Positions 1 to 64,000 of a stretch of DNA of 64,000 bases are shown piece after piece. The stretch is from Chlorobiaceae bacterium. GTDB lineage: Bacteria > Bacteroidota > Chlorobiia > Chlorobiales > Chlorobiaceae. The DNA is taken from contig JAAXXR010000001.1 of assembly GCA_013334335.1 (NCBI GenBank), forward strand, positions 33,688-97,687, given 5' to 3'. Under the pieces are notes generated by a model. That model had not been told where the DNA came from. It worked only from the letters and a program-made list of their open reading frames with translations, and searched no databases. Within the stretch, counting starts at the first letter, position 1. Each line of letters starts with the position of its first letter. Both the position numbers and the translations under genes were made by a program.

Positions 1-245
1 GAACGGACAAAGGGGGGGAGTACCTGGCAAAAAAACAGGACTCCTTCATGAAGGTCAACGGCAGCGAGGAGATGCTCGGCGTCGTGATCTACGGAGACAA
101 GATCATCGCCAAAGAGTACCGGAACGGCACCCTCGGCATGAAAACCATCGTCATCCCGATCAGGGACGGAACAACCATCGAAGAGCTCACCCTGAGCCCA
201 CCTCCGTTGATCGACCGCACCAGGCGGATCATCAGGATCCGGTGA
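1..245 (+). CDS. 3' end of an unidentified CDS entering from upstream of the window
   Basis: Frame 3 is open from nt 3 to the TGA at 243-245. The listed 48..245 ORF is only its internal Met. No family recognised. Confidence 0.3.
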   Translation, partial: TDKGGEYLAKKQDSFMKVNGSEEMLGVVIYGDKIIAKEYRNGTLGMKTIVIPIRDGTTIEELTLSPPPLIDRTRRIIRIR

Positions 246-308
246 AGATCGCTGTCGGTGTGGCCGGCCATCGAATTCAGGAAAAACGAGGGGTGGCCGC
301 AACCGCAG

Positions 309-1067
309 TCATGTCGGATGCTGCAGGCGGCCGAACTTCGTGAAATCGGGGCTTCGTTTCAGGTCGGCAGGGGTGACGAAGTTCGGATCTGCTTCGACTG
401 CGGCAAGAAGCAGTTCGTCCCGCGAGCGGATCCGCTTGGCCGCCGCGTACTTGTCGAGGAAGGCGGCCACTTCCCGGTCGGCCGCCGACATCGAGCGCTT
501 CGGCTGTCCGGGCAGGTGCAGGTACTCCAGCTTTGCCCGCAGGTCGACCCCCCGGATGCGGGGAGAGTACTCCGGTCCGGCTTCCGAGAAGCAGCGGAAC
601 ACGAGCTCCGAACAGACCATCGGTTCGCGCTCTTCGTCGATCAGGTCGTTCAGCAGCGAGGCCGCGGCGTCGAGCGCCCAGCGCAGAAAGGGAAGCGGCA
701 CTCTCCGGGTGGTGCAGAGCAGTGCGAGCAGGAGAAGCTCCTCGTAGGAGAAGCGCCCCCCCTGGGCGGCATACCGCGCGGTGACGTCGAGCACCGGCGC
801 TGCGGGCAGTTCCGGTTCCCCAAGCACATGCCCACCTTTCTTCAGCCGCCAGACATCGACATAGCGGGTGTGGGCCAGGGATTCATCGATCGTTCTGCGC
901 ACGATTCCCTCGGCGACCGCTTCGACGACCGCTGCGCCGTCGAAGATCGACGAGTGGCTGTACTCGGAACCGCTGAACCACTGGATCAACTGAGAAACGG
1001 CGGACTCCCCGTGATAGAGCAGCACATCACCGGCTCGGAGCTCATTGACAGAAATGGTGGCGGGCAT
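309..1067 (-). CDS. YiiX/YaeF-like permuted papain-fold (C92/NlpC-P60-related) hydrolase
   Basis: GDVLLYHG...SEYSHSS followed later by VCSELVF, i.e. His before Cys as in the permuted fold. ATG at 1067 is preceded by GAAGGAGGA. Confidence 0.6.
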   Translation of the reverse strand: MPATISVNELRAGDVLLYHGESAVSQLIQWFSGSEYSHSSIFDGAAVVEAVAEGIVRRTIDESLAHTRYVDVWRLKKGGHVLGEPELPAAPVLDVTARYAAQGGRFSYEELLLLALLCTTRRVPLPFLRWALDAAASLLNDLIDEEREPMVCSELVFRCFSEAGPEYSPRIRGVDLRAKLEYLHLPGQPKRSMSAADREVAAFLDKYAAAKRIRSRDELLLAAVEADPNFVTPADLKRSPDFTKFGRLQHPT

Positions 1068-1301
1068 GGCATCCTCCTTCGATCTGTTGTGGAACGGATC
1101 ACGCTTCCGGTCGGAACGACTGGGGGAGGACGACACGGGATGCTTTACGAATGAAAGTTACCGATCAATCGGAAAAGATGAAAGCCCCGTCGAACCGAAA
1201 CAACGGGGTGGCCATTTTTTTCCCTCATTTAGGAAGAAAAATTTTCTGATCTTTAACCTTAATTCATCGTGCCCCTCGGGGCCAATCAGTACGAACCGCG
1301 A

Positions 1302-2906
1302 ATGAACCGACAACTGCTACTCGGTGCGGAGGCTGTCGCCCAGGGAGCTCTCGATGCAGGCATCTCGGGCGTGTACGCTTATCCAGGCACGCCATCCACC
1401 GAAATCACCGAATACATCCAGCGCGCTGACGCCGCCCGAGAAGGCGAGGTGCGCTCCTCATGGTCGACAAACGAAAAGACCGCCTACGAAGCCGCGCTCG
1501 GCATGTCCTACGCCGGAAAGCGCTGCCTCGTGTGCATGAAACACGTTGGACTGAACGTCGCGGCCGACGCCTTCATCAACTCCGCGATCACGGGGGTGAA
1601 CGGAGGGCTGGTGCTCGCCGTGGCCGACGACCCCTCGATGCACTCGTCGCAGAACGAGCAGGACAGCAGGGTCTATGGCCGTTTCGCCATGGTACCGGTG
1701 CTCGAACCGGCTTCACAGCAGGAGCTCTACGATGCGATGCCCCACGCCTTCGAGCTGTCTGAAGCGCTTCGCCTGCCGGTCATCGTCCGGATGACCACGC
1801 GCCTGTCACACTCCCGCGCCGGGGTCGAGCGGAGGAGGCCGATGGAGCAGAACGCGATGAACGCCGAGAACGCCCCGGAACGGTTCGTGCTCATGCCGCA
1901 CAACGCCAGGGCGCAGTACCGCCACCTGCTCGGCCTCCAGCCGATGCTCGAAGCGCTTTCGGAATCATCGTTCCTGAACCGGCCGGTCGAAGGGTCCGGT
2001 CCGCTGGGAATCATCGCCTTCGGCATCGGATTCAATTACGCGATGGAGGCCCGCCGCGCCAATGGAATCGACTGCCGGGTACTGAAAATCGGGCAGTATC
2101 CGCCGCCCCGGACCCAGGTGGACGAACTCTTCGACGCCTGCTCCAGTGTACTGGTCGTCGAGGAGGGCTATCCGGTCTACGAAGAGCTCTTCAGGGGCTA
2201 CTTCGGATCTCCGAAGGTGCGGGGACGGATGGACGGAGCCCTGCCGCGCGACGGCGAACTGACGACCGACCTCGTGGCCTCGGCGCTCGGCGTCAAGCCG
2301 CCTGAAACCGCTTCCGTTCCGGAGATCGTCGTCAACCGACCGCCGGAACTCTGCAAGGGATGCGGTCACCGCGACATGTTCGACGCGATCAACATCGCGA
2401 TGCAGGAGCATGCCGAGCACCACGTCTTTTCCGACATCGGCTGCTACACGCTCGGTGCCCTGCCGCCCTATAGTGCGATCCACACCTGCGTCGACATGGG
2501 AGCCTCCATCACCATGGCAAAAGGCGCGGCCGACGCCGGGCTGCGGCCGGCGGCCTGCGTGATCGGGGACTCCACCTTCGCCCATTCGGGCATGACCGGT
2601 CTGCTCGACGCGATCAACGACCGATCCCCGGTAACGGTCATCATCGCGGACAACGACACCACCGCCATGACCGGCGGACAGCACTCGTCGGCATCCGGCT
2701 CCCGGCTGGTGCAGATCTGTCGGGGACTCGGCGTCGATGAACAGCACATCAGGACGATCATTCCATTGAAACAGCATCTTCAGGAGAACGTAGCCGTACT
2801 CCGCGAAGAGTTGGGCTATGACGGGGTCTCGGTAGTCATCGTTCAGCGTGAGTGCATCGAATCGGCAGCAAAGAAAAAACGCCGCGCCGCGGCCGCAGGG
2901 AAGTAA
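1302..2906 (+). CDS. iorA: Indolepyruvate:ferredoxin oxidoreductase alpha subunit
   Basis: N-terminus LLLGAEAVAQGALDAGISGVYAYPGTPSTEI, TPP motif GDSTFAHSGM, CKGCGH cluster. Followed by iorB. Confidence 0.9.
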   Translation: MNRQLLLGAEAVAQGALDAGISGVYAYPGTPSTEITEYIQRADAAREGEVRSSWSTNEKTAYEAALGMSYAGKRCLVCMKHVGLNVAADAFINSAITGVNGGLVLAVADDPSMHSSQNEQDSRVYGRFAMVPVLEPASQQELYDAMPHAFELSEALRLPVIVRMTTRLSHSRAGVERRRPMEQNAMNAENAPERFVLMPHNARAQYRHLLGLQPMLEALSESSFLNRPVEGSGPLGIIAFGIGFNYAMEARRANGIDCRVLKIGQYPPPRTQVDELFDACSSVLVVEEGYPVYEELFRGYFGSPKVRGRMDGALPRDGELTTDLVASALGVKPPETASVPEIVVNRPPELCKGCGHRDMFDAINIAMQEHAEHHVFSDIGCYTLGALPPYSAIHTCVDMGASITMAKGAADAGLRPAACVIGDSTFAHSGMTGLLDAINDRSPVTVIIADNDTTAMTGGQHSSASGSRLVQICRGLGVDEQHIRTIIPLKQHLQENVAVLREELGYDGVSVVIVQRECIESAAKKKRRAAAAGK

Positions 2907-2912
2907 ACGGAC

Positions 2913-3488
2913 ATGCAGAAAAACATCATACTCGCAGGTGTTGGCGGCCAGGGAATCCTCAGCATCGCCGCGGTCATCGACTGGGCCGCCCTCCAGGATG
3001 GGCTCGAGATCCGCCAGGCGGAGGTGCACGGCATGAGCCAGCGGGGTGGCGCGGTGCAGTCGCACCTGCGGATCGCGGACCACGAACTCTACGCCGACCT
3101 GATCGGACTCGGCACTGCGGATCTCATCCTGTCGGTCGAACCGCTGGAGGCCCTGCGCTACCTTCCGTACCTCGCCCCGGGAGGACACGTGGTCACCTCC
3201 CTTGAACCGTTCGTGAACATGCCCGGCTACCCGCCGCTGGAGGAGATCGTCACCCGGCTCGAAGGAACCGGCCATCCGGTGCTGGTCCATGCCGCTGCGC
3301 TTGCCCGCGAGGCAGGAAGTGCGCGGGCGTCGAACATGGTCATGCTCGGCGCGGGTGCGCCCTTCACCGGGATCGCCCCGGAAAAACTCGAGGCGGGAAT
3401 CAACGCCCTCTTCGGGGCAAAGGGCCAGGAGATCATCGACATCAACATCAGAGCGTTCCGCGAGGGACTGCAGCTCTCCAACACCTAA
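2913..3488 (+). CDS. iorB: Indolepyruvate:ferredoxin oxidoreductase beta subunit
   Basis: 191 aa, GVGGQGILS motif of the 2-oxoacid:Fd oxidoreductase gamma-like domain. 7 nt after iorA. Confidence 0.85.
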
Positions 3489-3499
3489 CTTCACCATCC

Positions 3500-4801
3500 A
3501 TGATCTGGAACGAGTATCACGAGTGCATGGAACGCGACCAGCTTGCCGAGCTGCAGGGCGAACGGCTTCGGCAAATGGTCGAACGGGTCTACTTCAACGT
3601 CCCCTTCTACCGGAACAAACTGCAGGAGATGGGCATCGAGCCGGGCGACATCCGTACGGTCGATGAGCTGCAGAACCTGCCCTTCACCACCAAGCAGGAC
3701 CTGCGCGACAACTATCCGTTCGGCCTCTTCGCCGTGCCGCAGCAGGATGTGGTGCGCCTCCATGCGTCAAGCGGCACCACGGGCAAGTCGACCGTAGTCG
3801 GCTACACCCATAACGACATCATGATGTGGTCGGAGGTGGTCGCCCGCTCGCTCACCATGGCCGGTATCACGAAAAGCGATATCGTCCAGGTCGCCTACGG
3901 CTACGGACTCTTTACCGGCGGCCTCGGCGTGCACTACGGAGCGGAAAAGGTCGGCGCTTCGGTCATCCCGATCTCCGGCGGCAACACCAGGAAGCAGTTG
4001 CAACTCCTTGAGGACTTCGGGTCGACGGCCATCGCCTGCACCCCCTCCTACGCAGCCTACCTTGGTGAGGCGCTCATCGAGGAGAAGATCGACCGCTCAA
4101 GGCTCAAGCTCAGGGCAGGCATCTTCGGGGCAGAACCGTGGACCGAAGAGATGCGCGCCCAGATCGAGAAATCCCTCGGCATCAAGGCGTACGATATCTA
4201 CGGGCTCTCGGAGGTGATCGGACCTGGCGTCTCCATGGAGTGCGGTTGCCAGAACGGCATGCACGTCTTCGAGGACCACTTCATCCCGGAGATCATCAAC
4301 CCTGAAACCGGTGCGGTGCTGCCCTATGGAGAGCTCGGCGAACTGGTCTTCACCACGGTCACCAAAGAGGCTATGCCACTGATCCGCTACCGCACTCGCG
4401 ACCTCACCCGCCTGCATGCCGACCGCTGCGACTGCGGCCGCACGCTGGTCCGCATGGAGAAGTGCGTCGGCCGTTCGGACGACATGCTCATCATCCGCGG
4501 CGTGAACGTCTTCCCGTCACAGGTCGAGTCGGTACTGCTCGAAATGAGCGAAACCCGGCCGCACTACCTGCTCGTGGTCAGCCGTGAGAACAACCTCGAC
4601 ACCCTCGAAATCCAGGTTGAGGTCGAGGACCAGTTCTTCTCCGATGAGGTCAAGGAGCTTGAAGGCCTCCGCAAGCGGATCGGCGCGAACCTGGCGAGCA
4701 CGCTTGGCCTGCACGCAACCGTCAGACTGGTCGAACCGGGCACGATCGAGCGAAGCATGGGTAAAGCCCAGCGAGTCATCGACAACCGCAAACTCAAATA
4801 A
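3500..4801 (+). CDS. paaK: Phenylacetate-CoA ligase (PaaK / F390 synthetase family)
   Basis: 433 aa, AMP-binding motif [11 protein letters not shown], typical PaaK N-terminus ([15 protein letters not shown]). Confidence 0.85.
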
Positions 4802-4816
4802 CCTCAAGGAGGCACC

Positions 4817-5245
4817 ATGATCATCAAGCAACTCTCGGTGTTTCTCGAAAACAGGGCAGGGCGCCTGACCGAGCTGACTGGCATACTGGCGGACAACGGC
4901 ATCAACATCTCGGCGTTCTGCATCGCAGACACGGCTGATTTCGGCATCCTGCGCGTGATCACGGGCAAACCGGAACTGGCCGAACAGGTGCTCAAGGAGC
5001 AGGGGTTTGCGGTCAAGATCACCGATGTCATCGGCATGATCGTGCCCCACAAACCGGGCGGCCTGCACAAAGCGTTGCAGATACTCACGGACAACGGCAT
5101 TTCGATCGAGTACATGTACGCCTTCGCATCAGCGGACGACCGCGCGACGGTGGTCATCCGTACCGATGCCATGCCGAAAACCATCGATGTCCTGCAAATG
5201 CACAAGCTGGAGCTGGTGACGGCTGGAGATGTTTACCAGATGTAA
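4817..5245 (+). CDS. Tandem ACT-domain (amino-acid-binding) protein
   Basis: 142 aa with two ACT-like repeats (LSVFLENRAGRL..., IGMIVPHKPGGL...). Usual partner of paaK/ior genes. Confidence 0.75.
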   Translation: MIIKQLSVFLENRAGRLTELTGILADNGINISAFCIADTADFGILRVITGKPELAEQVLKEQGFAVKITDVIGMIVPHKPGGLHKALQILTDNGISIEYMYAFASADDRATVVIRTDAMPKTIDVLQMHKLELVTAGDVYQM

Positions 5246-5259
5246 CAAAAATAATAACC

Positions 5260-6453
5260 ATGCCCCGTTTTTCGACCTCCGTTTCAGCCCTCCGCTCATC
5301 GGCAATCAGGGAGCTCATGAGCCTCGCCTCGAGGCCCGACATCATCTCCTTCGCCGGCGGAATGCCGGGCAATGAGCTGTTCCCGGTCGAGGAGGTCGAA
5401 GAGCTGTTCCGACACCTCGACCCGAAGGCCAAGCGAGCCGCGTTCCAGTATGGCCCGACACCCGGCCTGCCGTCTCTGCTCGAATCGCTCGGCGGATTCC
5501 TTGAACGCAAGGGACTGCCCGTGAAAAAGAACCGCCTCATGATCACCACCGGATCACAGCAGGCGCTCAACATCCTGGCAAAGGCCTTCGTCGACCCCGG
5601 CGACCGCGTGCTGACCGAGTACCCCTGCTTCATCGGGGCCATCGCGGCCTTCCGCTCCTGCGGAGCCGAGATCGTCTCCATTCCTGTCGATGAGGAGGGC
5701 ATCGACATCGGCCTGCTGGAGGCGGAGTCGATACGGACCGACCCGGCAAAGTTCCTGTACGTCACCCCCTACTTCCACAACCCGGCGGGTATGCTCTACA
5801 GCACGGATCGCAAGCGCCAGCTCATCGCGACGCTGCAGGGCAAGGATATCCCGCTCATCGAGGATGATGCCTACGGCGACCTCTGGTTCAGCGAAGAGCA
5901 TCTCGATCGACTGAAGCCGATCAAGGCCATCGACCCCGAAGGCATCGACGTCTGCTACACCGGTTCGTTCTCAAAGATCCTCGGCCCCGGACTACGCCTC
6001 GGCTGGCTGCTCGCCCCCGAACCGATCTTCGAAAAGTGCGAGCTCATCAAGCAGTCGGCCGACGCCTGCTCCCCAAGCTTCACGCAAGTGATCGCCGACG
6101 CCTTCATCCGCTCGGGAAAAATCGAGCCCTACATCGCCTCGGTGCGGCAGGAGTACCAACGACGCGCCACCTGCATGTCGGAGGCCCTCAGGCGCCACCT
6201 GCCGGGATACGTGCACTGGAACGAACCGAAGGGGGGGTTTTACATCTGGCTCACCCTGCCCGAAGGTACCGATGCATCGACCATCCTGAAGCGAGCCATC
6301 GAGGGCGGCGCCGTCTTTGTCATTGGCAGTACCTTCGACCCGCAAGGAACGCGGAACAACGCCATGCGCCTCTCCTACTGCAACAACTCACCGGAAGAGA
6401 TCAACCGCGGGGTCCCAATCATTGCCGACGCCATCAGGTCGATCTGCGGATAG
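5260..6453 (+). CDS. PLP-dependent class I/II aminotransferase (aromatic / 2-aminoadipate type)
   Basis: 397 aa, aminotransferase fold-type I signature region (TGSFSKILGPGLRLGW). Confidence 0.8.
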   Translation: MPRFSTSVSALRSSAIRELMSLASRPDIISFAGGMPGNELFPVEEVEELFRHLDPKAKRAAFQYGPTPGLPSLLESLGGFLERKGLPVKKNRLMITTGSQQALNILAKAFVDPGDRVLTEYPCFIGAIAAFRSCGAEIVSIPVDEEGIDIGLLEAESIRTDPAKFLYVTPYFHNPAGMLYSTDRKRQLIATLQGKDIPLIEDDAYGDLWFSEEHLDRLKPIKAIDPEGIDVCYTGSFSKILGPGLRLGWLLAPEPIFEKCELIKQSADACSPSFTQVIADAFIRSGKIEPYIASVRQEYQRRATCMSEALRRHLPGYVHWNEPKGGFYIWLTLPEGTDASTILKRAIEGGAVFVIGSTFDPQGTRNNAMRLSYCNNSPEEINRGVPIIADAIRSICG

Positions 6454-6466
6454 CGGTGCCTCAACG

Positions 6467-6493
6467 CAGAAGCCCCTGGTGCAGGGGCTTCTG
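6467..6493. terminator. Hairpin between convergent genes
   Basis: cagaagcccct-ggtgc-aggggcttctg, an 11-bp perfect stem between the aminotransferase (+) and the lipoprotein gene (-). Confidence 0.6.
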
Positions 6494-6516
6494 GGATTGA
6501 CGGCGGTGCCGGGGGG

Positions 6517-7326
6517 TTACTGCTTCTGCGACTGCTGCTGCATCTTGCGGGCGAACTCCTGCATCTCCTTCATCTTCTCCGGCGTCATGCCCTGGGGTGC
6601 TGTCGGGACCTGCATTTTCGTGCAGTTGTCCGGTACCTTGAACAGGGCGTCGTCAAGCGAAGTCCGCTCGACTTTGGTCAGGTCGGTCACGATGCCTGCC
6701 GGGGAGATCTTAGTCCTGACCGGAAATCCATCCAGCCCTGCGGCTTTGAGCCGTTCAGCCAGCTTCGGCATGTTGCGGTCTCTCGATCCCTGCATCCGCT
6801 CATAGGCGAAATAGTCGAGCATATCCTTGGTGACCCAGATATCCATCGTCATGTCCTTGATGCCTTCGGTGATCCTGACGTGCGTACAGTTGTAACCGTT
6901 GACCATCTCCTTTCCGAGATTCTCGATCTTGGCATCCTTGAAGGGATCAACATCGACCTTCTTGCCGGGTCGGGAGACGTCAACCTCCATGCAGGTCCCG
7001 GCAGCCTCGTTGATCATGTAGATCTTCTCCGGGGTGGCGGCAGGGGCGATCATGATCATCTTCTGCTTGCTGCTCTGTCCCTCCAATTCCATTGCGGTCT
7101 CGGTGCGAACACCCTGCTTGCCGATGAACAGCTTCATCTCACTCACCGCCTCGCCGGGAATGGTGGTGCTCATGTACATGATACCTTCGAACGGACCGGC
7201 CAGGACGGGTGCCGGCTGCTCTGGGGTGCTTCCGGACGGGGCGTTCGGGCTCTCCTTGCCCTTGCATGCGGAGAGCAACAGGAGCGGCAGCAGCAGCGCC
7301 GCGAAAAGGCGAGAAAAGGTTCTCAT
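6517..7326 (-). CDS. DUF4412-like lipoprotein
   Basis: Lipobox LLLSAC after a hydrophobic signal. Met/Lys/Gln-rich tail. Family assignment is from memory. Confidence 0.55.
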   Translation of the reverse strand: MRTFSRLFAALLLPLLLLSACKGKESPNAPSGSTPEQPAPVLAGPFEGIMYMSTTIPGEAVSEMKLFIGKQGVRTETAMELEGQSSKQKMIMIAPAATPEKIYMINEAAGTCMEVDVSRPGKKVDVDPFKDAKIENLGKEMVNGYNCTHVRITEGIKDMTMDIWVTKDMLDYFAYERMQGSRDRNMPKLAERLKAAGLDGFPVRTKISPAGIVTDLTKVERTSLDDALFKVPDNCTKMQVPTAPQGMTPEKMKEMQEFARKMQQQSQKQ

Positions 7327-7731
7327 TTTTCTTCACGATTAATGGTTGCAAGGCGGAACAGGAAAAAACAAAAAGTGGAGGAAAACGGCATGCTCGTCGC
7401 CTGAAGGCAAGCGCTTAACAAAAATTTACGAAATCCCCGCGGATACAGGAAGCATCCGCAGGCTTTGCGTTGCACTTGGCAAAGTTTCGACGTCGTTCTT
7501 GGCTTGTGCATTTCAACCCCGCGCAGCTTCGTGGCTGCTTCGAGTCAACCGCACAGGAGCACTCTTTACGGCACTGAACCGTTGAACAACATGCAACTCC
7601 CGCTCATCGCGGTTGTCCCCATCAACAACGATCAGGGGCAAGATCAGGGGGAGCGGTTCATCGATGACGTTTTCAGGAGCGGCACCGGCCAGTCAGGATC
7701 GATCCGCCACCACCCTTGGGAACAACAAACC

Positions 7732-9837
7732 TCAGGCTCCGTAGCGCTTCCGGATCCCGAGCTTGTCGATCCGGGAGTAGAGGGTCTTGGCGTTTATTTC
7801 GAGCAACTCGGCAGCGCCCCCCTCTCCGCTGACACGTCCACCGCTCCGTTCGAGCGTGTCGAGAATGAGACGGCGCTCCATCGTCTTCACCTCTTCGTCA
7901 AACTCCTTCAGCGTAACCTGGAGAGCACTCTCGGGCGGAGCCGGCTCAAAAAGGCGGGGAAGAAGGACAGAGGAAAAGTCGAGTGTTGCCCCTTCGGAAA
8001 GAATCACCGCCTGCTCGACGCAATGCGACAGCTCACGAATGTTGCCTTTCCAGGCACGTCCGGCCAGATCGGCCATGTCCTTTTCGCGGATCGGCCGGTA
8101 CGGCTTGCCAAATTCACGCGCGAACTTTTCCGCGAAATGGATCGCCAGCACAGGGATGTCCTCGTTTCGCTCCCTGAGCGGCGGGAGGAAGAGCGGGAAT
8201 GCATTCAGCCTGAAATATAGGTCCTCGCGGAACCTTCCGGTTGCGACCTCCTGGGCGAGGGTTCTGTTGGTAGCCGCGATCACGCGCACGTCGAGCGGGA
8301 TCACCTGCCTGCCGCCGATGCGCTCCAGCTCACGTTCCTGAAGCACCCTGAGCATTTTCGCCTGCAGTTCGAGCGGCAACTCCCCGACCTCGTCAAGGAA
8401 GATCGTGCCCCCGTCGGCAAGTTCGAACTTACCGATACGGCGGTCGGTCGCGCCCGTAAAGCTCCCCTTTTCATGCCCGAACAGCTCCGACTCGATGAGC
8501 GCCGCGGGAAGGGCCGCGCAGTTGACCCGCACCAGCACCCGATCCTTCCTTGGCGAGCGGTTATGGATTGCCCTGGCGACAAGCTCCTTGCCGGTGCCGG
8601 TCTCACCCTGGATCAGTACGGTCGCGTCGGTCGGCGCCACCTGGCTGACCCTGCGCAGCACTGCGGCCAAAGGCGCGCTGCTGCCGATGATCTCCTCGAA
8701 GTTGTGCGCCGCGCGGATCTCCTCCACAAGATAGGTCCGCTCACCCTCGAGCTTCCGGCGCAAGCGGTCGATCTCCTCGAAGGCGAGGTAGTTCTGCAGG
8801 GCGAGCGCCAGCTGTGGCAGGATAAGCCGGAGCGTCGCCTGTTCGGCCTCGCCGAAGGAGCAATCCTTCCCGGATATGATCAGCCCGGCGCGGCTGACCG
8901 GCAGGTCCCAGAGTTGCCCGACGATGATCGACGAGATACCGAACTTTTCCCGGACCAGTGCGACAAGCCGAAACTCCTCCGTCAAAAGCTCGAAGTTGCC
9001 GCCAGAATAGACCCCTGGCCGGGAGAGCAGTGCCGCGCTCTCCCGGGCGATTTCATCCGATCCTTCAATCCCCATCCGGGCAAGCGGTATCGCCGCCAGG
9101 AAACTCCCGTCCGGCTCCCTCATGAAGTTGTCGAACAGCAGGAAGCGCCCATCCTCTCCGGTCACCCGAATACCGATGAAGCTGCACGGCACGAGTTTGC
9201 CGATCTGCTCGCAGACCGCAAGCATCATTCGGTTGCGGTCGCGGATGGTCAGGAGCGCGTTGTTCACGGCGAGCTGCATGGCGGTTTCAGCCTCCCGCTG
9301 GCGCAACTCCTCATAGGCGAGGGCATTGCTGACGGCAACGGCGATCGGCGAGGAGACGCTGGAAAGCAGCTCCTTTTCAAGCTCGGACCACACCTTCTCC
9401 TGTCTCGAGACGAAATTCAGGAACCCGATGAGCTGCCCGCCGGAACGCAGGGGAGAGAACACGACCTGACGCATTCCAAGCTCGTGTAATGTCTGCAATA
9501 CCGTTGCGTTCGAATCGTCCTCTTCCGGAAGGTCCCGTTCCAGGCTTACCGTGGTCACGGAGCGGTCCTCAAGGTGTGTTTCGAGCCAGGAACCGACCAG
9601 AATACGTTTCTGGTTTCGAATCCGGTCCGGCAGTGCAAACCGGAGCATTTCAAAAAAAACGCTCACGTACCGGCGATCCCGGTCAATCGTAATGATGACG
9701 GCCGAATCGAATTCGAATATCAGCCTCAGCTTGTCCGTAACGGTCCGGAAAAGCTCCTGGGGGTCGCGAATCGTACCGATGGCATCGCTGATGTACTGCA
9801 TGAGTTGCCGGGATTCTGACTGGGGACCTGGTTTCAT
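7732..9837 (-). CDS. Sigma54-dependent transcriptional activator, GAF-GAF-AAA+-HTH (FhlA-like)
   Basis: Walker [15 protein letters not shown] sigma54-contact loop, C-terminal Fis-type HTH. About 370 aa of GAF-like N-terminus. Confidence 0.9.
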
Positions 9838-9845
9838 GGATAGAT

Positions 9846-9883
9846 TTCTGATTTTTTCAGAATACCGTTCACAGAATATTCTG
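9846..9883. promoter_or_regulatory. Two inverted repeats sharing the half-site TTCTGA/TCAGAA (candidate enhancer/UAS)
   Basis: TTCTGA-ttttt-TCAGAA (9846-9862) and CAGAAT-ATTCTG (9872-9883). About 100-135 nt upstream of the -24/-12 promoter. Confidence 0.5.
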
Positions 9884-9979
9884 ATATTTTAAGAAACATC
9901 AAAATAGCCATCAGTGTTCCCCTCCCCGGAGAACCGCACAGGACGTGAGTTTCTCCGACCATCAGCACCGCGGTTTTTT

Positions 9980-9995
9980 TGGCATGATTATTGCA
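9980..9995 (+). promoter_or_regulatory. Sigma54 -24/-12 promoter of the tolC-usp-emrAB operon
   Basis: TGGCATgattaTTGCA matches TGGCAC-N5-TTGCA with correct GG/GC spacing. 37 nt before the tolC ATG. Confidence 0.8.
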
Positions 9996-10031
9996 AATTA
10001 ACTCTCGATCATTACCAATCATCTGAGGATC

Positions 10032-11360
10032 ATGAAGAACAGAAAAACCAAAGTAGCACTCATCCTTCTCGCTGCAGCGCTCGTTTCAGGACGGGCGGGT
10101 GTTGCGGCAGAGGCCGTGTCGCCCGTTCCGGCGTCAATGACGCTGGACGAGGCCATGCGGCTGACCAGGGAGCACAACCCCAGGGCGCTGCAGGCAGCCG
10201 ATGAAGTCAAGGCAGCCGACGCCAGGATCACCCAGAGCCGTAGCGGCTATTTCCCGCAGATTTCCGCAAAAGCAGGGTACCACGCTATCGATCCGGTCTC
10301 TGAAATGTCCTTTGGCGGGACTCCGGTCAAATTCATGCCCAACGACAACTACGATGCCAGAATCTCCGCGCAGATGCTGCTATACGATTTCGGAAGGACC
10401 GGCAGAACCGTCGACCTTGCCAAGTCAGGCCAGGTTGCGGCCAGCCACAAGCGCGACATGACGCTCCGCGACCTCTCGCTTGCAACCGTGCGGGCCTTCT
10501 ATTCGGTCCTGTTCCTGCAGGAGGCGGTCAAGGTGCAGGACAAGGAGATCACCGCCCTGCAGAAGAATCTGGACCACATGCAGAAACGCTACCAGGAGGG
10601 TGCCGCCACCCGTTTCGACCTCCTGACGACGCAGGTACGGCTCTCATCGGAAGGAAAACGCAAAATCGACCTGCAGACAGAACTCGACAACCAGCGCATC
10701 AACCTGCGTCGGCTATGCGGTCTTCCGGAAAGCACGCCTCTGGAGCTGAAGGGCTCGTTTGAGGTCACCGGAGCCGACATGAATGCTGCAAAACTCGCGG
10801 CGGCATCCCTTGAACAGCGTCCCGAACTCATGATCGCCCGGGAAAACTTCCGTTCGGCAACGTTCAGAAAATCGCTGGCCGCCAAGGAGGGGATGCCGAA
10901 AATCGTCGGATCAGCGGCCTGGGGCAGCACCAACGGCTACCAGCCAGACATCGAACAGATGCGCACGAATATTGCCGCTGGCGTCGAGATTCAGGTCCCG
11001 ATCTTCACCGGATTCCGGACCAGCGCATCCACCAGAGAAGCTGCGGCTCTGATGCGCGCCGCCGAACAGGAGCGGATCGATACCGAACAGATGGTGCATG
11101 CCGAAGTCAGCCAGTCGCTCAATACCCTGCGATCAAGCGTGGAAAAGATCGGAACGACGAAGATGCAGGTCTCCCAAGCTGACCTGGCCGCCAACCACGC
11201 GAGGATCAGGTTCCAGAACGGACTCGGCACGACGCTTGACCTGCTCGACGCTGAAGCACGACTTGCCGATGCGGAGCTGGCTAACCTTCAGGCCCGCTAT
11301 GAATACGTGCTCAACACCTACGCAGTCAGACGCGCCTCCGGCGACCTGATCGCACCATAA
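10032..11360 (+). CDS. TolC-family outer-membrane efflux protein
   Basis: 442 aa with signal peptide and a duplicated OEP repeat architecture. GAGGA RBS. Confidence 0.85.
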   Translation: MKNRKTKVALILLAAALVSGRAGVAAEAVSPVPASMTLDEAMRLTREHNPRALQAADEVKAADARITQSRSGYFPQISAKAGYHAIDPVSEMSFGGTPVKFMPNDNYDARISAQMLLYDFGRTGRTVDLAKSGQVAASHKRDMTLRDLSLATVRAFYSVLFLQEAVKVQDKEITALQKNLDHMQKRYQEGAATRFDLLTTQVRLSSEGKRKIDLQTELDNQRINLRRLCGLPESTPLELKGSFEVTGADMNAAKLAAASLEQRPELMIARENFRSATFRKSLAAKEGMPKIVGSAAWGSTNGYQPDIEQMRTNIAAGVEIQVPIFTGFRTSASTREAAALMRAAEQERIDTEQMVHAEVSQSLNTLRSSVEKIGTTKMQVSQADLAANHARIRFQNGLGTTLDLLDAEARLADAELANLQARYEYVLNTYAVRRASGDLIAP

Positions 11361-11374
11361 ACGGAACCGGAGCC

Positions 11375-11830
11375 ATGAGCAGCACAGCACCAGGACCAAC
11401 AAAAAAAATACTCTGCCCGGTTGATTTCTCGGCAGCATCCGAGCGGACGCTCGCCCATGCCGGAGTGCAATATTCACAGGCATCCGAAATGGTCATCCTG
11501 CATATAGGAAACCCGGGCGCGATGGATCGCGCGTCATTGCTCAAGGAACAACTGCGGCACTTCTCCCGATACTCAGGCGCGCTTTCGGCCTTCGGATGCC
11601 GGATCCGGTTTGCGGTTGAGTATGGGGCGCCTGCCGAAAGCATCATCGCGTATGCGAAAAAGCATGGCTCCGACATGATCGTGATCGGTTCGCACGGAGA
11701 GAACAACATCCACCGCCTGCTGGTCGGAAGCACGACTGAAGCGGTCATGCGGCAAGCCCCCTGCCCGGTGGTGGTGTTCAAGTCACCCTACTCACCGACC
11801 GCCATTCATGGAATTTCAGCAGCTTTGTAA
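11375..11830 (+). CDS. Universal stress protein (UspA family)
   Basis: ILCPVDFS... and GSHGE..LVGSTTEAVMRQAPCPVVV motifs. Confidence 0.8.
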   Translation: MSSTAPGPTKKILCPVDFSAASERTLAHAGVQYSQASEMVILHIGNPGAMDRASLLKEQLRHFSRYSGALSAFGCRIRFAVEYGAPAESIIAYAKKHGSDMIVIGSHGENNIHRLLVGSTTEAVMRQAPCPVVVFKSPYSPTAIHGISAAL

Positions 11831-11854
11831 ACAACATCAACGACAAGATCATCC

Positions 11855-12844
11855 ATGTCTGAATCTCATCAGCATACCCCGGAAGTCAAGAAAGGCGAGG
11901 GGGCGACCAGCGCCCCTTCGTCCAGGATACGCTTGGCCGCGTTTGGCCTCCTCGCTGTTGCCGGCCTCGTATGGGGCGGCATAAAGCTTGTCCATTCATT
12001 CAATTACGTCGAAACCGACAATGCCCAGGTCGAAGGTGACGTCTATCCGGTCATCTCCCGCATCCCCGGAAAAGTGGTCGAGGTAACCGTAAAGGACAAC
12101 CAGCTTGTCGGAACAGGAGACGTACTCGTCAGGCTTGACCCTGCCGACTACCAGATCCGCCGCGACATGGCCGAGGCAGCGCTGCTGACGGCGAAAGCTT
12201 CGGTGTCGGCGGCGAAGGCATCGATCACTGCAGCGGCCGCCTCGTCAAGGAAGCTCGATGCTGACCTCAGGCGAAGCAGGAACCTGCAGCGGCAGGATGT
12301 GATCTCGAAATCAGAGCTGGACGCGGCCGTGGCCGGCGCTACGGCATCGACCGCCCAGCAGGCGGCGGCAGGTGACCAGTACGAGGCTGCGCTGGCGCAG
12401 GTAAAGCTCCGCGAAGCCGAGCTCAAGAACGCCGAACTCCAGCTTTCCTGGACCAATATCACCGCACCTGCCGCAGGCCACGTCTCCAAAAAGAGCGTAC
12501 AGCCGGGCCAGTACGTCGCACCTGGCCAGCAGCTCATCGGTGTCGTCGGAAGCAGCGAACTCTGGGTCGTGGCCAATTTCAAGGAGACGCAGCTCGAGCA
12601 TATGCGCCCGGGCCAGCCGGTCATCATCAGTATCGATGCATTTCCCGGCAAGGAGTTCAACGGGCATGTGAACTCAATCTCGGCAGGCACGGGAGCGAGA
12701 TTCACGATGCTTCCCCCGGACAACGCCAGCGGCAACTTCGTCAAGGTGGCCCAGAGAGTGCCGGTTAAGATCGTGTTTGACAAACGGCCATCCGAACCAC
12801 TGGCCGCAGGCATGAATGTTATCGTCGAAGTCAAAGTAAAATAA
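11855..12844 (+). CDS. HlyD/EmrA-family membrane fusion protein
   Basis: Single N-terminal TM, coiled-coil Ala/Gln-rich centre, barrel-sandwich motifs. Confidence 0.85.
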   Translation: MSESHQHTPEVKKGEGATSAPSSRIRLAAFGLLAVAGLVWGGIKLVHSFNYVETDNAQVEGDVYPVISRIPGKVVEVTVKDNQLVGTGDVLVRLDPADYQIRRDMAEAALLTAKASVSAAKASITAAAASSRKLDADLRRSRNLQRQDVISKSELDAAVAGATASTAQQAAAGDQYEAALAQVKLREAELKNAELQLSWTNITAPAAGHVSKKSVQPGQYVAPGQQLIGVVGSSELWVVANFKETQLEHMRPGQPVIISIDAFPGKEFNGHVNSISAGTGARFTMLPPDNASGNFVKVAQRVPVKIVFDKRPSEPLAAGMNVIVEVKVK

Positions 12845-12853
12845 TCAGTTGTA

Positions 12854-14449
12854 ATGACTTCAGAATTAACAGCGAACGCACCTTTGCCGACATACACCTA
12901 CGAGACCGGCATCAAAAAGGTGATCATCACCGTGACGGTCATCGTTGCGGCCATGCTCGAACTGATCGACACCACGATCGTCAACGTGGCGATCAACCAT
13001 ATCAGCGGCAACCTCGGTGCGAGTATCGAGGATGTCTCCTGGGTGGTCACCAGCTATGCCATAGCCAACGTCATCATCATCCCGCTTTCGGGGTTCCTCG
13101 GAACTCTCCTGGGACGCCGGAACTACTTCATTGGCTCGATCCTGCTCTTCACTGCCGCATCGCTGCTCTGCGGCATGGCCACGAACATCTGGATGCTGGT
13201 GCTCTTCAGGTTCATCCAGGGCATCGGAGGCGGGGCGCTCCTGCCCACCTCGCAGGCGATCCTCTATGAAACGTTCAAACCCGAAGAGCGTGGGGCGGCT
13301 ACGGGCATCTTCTCGATGGGCCTGGTGCTCGGCCCGACCATCGGCCCCCTTCTCGGTGGATGGCTGGTTGATTACTACTCGTGGGAGTGGTGCTTCTACG
13401 TCAATATTCCGGTCGGCCTCCTGGCCGCATGGGCGGCGCTCACCTACGTCAAGGAGCCGAAGGTGCGGCACACGGTCGAAAAGATCGACTGGGCCGGAAT
13501 CGGCCTGCTGGCTGTGGGCATCGGCTCGCTGCAGTTCATCCTGGAGCGCGGCGAATCGAAGGACTGGTTCGATACCCCCTACATCACCTGGTTTACGATC
13601 ATCGCCGTCGTTACGCTTGCCCTCTTCGTCTGGCATGAACTGCATACCGATCATCCCGCGGTTGACCTCTCGGTTCTCGGACGGAGCAAGAACCTCGCCA
13701 TCGGTTCGGTGCTCACCTTCATCGTCGGTTACGGGCTTTACGGATCGCTGTTCGTATTCCCGGTGTTCGTGCAGCGGCTGCTCGGATTCACGGCCCTCCT
13801 GACCGGCCTGGTGCTCTTTCCCAGCGCACTCCTGACCGGGGTCATCTCGCTGCCGCTGGGCATCTCACTGCAAAAAGGGGTCTCGCCAAAGCTGCTCCTC
13901 GGAATAGGCATGGCGGCGTTCTTCCTGTTCTGCTGGAAACTCGGGGATCAGACGATGCAGTCGGGCGCATCGACCTTCTTCTGGATCCTGCTGCTCCGTG
14001 GAATCGCACTCGGATTCATCTTCATCCCGGTCACCATGCTGGCCGTCACTGGCCTGAGCGGCAAGGATATCGGACAGGCCACGGGGCTGAACAACATGGT
14101 CCGCCAGCTCGGAGGTTCATTCGGCATCGCGATCACCAACACCTATATCGCCAAACGGGTCGCCGAGCACCGCGTCGAGATTCTGAGCCATATCACCCCC
14201 TTCAACCCGGCTGCAGTATCGAGGATCGACGGGATGCAGCAGGCGCTCGGGTCGACGGTGAACTCTCCGGCAGAAACACATCAGATGGCCATGAAAGCGC
14301 TCGAATACACCGTGACCACGCAGAGTTACCATCTGGCCTATATGGACGCCTTCAAGCTGATCGCCCTGCTGTTTCTCTGCTGCCTGCCGCTGTTGTTGTT
14401 TATCAGGGTGGACAAGAACGAGAAGAGCGATCTCTCATCGGTGCACTGA
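12854..14449 (+). CDS. DHA2 (EmrB/QacA) 14-TMS MFS drug efflux permease
   Basis: 531 aa. LDTTIVNVA, GRRN and FRFIQGIGGGAL motifs. Confidence 0.85.
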   Translation: MTSELTANAPLPTYTYETGIKKVIITVTVIVAAMLELIDTTIVNVAINHISGNLGASIEDVSWVVTSYAIANVIIIPLSGFLGTLLGRRNYFIGSILLFTAASLLCGMATNIWMLVLFRFIQGIGGGALLPTSQAILYETFKPEERGAATGIFSMGLVLGPTIGPLLGGWLVDYYSWEWCFYVNIPVGLLAAWAALTYVKEPKVRHTVEKIDWAGIGLLAVGIGSLQFILERGESKDWFDTPYITWFTIIAVVTLALFVWHELHTDHPAVDLSVLGRSKNLAIGSVLTFIVGYGLYGSLFVFPVFVQRLLGFTALLTGLVLFPSALLTGVISLPLGISLQKGVSPKLLLGIGMAAFFLFCWKLGDQTMQSGASTFFWILLLRGIALGFIFIPVTMLAVTGLSGKDIGQATGLNNMVRQLGGSFGIAITNTYIAKRVAEHRVEILSHITPFNPAAVSRIDGMQQALGSTVNSPAETHQMAMKALEYTVTTQSYHLAYMDAFKLIALLFLCCLPLLLFIRVDKNEKSDLSSVH

Positions 14450-14521
14450 CACCGGCTCAGGGCATCGTCGGGGAGACAACGTGGGTTGCCCCGGATGGGG
14501 CTCCGAGGCGACAGCATCACG

Positions 14522-14559
14522 GTGAGGGCCGTTCTGAAAGCTTTCGGAACGGCCCTCAC
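14522..14559. terminator. Long hairpin between convergent emrB-like and msrB genes
   Basis: gtgagggccgttc...gaacggccctcac, a 13-bp outer stem continued by gaaag/ctttc. Confidence 0.6.
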
Positions 14560-14583
14560 GGCATTTCACCGGCACGCCGCATA

Positions 14584-15144
14584 TTATTGGGAACGACCCG
14601 TTTCAGGGATGTCTGGATCGAACTCGAGAGAGATCGAATTCATGCAGTAGCGCTTGCCGGTCGGCGGGGGCCCATCGTCGAACAGATGCCCGAGATGAGC
14701 GCCGCAACGACCACACAGCACTTCGGTGCGAACCATGCCGTGAGCGGTATCCTCCCGGTAACTGACACTTCCCCGATAAGCAGCCTCAAAGAAGCTTGGC
14801 CAGCCGCAGGTGCTCGCGAACTTCGCGTCCGACCGGAAAAGCCGGTTGCCACAGGCCGCACAGAAGTAGGTTCCGATCCCTGCGAAATCGCTATATCTAC
14901 CGGAGAAGGCACGCTCGGTGGCCGCATGGCGGGCGACCTCGTAAAGGTCGCGGGGAAGCACCCGCTTCCAGACCGAATCGGGCAGATTGATCCTGGTGGT
15001 GTCGCTCCTTGAATACCAGGGATGCGCAGTGCGTTTCATGTCAGAATCGGCTTGAGGTGCTGGGGCTTCGGGCACGGTGGATCCTGTGTTGCAGGCTGGC
15101 AATAGCGCTGCCGTTATCAATATGAACAGCATTCGAGGCGTCAT
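14584..15144 (-). CDS. msrB: Exported (lipoprotein) peptide-methionine (R)-S-oxide reductase
   Basis: Two CxxC zinc pairs and CGWPSF. Lipobox LLPAC. ATG 15144 is preceded by GAAGGAG. The longer listed ORF would run into the next gene. Confidence 0.85.
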   Translation of the reverse strand: MTPRMLFILITAALLPACNTGSTVPEAPAPQADSDMKRTAHPWYSRSDTTRINLPDSVWKRVLPRDLYEVARHAATERAFSGRYSDFAGIGTYFCAACGNRLFRSDAKFASTCGWPSFFEAAYRGSVSYREDTAHGMVRTEVLCGRCGAHLGHLFDDGPPPTGKRYCMNSISLEFDPDIPETGRSQ

Positions 15145-15193
15145 CGGGTTGCTCCTTCTCTTCCAGAACCTGCCGTCCGGAAAAACGGTTCCC

Positions 15194-16510
15194 TCAAACT
15201 CCGGCCGAGTTCCGGTAGGTTTCCCACGCCTCGTCGATCCTGCGCCTGGAGGCGATAAGGAGCATGGCGGCAACAAGCGTCACGGCCGTGCTGCAGCGGA
15301 TGGCCATCGACGTACCGAAGCGTTCCGAAAAGATGCCGATCAGGAAGTTGCCGACCGGCATCAGCCCCATCAGTACCATGAGGTAGATGCTCATGACCCG
15401 ACCCCGGTAACGGTCCTCGACCAGACGCTGTACGGTGGCCGTCATCGTGGCGAATGCCGAAAGCATCCCAAGACCGGACACGAAAAGGAAGAACAGGGCG
15501 AGCGGCACTCCAGTGGCGAAGGTGAAGGCAATCAGCGAGAGGGCGAAGGTGAAGATGCCTCCGATCACCATGGTACCGGTCTTGATCCGGTTGCTCGACA
15601 TCGAGACGAAAAAGGTGGCGGTAAGCGACCCGAGACCGAAGGCCGAAAAAAGCGTCCCCATGCCGGATGCGCCGAGTCCGAAGGTCTGCTTGGCGACTAC
15701 GGGCAGCATGGCCATGAACGACCATCCGAAAATCGACACGGCAGCGACGAACAACACGATCGTCCGAAGCAGCGGATGGTGCCAGGTATATCCGAGCCCG
15801 TCGCGGATGGATCGGATGGGATGCTCGTTCACCGATTGCGGCCGCCTCGTGCTCGTGCTGATCTCGCGCAGGGCGACAATGACCGCCACGTAACTCAGTC
15901 CGTTGGCCAGGAACGCCCCACCAGTGCCGATCCAGGAGATCATGAGGCCGGCGATGGCTGGTCCGACGACCCTGGAGGCATTGAAGATTGATGCGTTGAG
16001 CGCCACGGCCGAATGAAGCTGGTCGCGGTCGACCAGCTCGCTCAGGAATGCCTGGATGGCAGGGGTGGCGACGGATCCCACGCAGCCGAGCAGAAACGCG
16101 AGCACGAGGATCACCGGGATGGTAACCTGATGGGCGAGCGTGACGGCGCCAAGAATGAGGGCGAGAGCCATGGAGAGTGATTGCGTCCAGAGCAGGATCA
16201 CCTTTCTGGGATAACGATCCACGATCACCCCACCGATGAGCGAAAGAAAGAGGGTCGGAATGGTTGATGTGGCCGCTGTGACACCCACCCAGAACGCAGA
16301 TCCGGTCATTTCGAGTACCAGCCACCCCTGGGCCACCATCTGCAGCCAGGTACCGATCATCGAGATGATCTGACCGGTGAAATAGAGGCGGAAATTCCGG
16401 CTGGCGAACGCCGGAAAGGCCAGGAGCAGCCTGGATTTCATGCCCTGGGAGACTGCCGTTCGAAGTTTGTCGGGAGATTGCGTGGAAGGATCTTCAGCTG
16501 CTGCACTCAT
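15194..16510 (-). CDS. MFS transporter (EntS/MFS_3-like)
   Basis: 438 aa, 12 predicted TM. Substrate unknown. Confidence 0.7.
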   Translation of the reverse strand: MSAAAEDPSTQSPDKLRTAVSQGMKSRLLLAFPAFASRNFRLYFTGQIISMIGTWLQMVAQGWLVLEMTGSAFWVGVTAATSTIPTLFLSLIGGVIVDRYPRKVILLWTQSLSMALALILGAVTLAHQVTIPVILVLAFLLGCVGSVATPAIQAFLSELVDRDQLHSAVALNASIFNASRVVGPAIAGLMISWIGTGGAFLANGLSYVAVIVALREISTSTRRPQSVNEHPIRSIRDGLGYTWHHPLLRTIVLFVAAVSIFGWSFMAMLPVVAKQTFGLGASGMGTLFSAFGLGSLTATFFVSMSSNRIKTGTMVIGGIFTFALSLIAFTFATGVPLALFFLFVSGLGMLSAFATMTATVQRLVEDRYRGRVMSIYLMVLMGLMPVGNFLIGIFSERFGTSMAIRCSTAVTLVAAMLLIASRRRIDEAWETYRNSAGV

Positions 16511-16788
16511 CGGGTTTCGTCATCGTTCTTGTCCGGAAATTCTTTTGCAGCTGAAAAGGTATGAAAAACGACGGGATTTCTCAGGGTAATCCCAAAACCC
16601 GCGCAGAATGGCGTGTCACCGGCAATACATCCCGCGGAGCATAGAAACAAATCAGAAGTGACGATTATTAACGGTAAATTGGCGAACGTTTTTCGGTGCA
16701 CGTTCATGCTTTGGGGGAAAGTGGGCCCGAAAAACGTACGATCACGTCAATTTTTCCAACACACAAACATAACAAAGGAGATCTTCCG

Positions 16789-17334
16789 ATGAACGTAGTC
16801 AATCCGGAAGCAATCGGAGTTTTCGGCCTAATGGTAACCGTTTGGGTATTCGGCCTTGAACAGCTCGGGTTTGGAATGAACAGCGAAACCGACCATGCGA
16901 AGCTTTTCAGGAGCCTTGCCAATGTCGCCCTCTGGTTTGGTGGTGCAGCCCAGATCTTCACCGCCCTTTGCCTCTATCTGTTCGATGTGGGAATGCCTCC
17001 CGAGGCGCGTGTCTTTGTCGGGACTATTTTTGCTACCTATGGCCTCTTCTGGGTCGTCGTGGCCATGCACTTCTTCAATCCCGGCGACAAGAAAGTTTAC
17101 GCCCACTTCTTTCTCGGCATCTTTTTCATGACCGCACTCTTCAGCTACAAGGCGATCATGCTCGGCAAAATCTGGCCGCTGGGCACCGTTCTTCTGCTCA
17201 TCAATGGACTGACCATCCTCTTGCCCTTCACCTGGTACAAGCATAACACCGTCATCACCAAGATCTGCGGCGCGCTGAACGTCGCTATCGGCGTCTGCGC
17301 GCTCCCGCTGCTGCTGCACTCCCTCGGCATGTAA
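16789..17334 (+). CDS. GPR1/FUN34/YaaH (SatP-like) acetate/succinate channel family protein
   Basis: NPEAIGVFGL, GGAAQIFTAL and FATYGLFW parallel the NPAPLGL, GGIAQIFAGL and FTSYGSFW motifs of YaaH. AAAGGAG RBS before ATG 16789. Confidence 0.7.
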   Translation: MNVVNPEAIGVFGLMVTVWVFGLEQLGFGMNSETDHAKLFRSLANVALWFGGAAQIFTALCLYLFDVGMPPEARVFVGTIFATYGLFWVVVAMHFFNPGDKKVYAHFFLGIFFMTALFSYKAIMLGKIWPLGTVLLLINGLTILLPFTWYKHNTVITKICGALNVAIGVCALPLLLHSLGM

Positions 17335-17353
17335 GCTGAACGCAATGAATACA

Positions 17354-17382
17354 GGCCTTCCCGGCTACAGACCGGGAGGGCC
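17354..17382. terminator. GC-rich hairpin downstream of the satP-like gene
   Basis: ggccttcccgg-ctacaga-ccgggagggcc, an 11-bp stem with one G.U pair and no clear U-run. Confidence 0.45.
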
Positions 17383-17819
17383 GGAAGGCAACCGCCTCAC
17401 CTGGCCACCCCGCCCCCAGCAGATTCAGCCCTCCAGCTCGTCACATTCAGTTCTGTCCAGGTCGTTCACCTCCGAGACCTTGGCTACCTGCTCTCCCTTG
17501 CGTTCATCATTGCAACACCCGGGTCGCAATGCCCCCCCGGAATCCCGTTCATCTGTCGAGATCCTTGCCCTGGTCGCACCGACACGGCAACGGAAAAAAA
17601 ATGGCGAACTGTTGTCTGGCTCCATGATCCCCCCTGTTTAACTGTCGATACGGGCGACAGATACCCGGGTCACCAGGGTACGCTCATCTGAACCTGCGAC
17701 CTGTCAGAATGTTCTCAATTATCCGTTCCGACCAGAACACCATGAACTTCGGCACCGTAAACCGGCGTCGGCATCTGGTTGTCCGGCTGGTTCCGGGTTA
17801 CTACGGCTTCCGAAGAAAC

Positions 17820-17849
17820 TATATAACCATATTACCGATAATATTAAAC
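17820..17849 (-). promoter_or_regulatory. AT-only promoter-like element related to the flanks of the sulfur-operon palindrome
   Basis: TATATAACCAtattaccgaTAATATTAAAC shares CTATATAAC..TAATAT..TTAAAC with the 24678 and 49508 sites. The minus strand reads GTTTAA-N17-TTATAT. Confidence 0.35.
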
Positions 17850-17881
17850 AACCACAACAATATACAGCAAAATACCCTGCT

Positions 17882-18391
17882 TCAGATAAAGAGCGAAATG
17901 TTTGCGTCGGCCGCGTATTCGAGGAAGGTGGCGGCACCGCCGTAATCGACGCCATCGATGAACTCGCTCTTGTCGAAACCGAAAACGTCCATGGTCATCT
18001 GGCAGGCAATGAACCTGACACCACTTTCGAGGCACATCTCACGGAGCAGTTCGACGGTCGCCACCCCTTTCTTTTTGAAAGTCTCTTTCATCAGCATGGT
18101 CGCCATTGAATCGAATCCGGGCATGTTGCCGGAGATGAGATTCGGAATCTGCCAGTTGACCGACTGAAACTCCTTGCTGCCGAACGGCATCTTCATGGGC
18201 ATGGCAGGGTTGCCGACGGGAGAGACTTTGGCGTCGATCTCCTTCTTCAGCAACGGCAGGCCGTAGAAGGTGAAAAAAACAACCGCCTCCATGTCCATGG
18301 CCGCGGCCGTGGAGGCGAGGATGAAGGGCGGATAGGCCCAGTCGAGCGTTCCTTTGGAAGCAATAATCGCGAGTTTCTTGGTGTCGGACAT
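17882..18391 (-). CDS. DsrE/DsrF-like family protein (DsrE2/DsrE3-type, DrsE_2)
   Basis: 169 aa. KLAIIASKGTLDWAYPPFILAS start and conserved Cys in FIACQMTMD. Last gene of the soe-like operon. Confidence 0.75.
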   Translation of the reverse strand: MSDTKKLAIIASKGTLDWAYPPFILASTAAAMDMEAVVFFTFYGLPLLKKEIDAKVSPVGNPAMPMKMPFGSKEFQSVNWQIPNLISGNMPGFDSMATMLMKETFKKKGVATVELLREMCLESGVRFIACQMTMDVFGFDKSEFIDGVDYGGAATFLEYAADANISLFI

Positions 18392-18451
18392 GATCATCTC
18401 CGAATGTTGGTTGTTGGATAGCAATACCTCTATGGTGCTCCGGAACGCCGT

Positions 18452-18886
18452 TCAGCGCCCGGAGGAAAAAATGCCGCTGGCCGCCAGGAGCAACACCACC
18501 ACCTGCAGGGTTGCCATGGCCGCATAGAAATAGTTCTTCTCGCTGAAAAAAGCCCAAATGGCCGTAGCCAGACACAGCGTCGTCGCCATGGCAAGAAAGA
18601 CAACCGATGCATAGCTTACCGAATCGCCATGGAGCAGTGTGGAGAGTGACGAAAAACAGCTCCATCCGCAGGGCACCTGCATGGTGTCGTGAAGCTCGGC
18701 AGAGCTGAGGTGCCAGTTTCCTGCAATCGTTTCAATCGGCAGCCCGAGCGGCAGGAGCTGAAGCAGGTAGAACAGGTAACCCACGGCCATTACCACGATC
18801 ACCGAATGCGAAACGAACTCCAGGGTCTTCGCGTAGGTGAGCTGGACCCGGTCAGCGTAAATCACACCTTTTTTCTTCTCCGTCAT
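18452..18886 (-). CDS. DUF1634-like small membrane protein (usual TauE partner)
   Basis: 144 aa, 3-4 TM. Its ATG overlaps the tauE stop by 4 nt. Confidence 0.6.
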   Translation of the reverse strand: MTEKKKGVIYADRVQLTYAKTLEFVSHSVIVVMAVGYLFYLLQLLPLGLPIETIAGNWHLSSAELHDTMQVPCGWSCFSSLSTLLHGDSVSYASVVFLAMATTLCLATAIWAFFSEKNYFYAAMATLQVVVLLLAASGIFSSGR

Positions 18887-19839
18887 ATGCCGAACCCTTT
18901 AAGCAGTGATCGAAAACCCGAAAGGGCAAGAATGGCAATGACAATCAGCCTGATCGTCCTGGTGTTGACCTTCGGCAAGAGTTTCGCGCCTATCTTGGAA
19001 CCGAGCATCATGCCGCCGATGGATGGCACCGCGATGAGCGGAAGGACGGCGCCCTTGAAAAGGTAAACCCAGGCCGCTGCCGAACCGTTTATCGAAAGCA
19101 CAAGCCCGCTGGTGGCAACGGCGACCTTAAGCGGAACCCCCATCAGCAGGTTGAACACCGGCACATTGGCGAATCCGGCGCCGAGCCCGAACATGCCGCC
19201 GATGAACCCGATGACAATGAACAGGGCTATCCCCAGCGGTGTCCGATGCACCTGCCAGGAGACCTCGTGCTGCCCGTACTCCTCGTAATAGAGCCCCGAG
19301 ATACCCATCATCTGCGAAAGGCGGTCCGGCTGCTTCACCTCCGGATATCCGGACTTTCCGGCCTTGATCATGATGCCGGCTATGGAGATGATCACGATGC
19401 CGAGCAGGAGCTGCACGTTCTGTACCTGCATGGATAGCCCGACAAGAGCCCCGACGATGGAGCTTACCGAACCGACCAGTGCCATTGGCAGTGCGAGTTT
19501 CAGGTCTGCAAGGCCTTTCCTGAGCAACGGGGGGCCGGCTGAAAGAGCTCCGGCAAGCGCAACCAGGAGGCCTGCACCACGGACATAATCAAGGTGAAAC
19601 GGGAAAAACCCGCTCACGATGGGCACGAACAGCACCCCGCCGCCAACGCCGGCCAGCACCGCGACAATGCCAAGCAGGAACGAAAACACAAACAGGGCGA
19701 TCAGCCATCCCCACCACGCCATGCCTTCGGCCGCATGGGGTGCGGCTGCAAGCAGCGGCGCGGCCTGCATCAGCAGCGCGACGGCTATGCCAGCCGATGC
19801 AGCAGGGACGAGCCTCCGGCCAATTGATGAAATCCTCAT
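18883..19839 (-). CDS. TauE/SafE (DUF81) sulfite/anion exporter family protein
   Basis: GVGGGVLFVPI and a repeated 4-TM architecture. The first ~39 aa look like a signal or extension. Alternative start at Met40 (19722). Confidence 0.8.
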   Translation of the reverse strand: MRISSIGRRLVPAASAGIAVALLMQAAPLLAAAPHAAEGMAWWGWLIALFVFSFLLGIVAVLAGVGGGVLFVPIVSGFFPFHLDYVRGAGLLVALAGALSAGPPLLRKGLADLKLALPMALVGSVSSIVGALVGLSMQVQNVQLLLGIVIISIAGIMIKAGKSGYPEVKQPDRLSQMMGISGLYYEEYGQHEVSWQVHRTPLGIALFIVIGFIGGMFGLGAGFANVPVFNLLMGVPLKVAVATSGLVLSINGSAAAWVYLFKGAVLPLIAVPSIGGMMLGSKIGAKLLPKVNTRTIRLIVIAILALSGFRSLLKGFGI

Positions 19840-19867
19840 GAACGGTACGATGGATATGAAATGATAC

Positions 19868-22726
19868 TCACTCCTTTCCGATATAGAAGGTCGACTCGTC
19901 CGGCCGGAACGGACGGTTCATCCAGAGCGGCCGGCGCAAGCCGCCGGGTCCCGGGGCCGGCCGGGTCAAGGCGAGCCACTCCTTGTAGATCGCGAATGAT
20001 CGTTCGGTGTCGACGAAGACATCCCCGTAGAGATCCCCCTCGTGGGCCTTTTCGATCCGGACCTTCTGGTGCCAGCAGTGCATGCCGCTGATCGGATCGG
20101 GATGGACCGGAAAGGTGATGTTCTGATGTACGCCGCCGTCTGACCAGAAGATCCTCGACGTATCGGGGTCTTTGCTCTCGAAGGGCGTGATGCTCTCGTC
20201 GACGCGCATCTTCCACTTCCCTTTCCCCTCACGGGAGATGCTCACCTTGTTGGTGGACCAGCGATTGCAGTTCGGGTCCTGTTCCCGGCGCCAACGGCCG
20301 ATGTGGTGCGAGCAGGCGACCACGCCCGGCCTGATGCCTTCAGTGACCCAGGCCCGGTTGATGAAGTAGCCGATGTCGGTATTCACCCTGATCAGCTCCC
20401 CGTTCAGGATCCCCAAAGATGCCGCATCGGCAACGCTGATCCAGACCGGGTTCCGGTTGGCAATTTCGGTCAGCCACTTTGAGTTGCCGGAACGGGAATG
20501 GATCAGCACCGGCAGGCGGAAGGTCGGTACGAGAACGAATTCGCCCTTCCCGTGGTCCATGGTCTCTTCGTGAATGTGGCTCTTGATGTAACCCGGTATC
20601 CGGTACTCGGGCCACTTCCAGTCAACCATGGTCTGCGAATAGAACTCCTGCTTCCTCGACGGGGTCGGAAAGCCTGTACACGCCTTACCCTCCACCTCGA
20701 CGCCGACGCTTTTACCGTTCTTGCTGATCAACCCGCTTCCGGGCTCGACCGACGTCCCTTCGAGGTCGGCGGTGGAGAGCGGTTTCTCGTTCACGTCGTA
20801 GACCTTGCTTTCGACCTCGAACGCACCGTACTTCTGCATGTAGCCGAGCGGGTCGAGCCCCTCCGCGGCGGCAGCTTCCGGAAGCTTCGGCACCCGCTCG
20901 AAGATATAGCGGTAGTACTCTTCGATGGTGATCTTCTCGCCTGGACGGTAGGGAGACTCGCAGTACTGCCTGATGCCCATCTTGCCATCCGGGTCGATGC
21001 GCCAGGTCAGTTCGATCCAGAACTCGTCCTCTTCCCATACTTCACCCACATTGGCCTGCCAGGTGAACTCGATCTTCTCGCCCATCTTCTTTTTCGCCAC
21101 GCGAAGCACCGGCTGGCGGAATGCGATCCATTTGCCGGCGTGGGTCTCGTAGCTGATGAGGTCGTGCCGTTCCGGAGCGTGACCCATCGGCAGCACATAG
21201 TCGGCGAAATAGGCGGTCTCGCTCCAGGTCGGGGTGAGGGCGGCATGCAGGCCGATTTTCGATTCATCCTCGAGGGCCTCGATCCAGGAGAAGCCGTCCG
21301 GATAGGTCCAGACCGGATTGAACACCCTGGTGAAATAGACGTCGAGCTTGCCACGCCCCTCCTTGAGGAAGTGCGGTAGCAGGAAGCTCATCTCGAAATG
21401 GGCGAGCGGATAGTCGTTCGGCAGGTGCAGCTCGTTCCAATAGGTCTGAGGTTTCGGTTCGGCAGGCGTATGCGGTTTGTACTTGTTCCAGGCGCTCGGG
21501 GCGGTGCCGCCGACCGTGCCGACGCTGCCGGTCAGGACGTTCAGGAAGTGCAGGGTGCGCGACACCTCCCATCCACCGAGGTTGGCGCTGCTGGCGCTGC
21601 GCCAGACATGGGTCGAGAACTGCGTCCCGGCCTCGCCGATCTTGCGCGCCACCTCGACGACGGTGGCTGCAGGAACGCCGCTCTCCTTTTCGGCATACTC
21701 GGGAGTGTATGCGGCGTACTCCTTTTTCAGCGCCTCGATAAAGTTTTCGAAAAGCAACGGGGTACCGGGGTACTCGGCCTGGAGGTAGGCCTGCCAGTTC
21801 ACCCAGTGCTCGAGGTAATCGCGGTTGTACAGCCCTTCGTCGATGATCACCTTTGCCATGGAGAGCAGCACCGCCGGCTCGGTGCCGGGATAGCTCGTCA
21901 TCCAGTAATCCGACATGCTGGCCGTGTTCGAGAGCCTCGGATCGAGCACGGCAAGCTTGGCCCCTTTCATCCGCGCCTCGATGATGCGCTGGGAGTGGGG
22001 GTTGAAGTAGTGGCCCGATTCAAGATGAGCGCTGATCAGCAGGATGAAACGGGCATTGGCATGGTCGGGCGATGGACGGTCAAAGCCCTCCCAAAGGGCA
22101 TAACCGAACCTTGCCCCGGATGAACAGATGTTGGTGTGGCTGTTGTGCCCGTCCACGTTCCATGCACGGAGCACCCACTCCATGAACCCTTCATGGCCGG
22201 GGCGGCCGACATGGTAGGATATCTCGTTGTTGCGTCCCTCCAGGATGGCCTTCCGCATCCTCGCGGCGATGTCGTCGAGTGCGCGGTCCCAGGTTATCCG
22301 CTCCCACGCCCCTGCGCCTCGCTCGCCAACCCGTTTCATGGGATAGAGCACCCGGTCCTGGTCCTCGACCTGGTTGAGGGTGGCCGGCCCCTTGGCGCAG
22401 TTGCGCCCGCGACTGGCGGGATGGTAGGGGTTTCCGACCATCTTTCGCATGGTCATGGTCTCTTTGTCGACGTAGGTCAACAGGCCGCATCCGGCTTCGC
22501 AGTTGAAGCAGGCGGTCGGAACGAGCATGTAGGCGTTTTCTTTGCGTTCCGGCCAGCTCTTCGAATCCAGTTCGACCCAGTGGTCCCACGTTTCAGGCGG
22601 CGGGCATGCGACCTCTGCACCGCACGAAGCGGGGGTTGCGGTCGATTCGCCCGCATGCAGGTCGGGAATGATCTTCAGTTTTTCGGCGAAGGACTCTATG
22701 ATGGACGGTTTATGCTGGTAGCTCAT
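19868..22726 (-). CDS. Molybdopterin (DMSO-reductase family) oxidoreductase catalytic subunit, SoeA/PSRLC3-like, no Tat signal
   Basis: 952 aa from MSYQHK. N-terminal FeS motif CFNCEAGCG...C. No RRxF twin-arginine leader. Confidence 0.85.
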   Translation of the reverse strand: MSYQHKPSIIESFAEKLKIIPDLHAGESTATPASCGAEVACPPPETWDHWVELDSKSWPERKENAYMLVPTACFNCEAGCGLLTYVDKETMTMRKMVGNPYHPASRGRNCAKGPATLNQVEDQDRVLYPMKRVGERGAGAWERITWDRALDDIAARMRKAILEGRNNEISYHVGRPGHEGFMEWVLRAWNVDGHNSHTNICSSGARFGYALWEGFDRPSPDHANARFILLISAHLESGHYFNPHSQRIIEARMKGAKLAVLDPRLSNTASMSDYWMTSYPGTEPAVLLSMAKVIIDEGLYNRDYLEHWVNWQAYLQAEYPGTPLLFENFIEALKKEYAAYTPEYAEKESGVPAATVVEVARKIGEAGTQFSTHVWRSASSANLGGWEVSRTLHFLNVLTGSVGTVGGTAPSAWNKYKPHTPAEPKPQTYWNELHLPNDYPLAHFEMSFLLPHFLKEGRGKLDVYFTRVFNPVWTYPDGFSWIEALEDESKIGLHAALTPTWSETAYFADYVLPMGHAPERHDLISYETHAGKWIAFRQPVLRVAKKKMGEKIEFTWQANVGEVWEEDEFWIELTWRIDPDGKMGIRQYCESPYRPGEKITIEEYYRYIFERVPKLPEAAAAEGLDPLGYMQKYGAFEVESKVYDVNEKPLSTADLEGTSVEPGSGLISKNGKSVGVEVEGKACTGFPTPSRKQEFYSQTMVDWKWPEYRIPGYIKSHIHEETMDHGKGEFVLVPTFRLPVLIHSRSGNSKWLTEIANRNPVWISVADAASLGILNGELIRVNTDIGYFINRAWVTEGIRPGVVACSHHIGRWRREQDPNCNRWSTNKVSISREGKGKWKMRVDESITPFESKDPDTSRIFWSDGGVHQNITFPVHPDPISGMHCWHQKVRIEKAHEGDLYGDVFVDTERSFAIYKEWLALTRPAPGPGGLRRPLWMNRPFRPDESTFYIGKE

Positions 22727-22749
22727 GGTCGTATCGGTATTGCACGGTT

Positions 22750-24321
22750 TTAGCTTAAAGGAACTGACTGCGGGGCCAGGACCCACACCTTTTCGGTAAA
22801 GAAGACGCCGGCAAGGCCCAGGAGGGCGGCAAGCGCCAGCAGGGCCGGGTCAGGGGAAACGAGGGCCGCCAGGAGCGGCAGCAGGTTGCCCATCACGACG
22901 CTGCCGCCCCAGAACTGCTGCCGGAGGGCGCCATGCCTGATAATATCGGCGGCACGGCCGGAAGATGCGGAGGGGTGCTTGCCGTAGAGTTCAACGCCCA
23001 TGATCGCCAGGTGCAGGACGAAGCTGACGGCGAGCAGCATCCTGACGGCTCCGGCAACCGCCTCGTCCATGCCGGTTGCGAACCCGGCCAAAGCCATGGC
23101 CGAACCACCCGCGATCAGCGAGTTGACCAGCATATGCAGCGAGAGCAGCGGACTCTGCCAGAAGTCCCGCCCTTTGGCCGAGCCGAACAGGAATGCGGTG
23201 TAGACCGCCGTGACGAGCGCAAGCAGGGCCCCGCCCCAAAGCGCCGCTGTTTCAACAGCCGGAAGAGCAAAAAACCTGCCCGCCCCCCAGAGGGCGAGAA
23301 ACGCTCCGAAACCGGTGATGGTATAGCCGCCACGCACCAGCCAGGAACCGAACTGGGGACGAAGCATAACCGAAACGAAACGGTCCGGACGATCAAGGTC
23401 CTTGACCAGCAGGCCGCCAGTCAGCGACAGGAAAAGCAGCGATACGCCCCAGGCCGCCCACTGGAGTGTGTCGGGCAGCGACAGACCCATGACAGCAGTC
23501 AGGACGAAAAGGAGAAGGAAGGTTCCCGCGGAGACGGCCTTCGACCATACATAAGCAGGAACCTCCCAGCCCCAGACCGCTCCTTTCGATGGTGCATCGT
23601 AGACCCTTCGGGCGAAGGTGGAACTTCCCTTGATCGCCTGGGGGGGCTGCTGGGCAGGGGCTCCGTGGTGCGACGAATCGCCGTCAAGGCAATATTTGGC
23701 AAAATGGCCGACCCCCCTGGACTGGGAGCTCCAGTGGTACGCCTGTGCGGGCGGCGCCATCATCGGGTCGAGCGAAGCTCCGTCGCCATTGATATAGAAC
23801 AGTTTTGGCCTCGTACCCTTTTCAGGCCTCCGCACCATGGTCTTCTCGGTAGAGACCAAGAGCGAGATGGGGCTCGATGGATCGTCCAGATCGCCCGAAA
23901 CGATCGCCTGCTGTGGGCAGATGGCCACGCACGCAGGCTTCAGGCCAACCTCCTTGCGGTGTGCGCAGTAGTTGCACTTCGCCGAGGTTTTGGTTTCGGG
24001 ATCGATGTAGAGCGCACCGTAGGGACAGGCCTGTCCGCAGGCCTTGCAGCCGATGCAGCGGCGTGCATCGAAATCGACGATACCGTCCTCCCGCCTGTGG
24101 AGAGCCTCGACCGGACAGATATCGACACAGGGGGGTTCTTCACAGTGGTTACAGCGCAGGACCGTAAAATGCCTGCGGGTATTGGGGAAGCTCCCCTTTT
24201 CGACATACTTGACCCAGGTCCGGTTCACCCCCAGAGGCACCTCGTTCTCCGATTTGCATGCCACCGTGCAGGCATGGCATCCGATGCACTTGCGTGCGTC
24301 GATTACGAAACCATAATTCAT
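22750..24321 (-). CDS. Fused 4x[4Fe-4S] ferredoxin + NrfD/PsrC-like membrane subunit (SoeB-SoeC fusion type)
   Basis: CIGCHACTVAC, CNHCEEPPC, CIGCKACGQAC and CNYC..CVAIC, followed by about 8 TM helices. No signal peptide. Confidence 0.85.
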   Translation of the reverse strand: MNYGFVIDARKCIGCHACTVACKSENEVPLGVNRTWVKYVEKGSFPNTRRHFTVLRCNHCEEPPCVDICPVEALHRREDGIVDFDARRCIGCKACGQACPYGALYIDPETKTSAKCNYCAHRKEVGLKPACVAICPQQAIVSGDLDDPSSPISLLVSTEKTMVRRPEKGTRPKLFYINGDGASLDPMMAPPAQAYHWSSQSRGVGHFAKYCLDGDSSHHGAPAQQPPQAIKGSSTFARRVYDAPSKGAVWGWEVPAYVWSKAVSAGTFLLLFVLTAVMGLSLPDTLQWAAWGVSLLFLSLTGGLLVKDLDRPDRFVSVMLRPQFGSWLVRGGYTITGFGAFLALWGAGRFFALPAVETAALWGGALLALVTAVYTAFLFGSAKGRDFWQSPLLSLHMLVNSLIAGGSAMALAGFATGMDEAVAGAVRMLLAVSFVLHLAIMGVELYGKHPSASSGRAADIIRHGALRQQFWGGSVVMGNLLPLLAALVSPDPALLALAALLGLAGVFFTEKVWVLAPQSVPLS

Positions 24322-24677
24322 GGACAGGTTTGCTCTAATATTTTATGACATATATACCGATTCAAAAGCAGGAAGGTCCTTGTGGAGCTCACCTCCCTCA
24401 ACGGGCTGCAGTGCAGCAAAATCAGAGCCGGGAAGTACCCTCCCGGCCCAATGTCATCCGAACGGCAAGCACCGCCCGGATGCAAAAACCCTGAGACAGC
24501 CAGCAGGTTGCTTGCTGACCGGACATGAAACATGCACTACCGCTGATCGCCGGCTGAGGACGGGTTCCCGCAGGAAAACACCGAACCTTCAGCGACCGGC
24601 ACGACAGTTTCAGGGATCGAAAGGAAGCAAAAAGAGGATTCGGAGAGTCATACAGAGCACAAACCACACCGCATGCC

Positions 24678-24699
24678 TATATAACTAACCAGTAATATA
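24678..24699 (-). promoter_or_regulatory. 22-bp AT-only imperfect palindrome (copy A) upstream of the soe-like operon
   Basis: TATATAACTAacCAGTAATATA, 20/22 identical to 49508-49529. Confidence 0.55.
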
Positions 24700-24960
24700 T
24701 TAACACATGCAATCGAAACTCGCAAACAAATTCATCCCGGAGGGCAACTTTCGATAACATGCGTTAACAAGAGATATATCGGCTCATAACAATACCTTAA
24801 CTTTCGTCATAATGCTGGCTGGGCTGGAGGAAAATGCAGAAAAAAACGAATGGCAGGATTATTTTCCTGCTGTGAGTCCTATTTTACGGTATCGTCTGAA
24901 GGCCAACGCACGGCATGACAACAGGATGTTTTCCTGTAACCCTAAAAAAACCATAGTACC

Positions 24961-25173
24961 ATGAGCGCACACATCTATAAGAAAATCGAGGTCGTCGGCT
25001 CTTCCCCGACCAGCATCGAGGAGGCCGTCAACAATGCCGTTGCCAAGGCTTCCGAGTCGGTCAGGAACATCCGCTGGGTCGAGATCGTCGAAACCCGCTG
25101 CCATGTGGAAAACCAGAAAATCGCGTACTGGCAGGTAACGGTGAAAATCGGCTTCACGCTTGACGAGAACTGA
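24961..25173 (+). CDS. Dodecin (flavin-binding) family protein
   Basis: 70 aa. YKKIEVVGSSPTSIEEAVNNAV....WQVTVKIGF is typical of dodecin. Confidence 0.8.
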   Translation: MSAHIYKKIEVVGSSPTSIEEAVNNAVAKASESVRNIRWVEIVETRCHVENQKIAYWQVTVKIGFTLDEN

Positions 25174-25204
25174 CCCTCCGGCCTTACGCCGGTCAGGAAC
25201 GTTA

Positions 25205-25256
25205 AACAGAGAAGAGGCTGCCCTGCCATTAACATCAGGACAGCCTCTTCTCTGTT
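25205..25256. repeat. 16-bp perfect inverted repeat
   Basis: aacagagaagaggctg ...20 nt... cagcctcttctctgtt. No U-run. Confidence 0.7.
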
Positions 25257-25278
25257 GATGCGAAGCGCAGTCAGGAAT

Positions 25279-25306
25279 AAAAAAACGGGCCCGAAAGCCC
25301 GTTTTT
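25279..25306. terminator. Bidirectional rho-independent terminator (dodecin / pckG)
   Basis: aaaaaaacgggc-ccgaaa-gcccgttttt, with an A-run and a T-run flanking the stem. Confidence 0.8.
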
Positions 25307-25328
25307 ACATAAACCAGTCCGTCAGCCC

Positions 25329-27194
25329 CTAGTGCTCGGCAGCATAGCGCTCGGGCGCCAGCGCCCAGTGCTCGGGTGACATCCAGAGCGTCGAAAGCAT
25401 CAGTTCGCGGATGTGCGTGAACTCCTTGGGCAGCTTGTCATAAAGCTTCTCGAGCAGCTCCTCGTGAGAGAAGAGCTCCTGCTTCCAGGCCTCGCGGTCG
25501 ACCGACATGAGCTTGGTGAACTGCTCGAAGGTGAAATCATCGAGCCCGCGCCAGTCGAGCGACTCGTACTTCGGCATCCAGCCCAGCGGGCTTTCAACCG
25601 CGGCCGCCCGGCCGTGCACCCTGCCGATGATCCACTTGAGCACGCGCATGTTGTCGCCGAATCCCGGCCAGAGGAACTTGCCGTTCTCGTCCTTGCGGAA
25701 CCAGTTGACACCGAAGATCCTCGGTGGCTCGGCAAGGGTCCTGCCGATCTGGAGCCAGTGGTTGAAATAGTCGCCCATATGGTAGCCGCAGAACGGGATC
25801 ATGGCAAAGGGGTCGCGACGGACGTCGCCGATTTTGCCTGCCGCCGCAGCGGTCTTCTCGGAACCCATCGTGGCGGCAAGGTAAACGCCGTAATACCAGT
25901 TCGCCGACTGGTAGACCAGCGGAATGGTGTCGCCGCGCCGACCGCCGAAGATGAACGCCGAAATCGGCACACCTTCGGGGTTCTCCCAGCCGGAATCGAT
26001 CGAGGGGCACTGGCTTGCCGGCGAGGTGAACCGTGCGTTCGGGTGCGCCGCAGGACGGCCACAATCCGGAGTCCAGGGCTTGCCCTGCCAGTCGATGAGC
26101 GACGGTGGCGGCTCCTTGGTCATATCCTCCCACCAGACGTCGCCCTCGGGGGTCAGCGCGACATTGGTGAAAATGCAGTTGGCGTAGAGGGTGGCCATGG
26201 CGTTCGGGTTGCTCTTCACCGAGGTGCCGGGAGCGACACCGAAGAAACCGTACTCCGGGTTGATCGCGTGCAGGCGTCCATCCTTGCCGGGCTTGATCCA
26301 GGCGATATCGTCGCCGATGGTGGTGATCTTCCACCCCTCCATCTCCGTCGGCGGGATCATCATGGCGAAGTTGGTCTTGCCGCAGGCGCTCGGGAACGCG
26401 GCGCCCACGTAGTCCTTCTCTCCATCAGGGGACTCGACGCCGAGGATCAGCATGTGCTCGGCGAGCCACCCTTCGTCACGCGCCATCGACGATGCGATGC
26501 GCAAGGCGAAGCACTTCTTGCCAAGCAGGGCGTTGCCGCCGTAACCGCTGCCGAAAGAGATGATCGAGCGATCTTCCGGGAAGTGGACGATGTACTTGGT
26601 ATCGTTGCAGGGCCACGGAACATCCGCCTGGCCGGGCTCGAGCGGAGCGCCGACCGAGTGGAGGCATGGCACGAACTCCGACTCCTCGCCGAGGAGCTCC
26701 ATGACGTCACGACCCATCCGGGTCATGATGCGCATGTTGGTCACGACATAGGGTGAATCGGTGATTTCAACGCCGATATGCGAAATGTGCGATCCGAGCG
26801 GGCCCATGCTGAACGGGATGATGTACATGGTACGCCCCTTCATACAGCCGTCGAACAGCTTGTTCAGGGTGGCTTTCATCTCCTTGGGGGCGACCCAGTT
26901 GTTGGTCGGCCCTGCATCCTGCTTGCGCCGGCTGCAGATATAGGTCCTGTCCTCGACCCTGGCGACATCGCTGGGGTCCGAACGGCAGAGGTAGCTGTTC
27001 GGGCGTATCGTTTCGGACAGCTTGATGAAGGTGCCGCTGTTGACCATTTCCCCGCACAGACGGTCGTACTCCTCCTGTGAACCGTCGCACCAGTAAATGG
27101 AATCAGGCTGGCATAACTCCGCCGTTTCCTTGACCCATTGCAGGAGTTTCCGGTTCCTGACATAAGCAGGAGGATTAAGTGGGATCGGTTCCAT
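25329..27194 (-). CDS. pckG: Phosphoenolpyruvate carboxykinase (GTP)
   Basis: 621 aa. [14 protein letters not shown] kinase-1a motif and the [10 protein letters not shown]-loop. Confidence 0.92.
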
Positions 27195-27244
27195 AATGAT
27201 AATTATCGGTTAATATGATTGGCTGAATCAAGGGAGAAAACGAT

Positions 27245-27274
27245 GCGCCCCGGCAGGATGATCCTCCGGGGCGT
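27245..27274 (-). terminator. Terminator after the tlpA-like gene
   Basis: gcgccccgg...ccggggcg stem, followed on the minus strand by cgttttctc. Confidence 0.55.
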
Positions 27275-27339
27275 CCAAAATGAAGATGCTTGTCGATTGT
27301 CGAGGGATGTGGGCATGAATGAAGGCATTGCAGCAGTCA

Positions 27340-27873
27340 TCACTTGGCCTGTTTCCTGGCAATCGAGTTGCCGATGATCTGCTCGAATGCGGCCTTGCTC
27401 CGCGGCCCGACGATCACATTGGTCAGGTTGCCTGCCGCATCGACGACGAAGGTGGTGGGGATCCCGCTGATTCCCCCTTCGACATAGCGGTTATAGGTCT
27501 GGACGAGCGTCGGCGTGGCCATAATCACCGGATAGTTGATGCCGTTGCTCTTGATGAAACCCTTCACCGAAGGCTCGGTCTCATTGACCGCAATGCCGAT
27601 AAAGGTGAACCCCCTGGACTCCCATGCTCTCTGCACCAACACCATGTCGGGAATCTCGGCGCGGCAGGGAGGACACCAGGTGGCAAAGAAATTCACGATA
27701 TAGGCCTTGCCTTTCAGATTGGCCGAAGAGATGGTCCTGCCGTCCAGGGCAACCGCGGAGAATGCAGGGGCCTTGACCGGCGCCGCCATCGCACGGGTCG
27801 AAACCATCAGGTTCGACACGATGAACACCAGCACCAGCAGAAGGACGCTCGTTCGGGACATGTTTTTTTTCAT
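27340..27873 (-). CDS. TlpA/ResA-family periplasmic thiol:disulfide oxidoreductase
   Basis: Signal anchor plus the WCPPC active site. Confidence 0.85.
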   Translation of the reverse strand: MKKNMSRTSVLLLVLVFIVSNLMVSTRAMAAPVKAPAFSAVALDGRTISSANLKGKAYIVNFFATWCPPCRAEIPDMVLVQRAWESRGFTFIGIAVNETEPSVKGFIKSNGINYPVIMATPTLVQTYNRYVEGGISGIPTTFVVDAAGNLTNVIVGPRSKAAFEQIIGNSIARKQAK

Positions 27874-28065
27874 GGTGGATTCGTTTACGTCTTTACAATG
27901 TAATGAAACTAGTCAATGATGCGTTCGCCCAGCCAATAATAATAGAGTAATCCGGCATTTTTTTCAACCCCCGAGACCCCCTGATTATTCTTTGTGATTT
28001 GAAGATAAATAGACTATATTTTGGCTTTGATTTTATGGCCCGGCCTTACGGCCAGCCGCTTTCAA

Positions 28066-29641
<1,576 letters not shown>

Positions 29642-29655
29642 ACCAACGGTAAGCA

Positions 29656-29922
29656 ATGGCCAGTTCTGACAAAGCCTTAATGATCGACATCGTCACGCCG
29701 CAGAAGCTTTTCTTTTCGGGCGAGGTCACCAGCATCACCGCTCCCGGCCAGGATGGACTCTTCCAGGTCCTGAAAGGCCATGCCCCGCTGCTGGCCGCCC
29801 TTAAGGAGGGCAAGGTGAAACTCTCCCTTCCCGACAAGTCCGTGCAGTCCTTCCAGATTGTCGACGGATTCTTCGAAGTGAGCAACAACAAGGCGATCCT
29901 GCTTACCGAAGAGGTATCCTGA
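29656..29922 (+). CDS. atpC: F1 ATP synthase epsilon subunit, short form (beta-sandwich only)
   Basis: 88 aa with the N-terminal domain motifs (IVTP...F.G....I..PG..G.F.VL..H.PL). No C-terminal helical hairpin. Confidence 0.85.
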
Positions 29923-29954
29923 CCAGGGCACCCCGGAAGCGTAACCAACCTGAA

Positions 29955-29993
29955 ACATCAGCAGTACCAGCAAGTGCTGCTGATGTTTTTTTT
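29955..29993 (+). terminator. Rho-independent terminator of atpDC
   Basis: acatcagcagtac-cagcaa-gtgctgctgatgt followed by T8. Confidence 0.85.
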
Positions 29994-29998
29994 CGCCC

Positions 29999-30946
29999 AT
30001 GAAGATCCTGATACCAAAAGCCCTTCGGAAGGGAGACGTTATCGGACTGATCTCTCCCTCATCGACGTGCGCCGAACCGGAAAAGATCGGTCAGGCCGTC
30101 GCTTACCTCGAACGTAACGGGTTCAGGGTACGTCCCTCCCGTTACCTGAACCAGGCCGAGCACGATCCTGCCCATACGGACCGGTACAAGCTGCACGATA
30201 TTCACCAGATGTTCGCCGACAAGGAGGTGAAGGCGGTCTTCTGCCTCAGGGGCGGAGCGGGCGCGACCAGGCTGCTCGACCGGATCGACTTCAGTCTTAT
30301 CGCGTCGAATCCAAAGATCCTTGTCGGCTACTCCGACATCACGGCCCTCTCCCTGTCAGTCTTTGCCAAAACCGGCCTCGTCAACTTCTCCGGTCCGATG
30401 ATCGCCACCGAACTCTACGCCCCGAGCGCCTATACCGAGGAGCACTTCTGGGGCATGCTGACCGATCCGGGATACAGCCGTTCACTGAAAAACTTCACGG
30501 GGCACCCGATCCGGTGCCTGAAATCCGGAACGGCAACCGGCCGGATCATCGGCGGAAACCTCTCGGTGCTCTCCTCCATGATCGGCACCCCCTATCTCCC
30601 GGCGTTCGACGACGCCCTGCTTTTTGCGGAGGACATCAACGAACCGGCATACCGGCTCGACCGGATGCTGTCGCACCTCACCAACGCCGGACTCGTTCAG
30701 AAATGCCGCGCTCTCATGTTCGGGCAGTTCTGCAAAAACCCTGCAGATGAAAACTGCGACTACCGATTCGACAAGATGTTCGCTTATTATGCAGACCGGA
30801 TGCCCGAAGGCACCCCGGTCATGACCGGGCTTTCCTACGGCCACATTCAAGAGCTCATGACCATACCCGTAGGGGCCAGATGCAGGATCGAACTTGCGAA
30901 TGACGCGTTCTCCTTCGGCGCCGTCGAGCCGGTCGTCGAATCCTGA
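29999..30946 (+). CDS. ldcA: LD-carboxypeptidase (S66, muramoyl-tetrapeptide carboxypeptidase)
   Basis: 315 aa. GYSDITAL nucleophile motif. Confidence 0.8.
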   Translation: MKILIPKALRKGDVIGLISPSSTCAEPEKIGQAVAYLERNGFRVRPSRYLNQAEHDPAHTDRYKLHDIHQMFADKEVKAVFCLRGGAGATRLLDRIDFSLIASNPKILVGYSDITALSLSVFAKTGLVNFSGPMIATELYAPSAYTEEHFWGMLTDPGYSRSLKNFTGHPIRCLKSGTATGRIIGGNLSVLSSMIGTPYLPAFDDALLFAEDINEPAYRLDRMLSHLTNAGLVQKCRALMFGQFCKNPADENCDYRFDKMFAYYADRMPEGTPVMTGLSYGHIQELMTIPVGARCRIELANDAFSFGAVEPVVES

Positions 30947-31018
30947 CCGGCAACAGCCACTTGCCAGATTGCATGACGATCGATAGATTGAGGAATACTT
31001 AACCGGTTTGGCCGACCC

Positions 31019-31345
31019 ATGATGAACGCAACGACAGCGATGGACACCGTAAGTCTTGCCGTGCAGCAGACGCCGAAGACCAGCCAGGAGGAGACGCTCG
31101 AAAAGACCGGTTCACTCCAGGCGTATCGCGTCGTGCTTTTCAACGACGACGTGCACACCTTCGACGAGGTGATCTTCCAGATCATCAAAGCCGTCCGCTG
31201 TACCAGGGTAACCGCCGAAAAGCACACCTGGGAGGTGCACAACAAAGGTCGCTCCATCGTCTACTCGGGCGGCATTGCCGAATGCCTCAGGGTCAGTGCC
31301 GTCCTCGAGGAGATCGCCCTCAAAACCGAAATCCAGACCGGTTGA
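31019..31345 (+). CDS. clpS: ClpS adaptor of ClpAP
   Basis: [17 protein letters not shown]...H.KG core. Confidence 0.85.
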
Positions 31346-31389
31346 CGACCGGAACGCAACTCCTGCCACGCGACGAGATCAACCCGAGT

Positions 31390-32262
31390 TCACCCCTGAC
31401 TGTCCTGCCCCTCCTGATCTTCGGGTTCGGTTCGGCGACGGCTTTCGAGCTCAGCGGCAAGCACGCGGCGCCCTATCGCACGAACGATTCCGGGGGCCAG
31501 ACGGTAGACCAGGTCGGTGAACCGGGCCCTGGCGGGAATGATGATGATCGCCCTGTTCCGTTCAACCCCACGAAGCGCCTCCCGTACGACATCTTCGACC
31601 GAACAGAGGGTTCCGGTGAGCCGGCGGAGATATCGCCGGACATCCGGGCTCCATGCCACCGGGTTCATCCCTTGAAATGGCGCCGCATCCAAGAGGGGAG
31701 TGTCGACACCCGCCGGACAGACCGCGCTGATACGCACACCGTAACGCTCAGCTTCGAAACGCATGCTGGTCGAAAGCCCGACGATCGCGTGCTTGGTCAT
31801 TCCGTAAGCGGCAAGCAACGGCGAGGGCATGATGCCCGCGAGCGAGGCCATGTTCACGATATGGCCAAACCCCTGGCCGACCATCAGGGGATAGGCTGCC
31901 AGCGTACCGTTCACGACCCCCCGGATGTTGACGTCGATGATTCGTTCGACATGCGAAGCTTCGATCTCATGCGCCTCTCCAGCCAGAACAAGGCCCGCAT
32001 TGTTGAACAGGTAGTCGATTCGACCAGATTCGCGGACCACCCGTCCGATCAGCTCGCTCACCGCATCCGCATGCCGTACATCCAGCAACGACGGAGTTGC
32101 CGCCGCTCCGAGGGACCGAGCAACCACATCGAGCCGCTCGCGATCGATATCGGCGATCCAGACGCGGACGCCGCGCAGGACCAGCGCCCTGGCGAGCTCA
32201 TAACCGATCCCGGAAGCCGCGCCGGTCACTACGGCGGAGGTCCCATTCCAGATATCGCCCAT
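31390..32262 (-). CDS. Short-chain dehydrogenase/reductase (SDR)
   Basis: TGAASGIGYE and YGMTKHA (YxxxK). ATG 32262 is 1 nt after the upstream stop. Confidence 0.8.
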   Translation of the reverse strand: MGDIWNGTSAVVTGAASGIGYELARALVLRGVRVWIADIDRERLDVVARSLGAAATPSLLDVRHADAVSELIGRVVRESGRIDYLFNNAGLVLAGEAHEIEASHVERIIDVNIRGVVNGTLAAYPLMVGQGFGHIVNMASLAGIMPSPLLAAYGMTKHAIVGLSTSMRFEAERYGVRISAVCPAGVDTPLLDAAPFQGMNPVAWSPDVRRYLRRLTGTLCSVEDVVREALRGVERNRAIIIIPARARFTDLVYRLAPGIVRAIGRRVLAAELESRRRTEPEDQEGQDSQG

Positions 32263-32263
32263 C

Positions 32264-32857
32264 TCACCCGGCCTCCCGCCCGAGGGCACTGGCCCTGTCA
32301 AGCCAACCTTCGCGCTGTTCGGGAGTTGAGCTCTTGACCGGGCCGAATTCGGCAACCGAGACCGGCCGCACACCGCAGAAACCGAGAATGGTGCGCTTCA
32401 TCTGGTTGTGTCCGGGCATGCGGTACACCCAGCGGTAATACCAGGGCGGGGTATCCATCGTGACGAGCAGTCGAGCCGTCCGCTTTGAGAGCAGACGATC
32501 CCAGTAGGGTGAGGGCGGCGCTTTGAACCTGAACGCGAAACCGGGAAGGAGCAACCGGTCGAAGAAGCCCTTGAGCAGGGCAGGAGGGCCTCCCCACCAG
32601 ACAGGGTAAACGAACACCAGATGATCCGCTCGGCTGATGGCCGCCTGTGCCTCGACGAGGTCGGGCTCGAGTGGCTGCTGCTCCGCATACCCTTGGTGCA
32701 GTATGGGGTCGAACCGTAACCGGCCAAGATCGAGTCGGCGGACCTCATGCCCGGCAGCCGTGGCTCCCGCCTCGTAGGCACTGGCCATGGCTCCACAGAA
32801 GCTTGTGGTATCAGGGTGCCCGAGAATGACAAGAATGTGTTTGTTCATGGGCGGCAA
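32264..32857 (-). CDS. Flavodoxin-like-fold NAD(P)H dehydrogenase (quinone) / KefF-MdaB-like
   Basis: 197 aa. ILVILGHPD...SF start typical of the family. Confidence 0.7.
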   Translation of the reverse strand: MPPMNKHILVILGHPDTTSFCGAMASAYEAGATAAGHEVRRLDLGRLRFDPILHQGYAEQQPLEPDLVEAQAAISRADHLVFVYPVWWGGPPALLKGFFDRLLLPGFAFRFKAPPSPYWDRLLSKRTARLLVTMDTPPWYYRWVYRMPGHNQMKRTILGFCGVRPVSVAEFGPVKSSTPEQREGWLDRASALGREAG

Positions 32858-32980
32858 GAAGTGGCTTCGGATTGGCTGCAGGGATTATCGTTCTTGAATG
32901 TCGGTGAACGTGCTGCGGCCAATCAGAATATACAAGAAAAACTCACGCCCATCCTCAGGCTGTGGATCGCATCGCCATGA

Positions 32981-33005
32981 GCCGGTTGCACACCGGCCCC
33001 TTTTT
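32981..33005 (+). terminator. Orphan plus-strand rho-independent terminator-like hairpin
   Basis: gccggt-tgcac-accggc-ccc-ttttt. No annotated plus-strand gene upstream. Confidence 0.4.
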
Positions 33006-33213
33006 CATGGATTGTCGATGTGGTTGATGCGGATGCAATCAAAAAACAACTGAGGACGTTTGCCGATATCGAAGGCGAACGCTGTGGGGGCGTTTCGGCA
33101 GGTGCCCGAAACACACTGCACGGGTGGACATCGGCTCCGCCGCCGACCGTCTGGTAAAGAAGTGTCGACATGGCACAACCCTCGCTGGCGGCTGATGCCT
33201 CCAGGCAGCATGA

Positions 33214-34596
33214 TCAGTTCCCGAACTGCCTGTTGATCTCTTCGGCGGTACGATCGTCGGCCGGGGTGATCCGGATCCGTTGAGGGATCGAGCTATAGAG
33301 GCTCCGGAAGTTCCTGACGCAGGCCGGCGAGGAGAAGTAGATCTCGTCGATGAAATCGAGGTCGATCGAGGCCTCATCCTGCTGGGGGGCATGGGTGAAC
33401 ACCCCGAGCGCGGTCACCTGGTTGCCGGCAGCACTCAACTCCCCGAACATCGCCTCGTCGACGTGACCGGTATAGGGAAGCAGAATCTGTTCATGCTCGA
33501 TCCCCTCCTTGCAGAGCAGGCCGGAAACACCTGATGACGAATGTGACTCAAGGCAAAAGTCGGGAATTATCCCGAAGGTCAGCAGTTCGGCGGCGGCGGC
33601 CTGACTCGGGGTGCAGATGCTCAGGTGAGCAAGGTGCCTCACATCTCGCCCGTGTTCGAAAAGGTACTTGAAAAAGTAACTGACAGAAGACTTGTTCTGG
33701 AAAAAGAGCATCGAGAATCCTTCAATCCCCTCCATGCACGCCTTGATCGCCTCGAGGTCTGCCGTGGAGGCTTTGCGGCAGGGAAACGGAATCCTGATGT
33801 AGCCGGCGTCTCCGTACCGCCTCGAGTCGCCACCCGCCATGAGCACTTTTTTCTTCCGTGAGTACCAGCTGTTTTCGATGAACTGGCTGATGTTGTCGCC
33901 AATGATGAGCAGTGCAGGAGAATAGACCGCCCGCTCCCGTTTCCTGAACTCGTCGAGCGTTCCGGAAAAGCTTATCTGGTTATAACGGGTGGCGTTCTGG
34001 ACCACGGCGACCTTCGTCTCCCCGCTTCGGCCTTTGGCCGCGACCATGTCGAGCACGTCGTGCACCGAAGAGGCCACCATGTAATAGACGATGGTATCGG
34101 TATCGGGGACCTGGATCTTGCTGACGGGGTGGCCGGTACAGAAGGCGACCGACGAGGATACCTTGCGCATGGTGAGTGGAATCTCCGTATAGGCGCTGGC
34201 GCCGTGCGCCGCCGTGATCCCCGGAATGATCTCGTACCCGATGCCGTGACGGCGCAATGTGGCGATCTCCTCGCCTCCACGCCCGAAAATGAACGGATCC
34301 CCCCCTTTGAGGCGCACCACCGTCCGCCCACGGAGGGCGTGCCGCACGATCTCCTCGTTGATCTCCTCCTGCTCGAAATGATGGCTGTCCTTGCGCTTTC
34401 CGGTATAGATCTTCTCTCCCGGATACTGTTCTACCAGCTCGGGGCTGACCAGGTCGTCGTAAAGGATCACGTCAGCGTCACGCAGGACCCTGTCGGCCTT
34501 CATGGTGAGCAGTTCCGGATCGCCTGGCCCTGCGCCTGCGATGTAGACGTACCCGGTGTTCGGAGCGCCCGGCATGTTTGACGGATTGTCAGGCAT
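33214..34596 (-). CDS. dsrW: Uroporphyrinogen-III C-methyltransferase fused to uroporphyrinogen-III synthase (CobA-HemD; dsrW position)
   Basis: [15 protein letters not shown] motif and a HemD-like C-terminal half. ATG 34596 has AAGGAGGT 7 nt upstream. The ATG at 34614 has no SD. Confidence 0.8.
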
Positions 34597-34617
34597 AATG
34601 CGTACCTCCTTCATGCG

Positions 34618-35079
34618 TTAGTCGTTGGCGTCGGGCCAGGTATTCAGTACGGTGTCCCGGAGGCGATTTCGCCACTCAACCGACCTCTTGACATTCTGGC
34701 CGTTTGATGAGACCGCGATGGTCATGTCGCCCTTCCTGACGATGGCCGGCGAGATGAAGTCGGACAGCTCGCGGTTGTCAACCACGTTGACCATGATACC
34801 GCGTGCAGCCGCATCCTCCCTGACACGCCGGTTGACCTCCTGGTCGTTCGTACTGGCATAGACGAGGAAAAAGCCGTCGAGATCAGATGGCTCGTAACTT
34901 TTGAATATTTCATTGAACCCTTTGCCCCTGAGTTCGTCGATGATCTCCGGAGCAATGATGGTGATGTTGCGGGTGTACTGCTCGATGGTCTGGATCTTGT
35001 GCAGGGCAATCCTGCCGCCGCCCACAAACAGGAGCTTCTTGTCATCCACCCGGATATTGAGGGGCAGAAATACTTTCAT
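34618..35079 (-). CDS. dsrV: Precorrin-2 dehydrogenase / sirohydrochlorin ferrochelatase (CysG N-domain/SirC-like; dsrV position)
   Basis: [10 protein letters not shown] Rossmann motif. 153 aa. Confidence 0.75.
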
Positions 35080-35235
35080 GAATACTTCGGTTAGGTCGAT
35101 TCACAACGACTCGAAGAGCCGTACGATTCCCGGTAATATACCGTTATCGGATCGTAGACAGCGGAATTCTTCAGGCGTCGGTTCATCCGAAGGAGATTCA
35201 ACTCCGCTTACCGGCATCTCCCCCCCCGACGATGA

Positions 35236-36387
35236 TCACTGCTGGGCCCTGACCGACACCAGGGTTTTGAGCAGTACGGTCAGCACGAGCAGGCCGATCG
35301 CCCAGATGCCGAGCGTTACCGACAATTCGGTGGCCGTGGGCACGTAATCTACGACCGCTTCCAGCGGCGTAGGAACGAAGCCGCCGATCACGAGGCCGAC
35401 ACCTTTGTCGATCCAGATGGAGAGGACGAGGCCCGCACAGGCCGAGGCAAGCCATCCGTTCTGGTGTCGAAGTGACGGAGTCATGAGCATGCCGACCGAG
35501 ATGAGGCCGACGATGAGCGACAACCACATCCACGGGACGAGGGGAGCGTGCCCCTGAAGGCCGAAATAGAGATACTGCAGGCTCTGTTTGTGGGCCGGCA
35601 CGTTGCTGTAGAATGCCGTGAAAAACTCAGTGCCGAGGAAGAAGAAGTTTGCCGTCCCTGCATAGGCGCCCAATACGGCGAGCTTTTGGCGGGCATCCTG
35701 GCCGACATCGAACGCTGCTGTTTTTTTCAGGATGAAGGTGATCAGGATCAGGATAGCCGTCCCAGCGGCGAACGCCGAAGCGAGGAACCTTGGGGCAAGC
35801 ACGGCCGTCAGCCAGAGGTGACGCGCAGGCAGGCCCGCGAAGAGAAATGCGGTTACCGTGTGGATACTGAAGGCCCACGGGATCGAGAGGTAGATGAGCG
35901 GCCTGGTCCACGCGGCGGCCGGGACGCCCCTGCGCTCGGCGCCGAGTACGGCCCAGGCGCTGACGAGATTGATCAGGAGGTAACCGTTGAGCACCATGAC
36001 GTCCCAGAATACCATGGAGTGTGGCGAGGGATAGAGCAGCACATTCAGCACCCGCTGCGGTTTGCCCATGTCGGCGAGGATGAAGAGCATACACATCAGT
36101 GCGGCCGACACGGCCAGGAACTCCCCCACGATGACAATCTTCGAGAATGCTTTCTGGTTGTGCAGGTAGTAGGGGAGTACGACCATCACTGCCGATGCGG
36201 CGACCCCGACCAGGAAGGTGAACTGGGCGATATAGACCCCCCAGCTGATGTCGCGGCCCATACCGGTGACACCAAGCCCGAGGCTCATCTGTCGGGCGTA
36301 TGCCGAAACTCCGAGCCCGATGAGGATGAGCAGGAGAGCAATCCATGCCCAGTAGCCGCGGCCACCCTTGAGCGCTTTCTCGATCAT
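35236..36387 (-). CDS. dsrP: DsrP, NrfD-family integral membrane subunit
   Basis: 383 aa, about 10 TM. Position after dsrO. Confidence 0.85.
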
Positions 36388-36396
36388 GGCTTGTGG

Positions 36397-37173
36397 TTAG
36401 ATGATGTAGAAAACTGACGGCAGCGTGCCGAGCTCCGGCTTGCGCTGCATGGTTTCATTTGATGCGAGCAATGCGCGGATCTCCGAAACCGGATCGTTCA
36501 GATCTCCGAACGTCATCGCCTTTTCAGTACAGGAGTCGACACATGCCGGAAGCAGGCCCTTGACGAGCCGCTCGGAGCAGAAGTTGCATTTTTCGACCAC
36601 GCCCCGCTCCCTTGTCGGATAGGTGGCACTGAGCTCCCTGACGGCGGGGCGCGGATCCTGCCAGTTGAAGCTTCGTGAACCGTAGGGGCAGGCGGCCATG
36701 CAGAACCGGCAGCCGATGCAGCGATGGTAGTCCATCGAGACGATGCCGTCCCAGCGGCGGAAGGTCGCTTCAGTCGGGCAGGCCCTGGTGCAGGGCGGCT
36801 CGGCACAATGGTTGCAGAGTGTCAGCACCTTGCGATTCTCGACTTCCGGGCTCTGAAACTGCTGGCTCGCGGTCGGGAAGGCCTCTTCATAGCGGCTTTT
36901 CCAGATCCACTTCACTTCATTCTTCGACTTGCCGAAATCCGGCACGTTGTGGTCATGATGGCACCTGACGACGCACCCGCTACACCCATCCCGGCATTTG
37001 CGGGTGTCGATGAGCATGCCCCATCGCACCTTTCCCGGCACAGGACTCTCGGAAAATGCCGACATGTCGGTCTGTTCAAGGGCAAACAGCGGCAGCATCC
37101 CCGCTGCGGCACCGATGCCAGCAAGAGCGCCAAGCCCTGCCATCCTGATAAAATCTCTTCGTTGTTGGTTCAT
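36397..37173 (-). CDS. dsrO: DsrO, Tat-exported 4Fe-4S ferredoxin subunit
   Basis: [15 protein letters not shown] Tat leader and multiple CxxCxxC clusters. Its ATG overlaps the dsrJ TGA (ATGA). Confidence 0.88.
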
Positions 37174-37577
37174 CGGGTTGCCTCCATGGGCGAAATATGG
37201 CAATTCCAGCAGGTCGGCTTGACGTTGGCATACTCATGGCACATGAAACAGAACATCGGGTTCGACGCGTGGCAGCCGAGACAGGTGTTCAGGCTTTTGT
37301 CAAACCGCCGGCCATCGGAAGTCACATGGGCACGGTTGCCTTTGCGCACCGAGTCGTGGCGCCATTGGTTCAGCAGTTGCATGTGGTGGGACTTCATATA
37401 CACGGTCGAAGCGATACATCTGGTGCTGTCGATGGGCACCTGCCTGGCCACAGCGACCGGCGCGGCAGCCCTGAGTGCAGAAGAGGCGCCATGCACTGAC
37501 TGCATGAACAACAAGGCCGCGACGAACATGGCGCCGGCGATCAGAAGGGCCAGAATGGCGGAGATCCGGTTACTCAT
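37170..37577 (-). CDS. dsrJ: DsrJ, triheme cytochrome c
   Basis: CLGCH, CFMCH and CWNCH. N-terminal membrane anchor. Overlaps the dsrK end by 8 nt. Confidence 0.9.
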
Positions 37578-39216
37578 CGTCGCCCTCCTCGCCGAACCCG
37601 GCCATGGGATTCTCCCTGAGGTCGACCGTCCTTTTTTTCTCGCCCTTCATGACCAGGGCATTGCCGACCAGTTCGTGCAGTCCGTAGACCGAAACGCCCG
37701 GGTTCCAGTATCTCATGAGCGTGGGAAGGCTGGCACGGTCAATGGCGCAGATCGTGACGAGGGAATCGACCTGATGGGCCTTCCTGACCTGGCCGACCGC
37801 GTTGGCCCGGGGCAGGCCGCCCCGCATGCGCATCTCCATGAACTCTTCGGCGTTGATGCCGCTGCCGGAGCCGCAGCAGAAGGTCTGTTCGCGTATGGTG
37901 TTCTCCGGCATCTCGTGGAACACGTTGCACACCTTGTTGAGCACGTAACGGGGCTCCTCGAACATGCCCATGCCCCTGGCGACGTTGCATGAATCATGAA
38001 ACGTGGTGCGCAGGTGGTCATTCCTCGAAGGGTCGAGCTTGAGCTTGCCATTGTGGATCAGGTCGGCCGTGAATTCTGCGATATGCACCATCTTCGTTGC
38101 TGCCGCGTTGGTGAATTTCGTTCCCGTGATGGGAGATACCGGTTTTTCAAGGAAATCGGCCGGGCCGTTCATGGTGCTCATGTACTGGTGCACCACCCTC
38201 CACATGTGGCCGCACTCCCCGCCGAGGAGCCACTTGACCTTCAGCCGTTCGGCCTCGTGGTACATCTTGGCGTTCAGCTTTTTCATCATCTCGTTCGAGG
38301 TGAACATCCCGAAGTTGCCCCCCTCCGAAGCGTAGGTGCTGATGGTGTAATCCAGCCCGATATGGTGGAACAGCAGCAGGTAACCCATCATCGTGTAGAC
38401 CCCCGGGTCCCCGAATACGTCTCCCGAGGGGGTGATGAAGAGGATCTCGGCCCCTTTTCGGTTGAAGGTCGGATTGACCTGCACGCCGGTCAGCTCCTCG
38501 ATGTCGTCGACGAGCGATTCGATGTTCTGCACGAAGGTGTGCGGTTCGATGCCGAGGTGATTGCCGGTCCGGTTACAGTTTGCCACCGGCGCGAGTATCC
38601 AGTTGTTGTTGACCCCGATCGTATTGAGCAACTCGCGGGCAACCATGGTGATTTCGGCCGTATCGATGCCGAGCGGACAGAACACCGAACAGCGGCGGCA
38701 CTCGGTGCACTGGTAGAAAAACATGTGCCACTCCTTGATCAGCTCCCTGGTGAGCTTGCGCGAGCCGGAAAATCCCTTGAGAATCTTTTCGGCGAGGGGA
38801 AAGTCGTTCCGATAGACCGACCTGAGCAGTTCTGCCCTGACCACCGGCATGTTTCTCGGATCGCCGGTTCCGAGGAAGAAGTGGCACTTGTCGGCGCAGG
38901 CACCACAGCGCACACATGAGTCGAGGTAGAGCTTCAGCGAACGAGATCGCTTCAGCCAGGAGCGCAATCCCTCCCGGATGGTCTTCTCCCATCCCTCGGG
39001 AAGCTGCCAATCCTCGTCGGTGGCCGCCCACTTGCGGGGGTTGGGAAAGCCGACCTCCTGAAGCACGTCGGGCTTGGCCGGAAAACACCAGTTTCCCTCA
39101 CGGAACTCCACCGGCATCTCCCACCACTCCTTGTCGGCATGATCGCCTTTCAGCGGGCTCGGCCTGTCGAGGATATCCTTGGCAAGGAGCTCTTTTCTTG
39201 GAACGTATTTTGACAT
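37570..39216 (-). CDS. dsrK: DsrK, HdrD-like FeS/CCG-domain subunit
   Basis: CxxCxxCxxxC clusters and the CCGSGSG CCG motif. Confidence 0.9.
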
Positions 39217-39218
39217 GG

Positions 39219-40214
39219 TTATTCCTTTTCTACCGGGAGACCCGCCTTTTTCATCTTTTCACGGTAATCGTCCTCATATTCGGCATAGGTCCGGAACTTC
39301 ACCGCCCTGTTCCATGGATTGACATGCCGCTTCTGTCTGCTGTTGTTGCAGAGGTTCCTCGTCGGGCTCAGGAAAATGGCTCCCATATGCATCAGCTTGC
39401 TGAAGGGAAAGTAGACGGCAAGGACGCTGACCAGGAACAGGTGGACGTAAAAGACCGGAGCTATGTCACCCGGAGGCTCGAACGACATCTCGGAAAATCC
39501 CATGGTCAGGGCTTTGATGGTCATGATATCGGCTTTCGTGACATACCGCATGAGGACGCCGGCAACGGCGATGGCGCCAATGAGGAAAAGCGGGAAATAG
39601 TCGGTCGGCAGTGAAATGATCCTGAGCTTCGCATCCCTGAGTCGCCTGACGAACAGGAATGTGGCTGCAGCGAGGACTACGGCGTCAGTCAGGTAAAACG
39701 CCGGAAGGGTCAGATCGAGGAACCGGTCGGCAACCTCCACCGGCACGATGAATCCCGGCAGTTCGACAAAAAAGAACCGCGCATGCCGAAGGCCGATGAC
39801 CAGCAGCGACCAGTGGAAGGCCAGGCCGCCCAACCAGAGCCACTTGCTCGACGCGAAGGTGAAGCCGGGCCCCTCACGGAGCTCAGCCTTGTTGTTGCGG
39901 AACAGCGAGCGGAACAGGAACACTTCGAGCAGCACCCTGACCCAGGCCTGCATCGGGGTGGCCGGGCTGTCCAGTCGGCTGTAGGGAATCCAGTCGAGAG
40001 TTTTTTCCTGGCCGGCGGTGGTGGTGATCCGGAACGGTACCGGACGCCGGAGCCAGTCGAAGAGACGGAACAGTACACCGGAAACAAACAGGGCGGCCGC
40101 CGCATAGGGGACAATCACGCCAAAGAGGTAGGACTGACCAGCGTAGCGGACGGCGACATAGGGGATCAGGCAAAGCAGCAGCACGATCGCCAGCGGCATG
40201 AGGACCTTCTTCAT
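39219..40214 (-). CDS. dsrM: DsrM, NarI-like dihaem b membrane subunit
   Basis: 331 aa, 5-6 TM with conserved His residues. 2 nt upstream of dsrK. Confidence 0.85.
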   Translation of the reverse strand: MKKVLMPLAIVLLLCLIPYVAVRYAGQSYLFGVIVPYAAAALFVSGVLFRLFDWLRRPVPFRITTTAGQEKTLDWIPYSRLDSPATPMQAWVRVLLEVFLFRSLFRNNKAELREGPGFTFASSKWLWLGGLAFHWSLLVIGLRHARFFFVELPGFIVPVEVADRFLDLTLPAFYLTDAVVLAAATFLFVRRLRDAKLRIISLPTDYFPLFLIGAIAVAGVLMRYVTKADIMTIKALTMGFSEMSFEPPGDIAPVFYVHLFLVSVLAVYFPFSKLMHMGAIFLSPTRNLCNNSRQKRHVNPWNRAVKFRTYAEYEDDYREKMKKAGLPVEKE

Positions 40215-40672
40215 CAGCCGGCCCTCCTCAGCAGCATGTGCATGCTCCGGCGCGCCTCCTCGACCTTCATTTTATAGATCGTCTCGCGATGTTCCATGAA
40301 TCGGTCGAACGCGGCCATGGTCATCGCGTCAATCCGCTCCCGGCAGAAGCTCCGGTCGGCCTGGAGGGGGGCAACGGCATCGAGGAGCTCCCGAAGTCCG
40401 GTAAAGACGGACATCGAGCGTGATGGCGGGGCAGGGATCACGGCCAACAGACGGGCGATACCGTCAACACCGGAAGCGCAGGCCTCCCCACCCTCTTCGA
40501 AACGGTCCAGAACCATGCCCATGGACTCCGAAAGCGCCTGGCAGGCAGGGCCCGATGCGGCCAGCGTATCGGGAAAAAGGGCAAGCGCAAGGTCAAGCCA
40601 GCGCGATAGCACTACCTGCCGGTGCTCCTGAATCACTCGCTGCCATGATAGTTTCATTGTTCGATTGTTCAA
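40214..40672 (-). CDS. dsrT: DsrT (RsbRD-N-terminal-like domain protein)
   Basis: 152 aa soluble helical protein in the dsrH-dsrM position. Its stop overlaps the dsrM ATG (TGATG). Confidence 0.7.
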   Translation of the reverse strand: MNNRTMKLSWQRVIQEHRQVVLSRWLDLALALFPDTLAASGPACQALSESMGMVLDRFEEGGEACASGVDGIARLLAVIPAPPSRSMSVFTGLRELLDAVAPLQADRSFCRERIDAMTMAAFDRFMEHRETIYKMKVEEARRSMHMLLRRAG

Positions 40673-40701
40673 CGTTTCGTGATCTGGCCTGGTGCCGGCG
40701 G

Positions 40702-40995
40702 TCAGAACCAGCTGTTTACCTGATGCTCCTCGACCAGAGAGACAAACCCCTGATAGTCGACAACCCCGATCCCCTCGGTAATCCTGTCGATACCCCGGGC
40801 TTCGAGATCGGGCCTCAGGGCGTACACGTTGCTTTTTTCCATGATGGACCGGATATCGGCGGAAAAGCGGTTCCCCTCCTGCGCGGCATAGACACCGTCT
40901 TCGATGAAAAGCACCGCATCTCCAGGCTGAAGAAACCTTGAACAGGTTTCCATGGTGCTGGTTTCAAACGGCGATTTGTTGATGGTATGCAACAT
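40702..40995 (-). CDS. dsrH: DsrH
   Basis: 97 aa, MLHTINKSPF start (TusB/DsrH family). Confidence 0.85.
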   Translation of the reverse strand: MLHTINKSPFETSTMETCSRFLQPGDAVLFIEDGVYAAQEGNRFSADIRSIMEKSNVYALRPDLEARGIDRITEGIGVVDYQGFVSLVEEHQVNSWF

Positions 40996-41022
40996 GGCAA
41001 TTGATTGATAATGGATAATTGA

Positions 41023-41394
41023 TCAGTGATGGATGACCGCATCCTGTTCGGTCATAAGGCGTCCGATTTCGGAAGCATCCATCACCTCGACATCAACCAG
41101 AAGGTCCCCTTCCGTCAGTCCGCGCTCTTCGAGCGAAACCCTGTCGACATAGAGCTTCTCGACGTCGTAACCGTCCAGCGCCATGAAGGTTTTGGCGAAT
41201 CCCTTGATGCCGATGCCGGTGGTGTCCTGGCCTTTCTTGAGGGCATACACCCCGTCGCCGATGAACACAACCGAAATATCCTGTTCATATGCGGCCATGA
41301 TGAGGATCATTTCGAGCCCCTCGTAGGTGTAGATCGTCCCGTGAGGCGCGCGGCGCATCACGTGCATGATTTTCCTGATGTTATCGTCTGCCAT
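41023..41394 (-). CDS. dsrF: DsrF
   Basis: TusC/DsrF-like. ATG 41394 has a GGAGA SD. The listed 41409 start is TTG and overlaps dsrE. Confidence 0.85.
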   Translation of the reverse strand: MADDNIRKIMHVMRRAPHGTIYTYEGLEMILIMAAYEQDISVVFIGDGVYALKKGQDTTGIGIKGFAKTFMALDGYDVEKLYVDRVSLEERGLTEGDLLVDVEVMDASEIGRLMTEQDAVIHH

Positions 41395-41398
41395 GTGT

Positions 41399-41758
41399 TC
41401 AGTCTCCAAAGATTACCAGCCTGTCGTTGCGAATGACAATGTCGGTCAAGGTGCCGAGACCGGTGATCCCGCTCCCCTCGACGAGGACTTCGTCGCTGAT
41501 CCCCCTCCGTTTTGATGCGGCAATGCAGGCAAGCACCTCTACACCGTGGTTTTTGCTCAGCTCGCCCCAGCGGCGGGCTATGTGTCGGTCGTCCTGGGGA
41601 GGGTCCATGAGCCTGGTGACGTTGGTCACGCCGTCGTTGTACAGGAATACGGCGTCAACCTTGTGCCCCATGGCGATCGCCGCCTCGGCGAACTTGTACG
41701 CGGTATCTGAGGCCTGGTGGTTGTATGGCCCCTCCTTGAGAAGAATACCTATGTTCAT
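41399..41758 (-). CDS. dsrE: DsrE
   Basis: TusD/DsrE-like with the active-site Cys in LACIAASKRRG. Confidence 0.88.
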   Translation of the reverse strand: MNIGILLKEGPYNHQASDTAYKFAEAAIAMGHKVDAVFLYNDGVTNVTRLMDPPQDDRHIARRWGELSKNHGVEVLACIAASKRRGISDEVLVEGSGITGLGTLTDIVIRNDRLVIFGD

Positions 41759-41790
41759 GCGTCTGAAATTAAAATGATGTCGAGCCCAAC

Positions 41791-42156
41791 TCAGGCGGCA
41801 CTGCTTTCCCTGATCGCCTCATAGAGGGGAATCCAGGTGTTTGCCCGCCCTTCGAAGGGCTTTTCGAGATAGTGGCAGAAATAGAGCGCGTCGATTGCCC
41901 GACACGAGTCACCATGCGCCAACGCATCCAGGGCCTTGCGGCCTGCCTCGGCCGTATCGACTCCGGCAAGGCGAACCTGGTGCCAGTAGTTCACGGCCTC
42001 TTCCCGGTACACGGCGGTTTTCGGCAGCGCCTCGGCCGCCTTGAGGTTCGGAACCTCGACATTGCGGGTGCCGAAAGTGGCCGCCCAGCCGGTTTCAGGC
42101 CAGCGCGAAGAGGCTTCGATCGCCTTTTCGATCCACCGCATCATCTCATCCTTCAT
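41791..42156 (-). CDS. dsrU: Uncharacterised 121-aa soluble protein in the dsrL-dsrE gap (position of the green-sulfur-specific dsrU, name recalled from literature)
   Basis: ATG 42156 has a GGAGA SD 6 nt upstream. It fills an otherwise 440-nt gap in a tightly packed operon. Two Cys (GDSCRAID, YFCHY). No family recognised. Confidence 0.55.
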   Translation of the reverse strand: MKDEMMRWIEKAIEASSRWPETGWAATFGTRNVEVPNLKAAEALPKTAVYREEAVNYWHQVRLAGVDTAEAGRKALDALAHGDSCRAIDALYFCHYLEKPFEGRANTWIPLYEAIRESSAA

Positions 42157-42197
42157 CGGAATCTCCACGTCTTGATGTGTTCCAGTTTCTGCGCGGC

Positions 42198-43934
42198 CTA
42201 CAGCCCGTCTCCCATACCCATCTGGATGAATCCTGAAGGACAGACCAGTGAGCAGAGGTGACAGCCGACACATTTTGAATAATGGGTATAGACTTTCTCC
42301 CCCGCAGGATTGTCCCGGTAGCGGGAGATCGCCTCCTGGGGGCAGAACGAGACGCACTGCTTGCAATCGAAGCACAGGCCGCAACTCATACACCGCTCCG
42401 ACTCGGAGCGCACGACCTCGCCGGAGAGTGGAACAAGCAGCTCGTCATGGTTTCCCATGATACGCTCCGGCTCGATGCTCGAGCGTTTTGCCTGCGGTTC
42501 GGGCAGAAAATAGAGGATATCCTGCTTCTGCGCCTTGGTGACTTCGCGATACCCCTGTTCCGGCATCAATTCACCCTTCAGGAACGCGTCGATCGACTGC
42601 GCGGCCTTGCGACCGTGTCCTACCGCCGTGGTGATCAGGTCAACCTTTATGGCGTCACCGCCACCAAATAGCTTCTGTCGGCCAGGAATGCGGTAATTGC
42701 GGTCGACCCTGAGCCACTGCCCCGTGCCAGCGATGCTTTCGAACCCGGACAGGTCAGCCGTCTGCCCGATAGCGGCAACGACCATGTCGGCCTCGATCTC
42801 GAAGGTCTCTCCGGCGCTCTTGTATCGCAGGAAGGGAATTGGTGAGTTCCACCCCTCTTCGCCTTTCTGCTTTCGCTCCATCCTCGAGCAGAGCACCCCC
42901 CGGACGCCACCACCATCGGCGAGCACCTCGACAGCGCCGCTCATGTAGTACATCCCGGCGCCCTCGCGCACGGCATCGTCGAATTCGTTTTCAAAGCAGG
43001 CCATCTCCTCCCGGGGGACACCCGCGACGACAGCGGCTTCAGAACCCAGCCGGAGGGCGAGCCTGGCGACGTCCATGGCGACATTCCCGTCACCGATCAC
43101 CAGCACCTTCCTGCCGACAGGAATGTCGTCGCCCATCACTTCGTAATTCCTGAGAAACTCGATGGCGTTGGTCACGCCAGCCGTTCCCGAGAATCCAGGC
43201 ACGGGAAGGCCTCGGCCGCACTGGGCGCCAACACCGACGAATACGGCGTCATAGTCTGCCTCGAGCTGTTCGAGCGTGATATCGCGCCCAACCCTGACGC
43301 CCATTCTGGTGTCGATACCAAGTTCGACGATGCGGGCGATTTCAGCCTCGAGCACCCTACGGTCGACACGGTAGCCCATGATGCCGTAGAGCACCATGCC
43401 TCCGAGCTTTTCGTTGGCGTCGAAGATCGTGACGGCATGGCCCTGCCGGCGCAACTGGTAGGCCGCCGAAAGACCGGCCGGACCTCCGCCGATGACGGCG
43501 ACGCGCCTGCCGCTGTCGGGACCGGGCCCTGGAAGTTTCAACCCCTTTTCGATGCCATAGTTGCCGATGGCGTGCTCGACGGCGTTGATGCCAACGCTCT
43601 CGTCAAGATACTGCCGGTTGCATCCGCCCTGGCAGGGATGCGGACAGATTCTGCCCATGACCGCCGGAAACGGGTTGGTGTCGACCGCCGTCTCCCAGGC
43701 GGACCTCATGGGGTCATCGGACTTTTCGATGCCGTTCAGGTAGCGGTTGATTCCCCGGATATCCTCACCGGCAGGGCATTCCGCCGTGCAGGGGGGCGTC
43801 TGCCGTACATATATCGGACACTTGTGGCTGTGATCTCCGAAAGCGACGATCTTGTCGGTTCCCGTCAGTTCACTGAACGCAGGGAATACGTAATCCGTCG
43901 CGAAATCGAGAATCGGATTAGACTCTTCTTTCAT
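42198..43934 (-). CDS. dsrL: DsrL, GltD-like NAD(P)H:acceptor oxidoreductase with C-terminal ferredoxin domain
   Basis: GGGPAGLSAA dinucleotide motif. C-terminal CMSCGLCFDCKQC and CVGCHLCSLVCP. AAAGGAG precedes ATG 43934. Confidence 0.9.
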   Translation of the reverse strand: MKEESNPILDFATDYVFPAFSELTGTDKIVAFGDHSHKCPIYVRQTPPCTAECPAGEDIRGINRYLNGIEKSDDPMRSAWETAVDTNPFPAVMGRICPHPCQGGCNRQYLDESVGINAVEHAIGNYGIEKGLKLPGPGPDSGRRVAVIGGGPAGLSAAYQLRRQGHAVTIFDANEKLGGMVLYGIMGYRVDRRVLEAEIARIVELGIDTRMGVRVGRDITLEQLEADYDAVFVGVGAQCGRGLPVPGFSGTAGVTNAIEFLRNYEVMGDDIPVGRKVLVIGDGNVAMDVARLALRLGSEAAVVAGVPREEMACFENEFDDAVREGAGMYYMSGAVEVLADGGGVRGVLCSRMERKQKGEEGWNSPIPFLRYKSAGETFEIEADMVVAAIGQTADLSGFESIAGTGQWLRVDRNYRIPGRQKLFGGGDAIKVDLITTAVGHGRKAAQSIDAFLKGELMPEQGYREVTKAQKQDILYFLPEPQAKRSSIEPERIMGNHDELLVPLSGEVVRSESERCMSCGLCFDCKQCVSFCPQEAISRYRDNPAGEKVYTHYSKCVGCHLCSLVCPSGFIQMGMGDGL

Positions 43935-43956
43935 GAAGTGCTCCTTTGGGTTCAGC

Positions 43957-45036
43957 TTAGAAACGGACGTGAGCCGACTGATTGAACGTTGTTCGCGCAT
44001 GACGATAACTGTCGATCATGTTTTCGTCGAAGGTGAGGCCGGTCTGTTCGAAAAAACGCTTCCAGCCGATCCTTGCGATCCACTCGCCAACACGCTCCCA
44101 GGGACGTCCGCCCTCCTTGTAAGCCGTAAGGATCCGGCCGATCACGTCAGTCACCTCGGGCCAGCGGGGAGGATTGTTCGGCAGGTTGTGCGCCACGATA
44201 CTCATGGTCGAGGGTTTGGAACGCGCGTTGCTGTTTTTCCCACCGACCCAGATGGCGAATTTCGAATGCTCGGGATGGTTGATCTCCATCGCCGGGCATG
44301 CACCGAAGCAGGCGCCACAGCAGATGCACTTGGCCTCATCGACCATGAGTGACTTCTTGCCATTGATTACGGTCGGCCGAATGGCGGCTACCGGGCAGCG
44401 GGCCACGGCTTTCGGAAGTTCGCAGATCGTTGCGAGGTGGTCGTGGTTGATACGGGGCGGGCGGGTGTGCTTGACCACGACCGCGATGTCTGCCTGCCCT
44501 CCACAGTTGATCGAGCAGCAGGATGTGGAGAGCCTCACCTTGTTGGGCATCTGCATGTCCTTGAACTCCCGATAGAGGGTGTCCATCATCGATTTGACTA
44601 CACCCGAGGCATCGGTGGCTGGAATGTCGCAGTGAAGCCAGCCCTGGGTATGGGATACCGACGAGACACACATTCCGGTTCCACCGACCGGGAAACCGAG
44701 GGATTCAAGTTCCCTGATCATCGGCTCAACGTTCTCCTGGTTCGGCGTCAGGAACTCGACGTTGTTACGCACCGTGAAGCGCAGGAAGCCATCGCTGTAT
44801 TTGTCGGCCACATCGCACAGCAGCCGTAACATGTCGACCGTGTCCTGGCGCGGAGTGCCAGCCCTGACCGTCCAGATGGCGTCACCGCTCTCGGCGACGT
44901 GCTTCAGTACCCCTGGTTTTGGAATTTCATGGTACTTCCACTTTCCGTAATTCTTCCTGACGACCGGATGGAGGGCCTCCTCATAGGTATGGGGTCCCGA
45001 CTCAATGGTTTTCCACGTTCTTGCTGGGCTGCTCAT
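43957..45036 (-). CDS. dsrB: Dissimilatory sulfite reductase beta subunit
   Basis: 359 aa, sirohaem/FeS Cys motifs, ferredoxin insert CICCGACFGACP. Confidence 0.92.
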   Translation of the reverse strand: MSSPARTWKTIESGPHTYEEALHPVVRKNYGKWKYHEIPKPGVLKHVAESGDAIWTVRAGTPRQDTVDMLRLLCDVADKYSDGFLRFTVRNNVEFLTPNQENVEPMIRELESLGFPVGGTGMCVSSVSHTQGWLHCDIPATDASGVVKSMMDTLYREFKDMQMPNKVRLSTSCCSINCGGQADIAVVVKHTRPPRINHDHLATICELPKAVARCPVAAIRPTVINGKKSLMVDEAKCICCGACFGACPAMEINHPEHSKFAIWVGGKNSNARSKPSTMSIVAHNLPNNPPRWPEVTDVIGRILTAYKEGGRPWERVGEWIARIGWKRFFEQTGLTFDENMIDSYRHARTTFNQSAHVRF

Positions 45037-45128
45037 GCTGTATCCTGTAGGTTGTGGCGCGGCGGTCCTTTCCGGGACAGCGCGGCGGAGATTAATGATC
45101 TGGCTGAATCAGGGCGTTCGGAACGCCA

Positions 45129-46385
45129 TCAATATTTTGCCTTGAAGTAGGGATTATCCCTCGGGCGCGTCACCTGGTTGATGTCGTGCTCGATGCCGAC
45201 CCCCTCGAGGAACTGCTTCAGGCCGACACGCTCGATCGTCTCGCCGATCCTTTCGTGATCGAGACCGTTATCGTCCCACCAGTCGATGATCTCTTCGACA
45301 AGCTCGAGAAACTCCTCGATATCCTCGTCGCTCTCCATCTTCATGAACGGCACGATCAGTGAGCCCATGTTGACGCCGACCTTGAGGGTGTTCTTGCCGC
45401 CCATCAAGAGCGAGATCCCCCGCTCCTTACCGGGTGAAAGTGCCTTGGGCATGGCATTCAGGCAATGCATGCAGCGCACGCAGTCGCGGGACTCGATCTC
45501 CATATCACCACGTTTCAGTGAGATCGCCTTGGTCGGACAGTGGTTGATCACCTCGTTGACCAGGGCGTCGACACCACGCTCGGCGATCCAGCTTCTGACC
45601 TCGTCGCGGTCGACCTGGATCGCGTCCTTCCAGGTACCGATAACGGCAAGGTCGGAGCGCATGATGGCGTTCGTGCAGTCGTTTGGGCACCCCGAGAACT
45701 TGAACTTGATCTTGTAGTTCCATTCAGGCCGGTGCAACTGCCCGACGAAGTGCTTGAGCGCCTTAAGGTGCAGCTTGAGATTGTCATAGCAGGCGTTTTC
45801 ACAGCGGCCGGGGCCGATGCAGGACACCGCGGTTCGCATGCCGGCTCCGGCACCGCCGAGATCCCAACCCTTCTGGTTCAGCTCGTCGAAACACTCCTGC
45901 ACCTTGTCCTGCTCGATTCCCTGGAGCATGATGTCGCCGGTCTGCCCGTGCAAGGCGATGATGCCGCTCCCGTGCTTTTCCCAGATGTCGCACAGCTCGC
46001 GAAGCATCGCGGTGTTGTAGTGCAGGCCTGGCGCCGGCTGGATGCGCATGGTATGGAACTCTGTCGCCTCCGGGAACTTGTCCTTGATCATCGAATATCG
46101 CGTGATGATCCCGGCGCCGTACCCATCGACGGTCACGAGTCCGCCCTTCCAGTAGCCCATTTTCGTGTTGTACGAATATTCCAGCTGGTCAAGTACACCG
46201 CGCAGCATCGGCTTTTTCGTTCTTTCTGCCAGCTGCTTGAAGCCGGAGACGAAACTCGGCCATGGGCCGCTTTCGAGCTGATCGAGCATCGGTGTCGGAT
46301 TGAGGAAAGCTCCGTCGCTCTCCGCTCCACACCCGCCGCCGCATTGACACGCGCCGTTTGCTGCGCTGTCGTTAGCACCTTGCAT
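45129..46385 (-). CDS. dsrA: Dissimilatory sulfite reductase alpha subunit
   Basis: MLDQLESGPWPSFV region and ferredoxin insert. AAAGGAGG SD before ATG 46385. Confidence 0.92.
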   Translation of the reverse strand: MQGANDSAANGACQCGGGCGAESDGAFLNPTPMLDQLESGPWPSFVSGFKQLAERTKKPMLRGVLDQLEYSYNTKMGYWKGGLVTVDGYGAGIITRYSMIKDKFPEATEFHTMRIQPAPGLHYNTAMLRELCDIWEKHGSGIIALHGQTGDIMLQGIEQDKVQECFDELNQKGWDLGGAGAGMRTAVSCIGPGRCENACYDNLKLHLKALKHFVGQLHRPEWNYKIKFKFSGCPNDCTNAIMRSDLAVIGTWKDAIQVDRDEVRSWIAERGVDALVNEVINHCPTKAISLKRGDMEIESRDCVRCMHCLNAMPKALSPGKERGISLLMGGKNTLKVGVNMGSLIVPFMKMESDEDIEEFLELVEEIIDWWDDNGLDHERIGETIERVGLKQFLEGVGIEHDINQVTRPRDNPYFKAKY

Positions 46386-46456
46386 GTTGCCTCCTTTGGT
46401 TCTCGAGTATATTGTGGCCGGCGTGTTGCGCCGGCCGATTCTTCAGCGGGGTCCTA

Positions 46457-46792
46457 TCAAACGCAACCGGTCGGCTTGGGCAGCCCTGCGATCTTGCAGG
46501 CCTGGAGCGCCGGACCTTTCGGGAAGAGGCCATAGAGGAATTCCGAAGCCTCTTTCTTGTCCATGCCACGCTCGGAGGCAATCGCCTTGGTCAGCACCTT
46601 GACGGCAGGCGCGATCTGATACTCGTCATAGTAGTTCCGGAGAAACTTGACCAGAGACCAGTGCTCCTCGCCCATCTCGATCTCCTCGCCTTCGGCGAGC
46701 TTCTGCGCGACATCTTCGTTCCAGTCTTCGAGGTTTACCAGATAGCCGTTTTCGTCAGTTTCGTAGCTGACACCTTTGACGTCGATTGACAT
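46457..46792 (-). CDS. dsrC: DsrC
   Basis: 111 aa ending CKIAGLPKPTGCV (two conserved C-terminal Cys). Confidence 0.93.
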   Translation of the reverse strand: MSIDVKGVSYETDENGYLVNLEDWNEDVAQKLAEGEEIEMGEEHWSLVKFLRNYYDEYQIAPAVKVLTKAIASERGMDKKEASEFLYGLFPKGPALQACKIAGLPKPTGCV

Positions 46793-46924
46793 AATGCTCT
46801 CCTTGTGTTGGATATGATGAATGAGTTAATCTGGATGCCTCCCGGCTACCGCGGCGCGGCGCCAGGAAAACAGCGACAGGGAACTCCGGCCGGAAAGGCA
46901 GGAGGCTTATCGAGAAATATCAAC

Positions 46925-46946
46925 TATATAACTATATAGTTAAACA
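46925..46946 (-). promoter_or_regulatory. Palindrome copy C (symmetric core TAACTA-TA-TAGTTA) upstream of dsrC
   Basis: TATATAACTAtaTAGTTAaaca. The 14-bp perfect palindrome is at 46929-46942. Confidence 0.5.
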
Positions 46947-47089
46947 AATAAGCGCAATTAAGCAACAGCCCGGAATAATTTATTTCACTTTTTCATGCGG
47001 CCCTGAGAGGGAGGGCCTGCTGGTGGGGGGCTGACCTGTTCATGTCGATGGCGGGGAGCACCGGAGGATCCGGATCAAATACAACCGCA

Positions 47090-47103
47090 TAGTTATATAG
47101 TTA
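47090..47103. repeat. Tandem (direct) pair of the same half-site
   Basis: TAGTTA-TA-TAGTTA, 20 nt downstream of the dsrN stop. Confidence 0.5.
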
Positions 47104-47122
47104 ATAAATTAAATCTTATTAG

Positions 47123-48577
47123 TCAAGCATTTTCGATCAAATTCCCCGACTGAAACAACTCCGGATCAAGGCGTGAAGGCCTTTTGCCCATGCCGGTCCG
47201 GAAGGCTGCGGCCAGCGCCACGAATCGCTCCGCCCACCCCGGATTGGCCGCCGCATGCAGGTGGGCGTATGAGGCGAACAGATTGCGGTACAGCACGCCA
47301 TCCTCGCTGCCGGTGACGCCGCTGCCCCTCTGGAGATCAAACTGGTAGCTGACGTCAGCCGCTGCGTCACCCGGTTTGGAGTAATGGAATTCATGCGCCC
47401 TGATGCGCTCGCCCTGGTTGAACCATGCCGATTCTACCCGGCTGACAAGCTCCATGTAGCCACATCCGGCAGGGCGCGGCTGATAGGTGATGTCGAAGGG
47501 AAGCACCCCGGCCAGAGGCCATCGCTTGCCCCCGTAGGTTGCGCTCCGGCACAGGTAGATCAGGCCGCCGCACTCCGCCCAGGCCGGCAGTCCCGCCTCG
47601 ATGCGCTCCCGCACGCTCGCGAGCAGCCCCGAGTTCGAACAGAGACGCTGAAAAAACGACTCGGGAAACCCTCCGCCGATGTACAGGCCGTCAACCTCAG
47701 GGAGGAAATCGCTGGTGAAGGTGTCGATGAAAAGCAGCTCGGCGCCGTTCGACTGCAGTGCCTCGAGATTGTCCGGATAGTAGAAGCAGAACGACGCATC
47801 CCTGAAGACTCCGATCACCGCTTTCCTTGCCTCCCGGCGACACGATTGGCCTGCAGGAGCGGAAAGCATCGGAGGAGCCAGGTCGAAAAGCCCGCGAATC
47901 GCCTCCATGTCGCAATGACGCGCGACCATGCAGGCTGACGCGTCGATGAACGCTTCCGCGTTGTCGGCCTCTTCGACGGTTGTCAGTCCGAGATGCCGCT
48001 CGGGAAGCTTCAGGGTATCGTCCGAGGGAATCGAACCAAGCACCGGAACGTGGCAGAAGGTCTCGATCGCCTCCCGCTGCTTGGACTCCTGACGAGGACT
48101 GGCCACCTGGTTGAGCACGACTCCGGCGATGTTCACCTGTGGCCTCATCGCCTGGAGGCCCAGGACCTGTGCAGCAACACCGCGATTCATCCGCCGGCTG
48201 TCCACGACAAGCAGTACGGGAGCATCAAGAAGGCTGGCAAGGCCAGCGCTGCTGTCCGAGCCATCGATGTCGAGGCCGTCATGCAGACCGTGGTTGCCTT
48301 CGATGAGGGCAATGCCGTCACCGGCACGGAGCCACGCGTCGACAAACCGCTCACGTGTTCGCTCCTCTCCGTGCATCCACAGGTCGAGATTGTAGCACTC
48401 CCGGCCGCTTGACACCCTGTGCCACATCGGATCGATGAAGTCAGGCCCCTTCTTGAAACTGGCAGAAACCTGATTCCGAAGAGCAAAATGACGCAGGAGA
48501 CCAAGGCTGACCGTCGTCTTGCCTGAACTTTTCCAGGCTGCCGAAATCATCAACCTTGGTATCGTTATCTGCTGCAC
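47123..48577 (-). CDS. dsrN: DsrN, CobB/CbiA-like amidase (sirohaem amidation)
   Basis: PRLMISAAWKSSGKTT P-loop and a C-terminal GATase-like domain. GTG start with an AGAGGAG SD. Confidence 0.88.
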   Translation of the reverse strand: MQQITIPRLMISAAWKSSGKTTVSLGLLRHFALRNQVSASFKKGPDFIDPMWHRVSSGRECYNLDLWMHGEERTRERFVDAWLRAGDGIALIEGNHGLHDGLDIDGSDSSAGLASLLDAPVLLVVDSRRMNRGVAAQVLGLQAMRPQVNIAGVVLNQVASPRQESKQREAIETFCHVPVLGSIPSDDTLKLPERHLGLTTVEEADNAEAFIDASACMVARHCDMEAIRGLFDLAPPMLSAPAGQSCRREARKAVIGVFRDASFCFYYPDNLEALQSNGAELLFIDTFTSDFLPEVDGLYIGGGFPESFFQRLCSNSGLLASVRERIEAGLPAWAECGGLIYLCRSATYGGKRWPLAGVLPFDITYQPRPAGCGYMELVSRVESAWFNQGERIRAHEFHYSKPGDAAADVSYQFDLQRGSGVTGSEDGVLYRNLFASYAHLHAAANPGWAERFVALAAAFRTGMGKRPSRLDPELFQSGNLIENA

Positions 48578-48643
48578 GATAGGCGCTCCTCTGAAACCTG
48601 AAGTTCATTGTTACCCATACCTCCACCCATCCACTGGTATTTT

Positions 48644-48880
48644 TTACTTCTTCATGATCATGAAGGTATGCACGCCACCTGCTTCGGTGTGCGACACCAG
48701 CTCGTTGCCGGTTCGATTTGCCCAGGAGGCCATGTCATTGACCGAACCCGGATCGGTGGCAGTCAGTTTCAGCACCTGCCCCGACGCCATGCCGTCGATG
48801 GCTTTCTTGGTCTTGAGGATCGGCAGCGGGCAGTTCAGGCCTTCGCAATTCAGCTCCACGCTTGATTGGATCTCGCTCAT
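48644..48880 (-). CDS. tusA: TusA-family sulfur carrier
   Basis: 78 aa, CEGLNCPLPILK (CPxP motif). Confidence 0.88.
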   Translation of the reverse strand: MSEIQSSVELNCEGLNCPLPILKTKKAIDGMASGQVLKLTATDPGSVNDMASWANRTGNELVSHTEAGGVHTFMIMKK

Positions 48881-48972
48881 GTCAGAATCTCTTTTGAGTT
48901 GTATGAAATGTAAAATTCTCGAGCCTGTTGTCTGGCCCGTGCCGCCCCGGAAGGCGGCAAACGAATACAGCC

Positions 48973-49446
48973 TTACCGTTTCGAGGCGGGCGACCGCTGT
49001 TCGGGACGGACTTTGGACAGGAAAAACAGGTCAGCCGCCTCCGGATCCACCGGTCGTCCACTTCCGTCCTCGAGCGGCTCCTCGTAGTCGTTCCACCCCC
49101 GGAGTCCGGTTTTGAGGGAAACCACGTTGCGGTAACCGAGCTGCTGCATGACCCTCGAGGCCAAGGCGCTGCGTCGGCCGGACCTGCAGACCACGACGAT
49201 TTCGCGATCCCTTGCCAGAACCAGTTCAGGGACGGTATCCTCGTAATCCCACTCGCATGCCGATTCGAGCACCCCGCGGGGTACGTTGATCGACCCTCCG
49301 ATATGCATGGCAGCGAACTCCTCCGGCTCCCGCACATCGAGCAGCAAGATCTCGGGATTTTCCTGCATTCGGTCGACGAGATGCCACGGCATGATCTCCC
49401 TGATCTCGGCGAGGCAGTCTCGGACGATGTCACTCAATCGCATCAT
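48973..49446 (-). CDS. Single-domain rhodanese (thiosulfate/persulfide sulfurtransferase)
   Basis: LLDVREPEEF and the active-site loop CRSGRRS. Confidence 0.85.
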   Translation of the reverse strand: MMRLSDIVRDCLAEIREIMPWHLVDRMQENPEILLLDVREPEEFAAMHIGGSINVPRGVLESACEWDYEDTVPELVLARDREIVVVCRSGRRSALASRVMQQLGYRNVVSLKTGLRGWNDYEEPLEDGSGRPVDPEAADLFFLSKVRPEQRSPASKR

Positions 49447-49507
49447 GGACAGTTCAATTTCACCCGCCGGGCAGAGTCGGGGATCAGGAAGGAGAAAAAA
49501 CTTCTCT

Positions 49508-49529
49508 TATATAACTATTCAGTAATATA
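49508..49529 (-). promoter_or_regulatory. 22-bp AT-only imperfect palindrome (copy B) upstream of rhd-tusA-dsrN
   Basis: TATATAACTAttCAGTAATATA. About 60 nt upstream of the rhd ATG. Confidence 0.55.
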
Positions 49530-49717
49530 GCATTAAACTATTTTGTCTGTCAAGCGCCGGCGCCAACTTTTTTCTCCGACTGCGAAGGAAATCTCCAGCC
49601 ATAGCGTGCCGCGCATTAAATCCCCATTGTTTATTATATTTAAAATCAGGCCTTTCGAGCCCCAAAAGCGCAGGGCGGGCTGCCGGCGAACTTTCACCAA
49701 ACCTCTCCGTACGAACG

Positions 49718-51193
49718 ATGAGCAATTCCGATCAACAGCGGGTGCAGAATCAGTCTCTCTCGCCCGATAAAGTCATGCATAAACTGGTCTCGCTGGCCAA
49801 ACGACGCGGGTTCATCTTCCCGTCGTCCGAAATCTACGGAGGCCTCTCCTCCTGCTTCGATTACGGACCGCTCGGCAGCGAAATGAAAAAGAACCTCAAG
49901 GATCTCTGGTGGAACTCGATGACCCGTCGTCACCAGAACATCGTGGGTATCGACGCCTCCATCATGATGAACCCGACCGTCTGGGAGGCTTCGGGGCACG
50001 TGGCGAGCTTCAACGATCCGATGATCGACGACCGCACCACCAAGCGCCGCTACCGGGCGGACCACCTGATCGAAAACCATATCGGCAAACTCATGCGAGA
50101 CGGGAAGGCGACTGAAGCCGAGGCCGTGAAGGTTGCTTACGAGGCTGCGGCAGGCACCGGCGATCCGAACCGCGCCCTCTACGACATCATCGTCGCCGAG
50201 GGGATCAAGGCACCGGACACCGGTTCTGGCGACTGGACCGAGGTCCGGCAGTTCAACCTGATGTTCCAGTGCAACATGGGCGCCGTGGCGGAGTCGGCCG
50301 GCGTCGTCTACCTTCGTCCGGAGACCGCCCAGGGGATCTTCGTGAACTTCCACAACGTCCGCGAAGCCTCCCGCATGAAGGTGCCGTTCGGTATCGCACA
50401 GATCGGCAAGGCATTCCGGAACGAGATCGTGAAGGGGAACTTCATCTTCCGCATGGTCGAGTTCGAGCAGATGGAGATGCAGTACTTCCTGAAACCCGGC
50501 AGCCAGCTCGAGGCGTTCGAAGCATGGAGGGAGGAGCGCTTCAACTGGTACACCGAGACGCTCGGCATCAGCCGTCAGAAGCTGCACTGGTACCGGCACG
50601 ACAAGCTGGCCCACTACGCTGATCTCGCCTACGACATCAAGTTCGAGTTCCCGTTTGGCATCGAGGAGATCGAAGGTATCCACTCGAGGACCGATTTCGA
50701 CCTGAGCCAGCATCAGCAGTACTCGGGCAAAAACATGGAGTACATCGACCAGACGACCGGCGAGCGCTATATCCCCTATGTGGTCGAAACATCGGCCGGA
50801 GCGGATCGCGTGTTTCTCGCCCTGCTCTCCGACGCTTACCGTGAGGATGTGGTGGATGGCGAGCCCCGGGTGATGCTGCAGCTCTCGCCCTGCGTGGCTC
50901 CGGTAAAGGCGGCCGTGCTCCCGCTGATGAAGAAGGGGGAGATGGGTGAGAAGGCCTCGCAGCTCTGCGAGGAGCTGTCGAAGAACTTCCTCGTCCAGTA
51001 CGACGACGCGGCCTCCATCGGCAAGCGCTACCGCCGCCAGGACGAGATCGGCACGCCATTCTGCTTCACGGTCGACCACCAGACGATCGAGGATGGCACG
51101 CTGACGGTCCGGTACCGGGACACGGCTTCGCAGGAGCGGATCGACCTGTCGAAGGCCGGTGAGTTCCTTGCAGCAAGCCTGCTGAAGGCGTGA
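49718..51193 (+). CDS. glyQS: Glycine--tRNA ligase (homodimeric GlyQS type)
   Basis: 491 aa. [14 protein letters not shown] start region and class II motifs. Confidence 0.92.
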
Positions 51194-51221
51194 TCAACCA
51201 TTATTACCTTTGCCGAGAACC

Positions 51222-52361
51222 ATGCGTTACGATGTAGCTATCATAGGAGGGGGGCCGTCAGGCTCCGTGGCCGCCGCAGAGCTGGCCAGGTCAGGAGTGT
51301 CGACCATACTCATCGAAAGGAACCTCTCGAACGTCAAGCCCTGTGGCGGAGCCATCCCCCTTGGGCTTATCGAGGAGTTCTCCATCCCCGACCATCTGGT
51401 CGAAAAGAAGCTGTCGAAGATGAGCGTGCGCTCGCCGAACGGGCGCACCATCTCGATGCGCATGCCGAACGGATTTGTGGGCATGGTCAGGAGAGAGCGT
51501 TTTGACAGCTACCTCAGGGAGCTGGCCGCAAGCGCAGGAGCCACCATCACGGAGGCACTTGTCAAAAAGATCGACCGTTCATCGGACCGCTTCACCATCC
51601 ACCTTTCCAGAGATCTTCCTCCGGTCGAGGCGTCGTATGTCATCGGCGCCGACGGCGCGAACTCGAAGACGGCCACGGAGCTGGGCTTCCCGCCGAACGA
51701 CCTCAAGGTGATCGCCATGCAGCAGCGCTTCCACTACTGCGACGCGCTCAAACCGTATGAAGAACTGGTGGAGATCTGGTTCGACGGTGAAGTTTCACCC
51801 GACTTCTACGGTTGGATCTTCCCCAAAACCGACCATATCGCCATCGGGACCGGCACCGAAGAGCACCGGCACAACGTGAAGCATCTGCAGCGACGGTTCG
51901 TCGAGAAAATCGGCATCACCCAAACGCCCTATCTGGACGAAGCGGCGAAAATACCCATGAAACCCCGCCGTTCCTTTACCCAGGACCGGGCCATTCTGGT
52001 CGGCGATGCCGCCGGGCTGGTTACGCCGGCCAACGGAGAGGGAATCTTCTTCGCCATGCGCTCCGGCAAGCTCGGCGCCCAGGCGATGATCGACAGGATC
52101 CGTTATCAGAAACCGCTGGCAATGTACGAAAAAACTTTCCGGAGCCTCTACGCCCCGATCTTCTTCGGCCTCCAGGTCCTGCAGGCGGTTTACTATAGAA
52201 ACGACCGCCTGCGCGAGAGCTTCGTCGCCATCTGTGAAGACCGGGACGTCCAGGAGATCACCTTCGACTCCTACCTGTACAAGAAGATGGTTCCTGCGCC
52301 GTGGAGCGTGCAGATGAAGATCATGGCCAAGAACATCTATCACCTCGCAAAGGGAAGCTGA
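51222..52361 (+). CDS. bchP: Geranylgeranyl diphosphate/bacteriochlorophyllide reductase
   Basis: [16 protein letters not shown] motif, ChlP/BchP-like length. The TTG at 51210 was rejected in favour of ATG 51222. Confidence 0.85.
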
Positions 52362-53045
52362 ATGCTGCTTTCACCCCTGAACTGGGTCATCCACATTTTT
52401 TCGTCACTCGAATGGGGCGTGGCGATCGTCTTGCTCTACCGTTACGGAAAGATCGTCGACCGTGGCGACATACGACGTTTCGCGCTCTTCATGATCCCCC
52501 ACTGGACCGGCAGCTGGTTCGTGCTCGGCTACCACGTGGGCGGCGACACGATACCGCTGCTGCTCGACATGTCCGAGCTGGTGAACCTGGTGGGAAGCGT
52601 GTCGCTCCTGTATGCGACCATCTCGATCCTGAAACGCTCCGAATCCCGGACGGCGACACTCATGGGCGCGCTCTTCGGCGCGATGGCCGTCGGCGGCCGG
52701 CCCCAGTCCTACATGGGCAACGACGTGTTCGACGCCATCCTGCAAGTGTCGAGCGTCGTCTACCTGGCGTTCCTGGTGCTGCTGCTCCGGGTGAGAAAAA
52801 ATGACCCCGAGGCCTTCTCGGGACTGACGGTCTTCGGATTCTGGTTCGTGCTGGTGTTCATCTCGGTGACCATCTTCTGCATGTACCTGGCGACCGAAGT
52901 CCGGGGCTATCCGACGCTCTCGCACGACAACCTGCTGCATGGTCTGGCCGAAAGCCTGCTCAGCGTGAGCAACCTCCTTATCGTCCTCGGCATCCACCGG
53001 CAGATCCGGCGGGTGACGAGGAACTCGGGGATCGAGACCTCGTGA
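52362..53045 (+). CDS. Membrane protein, N-terminus Ycf49/DUF2499-like (assignment from memory)
   Basis: LSPLNWVIHIFSSLEWGVAIVLLYRYG resembles the DUF2499 signature. About 6 TM. Its ATG abuts the bchP TGA (TGAATG). Confidence 0.5.
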   Translation: MLLSPLNWVIHIFSSLEWGVAIVLLYRYGKIVDRGDIRRFALFMIPHWTGSWFVLGYHVGGDTIPLLLDMSELVNLVGSVSLLYATISILKRSESRTATLMGALFGAMAVGGRPQSYMGNDVFDAILQVSSVVYLAFLVLLLRVRKNDPEAFSGLTVFGFWFVLVFISVTIFCMYLATEVRGYPTLSHDNLLHGLAESLLSVSNLLIVLGIHRQIRRVTRNSGIETS

Positions 53046-53130
53046 CCGGTGACGCGTGACGCGGAACCCTGGACAGGGAAGCGGTGACGAGGGGCGAGGG
53101 AAGTTGGGGATCGCGTCACGGCTATTCACC

Positions 53131-54846
53131 TCACGGGCGGAGCAGGGCGCGGTAGCTGTTGGTATCTTCGAGAAGTGAAAAGGCCTTCCGGGCTACCGGG
53201 TCCTCCTCGATCGCGGACCGCCTGGCAGCCAGTTCGTCGTAGTGGCGGATGACCTCACGCCTGACCGCCGCAGTAACCTGCAGCGAATCCCGGGCTATGG
53301 CAGACGTTGCTTTCTGGGCAAGGTCCCTTTCGAGATCACCAAGCCGCGAAGAGAACCGCTCGCCGTCCGCCCCATATTCCTTCCGCATCACCACGTTCAG
53401 ACTGTCGAGCATCCGCTGTGAACGGGAAGTGTAGGAAAATCGCTCGTCGGCGACAAACCTCTTGAACGCTCCGAACAGGTGCCCCCCCTGCAAATCAGGC
53501 TCACGAAGCTGAGCGTGATCGGCCACATAATGGTTCGCAAACCTGAAAAACATCCCTTTCCGGTCGAGCGCGTGGATATAACCGGAACGTTCAGGGGCAC
53601 GGACAACGATGTCGGGACGGATGCCGCCCCCACCGTAGACCTTGCGCCGTCGAGAGGTGAAAAACACTTTCGTCGAGTCATAGGGGGCCTGGACCGCAAG
53701 CACGTTCCTTGAGCCCTCCTCCCGCCTGATTGGCTTCTGGATAAGACGTCCCGAAGGGGTATAGTATTTCGCAGTGGTCAGTTTGAGCACATGATCATAG
53801 GGCAGCGGAATGACCGACTGGACCAGCCCCTTGCCAAACGACCCCTCGCCGACGATGACGCCGCGATCGAGCTCCTGGATGGCTCCTGCGACAATTTCTG
53901 ACGCCGAAGCGCTATCCCCGTCAATGAGCACCGCAAGCGGAAGCCGTGGCTCCACCGGCGTGATTCTGGTGGCATAGACCTGGCCGGAATCCCCGCTCCC
54001 TCCTCTGGTGGAGACGACCGTGCTGCCTTTTTCAAGAAATACCCCGGCAACATCGACCGCCGTAGAAAGCAGGCCCCCGGGATTTCCACGAAGATCAAGC
54101 ACAATGCCGCTCAAGGGTCGCTTGCGTACAGAAGCCTGCTGCCGGAGCGAAAGCAGGGCCGCTCGGAGCTCTTCGGCGGTTCGCTCACCGAAACTCTCCA
54201 TACCGACATACCCTGTTGATCCGAACAGGCCGGAGTAGCTGATCGTACTGACCCTGACTTCCGAGCGTGACAGGGTGTAGTCACGAACGCCACGAATGCC
54301 GTTCCTTGCAATACCGAGCCGTACGGAAGAGCCGGACACCCCCTTGATGAGCGCCCTCACCTCGTCGATCGACTGCTTTCTGACCTTCACGCCATTGACC
54401 GTGACGATCCGGTCTCCGATGCGAATGCCGGCCTTTGAGGCCGCATTGCCCTGGATCACCGACATGATGTAGAGTTCGTCTGAAATGAGGCTGATCGTTA
54501 TGCCGATGCCGGCATATTGGCCGGTGGTGAGCTCATCGAGCTCTGCGGATTCAGATTCATCCAGGAGCGCCGTATAGGGATCAAGTTGGTCGAGCATGCC
54601 GTCGATTCCGGAATACATCAGCTGGCTGACATCGACAGGATCGACATAGTTTTCCTTCACCTCGCGATACACTTCGCCGAGCAGTTCGATACTCCGGCCA
54701 GCTGCGAAGTAGTCCGCACTCGATGACTGGGCCGAGACCGCTTCCGGAGGAGCCGCAAGGACAAGCACGGACAAGGCGGCGACCGCCGCAGCGGACCGTT
54801 TCCACCGGCGCAGTGCCGGTGAGGGTCTCCGTTGGCGGAAGTTCAT
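53131..54846 (-). CDS. ctp: S41 C-terminal processing peptidase with PDZ domain
   Basis: PDZ region (GDRIVTVNG) and the DLRGNPGGLL S41 motif. Confidence 0.88.
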   Translation of the reverse strand: MNFRQRRPSPALRRWKRSAAAVAALSVLVLAAPPEAVSAQSSSADYFAAGRSIELLGEVYREVKENYVDPVDVSQLMYSGIDGMLDQLDPYTALLDESESAELDELTTGQYAGIGITISLISDELYIMSVIQGNAASKAGIRIGDRIVTVNGVKVRKQSIDEVRALIKGVSGSSVRLGIARNGIRGVRDYTLSRSEVRVSTISYSGLFGSTGYVGMESFGERTAEELRAALLSLRQQASVRKRPLSGIVLDLRGNPGGLLSTAVDVAGVFLEKGSTVVSTRGGSGDSGQVYATRITPVEPRLPLAVLIDGDSASASEIVAGAIQELDRGVIVGEGSFGKGLVQSVIPLPYDHVLKLTTAKYYTPSGRLIQKPIRREEGSRNVLAVQAPYDSTKVFFTSRRRKVYGGGGIRPDIVVRAPERSGYIHALDRKGMFFRFANHYVADHAQLREPDLQGGHLFGAFKRFVADERFSYTSRSQRMLDSLNVVMRKEYGADGERFSSRLGDLERDLAQKATSAIARDSLQVTAAVRREVIRHYDELAARRSAIEEDPVARKAFSLLEDTNSYRALLRP

Positions 54847-55706
54847 TATCTGAGCGCGCTTTCGAGTGCCGTGGCGCTGTCGGTCCGCTCATCGCGATAC
54901 TTGACGATGAGCGGAGTGTAGATGGAGAGGCCGTGTTCGGCGGCAAATGCCCCTTTTGCCTGGCGAGAACCGGCAATCACCACCGCCCCCTCAGGGATAA
55001 CCAGTGGCGAATCGGCCGTCTTTCTGAGGATGACGCCATTCACCAGGTCGTAGACCGGCGTCGAACCGTTCAGGATGACGCCGGTGCCGATCACGGCCCG
55101 CTTCCTGACGATCGTCCCTTCGTAAATGCCGCAGTTCCCCCCGACCATGACCTCGTCCTCGATGATGACGGGCATGGCTCCGATAGGCTCGAGCACACCA
55201 CCGACCTGAACGCCGGCCGAAAGATGCACCTTTTTGCCGACCTGGGCACAGCTGCCCACCAGGGCATGGGAATCGATCATGGTTCCCTCGTCGACCCAGC
55301 CTCCGACATTGACGTATGAGGGAGGCATCATGACTACCGTTGGGGCCAGCCAGGCACCATCGCGAACCGAAGAGCCTCCGGGAACGATGCGGACATTATG
55401 GGCCGCGCTGAAGTGACGGAGCGGCCAGGTGTCCTTGTCGATGAAGGAGAAGCTGCTGCCGCCGGCAAGCTCAACATGGCTTTCGACCAGCACGCCCAGG
55501 CGCATGCCGATGAGGATCCCCTGCTTTACCCACTGGTTGACGCACCAGCCGCCGTTCAATGGTTCGGCCGCGCGGATCCGGCCCTCGTTGAGCAGCGCCT
55601 TGAACTGCCCGAAAATCTCCCGGACTTTCGGGTCTGCCTTGAGCTGGTCAGCGCTGAATGATGAACGCGCGAGAATATCCTCTTGTATCTGCTGATACTG
55701 TTCCAT
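54846..55706 (-). CDS. dapD: Tetrahydrodipicolinate N-succinyltransferase
   Basis: Hexapeptide-repeat C-terminal half and a DapD-type N-domain. Its stop overlaps the ctp ATG by 1 nt. Confidence 0.8.
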
Positions 55707-55724
55707 GGTACTTCGTTTGCTTTG

Positions 55725-57416
55725 TCAATTGTATTCTGCGGTGATATCGGCACCCGCCTTCCTGGTGTAGAAACGGAAATCGTCGCTGCGCAGGCTCTCG
55801 TCGGCCTTGATGCTGACGAAGACCAGGTGCTGGAGAAACCATTTCAGCTCGGTCTTCATGTCGCTGTTTCGCATGGGTTCAAGCACCGTCGGGCTGACGT
55901 GGAGGTCGAGCTGCTGGAACTTCGCCTTCGGCTGCAGGGCGTATTTCCTGAGCCACCGCTCAATCTGGTTGATGGTCGTGAACCGTGCCTGCACGACGCC
56001 GGTGCCGCCGCAGGCCGGGCACTGGTCGCCCATGCGTTGCATGAGGCTGGGGCGGATACGCTCGCGGGTGATCTGCATGATGCCGAAATCGGAGAGCGGC
56101 AGGATATTGGACTTCGCCCGGTCGTTTCGAAGCTCGGTTTTCATCGCGTCGTACACCTTCTTGGAGTTCTTCGGGTCGATCATGTCGATGAAGTCGACCA
56201 CGATGATACCGCCGATGTCGCGCAGCCTGAGCTGGCGGACGACCTCGCGCGCAGCCTCGAGGTTGGTCTTCAGCGAGTTCTCCTCCTGCTCGCGCTTGGC
56301 TGCGTAGCGGCCGCTGTTGACGTCCACCACCACCATGGCCTCGGTGTGCTCGATGATGATGTAACCACCGGACTTGAGCCAGACTTTGCGGGAAAAGATC
56401 GACTCGACATCCTTGGCGATGCCATAGCCCTCGAAAAGCGGCAGCTTGCCCTGGTGGAGCGAAACGTTCTTGACCATCTCCGGTGCGGCCCACTGGATGT
56501 AATTGAGTGTCTCGGTGTAGATTGAGTTCGAATTGGCCACGATCTCGGTAACATCAGAGGTCAGGGAGTCGCGGAGCACGCTTGAAATGATGGTGTCTTC
56601 CTTGAAAATGAGCTGGGGAGGCTTTGCGTCCTGCAGTTTCTGTTCGATCTGCGTCCACTTGGCCAGGAGTTTTTCGAGATCCTGCTTCAGGAGCGTCTCC
56701 TCCTGGTCCTCGGCAACGGTACGGATGATCGCACCGAAACCCTCGGGAAGCATGGATCGCACGAGCTTCTTCAGTCGGGCACGCTCCTTGCGGGAAACGA
56801 CCCGCCGTGAAACCGCGATCTGGCCGCCACCGAAAGGCAGGAGCACCATGAAGCGTCCGGCAATGGTGATGTCCGAGGTGAGCCGGGAGCCCTTGTTGCT
56901 GATCGGCTCCTTGATGACCTGCACGAGAATGGAGTCGTTCGGTTTCAGCTTGCTGGCGATCATCTGGGTATAGGACTGACGGCGCGCCTCAGCTTCCTTG
57001 GCGGTCGCAGGCCTCGGTTCGCCTTTACCGGGACCGGTTGGACGGGCCGGCTCCCTCGATGGGGCGGCAATGGTGTTCACCCCATCCTCGTCACCCTCGT
57101 CGTCGCCCGCGTCACCCTCGTCGGCGCCTGATTCGTCGTCATCGTCGTCCTCGATCAGCGCCCGGTAGTCATCGCTGGTCGTGCCGACATCGGAAAAATG
57201 GAGAAACCCGTCCGACTTCTGGCCAATATCGACAAATGCCGCTTTCAGGCCTTCGACCACTTTATGCACCCGCCCAAGATAGATATCCCCGATGCTCCTC
57301 ATGCTTTCGGGGCGTTCGATGATCAGCTCAGCAAGACGGCCCTCCTCGACCAGCGCAACCTGGATCTCGTCGCCGATCTTGTTCATCAGGAGCTGCTTCT
57401 TCACATTCTTCTTCAT
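55725..57416 (-). CDS. rng: Ribonuclease E/G family (Rng-like)
   Basis: S1 domain ([21 protein letters not shown]) and an RNase E/G catalytic core (DVNSG, DFIDM). Confidence 0.88.
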
Positions 57417-57557
57417 TACATGCCTTACTATTAAAGGTTATTCCTGCAAAAATATAACATATCGGTGCTTTGTCGGCCGCTTATTTGCTGAACATTTTTG
57501 CCATGCGTCCCATTTTTCGCACCTTGCGGTATCCGTCTCTTCCTAACCATCTCAAAC

Positions 57558-58175
57558 ATGCTCGACACAACCTGGGAACTGCCGTTCTGGAAAGATCTTG
57601 CACGGATCTGCGGCATCGACGAAGCCGGGCGGGGACCGCTTGCGGGACCGGTTGTCGCCGCTGCCGTGGTCTTTCCCCGCAATTACAGGCCCAGGGGCAT
57701 CCTCGAACGGATCGACGACTCAAAGCGGCTGGCCCCCGAACTCCGGAACAAGCTTGCTCCGGCGATCATGGATGTGGCGGACGACTGGGCATTAGGCATC
57801 GTCGACGCCGGAACGATTGACCGCATCAACATCCTGCAGGCGACCATGCTGGCAATGAACCGGGCTGTCGAATCCCTGAACACGCTTCCGCAACTGCTTC
57901 TGGTGGACGGGAACCGGTTCACTCCGTCGCTTCCGTTACCCTTCCGGACCATCGTTCGAGGGGACTCGAAGGTGTTTTCCATCGCGGCCGCCTCGATACT
58001 GGCGAAAACCGGGAGGGACGAAATCATGAGCCGATATGCGCTGGAGTATCCCGGGTATGGCTTCGAGCGGCATTTCGGCTATCCGACAGCACCGCACGTG
58101 GAGGCGATCGCCACTCTCGGTCGATGCGCCATTCACCGGAAGAGCTTCAAGTTACGTAAATTGGGGGAAAAATAA
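57558..58175 (+). CDS. rnhB: Ribonuclease HII
   Basis: [15 protein letters not shown] active-site motif. Confidence 0.9.
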
Positions 58176-58188
58176 CCCTTTTGACCGC

Positions 58189-60596
<2,408 letters not shown>

Positions 60597-60607
60597 GCTG
60601 GAGACGC

Positions 60608-61936
60608 TCAGTTTTCAGGCATGATCCGAACCATAACCTCTTTCTTCAGCTTCTCAACCCACTCGTCGAACAGCTGCTTCCTTTTCTGGTCCGCCGCCAT
60701 ATTCTCGAGCTTCGTGAAATCCCGCTCGGGAGTAAGGCGGTGGGCATCAACCCTCGAATTCAACTGAAACAAGGCAACGAAGGGTTCGCCAGTTGCTGGT
60801 GTTATCCGTTCAGGCATGCTGATGTCGCCTGCCGCTTTCATCCCGGCGATGATCTTCTGCAACTCGGGCTTGAGCGATGAAAGCTCGAACATCGTGCCTC
60901 CGGTTCCCGAAACCTTGATCACACCGCCCAGCTTGGCCGACAGGGGATCGTCAGAGTACTTCAAGGCCATGTCGGCGAACGTGGCCTTACCGGCAAGGAT
61001 ATCAGCGCGGACAGCGGTGAGCAGTTCGATGGTTCTGGCATAATCTCTCTGGCTCCGGTCGAATCCCGCCAGGATATGACGAACATGAATGCTGTTCCCC
61101 TCCTTTTCAAGCAACTGGATCAGGTGATACCCGAAACGGGTCTCCACCGGCTCTGAGATCTGCCCAGGCTTGAGTGAATAGGCTACCGCCTCGAAGCTCG
61201 GGACCAGTTCGCCTTTGTGCACGAAACCGAGGTCCCCACCGAGGGGGCGCGAGCCGGGATCGTCAGACAGGGCTGTCGCAAGAGCTCCGAAATCCTCCTT
61301 GGCCAAGATTCGCTTCTGGATACCGGTGATCTTGTCCAGCGCGGCGGCCTTCGATGCGGCAGACTCTGCCGGGAACTTGATGATCTGTGAGACCGACACG
61401 CCCTCCGGCACGGGGGCCAGGCGATCCTTCTCCTTTTCGTAGAACGACATGGTCTCCTCATAGGTGACCGTCACATCCTTGACGTGCTTCCGCCTGAGGT
61501 TATCGACGAGTTGCTGCTCGAGGATGTCGTTACGGATATCCTGCTTGAGGCGGCTCGATGGCTTGCCGAAGCGGGCTTCCATATCACCCAGATTCGGGAA
61601 TCCGGACCTGATCGCCGTAAACCGCTCGTTGGCAACCGCATCGACGGCCCCCTCGTCGACCTTGACGCTGTCGATCTTGGCTTTGGTCAGCAGAATTTTC
61701 TGGTCGACAAGATTGTCGAGCAGGCGCTTTCTGAGCTGAGGATCCTTTCTGGATTCAGGATACTGCGAGTGGACCATCAACTCCCGCTCGTCGAGTTCGG
61801 ACTTGAGAATGAGTTCGTTGCCGACGACCGCCACGATACGGTCCGGAAGATCAGCGGCCACGGTCGTCAGCGTCACGCTGGAGGTCAGAAGGGTTGCAAC
61901 AGAAAGGAACGAAACAAGGACTTTTTTCATAACCAT
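60608..61936 (-). CDS. SurA-like periplasmic chaperone / parvulin PPIase
   Basis: Signal peptide, SurA N-domain, one parvulin domain (FGYHLIQ). Confidence 0.8.
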   Translation of the reverse strand: MVMKKVLVSFLSVATLLTSSVTLTTVAADLPDRIVAVVGNELILKSELDERELMVHSQYPESRKDPQLRKRLLDNLVDQKILLTKAKIDSVKVDEGAVDAVANERFTAIRSGFPNLGDMEARFGKPSSRLKQDIRNDILEQQLVDNLRRKHVKDVTVTYEETMSFYEKEKDRLAPVPEGVSVSQIIKFPAESAASKAAALDKITGIQKRILAKEDFGALATALSDDPGSRPLGGDLGFVHKGELVPSFEAVAYSLKPGQISEPVETRFGYHLIQLLEKEGNSIHVRHILAGFDRSQRDYARTIELLTAVRADILAGKATFADMALKYSDDPLSAKLGGVIKVSGTGGTMFELSSLKPELQKIIAGMKAAGDISMPERITPATGEPFVALFQLNSRVDAHRLTPERDFTKLENMAADQKRKQLFDEWVEKLKKEVMVRIMPEN

Positions 61937-62117
61937 CGGAATTTAGCTTGGTGATTACTGGCGCACCCGGCCAGGGGATTCACGTACCTGCGGCGTTGTC
62001 AACATAACATACAGAGAATCTCCGGGCTGGTCAACCGGAGACGCTCGGTATGTTATCTGATGCGGAATAATCGGAATAACGAAACCGCGCCAAAGGGGTG
62101 ACGGGATACGGGCAAGG

Positions 62118-63044
62118 TCATGCGCCGCGGAGTTTGATCGGACTCTTCGATCGCTTCTGCCAATCGAATACAAGGGGCGCGGCGACGAAAATGGATGAAT
62201 AGGTCCCGACAAGAATACCGACAAACATGGCGAAGGCAAAACCGCGGATGGCCGGCCCGGCAAAGATGAACAGCACCAGCACCGACAGCATGGTCGTTCC
62301 CGACGTGATGATGGTGCGGGAAAGCGTCTGGTTCATGCTTTCATTGAAAATGCGCTCGTATTCCGATGGCTTCTGGCCCCTGATCCGTTCGCGGATACGG
62401 TCGTAGACGACCACGGTATCGGTGATCGAGTAACCGGCGATGGTCAGAAACGCCGCGATAATCCCCTGGTCGACCTCGAGGGGCATGAAATCGAACAGAC
62501 CGCCAAGAAGACTGAACAGACCGAGCACCGTCAGCACGTCATGGAAAATGGCGACAACACCGGCGGTCGCAAACTTGTATTCGAAACGGAACCCCACATA
62601 GAGCAGGATACCGACGAGGGCCGCCAGAAGGGCCTTGAGCGCGGCCCACTTCATATCGGCGGCGATGCTCGGCCCAACTGCCTGGATGCTCACCACCTCG
62701 CTCGGATTGCTTTTCAACCGGTCGCCAAGTGAACTGACGATCATGGATTTCAGATCGGCCGTCTCTCCGTGAAAATCCGTGCTGAGCAGCACCGTGTTTT
62801 CCAGACCGTACATCTTGACCGCGCCGTTAACCCCGGCATCTTTCATGATCGAACGGACCATGGCGATATCGACTGTTTTTTCGAAACGGATCACCACCTC
62901 GGCCCCACCCTTGAAATCAAGCCCGTAATTCAGGCCCCGGACCACCAGCGACACCATGCCCGAAACAAGCAGCAACAGTGAGATAGCATATGCTATCCGG
63001 CGATGCTTGATGAAATTGAAATTTGTCTTCTGAAAAATGCGCAT
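62118..63044 (-). CDS. secF: Protein translocase subunit SecF
   Basis: 308 aa, 6 TM, SecF motifs. Confidence 0.9.
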   Translation of the reverse strand: MRIFQKTNFNFIKHRRIAYAISLLLLVSGMVSLVVRGLNYGLDFKGGAEVVIRFEKTVDIAMVRSIMKDAGVNGAVKMYGLENTVLLSTDFHGETADLKSMIVSSLGDRLKSNPSEVVSIQAVGPSIAADMKWAALKALLAALVGILLYVGFRFEYKFATAGVVAIFHDVLTVLGLFSLLGGLFDFMPLEVDQGIIAAFLTIAGYSITDTVVVYDRIRERIRGQKPSEYERIFNESMNQTLSRTIITSGTTMLSVLVLFIFAGPAIRGFAFAMFVGILVGTYSSIFVAAPLVFDWQKRSKSPIKLRGA

Positions 63045-63063
63045 AGCAGCAGATGTATTGAAT

Positions 63064-64000
63064 TTATCCGAAACTCTTCTCGTTCATGAATCCCCTGCCG
63101 ACAAGCAGGTCGAAAATCACACGGGTCACCACGATGGCCGTGAAAAGGCTGGCCCCGGTACCGATCATCAGCGTCACGGCAAACCCCTGGATAGGACCAA
63201 CCCCGAACTGTGACAGCAGAAATGCTGCGGCAAGCGTCGTGACATGAGAGTCGAGGATGGAGGAAAAGGCCCTGTTGTAACCGGCATCGATAGCTGAATT
63301 CAGCAGTTTGCCCTCCCCAAGCTCTTCGCGGATCCGCTCATAGATCAGCACATTGGCGTCGACGGCCATACCCATCGTCAACACGATACCGGCGATTCCG
63401 GGAAGTGAAAGCGAAGCCTTGAAACCGGCGAGCACTGAAATGACGATGAGAATGTTGAGCACCAGCGCGAGGTCGGCGGCAATCCCCGCCTTGTTGTAAT
63501 AGAAGATCATGAAGATCGCAACGGCGGTGAACCCCCAGATGAGTGACTGGAGACCTGCCCGGATATAGTCGGAACCGAGGGAGGGGCCTACCGTTCGCTC
63601 CTCGAGGATCCTGACTGGAGCTGGCAAGGCGCCCGCCTTGAGGATGATCTCGAGATCCTTCGCCTCATCGAGACTGGTAATCCCGTTGATCACCGAATTG
63701 CCGTTCGGAATACGAGACTGCACCACCGGTGCGCTGTAGACGGCGCCATCCAGCACGATGGCGATCTGCTTGCCGATGTTGGCGCCGGTGATGCGGGCCC
63801 ATTTGGAGGTACCCTCCTCATTCATCGACATGCTCACTTCAGGCTGGACGCTCTCGGTGCCGAATGTTGCCTTTGCTTCCGTGATCACCCCGCCGGTCAG
63901 TTCCGGACTCTTCTTGACCAGAAAGATCGGATAGTATTTTTCACCCTTTTCAGTCTGCTCCGGCTTTGCGGCCAGGAGCAGTTCGGTGTCCTGGGGCAGA
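63064..64000 (-). CDS. secD: Protein translocase subunit SecD (C-terminal part; N-terminus beyond the window)
   Basis: The frame stays open to the window edge. SecD periplasmic and TM motifs. Confidence 0.88.

Follow-up and report, generated by a model that had tools for sequence, protein, structure and literature searches.

A conserved five-gene locus of green sulfur bacteria with a PSRLC3-type molybdoenzyme, a TauE-family transporter and DsrE2

How do green sulfur bacteria (GSB) that lack APS reductase convert sulfite into sulfate, and how does the sulfate leave the cell? To our knowledge, neither step has ever been shown experimentally. We have analyzed a locus of a Chlorobiaceae bacterium that sets the leading candidate for the enzyme beside a candidate exporter, giving two concrete genes. 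It lies within a contig stretch of 64,000 nucleotides, which we call the window. Five open reading frames occupy positions 17882-24321, all on the minus strand, confirming the five adjacent, co-directional genes described in an earlier, sequence-only reading. The features of the window on which the argument depends are as follows.

22750-24321, minus strand: fused FeS and NrfD protein (PSRLC3 "BC"), 523 aa; Fer4_11 85 bits, NrfD 60 bits
19868-22726 (from ATG), minus strand: Mo subunit (PSRLC3 "A"), 952 aa; Pfam Molybdop_Fe4S4, Molybdopterin and Molydop_binding
18883-19839, minus strand: TauE/SafE-family membrane transporter, 318 aa; Pfam TauE 138 bits
18452-18886, minus strand: small membrane protein, DUF1634-like, 144 aa; Pfam DUF1634 19.6 bits against a cut-off of 27.5
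17882-18391, minus strand: DsrE2 (DsrE2A-type), 169 aa; DrsE_2 171 bits, NCBIfam SulfCarrDsrE2 equivalog 219 bits against a cut-off of 210
24322-24960, minus strand: upstream non-coding region of 639 nt, between a divergent dodecin gene and the BC start
48973-49446, minus strand: rhd (tblastn with the protein of GSB locus L003, 67% identity)
48644-48880, minus strand: tusA (tblastn with the L003 protein, 79% identity)
43960-48577, minus strand: dsrN, dsrC, dsrA and dsrB (tblastn with the L003 Dsr proteins, 59-91% identity)
From dsrNCAB down to about 35236, minus strand: further dsr genes, with a DsrP-like NrfD protein at 35236-36387

The gene order is BC-A-tauE-DUF1634-like-dsrE2. The intergenic gaps measure 23 nt (BC/A), 28 nt (A/tauE) and 60 nt (DUF1634-like/dsrE2), and tauE and the DUF1634-like gene overlap by 4 nt (ATGA); the previously given gaps of 24-60 nt are thus off by one base at most. 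The dsrE2 start was taken as the ATG that matches the homologues, the reading frame reaching further, to a TTG at 18424. The same five genes are found in identical order in nine other GSB genomes (loci L001, L003, L007-L012 and L092), and the arrangement is therefore not a matter of chance. The genes thus truly exist and are kept together among GSB, and the parts they make up are of known types, namely the already described PSRLC3 enzyme, a TauE exporter pair and the DsrE2 of the Dsr pathway. The window also holds a dsr operon headed by rhd and tusA, about 25-30 kb from dsrE2. No apr, sat or qmo gene was present among the 20 larger ORFs of the window that were scanned, and to that extent an earlier statement of their absence holds.

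The region 24322-24960 is presumed to contain the promoter and 5' leader. Alignment of the 10 GSB upstream regions revealed a conserved TTAGAGCAAACC box just before the BC start codon. The region has a fold z-score of -2.5, and at 24425-24449 there is a G+C-rich hairpin with GATTTTG that resembles a terminator. A riboswitch or other known RNA upstream of BC was considered and rejected, as no Rfam family matched at its gathering score or at E ≤ 1, save for a chance miRNA match. Promoter and terminator scans gave counts near chance, with no convincing terminator inside the cluster and none after dsrE2. The sequencing runs that hold this sequence consist of metagenome DNA only. We infer from the sequence that the five genes are co-transcribed as an operon; the gap before dsrE2, wider than any other of the cluster (it measures 60 nt here and 205 nt in Prosthecochloris aestuarii), could hold a separate promoter.

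The molybdoenzyme core and its neighborhoods

The N-terminal part of BC is a four-cluster ferredoxin domain, with 16 cysteines in four groups, and this is followed after a linker by an NrfD-type multi-helix quinone-binding domain, assigned by the Pfam NrfD match. The closest solved chain is PsrB (2vpw_B, 185 bits). There is no signal peptide; the protein starts straight with its first cysteine cluster at residue 12, and the cysteine positions and the lysine plus arginine counts of the loops fit an N terminus inside the cell. The FeS/NrfD fusion and its adjacency to A were seen in 74 of 84 related loci, the other loci being cut contigs.

The A subunit carries an FS0 motif (C73-x2-C76-x3-C80...C110) and a predicted Mo ligand, Cys201, lying within HNSHTNICSSGARFG and aligning with the ligand cysteine of ArrA and PsrA. 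The active-site segment is invariant across 121 family members, as are R175, H197, T198 and R206, and in all 290 of the 952 residues do not vary over these sequences. No RR (Tat) motif occurs in the first 60 residues. The N-terminal sequences therefore bear out the contention that Tat and Sec signals are absent from both the molybdoenzyme and its Fe-S part. A is 76% identical to the protein of P. aestuarii and 81-91% identical to those of Chlorobium and Chlorobi MAGs, giving a range of 76-91% within the GSB, compared with 65-71% between the two-gene core (A and fused BC) and its relatives in other phyla. In their source databases, some homologues of A go under the names "formate dehydrogenase" or "anaerobic selenocysteine-containing dehydrogenase".

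Judged by sequence, BC and A belong to PSRLC3, the Tat-less complex proposed as the cytoplasmic sulfite oxidizer of GSB. They share with it the pairing of one gene for a PsrA-like Mo subunit with one for a fused PsrBC-like protein, the lack of an export signal and a dsr-bearing GSB genome, and we found no substantive difference. The earlier reading had pointed to complexes of this kind, and the assignment is supported by the architecture, the identity within the GSB and the proposal in the literature. The references for PSRLC3, the polysulfide-reductase-like complex 3 of GSB, are Frigaard & Bryant 2008, Frigaard & Dahl 2008 and Gregersen et al. 2011. The sulfite-oxidizing role has been proposed since 2008, and PSRLC3 has been called an alternative sulfite-oxidizing system of GSB (PMC6338057; PMC5473276; PMC9324843). 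The literature available to us presents it as two genes, and does not discuss the three genes downstream. A search of the literature turned up no biochemical or genetic test of PSRLC3, so that the case for sulfite as its substrate draws on distribution and genomic context.

Genomic context was counted outside the GSB, in 46 loci whose flanks extended for at least 5 kb on either side. A SulP gene (sulfate-permease family) was near the PSRLC3-type genes in 25 of these and a fusion of persulfide-dioxygenase type (Lactamase_B) with rhodanese in 24; rhodanese (13), SQR (10) and a YeeE-type sulfur transporter (8) were also found, and at least one of the five was present in 32 of the 46. The position just after A is taken by SulP in other phyla and by TauE in GSB. 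Because genes of these five kinds adjoin the core outside the GSB, the neighborhoods lend independent support to a putative sulfite-to-sulfate role of the two-gene core. In the neighborhood survey called for by the earlier reading, the five genes occur together in 10 GSB genomes; outside the GSB neither tauE nor dsrE2 was found beside the Mo enzyme in any of 77 loci.

A separable transporter pair

TauE matches Pfam PF01925 with 137.9 bits against a gathering score of 32.6, over profile positions 1-236 of 237, and has a multi-helix membrane topology. Both features are shared with the TauE/SafE (DUF81) anion exporters. Within that family it represents a GSB-specific subfamily that is always paired with the small DUF1634-like protein; the best 120 homologues all appear to be from Chlorobiaceae, and every named one is. 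The small protein has about three helices. Its PF07843 score falls below the cut-off, and several of its GSB orthologues carry a precomputed PF07843 match or the NCBI name DUF1634.

The DUF1634-like gene always lies directly behind a tauE gene, including two loci from outside the GSB (L096, from Nitrospirota, and L097) where the two genes occur without the Mo enzyme. They are also found alone at the same dodecin-flanked site in a Chlorobaculum parvum MAG, where both the Mo enzyme and dsrE2 are absent within the 14.7-kb locus examined. TauE and the DUF1634-like protein are thus a separable transporter pair, of which we propose the small protein to be an accessory subunit of TauE. As the pair can be found where both the Mo enzyme and dsrE2 are absent, the idea of five genes in one indivisible unit is not supported.

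It is plausible that TauE exports a sulfur oxyanion, sulfate or sulfite, as had been suggested for this putative exporter. Which of the two is carried can be argued either way. The pair may act as a safety valve against toxic sulfite, a variant of our preferred explanation and not a replacement for it. Sulfite export has been ascribed to the founding TauE, and for Methylovirgula thiovorans it was proposed that sulfite from rDsr leaves the cell through a TauE-like protein (PMC9371685); moreover, the pair persists at a site that lacks the Mo enzyme. However, the place behind A belongs in other phyla to SulP, of the sulfate-permease family, and both known sulfite-oxidizing routes make cytoplasmic sulfate, so that a sulfate exporter is needed either way; all of these arguments are indirect. 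On balance we consider export of sulfite in place of sulfate rather unlikely.

The substrate of the molybdoenzyme

Close in build among the known systems is the SoeABC sulfite:quinone oxidoreductase of Allochromatium vinosum and Aquifex aeolicus. The two have in common a Tat-less Mo-bisPGD subunit with an FS0 cluster and a Cys ligand, a four-cluster FeS protein, a haem-free anchor of the NrfD superfamily, a predicted cytoplasmic orientation and co-occurrence with sulfite-producing pathways, a likeness of architecture and not of compared SoeA sequences. Yet SoeABC comprises three separate subunits, whereas here B and C form one protein of 523 aa with the gene order BC then A, and the anchor matches Pfam NrfD. 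The characterized SoeA references are A. vinosum D3RNN8 and A. aeolicus aq_1234. No SoeA entry matching A was found in NCBIfam, Pfam or the PDB, and an exhaustive search of representatives gave no obvious SoeA-type sequence among the nearest relatives, every return being either a member of this family or a Psr-like enzyme with a Tat signal. Searching plasmids by tblastn returned relatives at 52-60% identity in Thermomicrobium, haloarchaea and Rhodococcus. A B-NrfD-A-TorD type that carries a Tat signal appeared at 33-38% (Azoarcus, Sulfurovum), together with soluble Mo enzymes, unrelated to A, in Rhizobium, Agrobacterium, Ralstonia, Caballeronia and Jannaschia. In one survey, SoeC is listed for Proteobacteria, Clostridia and Aquificae only. 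PMC8232776 quotes the abstract of Dahl 2013, according to which purple and green sulfur bacteria universally have SoeABC genes, and one published tree containing both SoeA and PSRLC3 names related sequences SoeA (PMC9324843).

Could the enzyme act on another substrate at the cytoplasmic face, such as formate, thiosulfate, polysulfide or tetrathionate? The database names of its homologues would suggest formate, and its best NCBIfam and PDB similarities, all weak, are to DmsA/YnfE, PhsA, ArrA, PsrA and Fdh. Thiosulfate would fit the same genomic context, since the persulfide dioxygenase-rhodanese fusions make thiosulfate too. A Sec or Cys ligand followed by His is the defining dyad of the Mo/W-bisPGD formate dehydrogenases. 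In A, by contrast, Cys201 is followed by Ser202, invariant in the 121 family members, so that the dyad is absent. No named NCBIfam family comes near its cut-off, all lying far below (Fdh-alpha 154 against 666 bits, PhsA 180 against 694, TtrA 101 against 1750 and ArrA 111 against 1600). The periplasmic Psr, Phs, Ttr and Arr reductases bear a Tat signal on the catalytic subunit, unlike A, and the recurring neighbors are sulfite-forming dioxygenase-type and sulfate-permease-family genes. One review tentatively calls C. tepidum CT0494-0496 a formate:quinone oxidoreductase. We rejected "FqoABC, formate:quinone oxidoreductase" (cte:CT0494) as a name for PSRLC3, as CT0496-CT0494 is the separate three-subunit psrABC of that organism. 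Taken together, a substrate other than sulfite appears improbable.

DsrE2 and the locus as a whole

The sequence-only reading had five genes acting as one functional unit, in which the DsrE-family protein might supply the Mo enzyme with a bound persulfide or thiosulfonate, or take one from it, and TauE/DUF1634 might export the product. The adjacency and common direction of the genes in 10 GSB genomes would agree with this. In the window, P. aestuarii and L007, moreover, dsrE2 stays with the Mo-enzyme and transporter genes while rhd-tusA lie elsewhere. The role of DsrE2A itself has been called unclear (PMC11094781), and its DsrE3A-type relatives carry thiosulfonate (PMC4175335).

The gene is nevertheless the DsrE2(A) of the rhd-tusA-dsrE2 set published for A. 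vinosum and Chlorobiaceae (PMC4175335; PMC11094781). Two strictly conserved cysteines are the criterion for the DsrE2A subgroup (PMC4175335), and C120 and C130 are invariant in the 10 GSB sequences. With the Rhd-TusA-DsrE2 relay (Stockdreher et al. 2014; Liu et al. 2014) it shares the equivalog match, the two conserved cysteines and the gene neighborhood, dsrE2 lying next to tusA and/or rhd in seven of the 10 GSB loci. In five Chlorobium-type loci (L003 and L009-L012) it runs directly into rhd-tusA-dsrNCAB, and in L008 and L092 tusA sits just before it. The window differs in that dsrE2 is detached from rhd-tusA (48644-49446) and sits behind the transporter pair. Since dsrE2 runs into rhd-tusA-dsrNCAB in those five genomes, and rhd-tusA head the dsr operon here, DsrE2 fits the Dsr sulfur relay better than it fits a partnership with the Mo enzyme. 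With dsrE2 adjoining relay and dsr genes in most GSB loci, the largest gap falling just before it, the C. parvum MAG keeping the transporter pair alone and none of the 77 outside loci having dsrE2 or tauE, a single five-gene unit is the least probable of the explanations considered, and the role proposed for DsrE2 in serving the Mo enzyme is not supported.

The explanation that we favor, and think probably correct, is that three separable modules of known types are strung together in the locus and jointly finish cytoplasmic sulfur oxidation in a green sulfur bacterium. In the first, PSRLC3 would be a Mo-bisPGD enzyme on the cytoplasmic face of the membrane, anchored by its fused FeS/NrfD partner. 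DsrAB, a product of the dsr operon, would be the source of cytoplasmic sulfite, which PSRLC3 most probably oxidizes to sulfate; we infer that the two electrons pass via five Fe-S clusters to menaquinone. The second module, TauE with the DUF1634-like protein, would be a two-gene anion exporter removing the product sulfate, or surplus sulfite. The third, DsrE2, would act in the Rhd-TusA-DsrE2 relay feeding DsrEFH, DsrC and DsrAB. The ancestral GSB arrangement would have been one long cluster, BC-A-tauE-DUF-dsrE2-rhd-tusA-dsrN and onward, broken in this genome between dsrE2 and rhd, and such a chain would account for the location of dsrE2 behind the transporter pair.

The two-gene core is very strongly conserved, and in many aerobic heterotrophs it adjoins sulfide- and persulfide-oxidizing genes. 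It is possible, and we put it forward tentatively, that the PSRLC3-type enzymes are a family of cytoplasmic sulfite:quinone oxidoreductases apart from the proteobacterial SoeABC, marked by a fused FeS/NrfD subunit and a Tat-less Mo subunit with an N-terminal PPPExWD motif. In many non-phototrophs they would complete a route from SQR through persulfide dioxygenase, sulfite and sulfate to SulP, and TauE/DUF1634 would be the GSB counterpart of SulP as sulfate exporter. According to one metagenomic study, SoeABC is missing in sediments where the Bacteroidota possess persulfide dioxygenases. If the enzyme is a sulfite oxidase, sulfur-cycle inventories based on SoeABC models undercount sulfite oxidation; and if the wider proposal is true, Soe-based annotation has overlooked a sulfite oxidase in Bacteroidota, Acidobacteriota, KSB1, Calditrichota, Thermomicrobia, Rhodococcus and haloarchaea.

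Structure and setting of the five-gene cluster

The window comes from a green sulfur bacterium that resembles Chlorobaculum and has been seen only in metagenomes. Five co-directional genes had been recognized from the sequence alone, and this is confirmed; all lie on the minus strand, flanked by genes unrelated to sulfur. The dsr operon lies in the window as well, with the same orientation.

Features of the cluster, its neighbors and the dsr operon
Upstream of the cluster: PEP carboxykinase, neighbor gene
24961-25173, plus: dodecin gene, 70 aa, divergent, upstream of the cluster
24322-24960, minus: non-coding leader before BC, several hairpins, fold z-score -2.5
22750-24321, minus: BC, fused FeS/NrfD subunit, 523 aa; Fer4_11 at residues 52-144, NrfD at 246-509 (Pfam)
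19868-22726, minus: A, Mo subunit, 952 aa, with the three domains of a Mo/W-bisPGD enzyme
18883-19839, minus: TauE, 318 aa, 138 bits (Pfam)
18452-18886, minus: DUF1634-like protein, 144 aa, 19.6 bits, below the Pfam cut-off of 27.5
17882-18391, minus: DsrE2, 169 aa when started at the ATG supported by all homologues; Pfam DrsE_2
16696-17334, plus: multi-helix membrane protein, 212 aa, close behind the 3' end of dsrE2, in the opposite orientation; no Pfam match found at E<=1e-5
Downstream of the cluster: membrane protein, MFS transporter and MsrB, neighbor genes
48973-49446, minus: rhd, dsr operon
48644-48880, minus: tusA, dsr operon
After tusA, minus: dsrN, dsrC, dsrA and dsrB, dsr operon, continuing to the DsrP-like gene
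35236-36387, minus: DsrP-like gene, far end of the dsr operon

Three of the four junctions are gaps, of 23, 28 and 60 nt; at the remaining one, the end of tauE shares 4 nt (ATGA) with the start of the DUF1634-like gene. The spacing given by the sequence-only reading thus stands, except that its lowest gap of 24 nt should be 23. A terminator scan gave no convincing internal terminator, and from this and the short gaps we infer that the five genes form a predicted operon. The 639-nt leader that precedes BC includes a conserved hairpin (24425-24449); its G+C-rich stem and the GATTTTG after it are common to the window and three further loci (L007, L008 and L092). A TTAGAGCAAACC box, likewise conserved, stands directly before the ATG of BC. 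The leader 24322-24960 has no match to an Rfam family; it could be regulatory. The dodecin neighbor is also seen in Prosthecochloris aestuarii, a Chlorobaculum parvum metagenome-assembled genome (MAG) and a C. limicola-like contig.

The molybdoenzyme and its neighbors in other phyla

The BC and A genes are those of PSRLC3, the two-gene polysulfide-reductase-like complex 3, which papers on green sulfur bacterial genomes describe as an alternative cytoplasmic sulfite-oxidizing system (PMC6338057, PMC5473276, PMC9324843). The abstract of the SoeABC paper, as relayed by a review (PMC8232776), calls genes for such an enzyme universal in purple and green sulfur bacteria. The absence of an export signal held up on inspection: no twin-arginine motif is present in the A subunit, the first cysteine cluster lies right at the start of the BC protein, and the charges of the BC membrane-domain loops are consistent with an N-terminus inside the cell. 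The FeS domain of BC has 16 cysteines in four groups, and the A subunit carries an N-terminal cluster motif of the usual type, C-x2-C-x3-C...C.

Proteins of Chlorobiaceae share 76-91% identity with the A subunit; the figure is 65-71% for those of Bacteroidota, Acidobacteriota, KSB1, Calditrichota, SAR324 and others, and 52-60% for those of Thermomicrobium roseum, Rhodococcus jostii and haloarchaea. None of the named NCBIfam families comes near its cut-off. On comparing 121 close members, 290 of the 952 positions are invariant, including the segment GRPGHEG...HNSHTN(I/V)CS(S/A)GARFGY. Cys201, within this segment, lines up with the cysteine that ligates Mo in ArrA and PsrA, whose structures are the closest among those solved; it is followed by Ser rather than His, which argues against the label "formate dehydrogenase" that some databases give to homologues. 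In ArrA the oxyanion is bound by Arg165, His189, Ser190 and Lys198. The residues of the A subunit aligned to this site are R175, H197, T198 and R206, all invariant, and by analogy they provide a lead toward an oxyanion substrate.

We surveyed 80 loci from species-representative genomes, together with several from metagenomes, by tblastn search and clustering of all ORFs. A has the fused BC gene in front of it in 74 of 84 loci; in the remaining ones the contig is cut. In these loci the complete cluster stays within the green sulfur bacteria, outside which tauE, the DUF1634-like gene and dsrE2 were found beside the Mo enzyme in none of 77 loci. Of these, 46 loci extend 5 kb or more to each side, and 32 of the 46 have at least one sulfur-context gene. 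The recurring neighbors encode a SulP sulfate-permease-family protein with a STAS domain (25 loci, a median of 107 nt after A), a metallo-beta-lactamase-rhodanese fusion of the persulfide-dioxygenase type (24), a small rhodanese (13), SQR (10), a YeeE-type sulfur transporter (8), and MoaD, MoaE and MoeB (7 each). The neighbors read as a series from sulfide through persulfide and sulfite to sulfate and its export. This is the strongest evidence for the predicted handling of sulfite by the Mo enzyme, and the neighborhood of BC-A in L004 and L020-L086 (loci of Bacteroidota, Acidobacteriota and others) amounts to a heterotroph sulfide-to-sulfate cluster. Genes for DUF1641 and Crp also flank BC-A in these loci, and the YeeE-type transporters there occur as halves. 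No apr, sat or qmo gene was found among the 20 larger ORFs of the window that were scanned, in agreement with the sequence-only reading.

A CsoR-type "metal-sensitive" regulator lies directly ahead of BC-A on the megaplasmid of T. roseum (L088:4105-8856), and Rrf2 and TusA lie behind it in SAR324 (L005:11092-11914). The CsoR-type protein and Rrf2 are possible sulfur-responsive regulators of the PSRLC3-type enzyme.

On paper PSRLC3 resembles SoeABC: it too lacks a Tat signal, is predicted to face the cytoplasm, and combines five Fe-S clusters with a predicted haem-free quinone-binding anchor, but it does not share the three separate subunits of SoeABC. In a survey of NrfD-type anchors, SoeC is listed for Proteobacteria, Clostridia and Aquificae and for no other group, and a sediment study did not detect SoeABC, yet the Bacteroidota there carry persulfide dioxygenases (PMC12345210). 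Together these hint that standard Soe models miss the PSRLC3-type family. The nearest sequences outside the family are Tat-bearing Psr-like enzymes, 28-36% identical to the A subunit. Other relatives with a Tat signal, 30-39% identical, retain the N-terminal YPPFExW motif, and for this reason the family seems to have periplasmic and cytoplasmic branches. Three representative proteins (P0247, P0264 and P0298) have both clear Tat signals (RRTFLK, RRKVLG and RRQFLK) and the YPPFExW motif of the Tat-less family.

The transporter pair and DsrE2

A profile built from ten DUF1634-like proteins of green sulfur bacteria found matches in this group and also matches of about 30% identity in genomes such as those of Nitrospirota. 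In both of the two loci examined outside the green sulfur bacteria the DUF1634-like gene follows tauE by 10-13 nt, and neither a Mo enzyme nor a DsrE gene is nearby. At the syntenic site, the C. parvum MAG (L091:8415-12616, DRSQ01000048.1) has only dodecin, tauE and the DUF1634-like gene, in that order, and then genes for a SmaI-type restriction enzyme and an N6/N4 methyltransferase; it lacks BC, A and dsrE2 there. In this genome the Mo enzyme seems to have been deleted or replaced naturally. As the pair occurs in these three places without the Mo enzyme or dsrE2, it is an independent two-gene unit. The first ~40 residues of TauE (19720-19839) form a signal-peptide-like hydrophobic stretch, MRISSIGRRLVPAASAGIAVALLMQAAPLLAAAP, conserved in length but poorly in sequence, ahead of the part alignable to other green sulfur bacterial TauE.

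We favor a putative sulfate exporter, since the pair persists where PSRLC3 is absent, and since in other phyla SulP occupies the same position. The pair might possibly export sulfite instead, as proposed for a TauE-like protein of another rDsr organism (PMC9371685).

The fifth gene matches the NCBIfam equivalog "sulfur carrier protein DsrE2" (219 bits against a cut-off of 210), and its product has both of the invariant cysteines that define DsrE2A (PMC4175335). The gene order after the DUF1634-like gene varies. In five Chlorobium-type loci (L003, L009-L012) it is dsrE2-rhd-tusA-dsrN-dsrC-dsrA-dsrB, with gaps of 18-33 nt in L003; in L008 and L092 it is tusA-dsrE2; and in the window, P. aestuarii (L001) and L007 dsrE2 is followed by unrelated genes. 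The rhd-tusA-dsrE2 set has been published as belonging to the relay by which DsrEFH and DsrC are loaded, with Chlorobiaceae clusters among those presented (PMC4175335, PMC11094781). The role of DsrE2A has been called unclear (PMC11094781), which leaves room for DsrE2 as a partner of the Mo enzyme, as first suggested; with dsrE2 preceding rhd-tusA-dsr in the five loci, and nothing here in favor of partnership, we do not favor it. The simplest reading is that ancestral green sulfur bacteria would have had a single long cluster, from BC through the end of dsr, later broken between dsrE2 and rhd in the lineage of the window. Of the proposed operon function, then, the sulfite-enzyme candidate and the likely exporter survive and the dedicated DsrE partner does not.

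PSRLC3, the core of the locus, had been described before. The new points are modest: its conserved pairing with TauE/DUF1634 in green sulfur bacteria, the presence of SulP in their place outside the group, and the modular history of the five-gene cluster.

Follow-up and report, generated by a model that had tools for sequence, protein, structure and literature searches.

The Chlorobiaceae DNA analysed here (64,000 nucleotides, hereafter the window) carries a 22-bp AT-rich palindrome upstream of its dsr, sulfur-relay and PSRLC3/Soe-like genes. We interpret this element, with a probability of about three in four, as a two-fold symmetric operator that would lie over the core promoters of the units for stored-sulfur oxidation and be bound by a dimeric repressor. 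The palindrome is real, conserved and largely known.

Copies of the palindrome in the window

Rechecking of sequences and coordinates showed that the copies at rhd and at the PSRLC3 operon are identical at 20 of 22 positions, as a preliminary description of the window had claimed, and that the third copy, proximal to dsrC, lies where it had been placed. While all three copies of that description were recovered, a fourth and weaker one in the dsrN-dsrC spacer had been overlooked. This distal copy presents a TATATAACTA arm on the minus strand and is accompanied by a TTGACT box of its own (47126-47121), which overlaps the dsrN stop codon. On recomputation, the three copies first described lie 61 nt from the start codon of rhd (49446), 132 nt from that of dsrC (46792) and 356 nt from that of the first gene of the PSRLC3 operon (24321), against earlier figures of about 60, 133 and 357 nt. 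The last of these copies is located between the operon and a divergent dodecin gene (24961-25173, plus strand). The earlier label "AT-only" was wrong, as each of the two best copies contains 3 G/C among its 22 positions. A degenerate relative, TATATAACCATATTACCGATAATATT, is found at 17820-17845, directly past dsrE2.

The preliminary description had also judged a chance origin unlikely, and the counts agree: allowing up to three mismatches, the 22-mer has 2 matches in the window and 0 in 100 shuffles, while TATATAACTA with at most one mismatch has 5 matches where 0.12 are expected. In 500 shuffles of the intergenic DNA of the window, the weight matrix described below reached 11.4 bits at the 99th percentile and 19.3 bits at maximum.

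Gene identities in the window were confirmed with NCBIfam and Pfam (Table 1). The sole transcription factor among the scanned open reading frames is a sigma-54 activator (7732-9837), in line with the earlier remark that no regulator gene adjoins any copy. A sox locus was found neither in the 64-kb window nor in any compared locus.

Table 1. Palindrome copies, predicted promoter and downstream genes in the window (gene-direction readings and matrix scores given for the copies)
Feature	Coordinates	Strand	Remarks
Copy at rhd-tusA-dsrN promoter	49508-49529	-	TATATAACTATTCAGTAATATA; gene direction TATATTACTGAATAGTTATATA; 32.0 bits
Proximal copy at dsrC (dsrCABL...) promoter	46925-46946	-	TATATAACTATATAGTTAAACA; gene direction TGTTTAACTATATAGTTATATA; 30.8 bits
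Copy in dodecin/PSRLC3 spacer	24678-24699	-	TATATAACTAACCAGTAATATA; gene direction TATATTACTGGTTAGTTATATA; 28.4 bits
Distal weaker copy in dsrN-dsrC spacer	47078-47099	-	AATACAACCGCATAGTTATATA; gene direction TATATAACTATGCGGTTGTATT; 18.3 bits
Predicted sigma-70/RpoD-type core promoter of rhd	49524-49553	-	11/12 matches
rhd-tusA-dsrN, sulfur-relay and siroamide-synthase unit	47123-49446	-	downstream of the first putative operator
rhd	48973-49446	-	rhodanese family match
tusA	48644-48880	-	TusA family match
dsrN	47123-48577	-	cobyrinic acid a,c-diamide synthase family (DsrN)
dsr operon	33214-46792	-	dsrC, dsrA and distal genes by family libraries; others inferred from ORF order
dsrC	46457-46792	-	family-library scan
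dsrA	45129-46385	-	family-library scan
dsrB	43957-45036	-	inferred from ORF order
dsrL	42198-44000	-	inferred from ORF order
Siroheme/tetrapyrrole-type genes, distal dsr operon	34618-35079 and 33214-34614	-	family-library scan
PSRLC3/Soe-like operon	17882-24321	-	
Fused Fe-S/NrfD subunit, PSRLC3 operon	22750-24321	-	
Molybdopterin subunit, PSRLC3 operon	19868-22786	-	
TauE-family protein, PSRLC3 operon	18883-19839	-	
DUF1634-like, PSRLC3 operon	18452-18886	-	
dsrE2, PSRLC3 operon	17882-18424	-	

Conservation and positional specificity in the Chlorobiaceae

A weight matrix with the consensus TATATAACTATATAGTTATATA was run against 1.09 Mb of DNA from 65 other Chlorobiaceae. Matches of at least 20 bits numbered 60, and all 60 fell in promoter regions of the dsr, sulfur-relay and PSRLC3 units or of a FadL-type gene; the matrix derives from sites found in the loci scanned, which makes the scores of the matches partly circular, but not their positions. 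Assigned to the nearest downstream gene, they belong to dsrC (32), dsrE2 (11), rhd (9), psrB (5) and fadL (2), and the remaining one (L059:727) likewise lies upstream of a FadL-type gene. Sites of at least 18 bits are present in 40 of the 65 loci. The dsr loci of SAR324, Proteobacteria and others (15 loci, 245 kb) gave no match of at least 20 bits, the best reaching 17.9 bits.

Upstream of dsrC, the commonest 8-mers shared by 56 non-identical regions are pieces of the palindrome, with TAACTATA occurring in 40 of the 56; a site of at least 12 bits is found in 36 of 57 dsrC regions, and one of at least 20 bits in 23 of 57. The site is degenerate in the Chlorobaculum thiosulfatiphilum clade (TATATAACCGTATATCGATATT, below 12 bits), which counts against the model. 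The distal copy of the window is conserved as TATATAACTATGYGGTTGWATT in five loci (L002, L009, L010, L011, L017), and in dsrC loci of the Chlorobium limicola type there are two copies, both at full strength, separated by 186-205 bp. A DNA loop joining the two dsrC copies was considered and rejected, as their centre-to-centre distances (94-223 bp) keep no fixed phase; we consider tandem promoters the more probable arrangement.

Upstream of rhd, sites that are identical or nearly so occur at a distance of 25-107 nt in loci L002, L005, L009, L010, L011, L013, L014, L017, L066 and L074, and the rhd-promoter site also occurs in the metagenome contigs L155 and L165. Orthologous sites precede psrB by 67-388 nt in L018, L020, L021, L025, L028, L039, L057, L059, L060, L063, L065, L204 and L205, and Toluene_X/FadL genes are preceded by sites in L059, L060, L063, L065, L016, L204 and L205. 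Through gene rearrangements, the site tracks the first gene of each unit: in Chlorobium it stands upstream of dsrE2 or tusA, and in the lineage of the window, where dsrE2 has moved into the PSRLC3 operon, upstream of rhd.

The proposal under examination was that of a common cis-element joining the sulfite-oxidising complex to the dsr and sulfur-relay genes. Neither of the two checks set for it refuted it, with the palindrome found upstream of orthologous dsrC, rhd/dsrE2 and PSRLC3 units in many Chlorobiaceae genomes and the high-scoring matches confined to sulfur promoter regions. Together, this restriction to promoters and the orthologous conservation support a putative common cis-element at the comparative level.

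Symmetry of the signal and promoter context

Across 81 sites, only 22 positions carry information, and their profile is mirror-symmetric; the family core is TAACT-N4-AGTTA. The two arms vary independently, the position pairs 6/17, 9/14, 10/13 and 11/12 being complementary in only 39-49 of the 81 sites; such non-compensatory changes are expected of a site for a protein dimer, not of an RNA stem.

At most sites, an A-tract and a TTGA motif lie 14-23 nt upstream. The promoter predicted at rhd consists of TTGACA (49553-49548), an 18-nt spacer and TG-TATATT (49529-49524), so that the predicted -10 hexamer, preceded by TG, coincides with the upstream arm of the palindrome. Of the 81 upstream arms, 31 carry T at position 6, while the mirrored position deviates in only 7 of 81, an orientation-dependent bias that fits a -10 box superposed on the palindrome.

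The PSRLC3 site is located 356-388 nt from the start codon, both in the window and in a C. limicola-type contig. A site 356 nt out would imply that the leader is long, or else that the gene controlled is the divergent dodecin gene, and we count this against the model. A conserved RNA leader between this palindrome and the start codon was rejected: the stretch has no Rfam match, a six-species alignment displayed no conserved sequence, and terminator-like hairpins do not recur consistently from one species to another.

Relation to published motifs

The preliminary description named no earlier account of the element, but it has very probably been published as PSOS-2, the "putative sulfide operator sequence 2" of Chlorobiaceae (Hilzinger, Raman, Shuman, Eddie, Hanson; bioRxiv 10.1101/172254; AEM 2018, 84:e01966-17). 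According to the preprint text, PSOS-2 was first derived from the sox (soxJ) promoter and occurs at all Chlorobiaceae dsrC promoters, at sox promoters and at the promoters of homologues of CT2230, a member of the FadL family (bioRxiv 10.1101/172254). In Chlorobaculum tepidum, the sites at dsrC, soxJ and CT2231 are described as overlapping the mapped +1 and -6 box, and the regulon as down-regulated on sulfide; a repressor operator was proposed there, with no binding protein named in that text (bioRxiv 10.1101/172254).

We consider the identity of the palindrome with PSOS-2 highly likely, judging by position and regulon overlap. Both are found in the same family of organisms and at the same place in the dsrC promoters across the Chlorobiaceae, and both also occur at FadL-type promoters, where the correspondence with CT2230 is taken at family level. 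In the preprint text, PSOS-2 appears without its sequence and is not called a palindrome, and no sites are listed at rhd-tusA-dsrN/dsrE2 or at the PSRLC3 operon with its fused subunit (bioRxiv 10.1101/172254). The sites at these two operons go beyond those in that text.

[quoted passage not shown] The palindrome shares with the CLM the TAAC/GTTA letters of the half-sites and the link to a polysulfide-reductase-like operon. However, the spacing is TAAC-N4-GTTA in the CLM, as described in the text, and TAAC-N6-GTTA in the palindrome, and the CLM operon has three separate psr genes whereas that of the window has a fused Fe-S/NrfD subunit. Identity with the CLM was rejected on spacing and on position, as the palindrome coincides with the predicted -10 box. 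A CLM-like word, ATAACATGCGTTAA, is present at 24754-24767, 54 bp past the PSRLC3 palindrome.

Alternative explanations

The overlap with promoter elements raises the question of whether the palindrome is a regulatory site at all, or simply a strong core promoter shared by these units, read by the housekeeping sigma factor without a dedicated regulator. The upstream arm can indeed act as a -10 box with TTGA and an A-tract before it, and the RpoD consensus published for C. tepidum is TTG-N17-23-TA[ATC][ATC][AT]T (bioRxiv 10.1101/172254). Promoters need no palindrome, however, and the downstream arm, RGTTATATA, mirrors the upstream one and is conserved equally or more. The distance to the TTGA motif varies over 14-23 nt while the palindrome is fixed, and the element is confined to a few sulfur operons, other promoters in the 1.09 Mb being devoid of it; we regard this explanation as quite unlikely. 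Also unlikely, in our assessment, is a site for an activator or dual regulator, with the promoter downstream of the palindrome or with MerR-type action from the -35/-10 region. The remoteness of the PSRLC3 site (356-388 nt in the window and the C. limicola-type contig) would suit it, as would the spacing between TTGA and the -10-like arm, often above 17 nt as in MerR-type promoters. Against it stand the normal 18-nt spacer at rhd, the lack of any conserved promoter-like signal 3' of the motif, and the reported overlap of the C. tepidum motif with the mapped +1/-6 box of genes that go down on sulfide (bioRxiv 10.1101/172254).

An inverted repeat that is perhaps partly transcribed could also act as RNA, folding into a 5'-terminal hairpin of the transcript that controls stability or translation. 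The stem would consist almost wholly of A-U pairs and close on a loop of 0-2 nt, the differences between the arms are non-compensatory, and no Rfam family matches the element; moreover, a start inside the palindrome, as predicted here and as reported for PSOS-2 in the preprint text, would leave only one arm transcribed, which makes a hairpin very improbable. Hardly credible is descent from a mobile or repetitive element, of which the palindrome would be an end or a remnant scattered by transposition or recombination. The near-identity of several copies inside the 64-kb window, and flanking gene order that is rearranged between lineages, might suggest such an origin, but the copies are single 22-bp units with shared flanks of at most about 4 nt, dozens of species carry them at orthologous promoter positions, and neither transposases nor a direct-repeat context was seen around them.

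Search for a candidate binding protein

For the binding protein of the proposed repressor operator, our best lead, although a tentative one, points to the winged-helix proteins of the ArsR/SmtB type. Operators of this family are symmetric sites of 20-22 bp at which a winged-helix homodimer sits over the promoter, and the palindrome is likewise 22 bp long, AT-rich and symmetric. The arms of the palindrome are unlike the ATTC-type half-sites of the persulfide sensor BigR and of SqrR. SqrR of Rhodobacter capsulatus needs a minimal operator of 22 bp with two-fold symmetry, inside which ATTC-N8-GAAT lies (bioRxiv 10.64898/2026.05.15.721447). The DNase I-footprinted operator of Rv2034, an ArsR protein of M. 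tuberculosis, reads CCGTAAGT-CTAA-ACTTACGG, an 8-4-8 repeat (PMC3338718). It has the same arm-N4-arm geometry, and one base pair per core differs (TAAGT/ACTTA against TAACT/AGTTA). The signal logic may differ as well, since expression of the PSOS-2 genes drops on sulfide, while repressors of the SqrR type leave the DNA as persulfide rises.

A pattern scan of metagenomes returned at least 120 contigs carrying the pattern, mostly noise from AT-rich organisms. Among the matches listed, green sulfur bacterial contigs are four, all at rhd or dsrC (L155, L165, L181), and there are no new regulon members or sox promoters. An ArsR-family gene starts at the palindrome in 13 of the 120 contigs among the matches listed (Pfam HTH_5/HTH_20 and PDB matches), two of these being divergent from rhodanese/YgaP-like genes; elsewhere in these pattern-carrying contigs no ArsR homologue was detected.

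A near-identical palindrome (e.g. TATATAACTATATAGTTATATT) also lies between a TTGACA box and the start codon of PadR genes in contigs L171, L176, L198 and L201. PadR was rejected as the cognate regulator, since homologue searches place these four contigs in the Anaerolineae/Chloroflexi and not in the green sulfur bacteria; the genes regulated from these AphA-like PadR self-operators are unrelated (NmrA-like, flavodoxin-like, ABC-2 transporters). The presence of the palindrome at Anaerolineae PadR genes counts against us nevertheless, as the binder may then be of another family than ArsR. Equally to be counted against is that tblastn with seven query proteins found no ArsR or PadR gene, neither beside a green sulfur bacterial site nor elsewhere, in the window and 80 loci, including the 1.09 Mb of Chlorobiaceae loci; a cognate ArsR/SmtB gene in the same organism, usually adjacent and self-regulated in this family, was thus looked for and not found within these loci. 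A weak tblastn match in L003 falls within an inserted, unrelated gene.

Proposed mechanism and implications

Taken globally, the symmetry, the positional specificity and the predicted promoter overlap lead us to the following model. The operator would cover the -10 box and the predicted transcript start of the sulfur units: dsrC-dsrAB and the genes after it, (dsrE2-)rhd-tusA-dsrN, and the PSRLC3/Soe-like sulfite-oxidising complex with its TauE-family protein. A FadL-type outer-membrane channel would be a further target in many genomes. A homodimeric repressor, whose gene is presumably not nearby, would bind the palindrome and block RNA polymerase, and all units would then switch jointly according to the cell's sulfide or sulfane-sulfur status.

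A bolder version, which we hold as doubtful, is that a winged-helix repressor sensing sulfide or sulfane sulfur, likeliest of the ArsR/SmtB family and encoded at a distance, acts as the master switch of the branch from stored sulfur to sulfate, with a regulon wider than published. That regulon would comprise Dsr and Sox, the DsrE2-Rhd-TusA relay with DsrN, the PSRLC3/Soe-like oxidoreductase with the TauE-family protein, the FadL-type channel, and perhaps flavocytochrome c. If true, it would provide functional evidence placing PSRLC3 and the FadL-type channel in S(0)/sulfite oxidation.

Green sulfur bacteria encode few recognisable regulators. A defined 22-bp operator would give a direct handle for finding the protein of the sulfide response, by affinity capture or genome scans, and the site may be usable as a switchable promoter part in engineering these bacteria. 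Co-regulation through it would be independent evidence that PSRLC3, a proposed sulfite oxidoreductase, shares a pathway with Dsr, and would likewise tie the DsrE2-Rhd-TusA relay and the FadL-type channel, proposed to serve sulfur uptake, to the Dsr pathway.

Palindrome copies in the window

The three palindromes of the preliminary description are present where it placed them, with the arm symmetries that it gave, and TATATAACTATTCAGTAATATA and TATATAACTAACCAGTAATATA agree at 20 of 22 positions as it said. The element is AT-rich, however, rather than AT-only as had been claimed, and a fourth, weaker copy in the dsrN-dsrC spacer had been missed. The genes downstream of the three main copies were identified by NCBIfam and Pfam. 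These copies score 28-32 bits, while the 99th percentile in shuffled intergenic DNA of the window is 11.4 bits; the 22-mer pattern gave 0 matches in 100 shuffles, and TATATAACTA, allowing one mismatch, was found 5 times where 0.12 would be expected. The copies are not explained by chance.

The TTGACT box belonging to the fourth copy overlaps the dsrN stop codon. This copy is kept in Chlorobaculum-type loci, and the dsrN-dsrC spacer of C. limicola-type loci carries two full-strength copies. The degenerate relative past dsrE2 is similar to TATATAACCGTATATCGATATT, the degenerate site found at dsrC in the C. thiosulfatiphilum clade, and no gene follows it on that strand for more than 1 kb; it may be the relic of an operator that once preceded rhd, before the island was rearranged.

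Coordinates of the palindrome copies and associated features (window positions unless another locus is named)
Feature	Coordinates	Strand	Context
Palindrome copy TATATAACTATTCAGTAATATA	49508-49529		61 nt upstream of minus-strand rhodanese gene (rhd), then tusA, dsrN
Palindrome copy TATATAACTATATAGTTAAACA	46925-46946		132 nt upstream of minus-strand dsrC, then dsrA
Palindrome copy TATATAACTAACCAGTAATATA	24678-24699		356 nt upstream of first gene of the minus-strand PSRLC3 (Soe-like oxidoreductase) operon: fused Fe-S/NrfD subunit, molybdopterin subunit, TauE-family protein, DUF1634-like protein, DsrE2
Fourth, weaker copy	47078-47099		dsrN-dsrC spacer; TATATAACTA arm on other strand; 18.3 bits
Degenerate relative TATATAACCATATTACCGATAATATT	17820-17845		53 nt past dsrE2 end
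Dodecin gene	24961-25173	+	Divergent from PSRLC3 operon; palindrome in common spacer, 262 nt from dodecin start
Terminator-like hairpin	24425-24449	-	Inside 356-nt PSRLC3 leader; 11 pairs, 8 G-C, then T-run
PrfA-box/CRP-like word ATAACATGCGTTAA (TAAC-N4-GTTA)	24754-24767		54 bp beyond PSRLC3 palindrome, upstream side
tRNA gene	28066-28138	+	Rfam 65.6 bits; overlaps start of 536-aa ORF
536-aa ORF	28046-29656	-	
Sigma-54-dependent activator with GAF domain, 701 aa	7732-9837	-	8 kb beyond PSRLC3 operon, adjoining outer-membrane efflux/HlyD/MFS cluster
L203 (Chlorobaculum limnaeum CP017305) site CATATGACTGCATAGTTATTTT, in gene direction	17378-17399		18.5 bits; 214 nt upstream of cytochrome subunit gene of flavocytochrome c sulfide dehydrogenase
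L204 (C. limicola-type contig) terminator-like hairpin	12027-12044		
L105 (metagenome contig) palindrome	941-979		Between 102-aa two-cysteine ArsR-family gene and divergent rhodanese/YgaP-like gene; not green sulfur bacterium
L172 (metagenome contig) palindrome	615-653		Between 102-aa two-cysteine ArsR-family gene and divergent DUF6132 + YgaP-like genes; not green sulfur bacterium

Conservation and specificity

A DsrN scan of species-representative genomes yielded 80 loci of up to 21 kb each, 65 from Chlorobiaceae and the others from SAR324, Proteobacteria and further groups; the window's own genome is absent from this set, and the top DsrN identity was 73%. A strict regular expression placed the palindrome either in the dsrN-dsrC spacer or some 1-1.5 kb upstream of dsrN, and nowhere else. 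This seed search made no use of position, so where the sites lie is an independent result. The sites obtained were turned into a weight matrix, with the perfectly palindromic consensus TATATAACTATATAGTTATATA, and scanned over all loci with genes mapped by tblastn; the matrix derives from the loci scanned, so its scores are partly circular.

The scan returned 60 matches of at least 20 bits in 1.09 Mb of Chlorobiaceae DNA. Their nearest downstream gene is dsrC (32), dsrE2 (11), rhd (9), psrB of the PSRLC3 operon (5) or fadL (2), and the sole match without an assigned gene also precedes a FadL-type gene (454-aa protein, Pfam Toluene_X), so that 60 of 60 strong matches head sulfur units or FadL-type genes. 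A site of at least 18 bits is found in 40 of the 65 Chlorobiaceae loci, while the best score in the 15 dsr loci from outside the family (245 kb) is 17.9 bits. The proposal that the palindrome unites dsr, sulfur-relay and Soe-like genes in one regulon is thus supported at the comparative level, by both conservation and specificity, the two tests set beforehand. The single site upstream of the flavocytochrome c gene in Chlorobaculum limnaeum hints that fccAB may be part of the regulon in some species.

Many Chlorobium genomes carry pckG, fadL, a divergent dodecin gene, psrBC-psrA-tauE, dsrE2-rhd-tusA-dsrN, and dsrC with the rest of dsr as one island, in which a palindrome copy heads every transcription unit (24.6, 28.0, 19.0 and 28.6 bits in locus L063; 24.2, 24.8 and 21.3 bits in L204). 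In the Chlorobium loci compared (L021, L063, L204), dsrE2 carries a palindrome of its own and is either the head or a member of the rhd-tusA-dsrN unit. In the window lineage, dsrE2 closes the PSRLC3 operon, after a 27-nt gap with no palindrome site, and rhd-tusA-dsrN lies 25 kb from it beside glyS, with rhd facing glyS and carrying the site. Through this rearrangement the palindrome has kept its place before the leading gene of every unit, which is what would be expected of a selected control site.

L063 and L204 show the divergent dodecin/PSRLC3 arrangement too, with the palindrome in between, so the site could act on one of the two genes or on both. The hairpin in the PSRLC3 leader has a terminator-like counterpart in L204, and none was found in the PSRLC3 leader of L021; the leader matches nothing in Rfam and shows no conserved sequence. 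Further along the window, the 536-aa ORF overlapped by a tRNA gene has no family match and is probably not a gene.

Site anatomy and promoter context

An alignment of 81 non-identical sites in gene direction gives an information-content profile that climbs steeply at position 1, drops off beyond position 22 and has mirror symmetry: the strong positions 1, 3, 4, 5, 7, 8 and 9 pair with 22, 20, 19, 18, 16, 15 and 14, the centre being weaker. Judged from the alignment, this arm pattern is what a dimeric DNA-binding protein would produce. A bare promoter, an activator site, an RNA hairpin or a mobile-element relic are, even taken jointly, an unlikely account of the element. An RNA hairpin would have a stem of nearly all A-U pairs with almost no loop, and the arms vary independently: pairs 6/17, 9/14, 10/13 and 11/12 are complementary in only 39-49 of the 81 sites, which argues against selection on an RNA stem.

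The symmetry is broken in an orientation-dependent manner: 31 of the 81 sites have T at upstream-arm position 6, giving TATATT, while the mirrored position is off consensus in only 7. An A-tract and a TTGA box lie upstream of most sites, 14-23 nt before the motif. At rhd, scanning with a simple consensus gives TTGACA, 18 nt and TG-TATATT (11/12 matches), with the predicted -10 hexamer formed by the palindrome's upstream arm. Transcription of rhd would start near the palindrome centre, and the putative operator would span about -12 to +10. The remaining sites fit the E. coli consensus less well, and the overlap of promoter and palindrome is a prediction. The dsrC spacer contains two modules, each with its own TTGA box, 94-223 bp apart among species and not fixed in phase, which we read as putative tandem promoter-operators rather than a looping pair.

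Relation to PSOS-2 and the CRP-like motif

Hilzinger et al. [quoted passage not shown] According to that text, PSOS-2 lies across the -6 box and +1, matches no entry in motif databases and has no known binding protein, and expression of its genes is lower on sulfide than on S(0) and thiosulfate. The text notes an independent dsrN promoter and lists no sites at rhd-tusA-dsrN or dsrE2; it gives no sequence for PSOS-2 and does not call it a palindrome, so the likeness rests on position and genes. Among 56 dsrC upstream regions, no words are shared more widely than pieces of the palindrome (TAACTATA in 40, GTTATATA in 30), and the palindrome heads FadL-type genes; we therefore consider that it is very probably PSOS-2 (probability about 0.85). 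The element has thus very probably been in the literature before, as this putative operator.

For psrABC (CT0496-CT0494), the preprint text reports a different "CRP-like motif" that it compares with the PrfA box WTAACAWWTGTTAA, at distances of 49 and 114 bp from the -6 box on its upstream side (bioRxiv 10.1101/172254). As described there, this motif is spaced TAAC-N4-GTTA whereas the palindrome is TAAC-N6-GTTA, and the operon type differs, which rules out that the two are the same. The psrABC of C. tepidum comprises three separate genes and the window operon encodes a fused Fe-S/NrfD subunit, so the two complexes are probably different. Under the naming scheme of Frigaard, Dahl and Gregersen, psrABC would be PSRLC1 and the window operon PSRLC3. 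The word ATAACATGCGTTAA resembles the textual description of the CRP-like motif, placed some 49 bp upstream of the psrABC -6 box; this likeness could be chance.

Candidate binding protein

No regulator gene lies next to any copy, as had been remarked before; the scan of window ORFs and tblastn agree. The only transcription factor among the ORFs scanned is the sigma-54-dependent activator, and nothing ties it to the palindrome. By tblastn, neither the window nor the Chlorobiaceae loci yielded ArsR- or PadR-like genes.

A metagenome scan for the palindrome preceded by a TTGA box returned at least 120 contigs, mostly noise from AT-rich organisms. Among the 120 matches listed, an ArsR-family gene, downstream of the palindrome or divergent from it, starts right at the palindrome in at least 13 contigs, the family being confirmed by Pfam HTH_5/HTH_20 and by PDB matches to CadC, ArsR, SmtB and HlyU; elsewhere within the contigs listed, no ArsR homologue was detected. 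Within these matches, most of the ArsR genes are paired with an AHSA1/SRPBCC gene, and two (L105 and L172) are divergent from a rhodanese/YgaP-like membrane protein. The latter looks like a sulfur-linked ArsR system using this palindrome as putative operator, and its arrangement recalls ygaV-ygaP, a sulfide-responsive pair of E. coli.

The footprinted operator of the ArsR protein Rv2034, CCGTAAGT-CTAA-ACTTACGG (PMC3338718), has the same geometry as the palindrome with one base pair changed per core, and the persulfide sensor SqrR requires a two-fold symmetric 22-bp operator (bioRxiv 10.64898/2026.05.15.721447). We conclude that the palindrome belongs to the class of sites recognised by winged-helix homodimers; in green sulfur bacteria the leading candidate binder, tentatively, is a protein of ArsR/SmtB type. 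In four Anaerolineae contigs (L171, L176, L198, L201), AphA-like PadR genes have TTGACA and a near-perfect palindrome in front of them, 18-24 nt from the start codon, apparently an undescribed self-operator of that PadR group. Their Anaerolineae origin rules these contigs out as a source of the green sulfur bacterial regulator.

Proposed regulation and significance

A conserved, symmetric, promoter-proximal palindrome heads each sulfur-oxidation unit. In the proposed mechanism, a homodimeric repressor would occupy the 22 bp, occlude the -10 box and the start site, and bind or let go depending on how much sulfide or sulfane sulfur the cell senses. The units would be off on sulfide, a direction taken from the C. 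tepidum data in the preprint text; known ArsR-type sensors release on persulfide, and this logic may or may not match.

New here are the exact 22-bp symmetric form of the motif, its presence at the rhd/dsrE2 relay unit and at the PSRLC3 operon, its tandem arrangement at dsrC, the absence from the 15 dsr loci outside Chlorobiaceae and the link to ArsR-type operators. The finding is real and biologically meaningful. Under the proposed mechanism, S(0) uptake through the FadL-type channel, the cytoplasmic sulfur relay (DsrE2, Rhd, TusA), Dsr with its cofactor amidase DsrN, and sulfite oxidation or export by PSRLC3 and TauE would be co-expressed.
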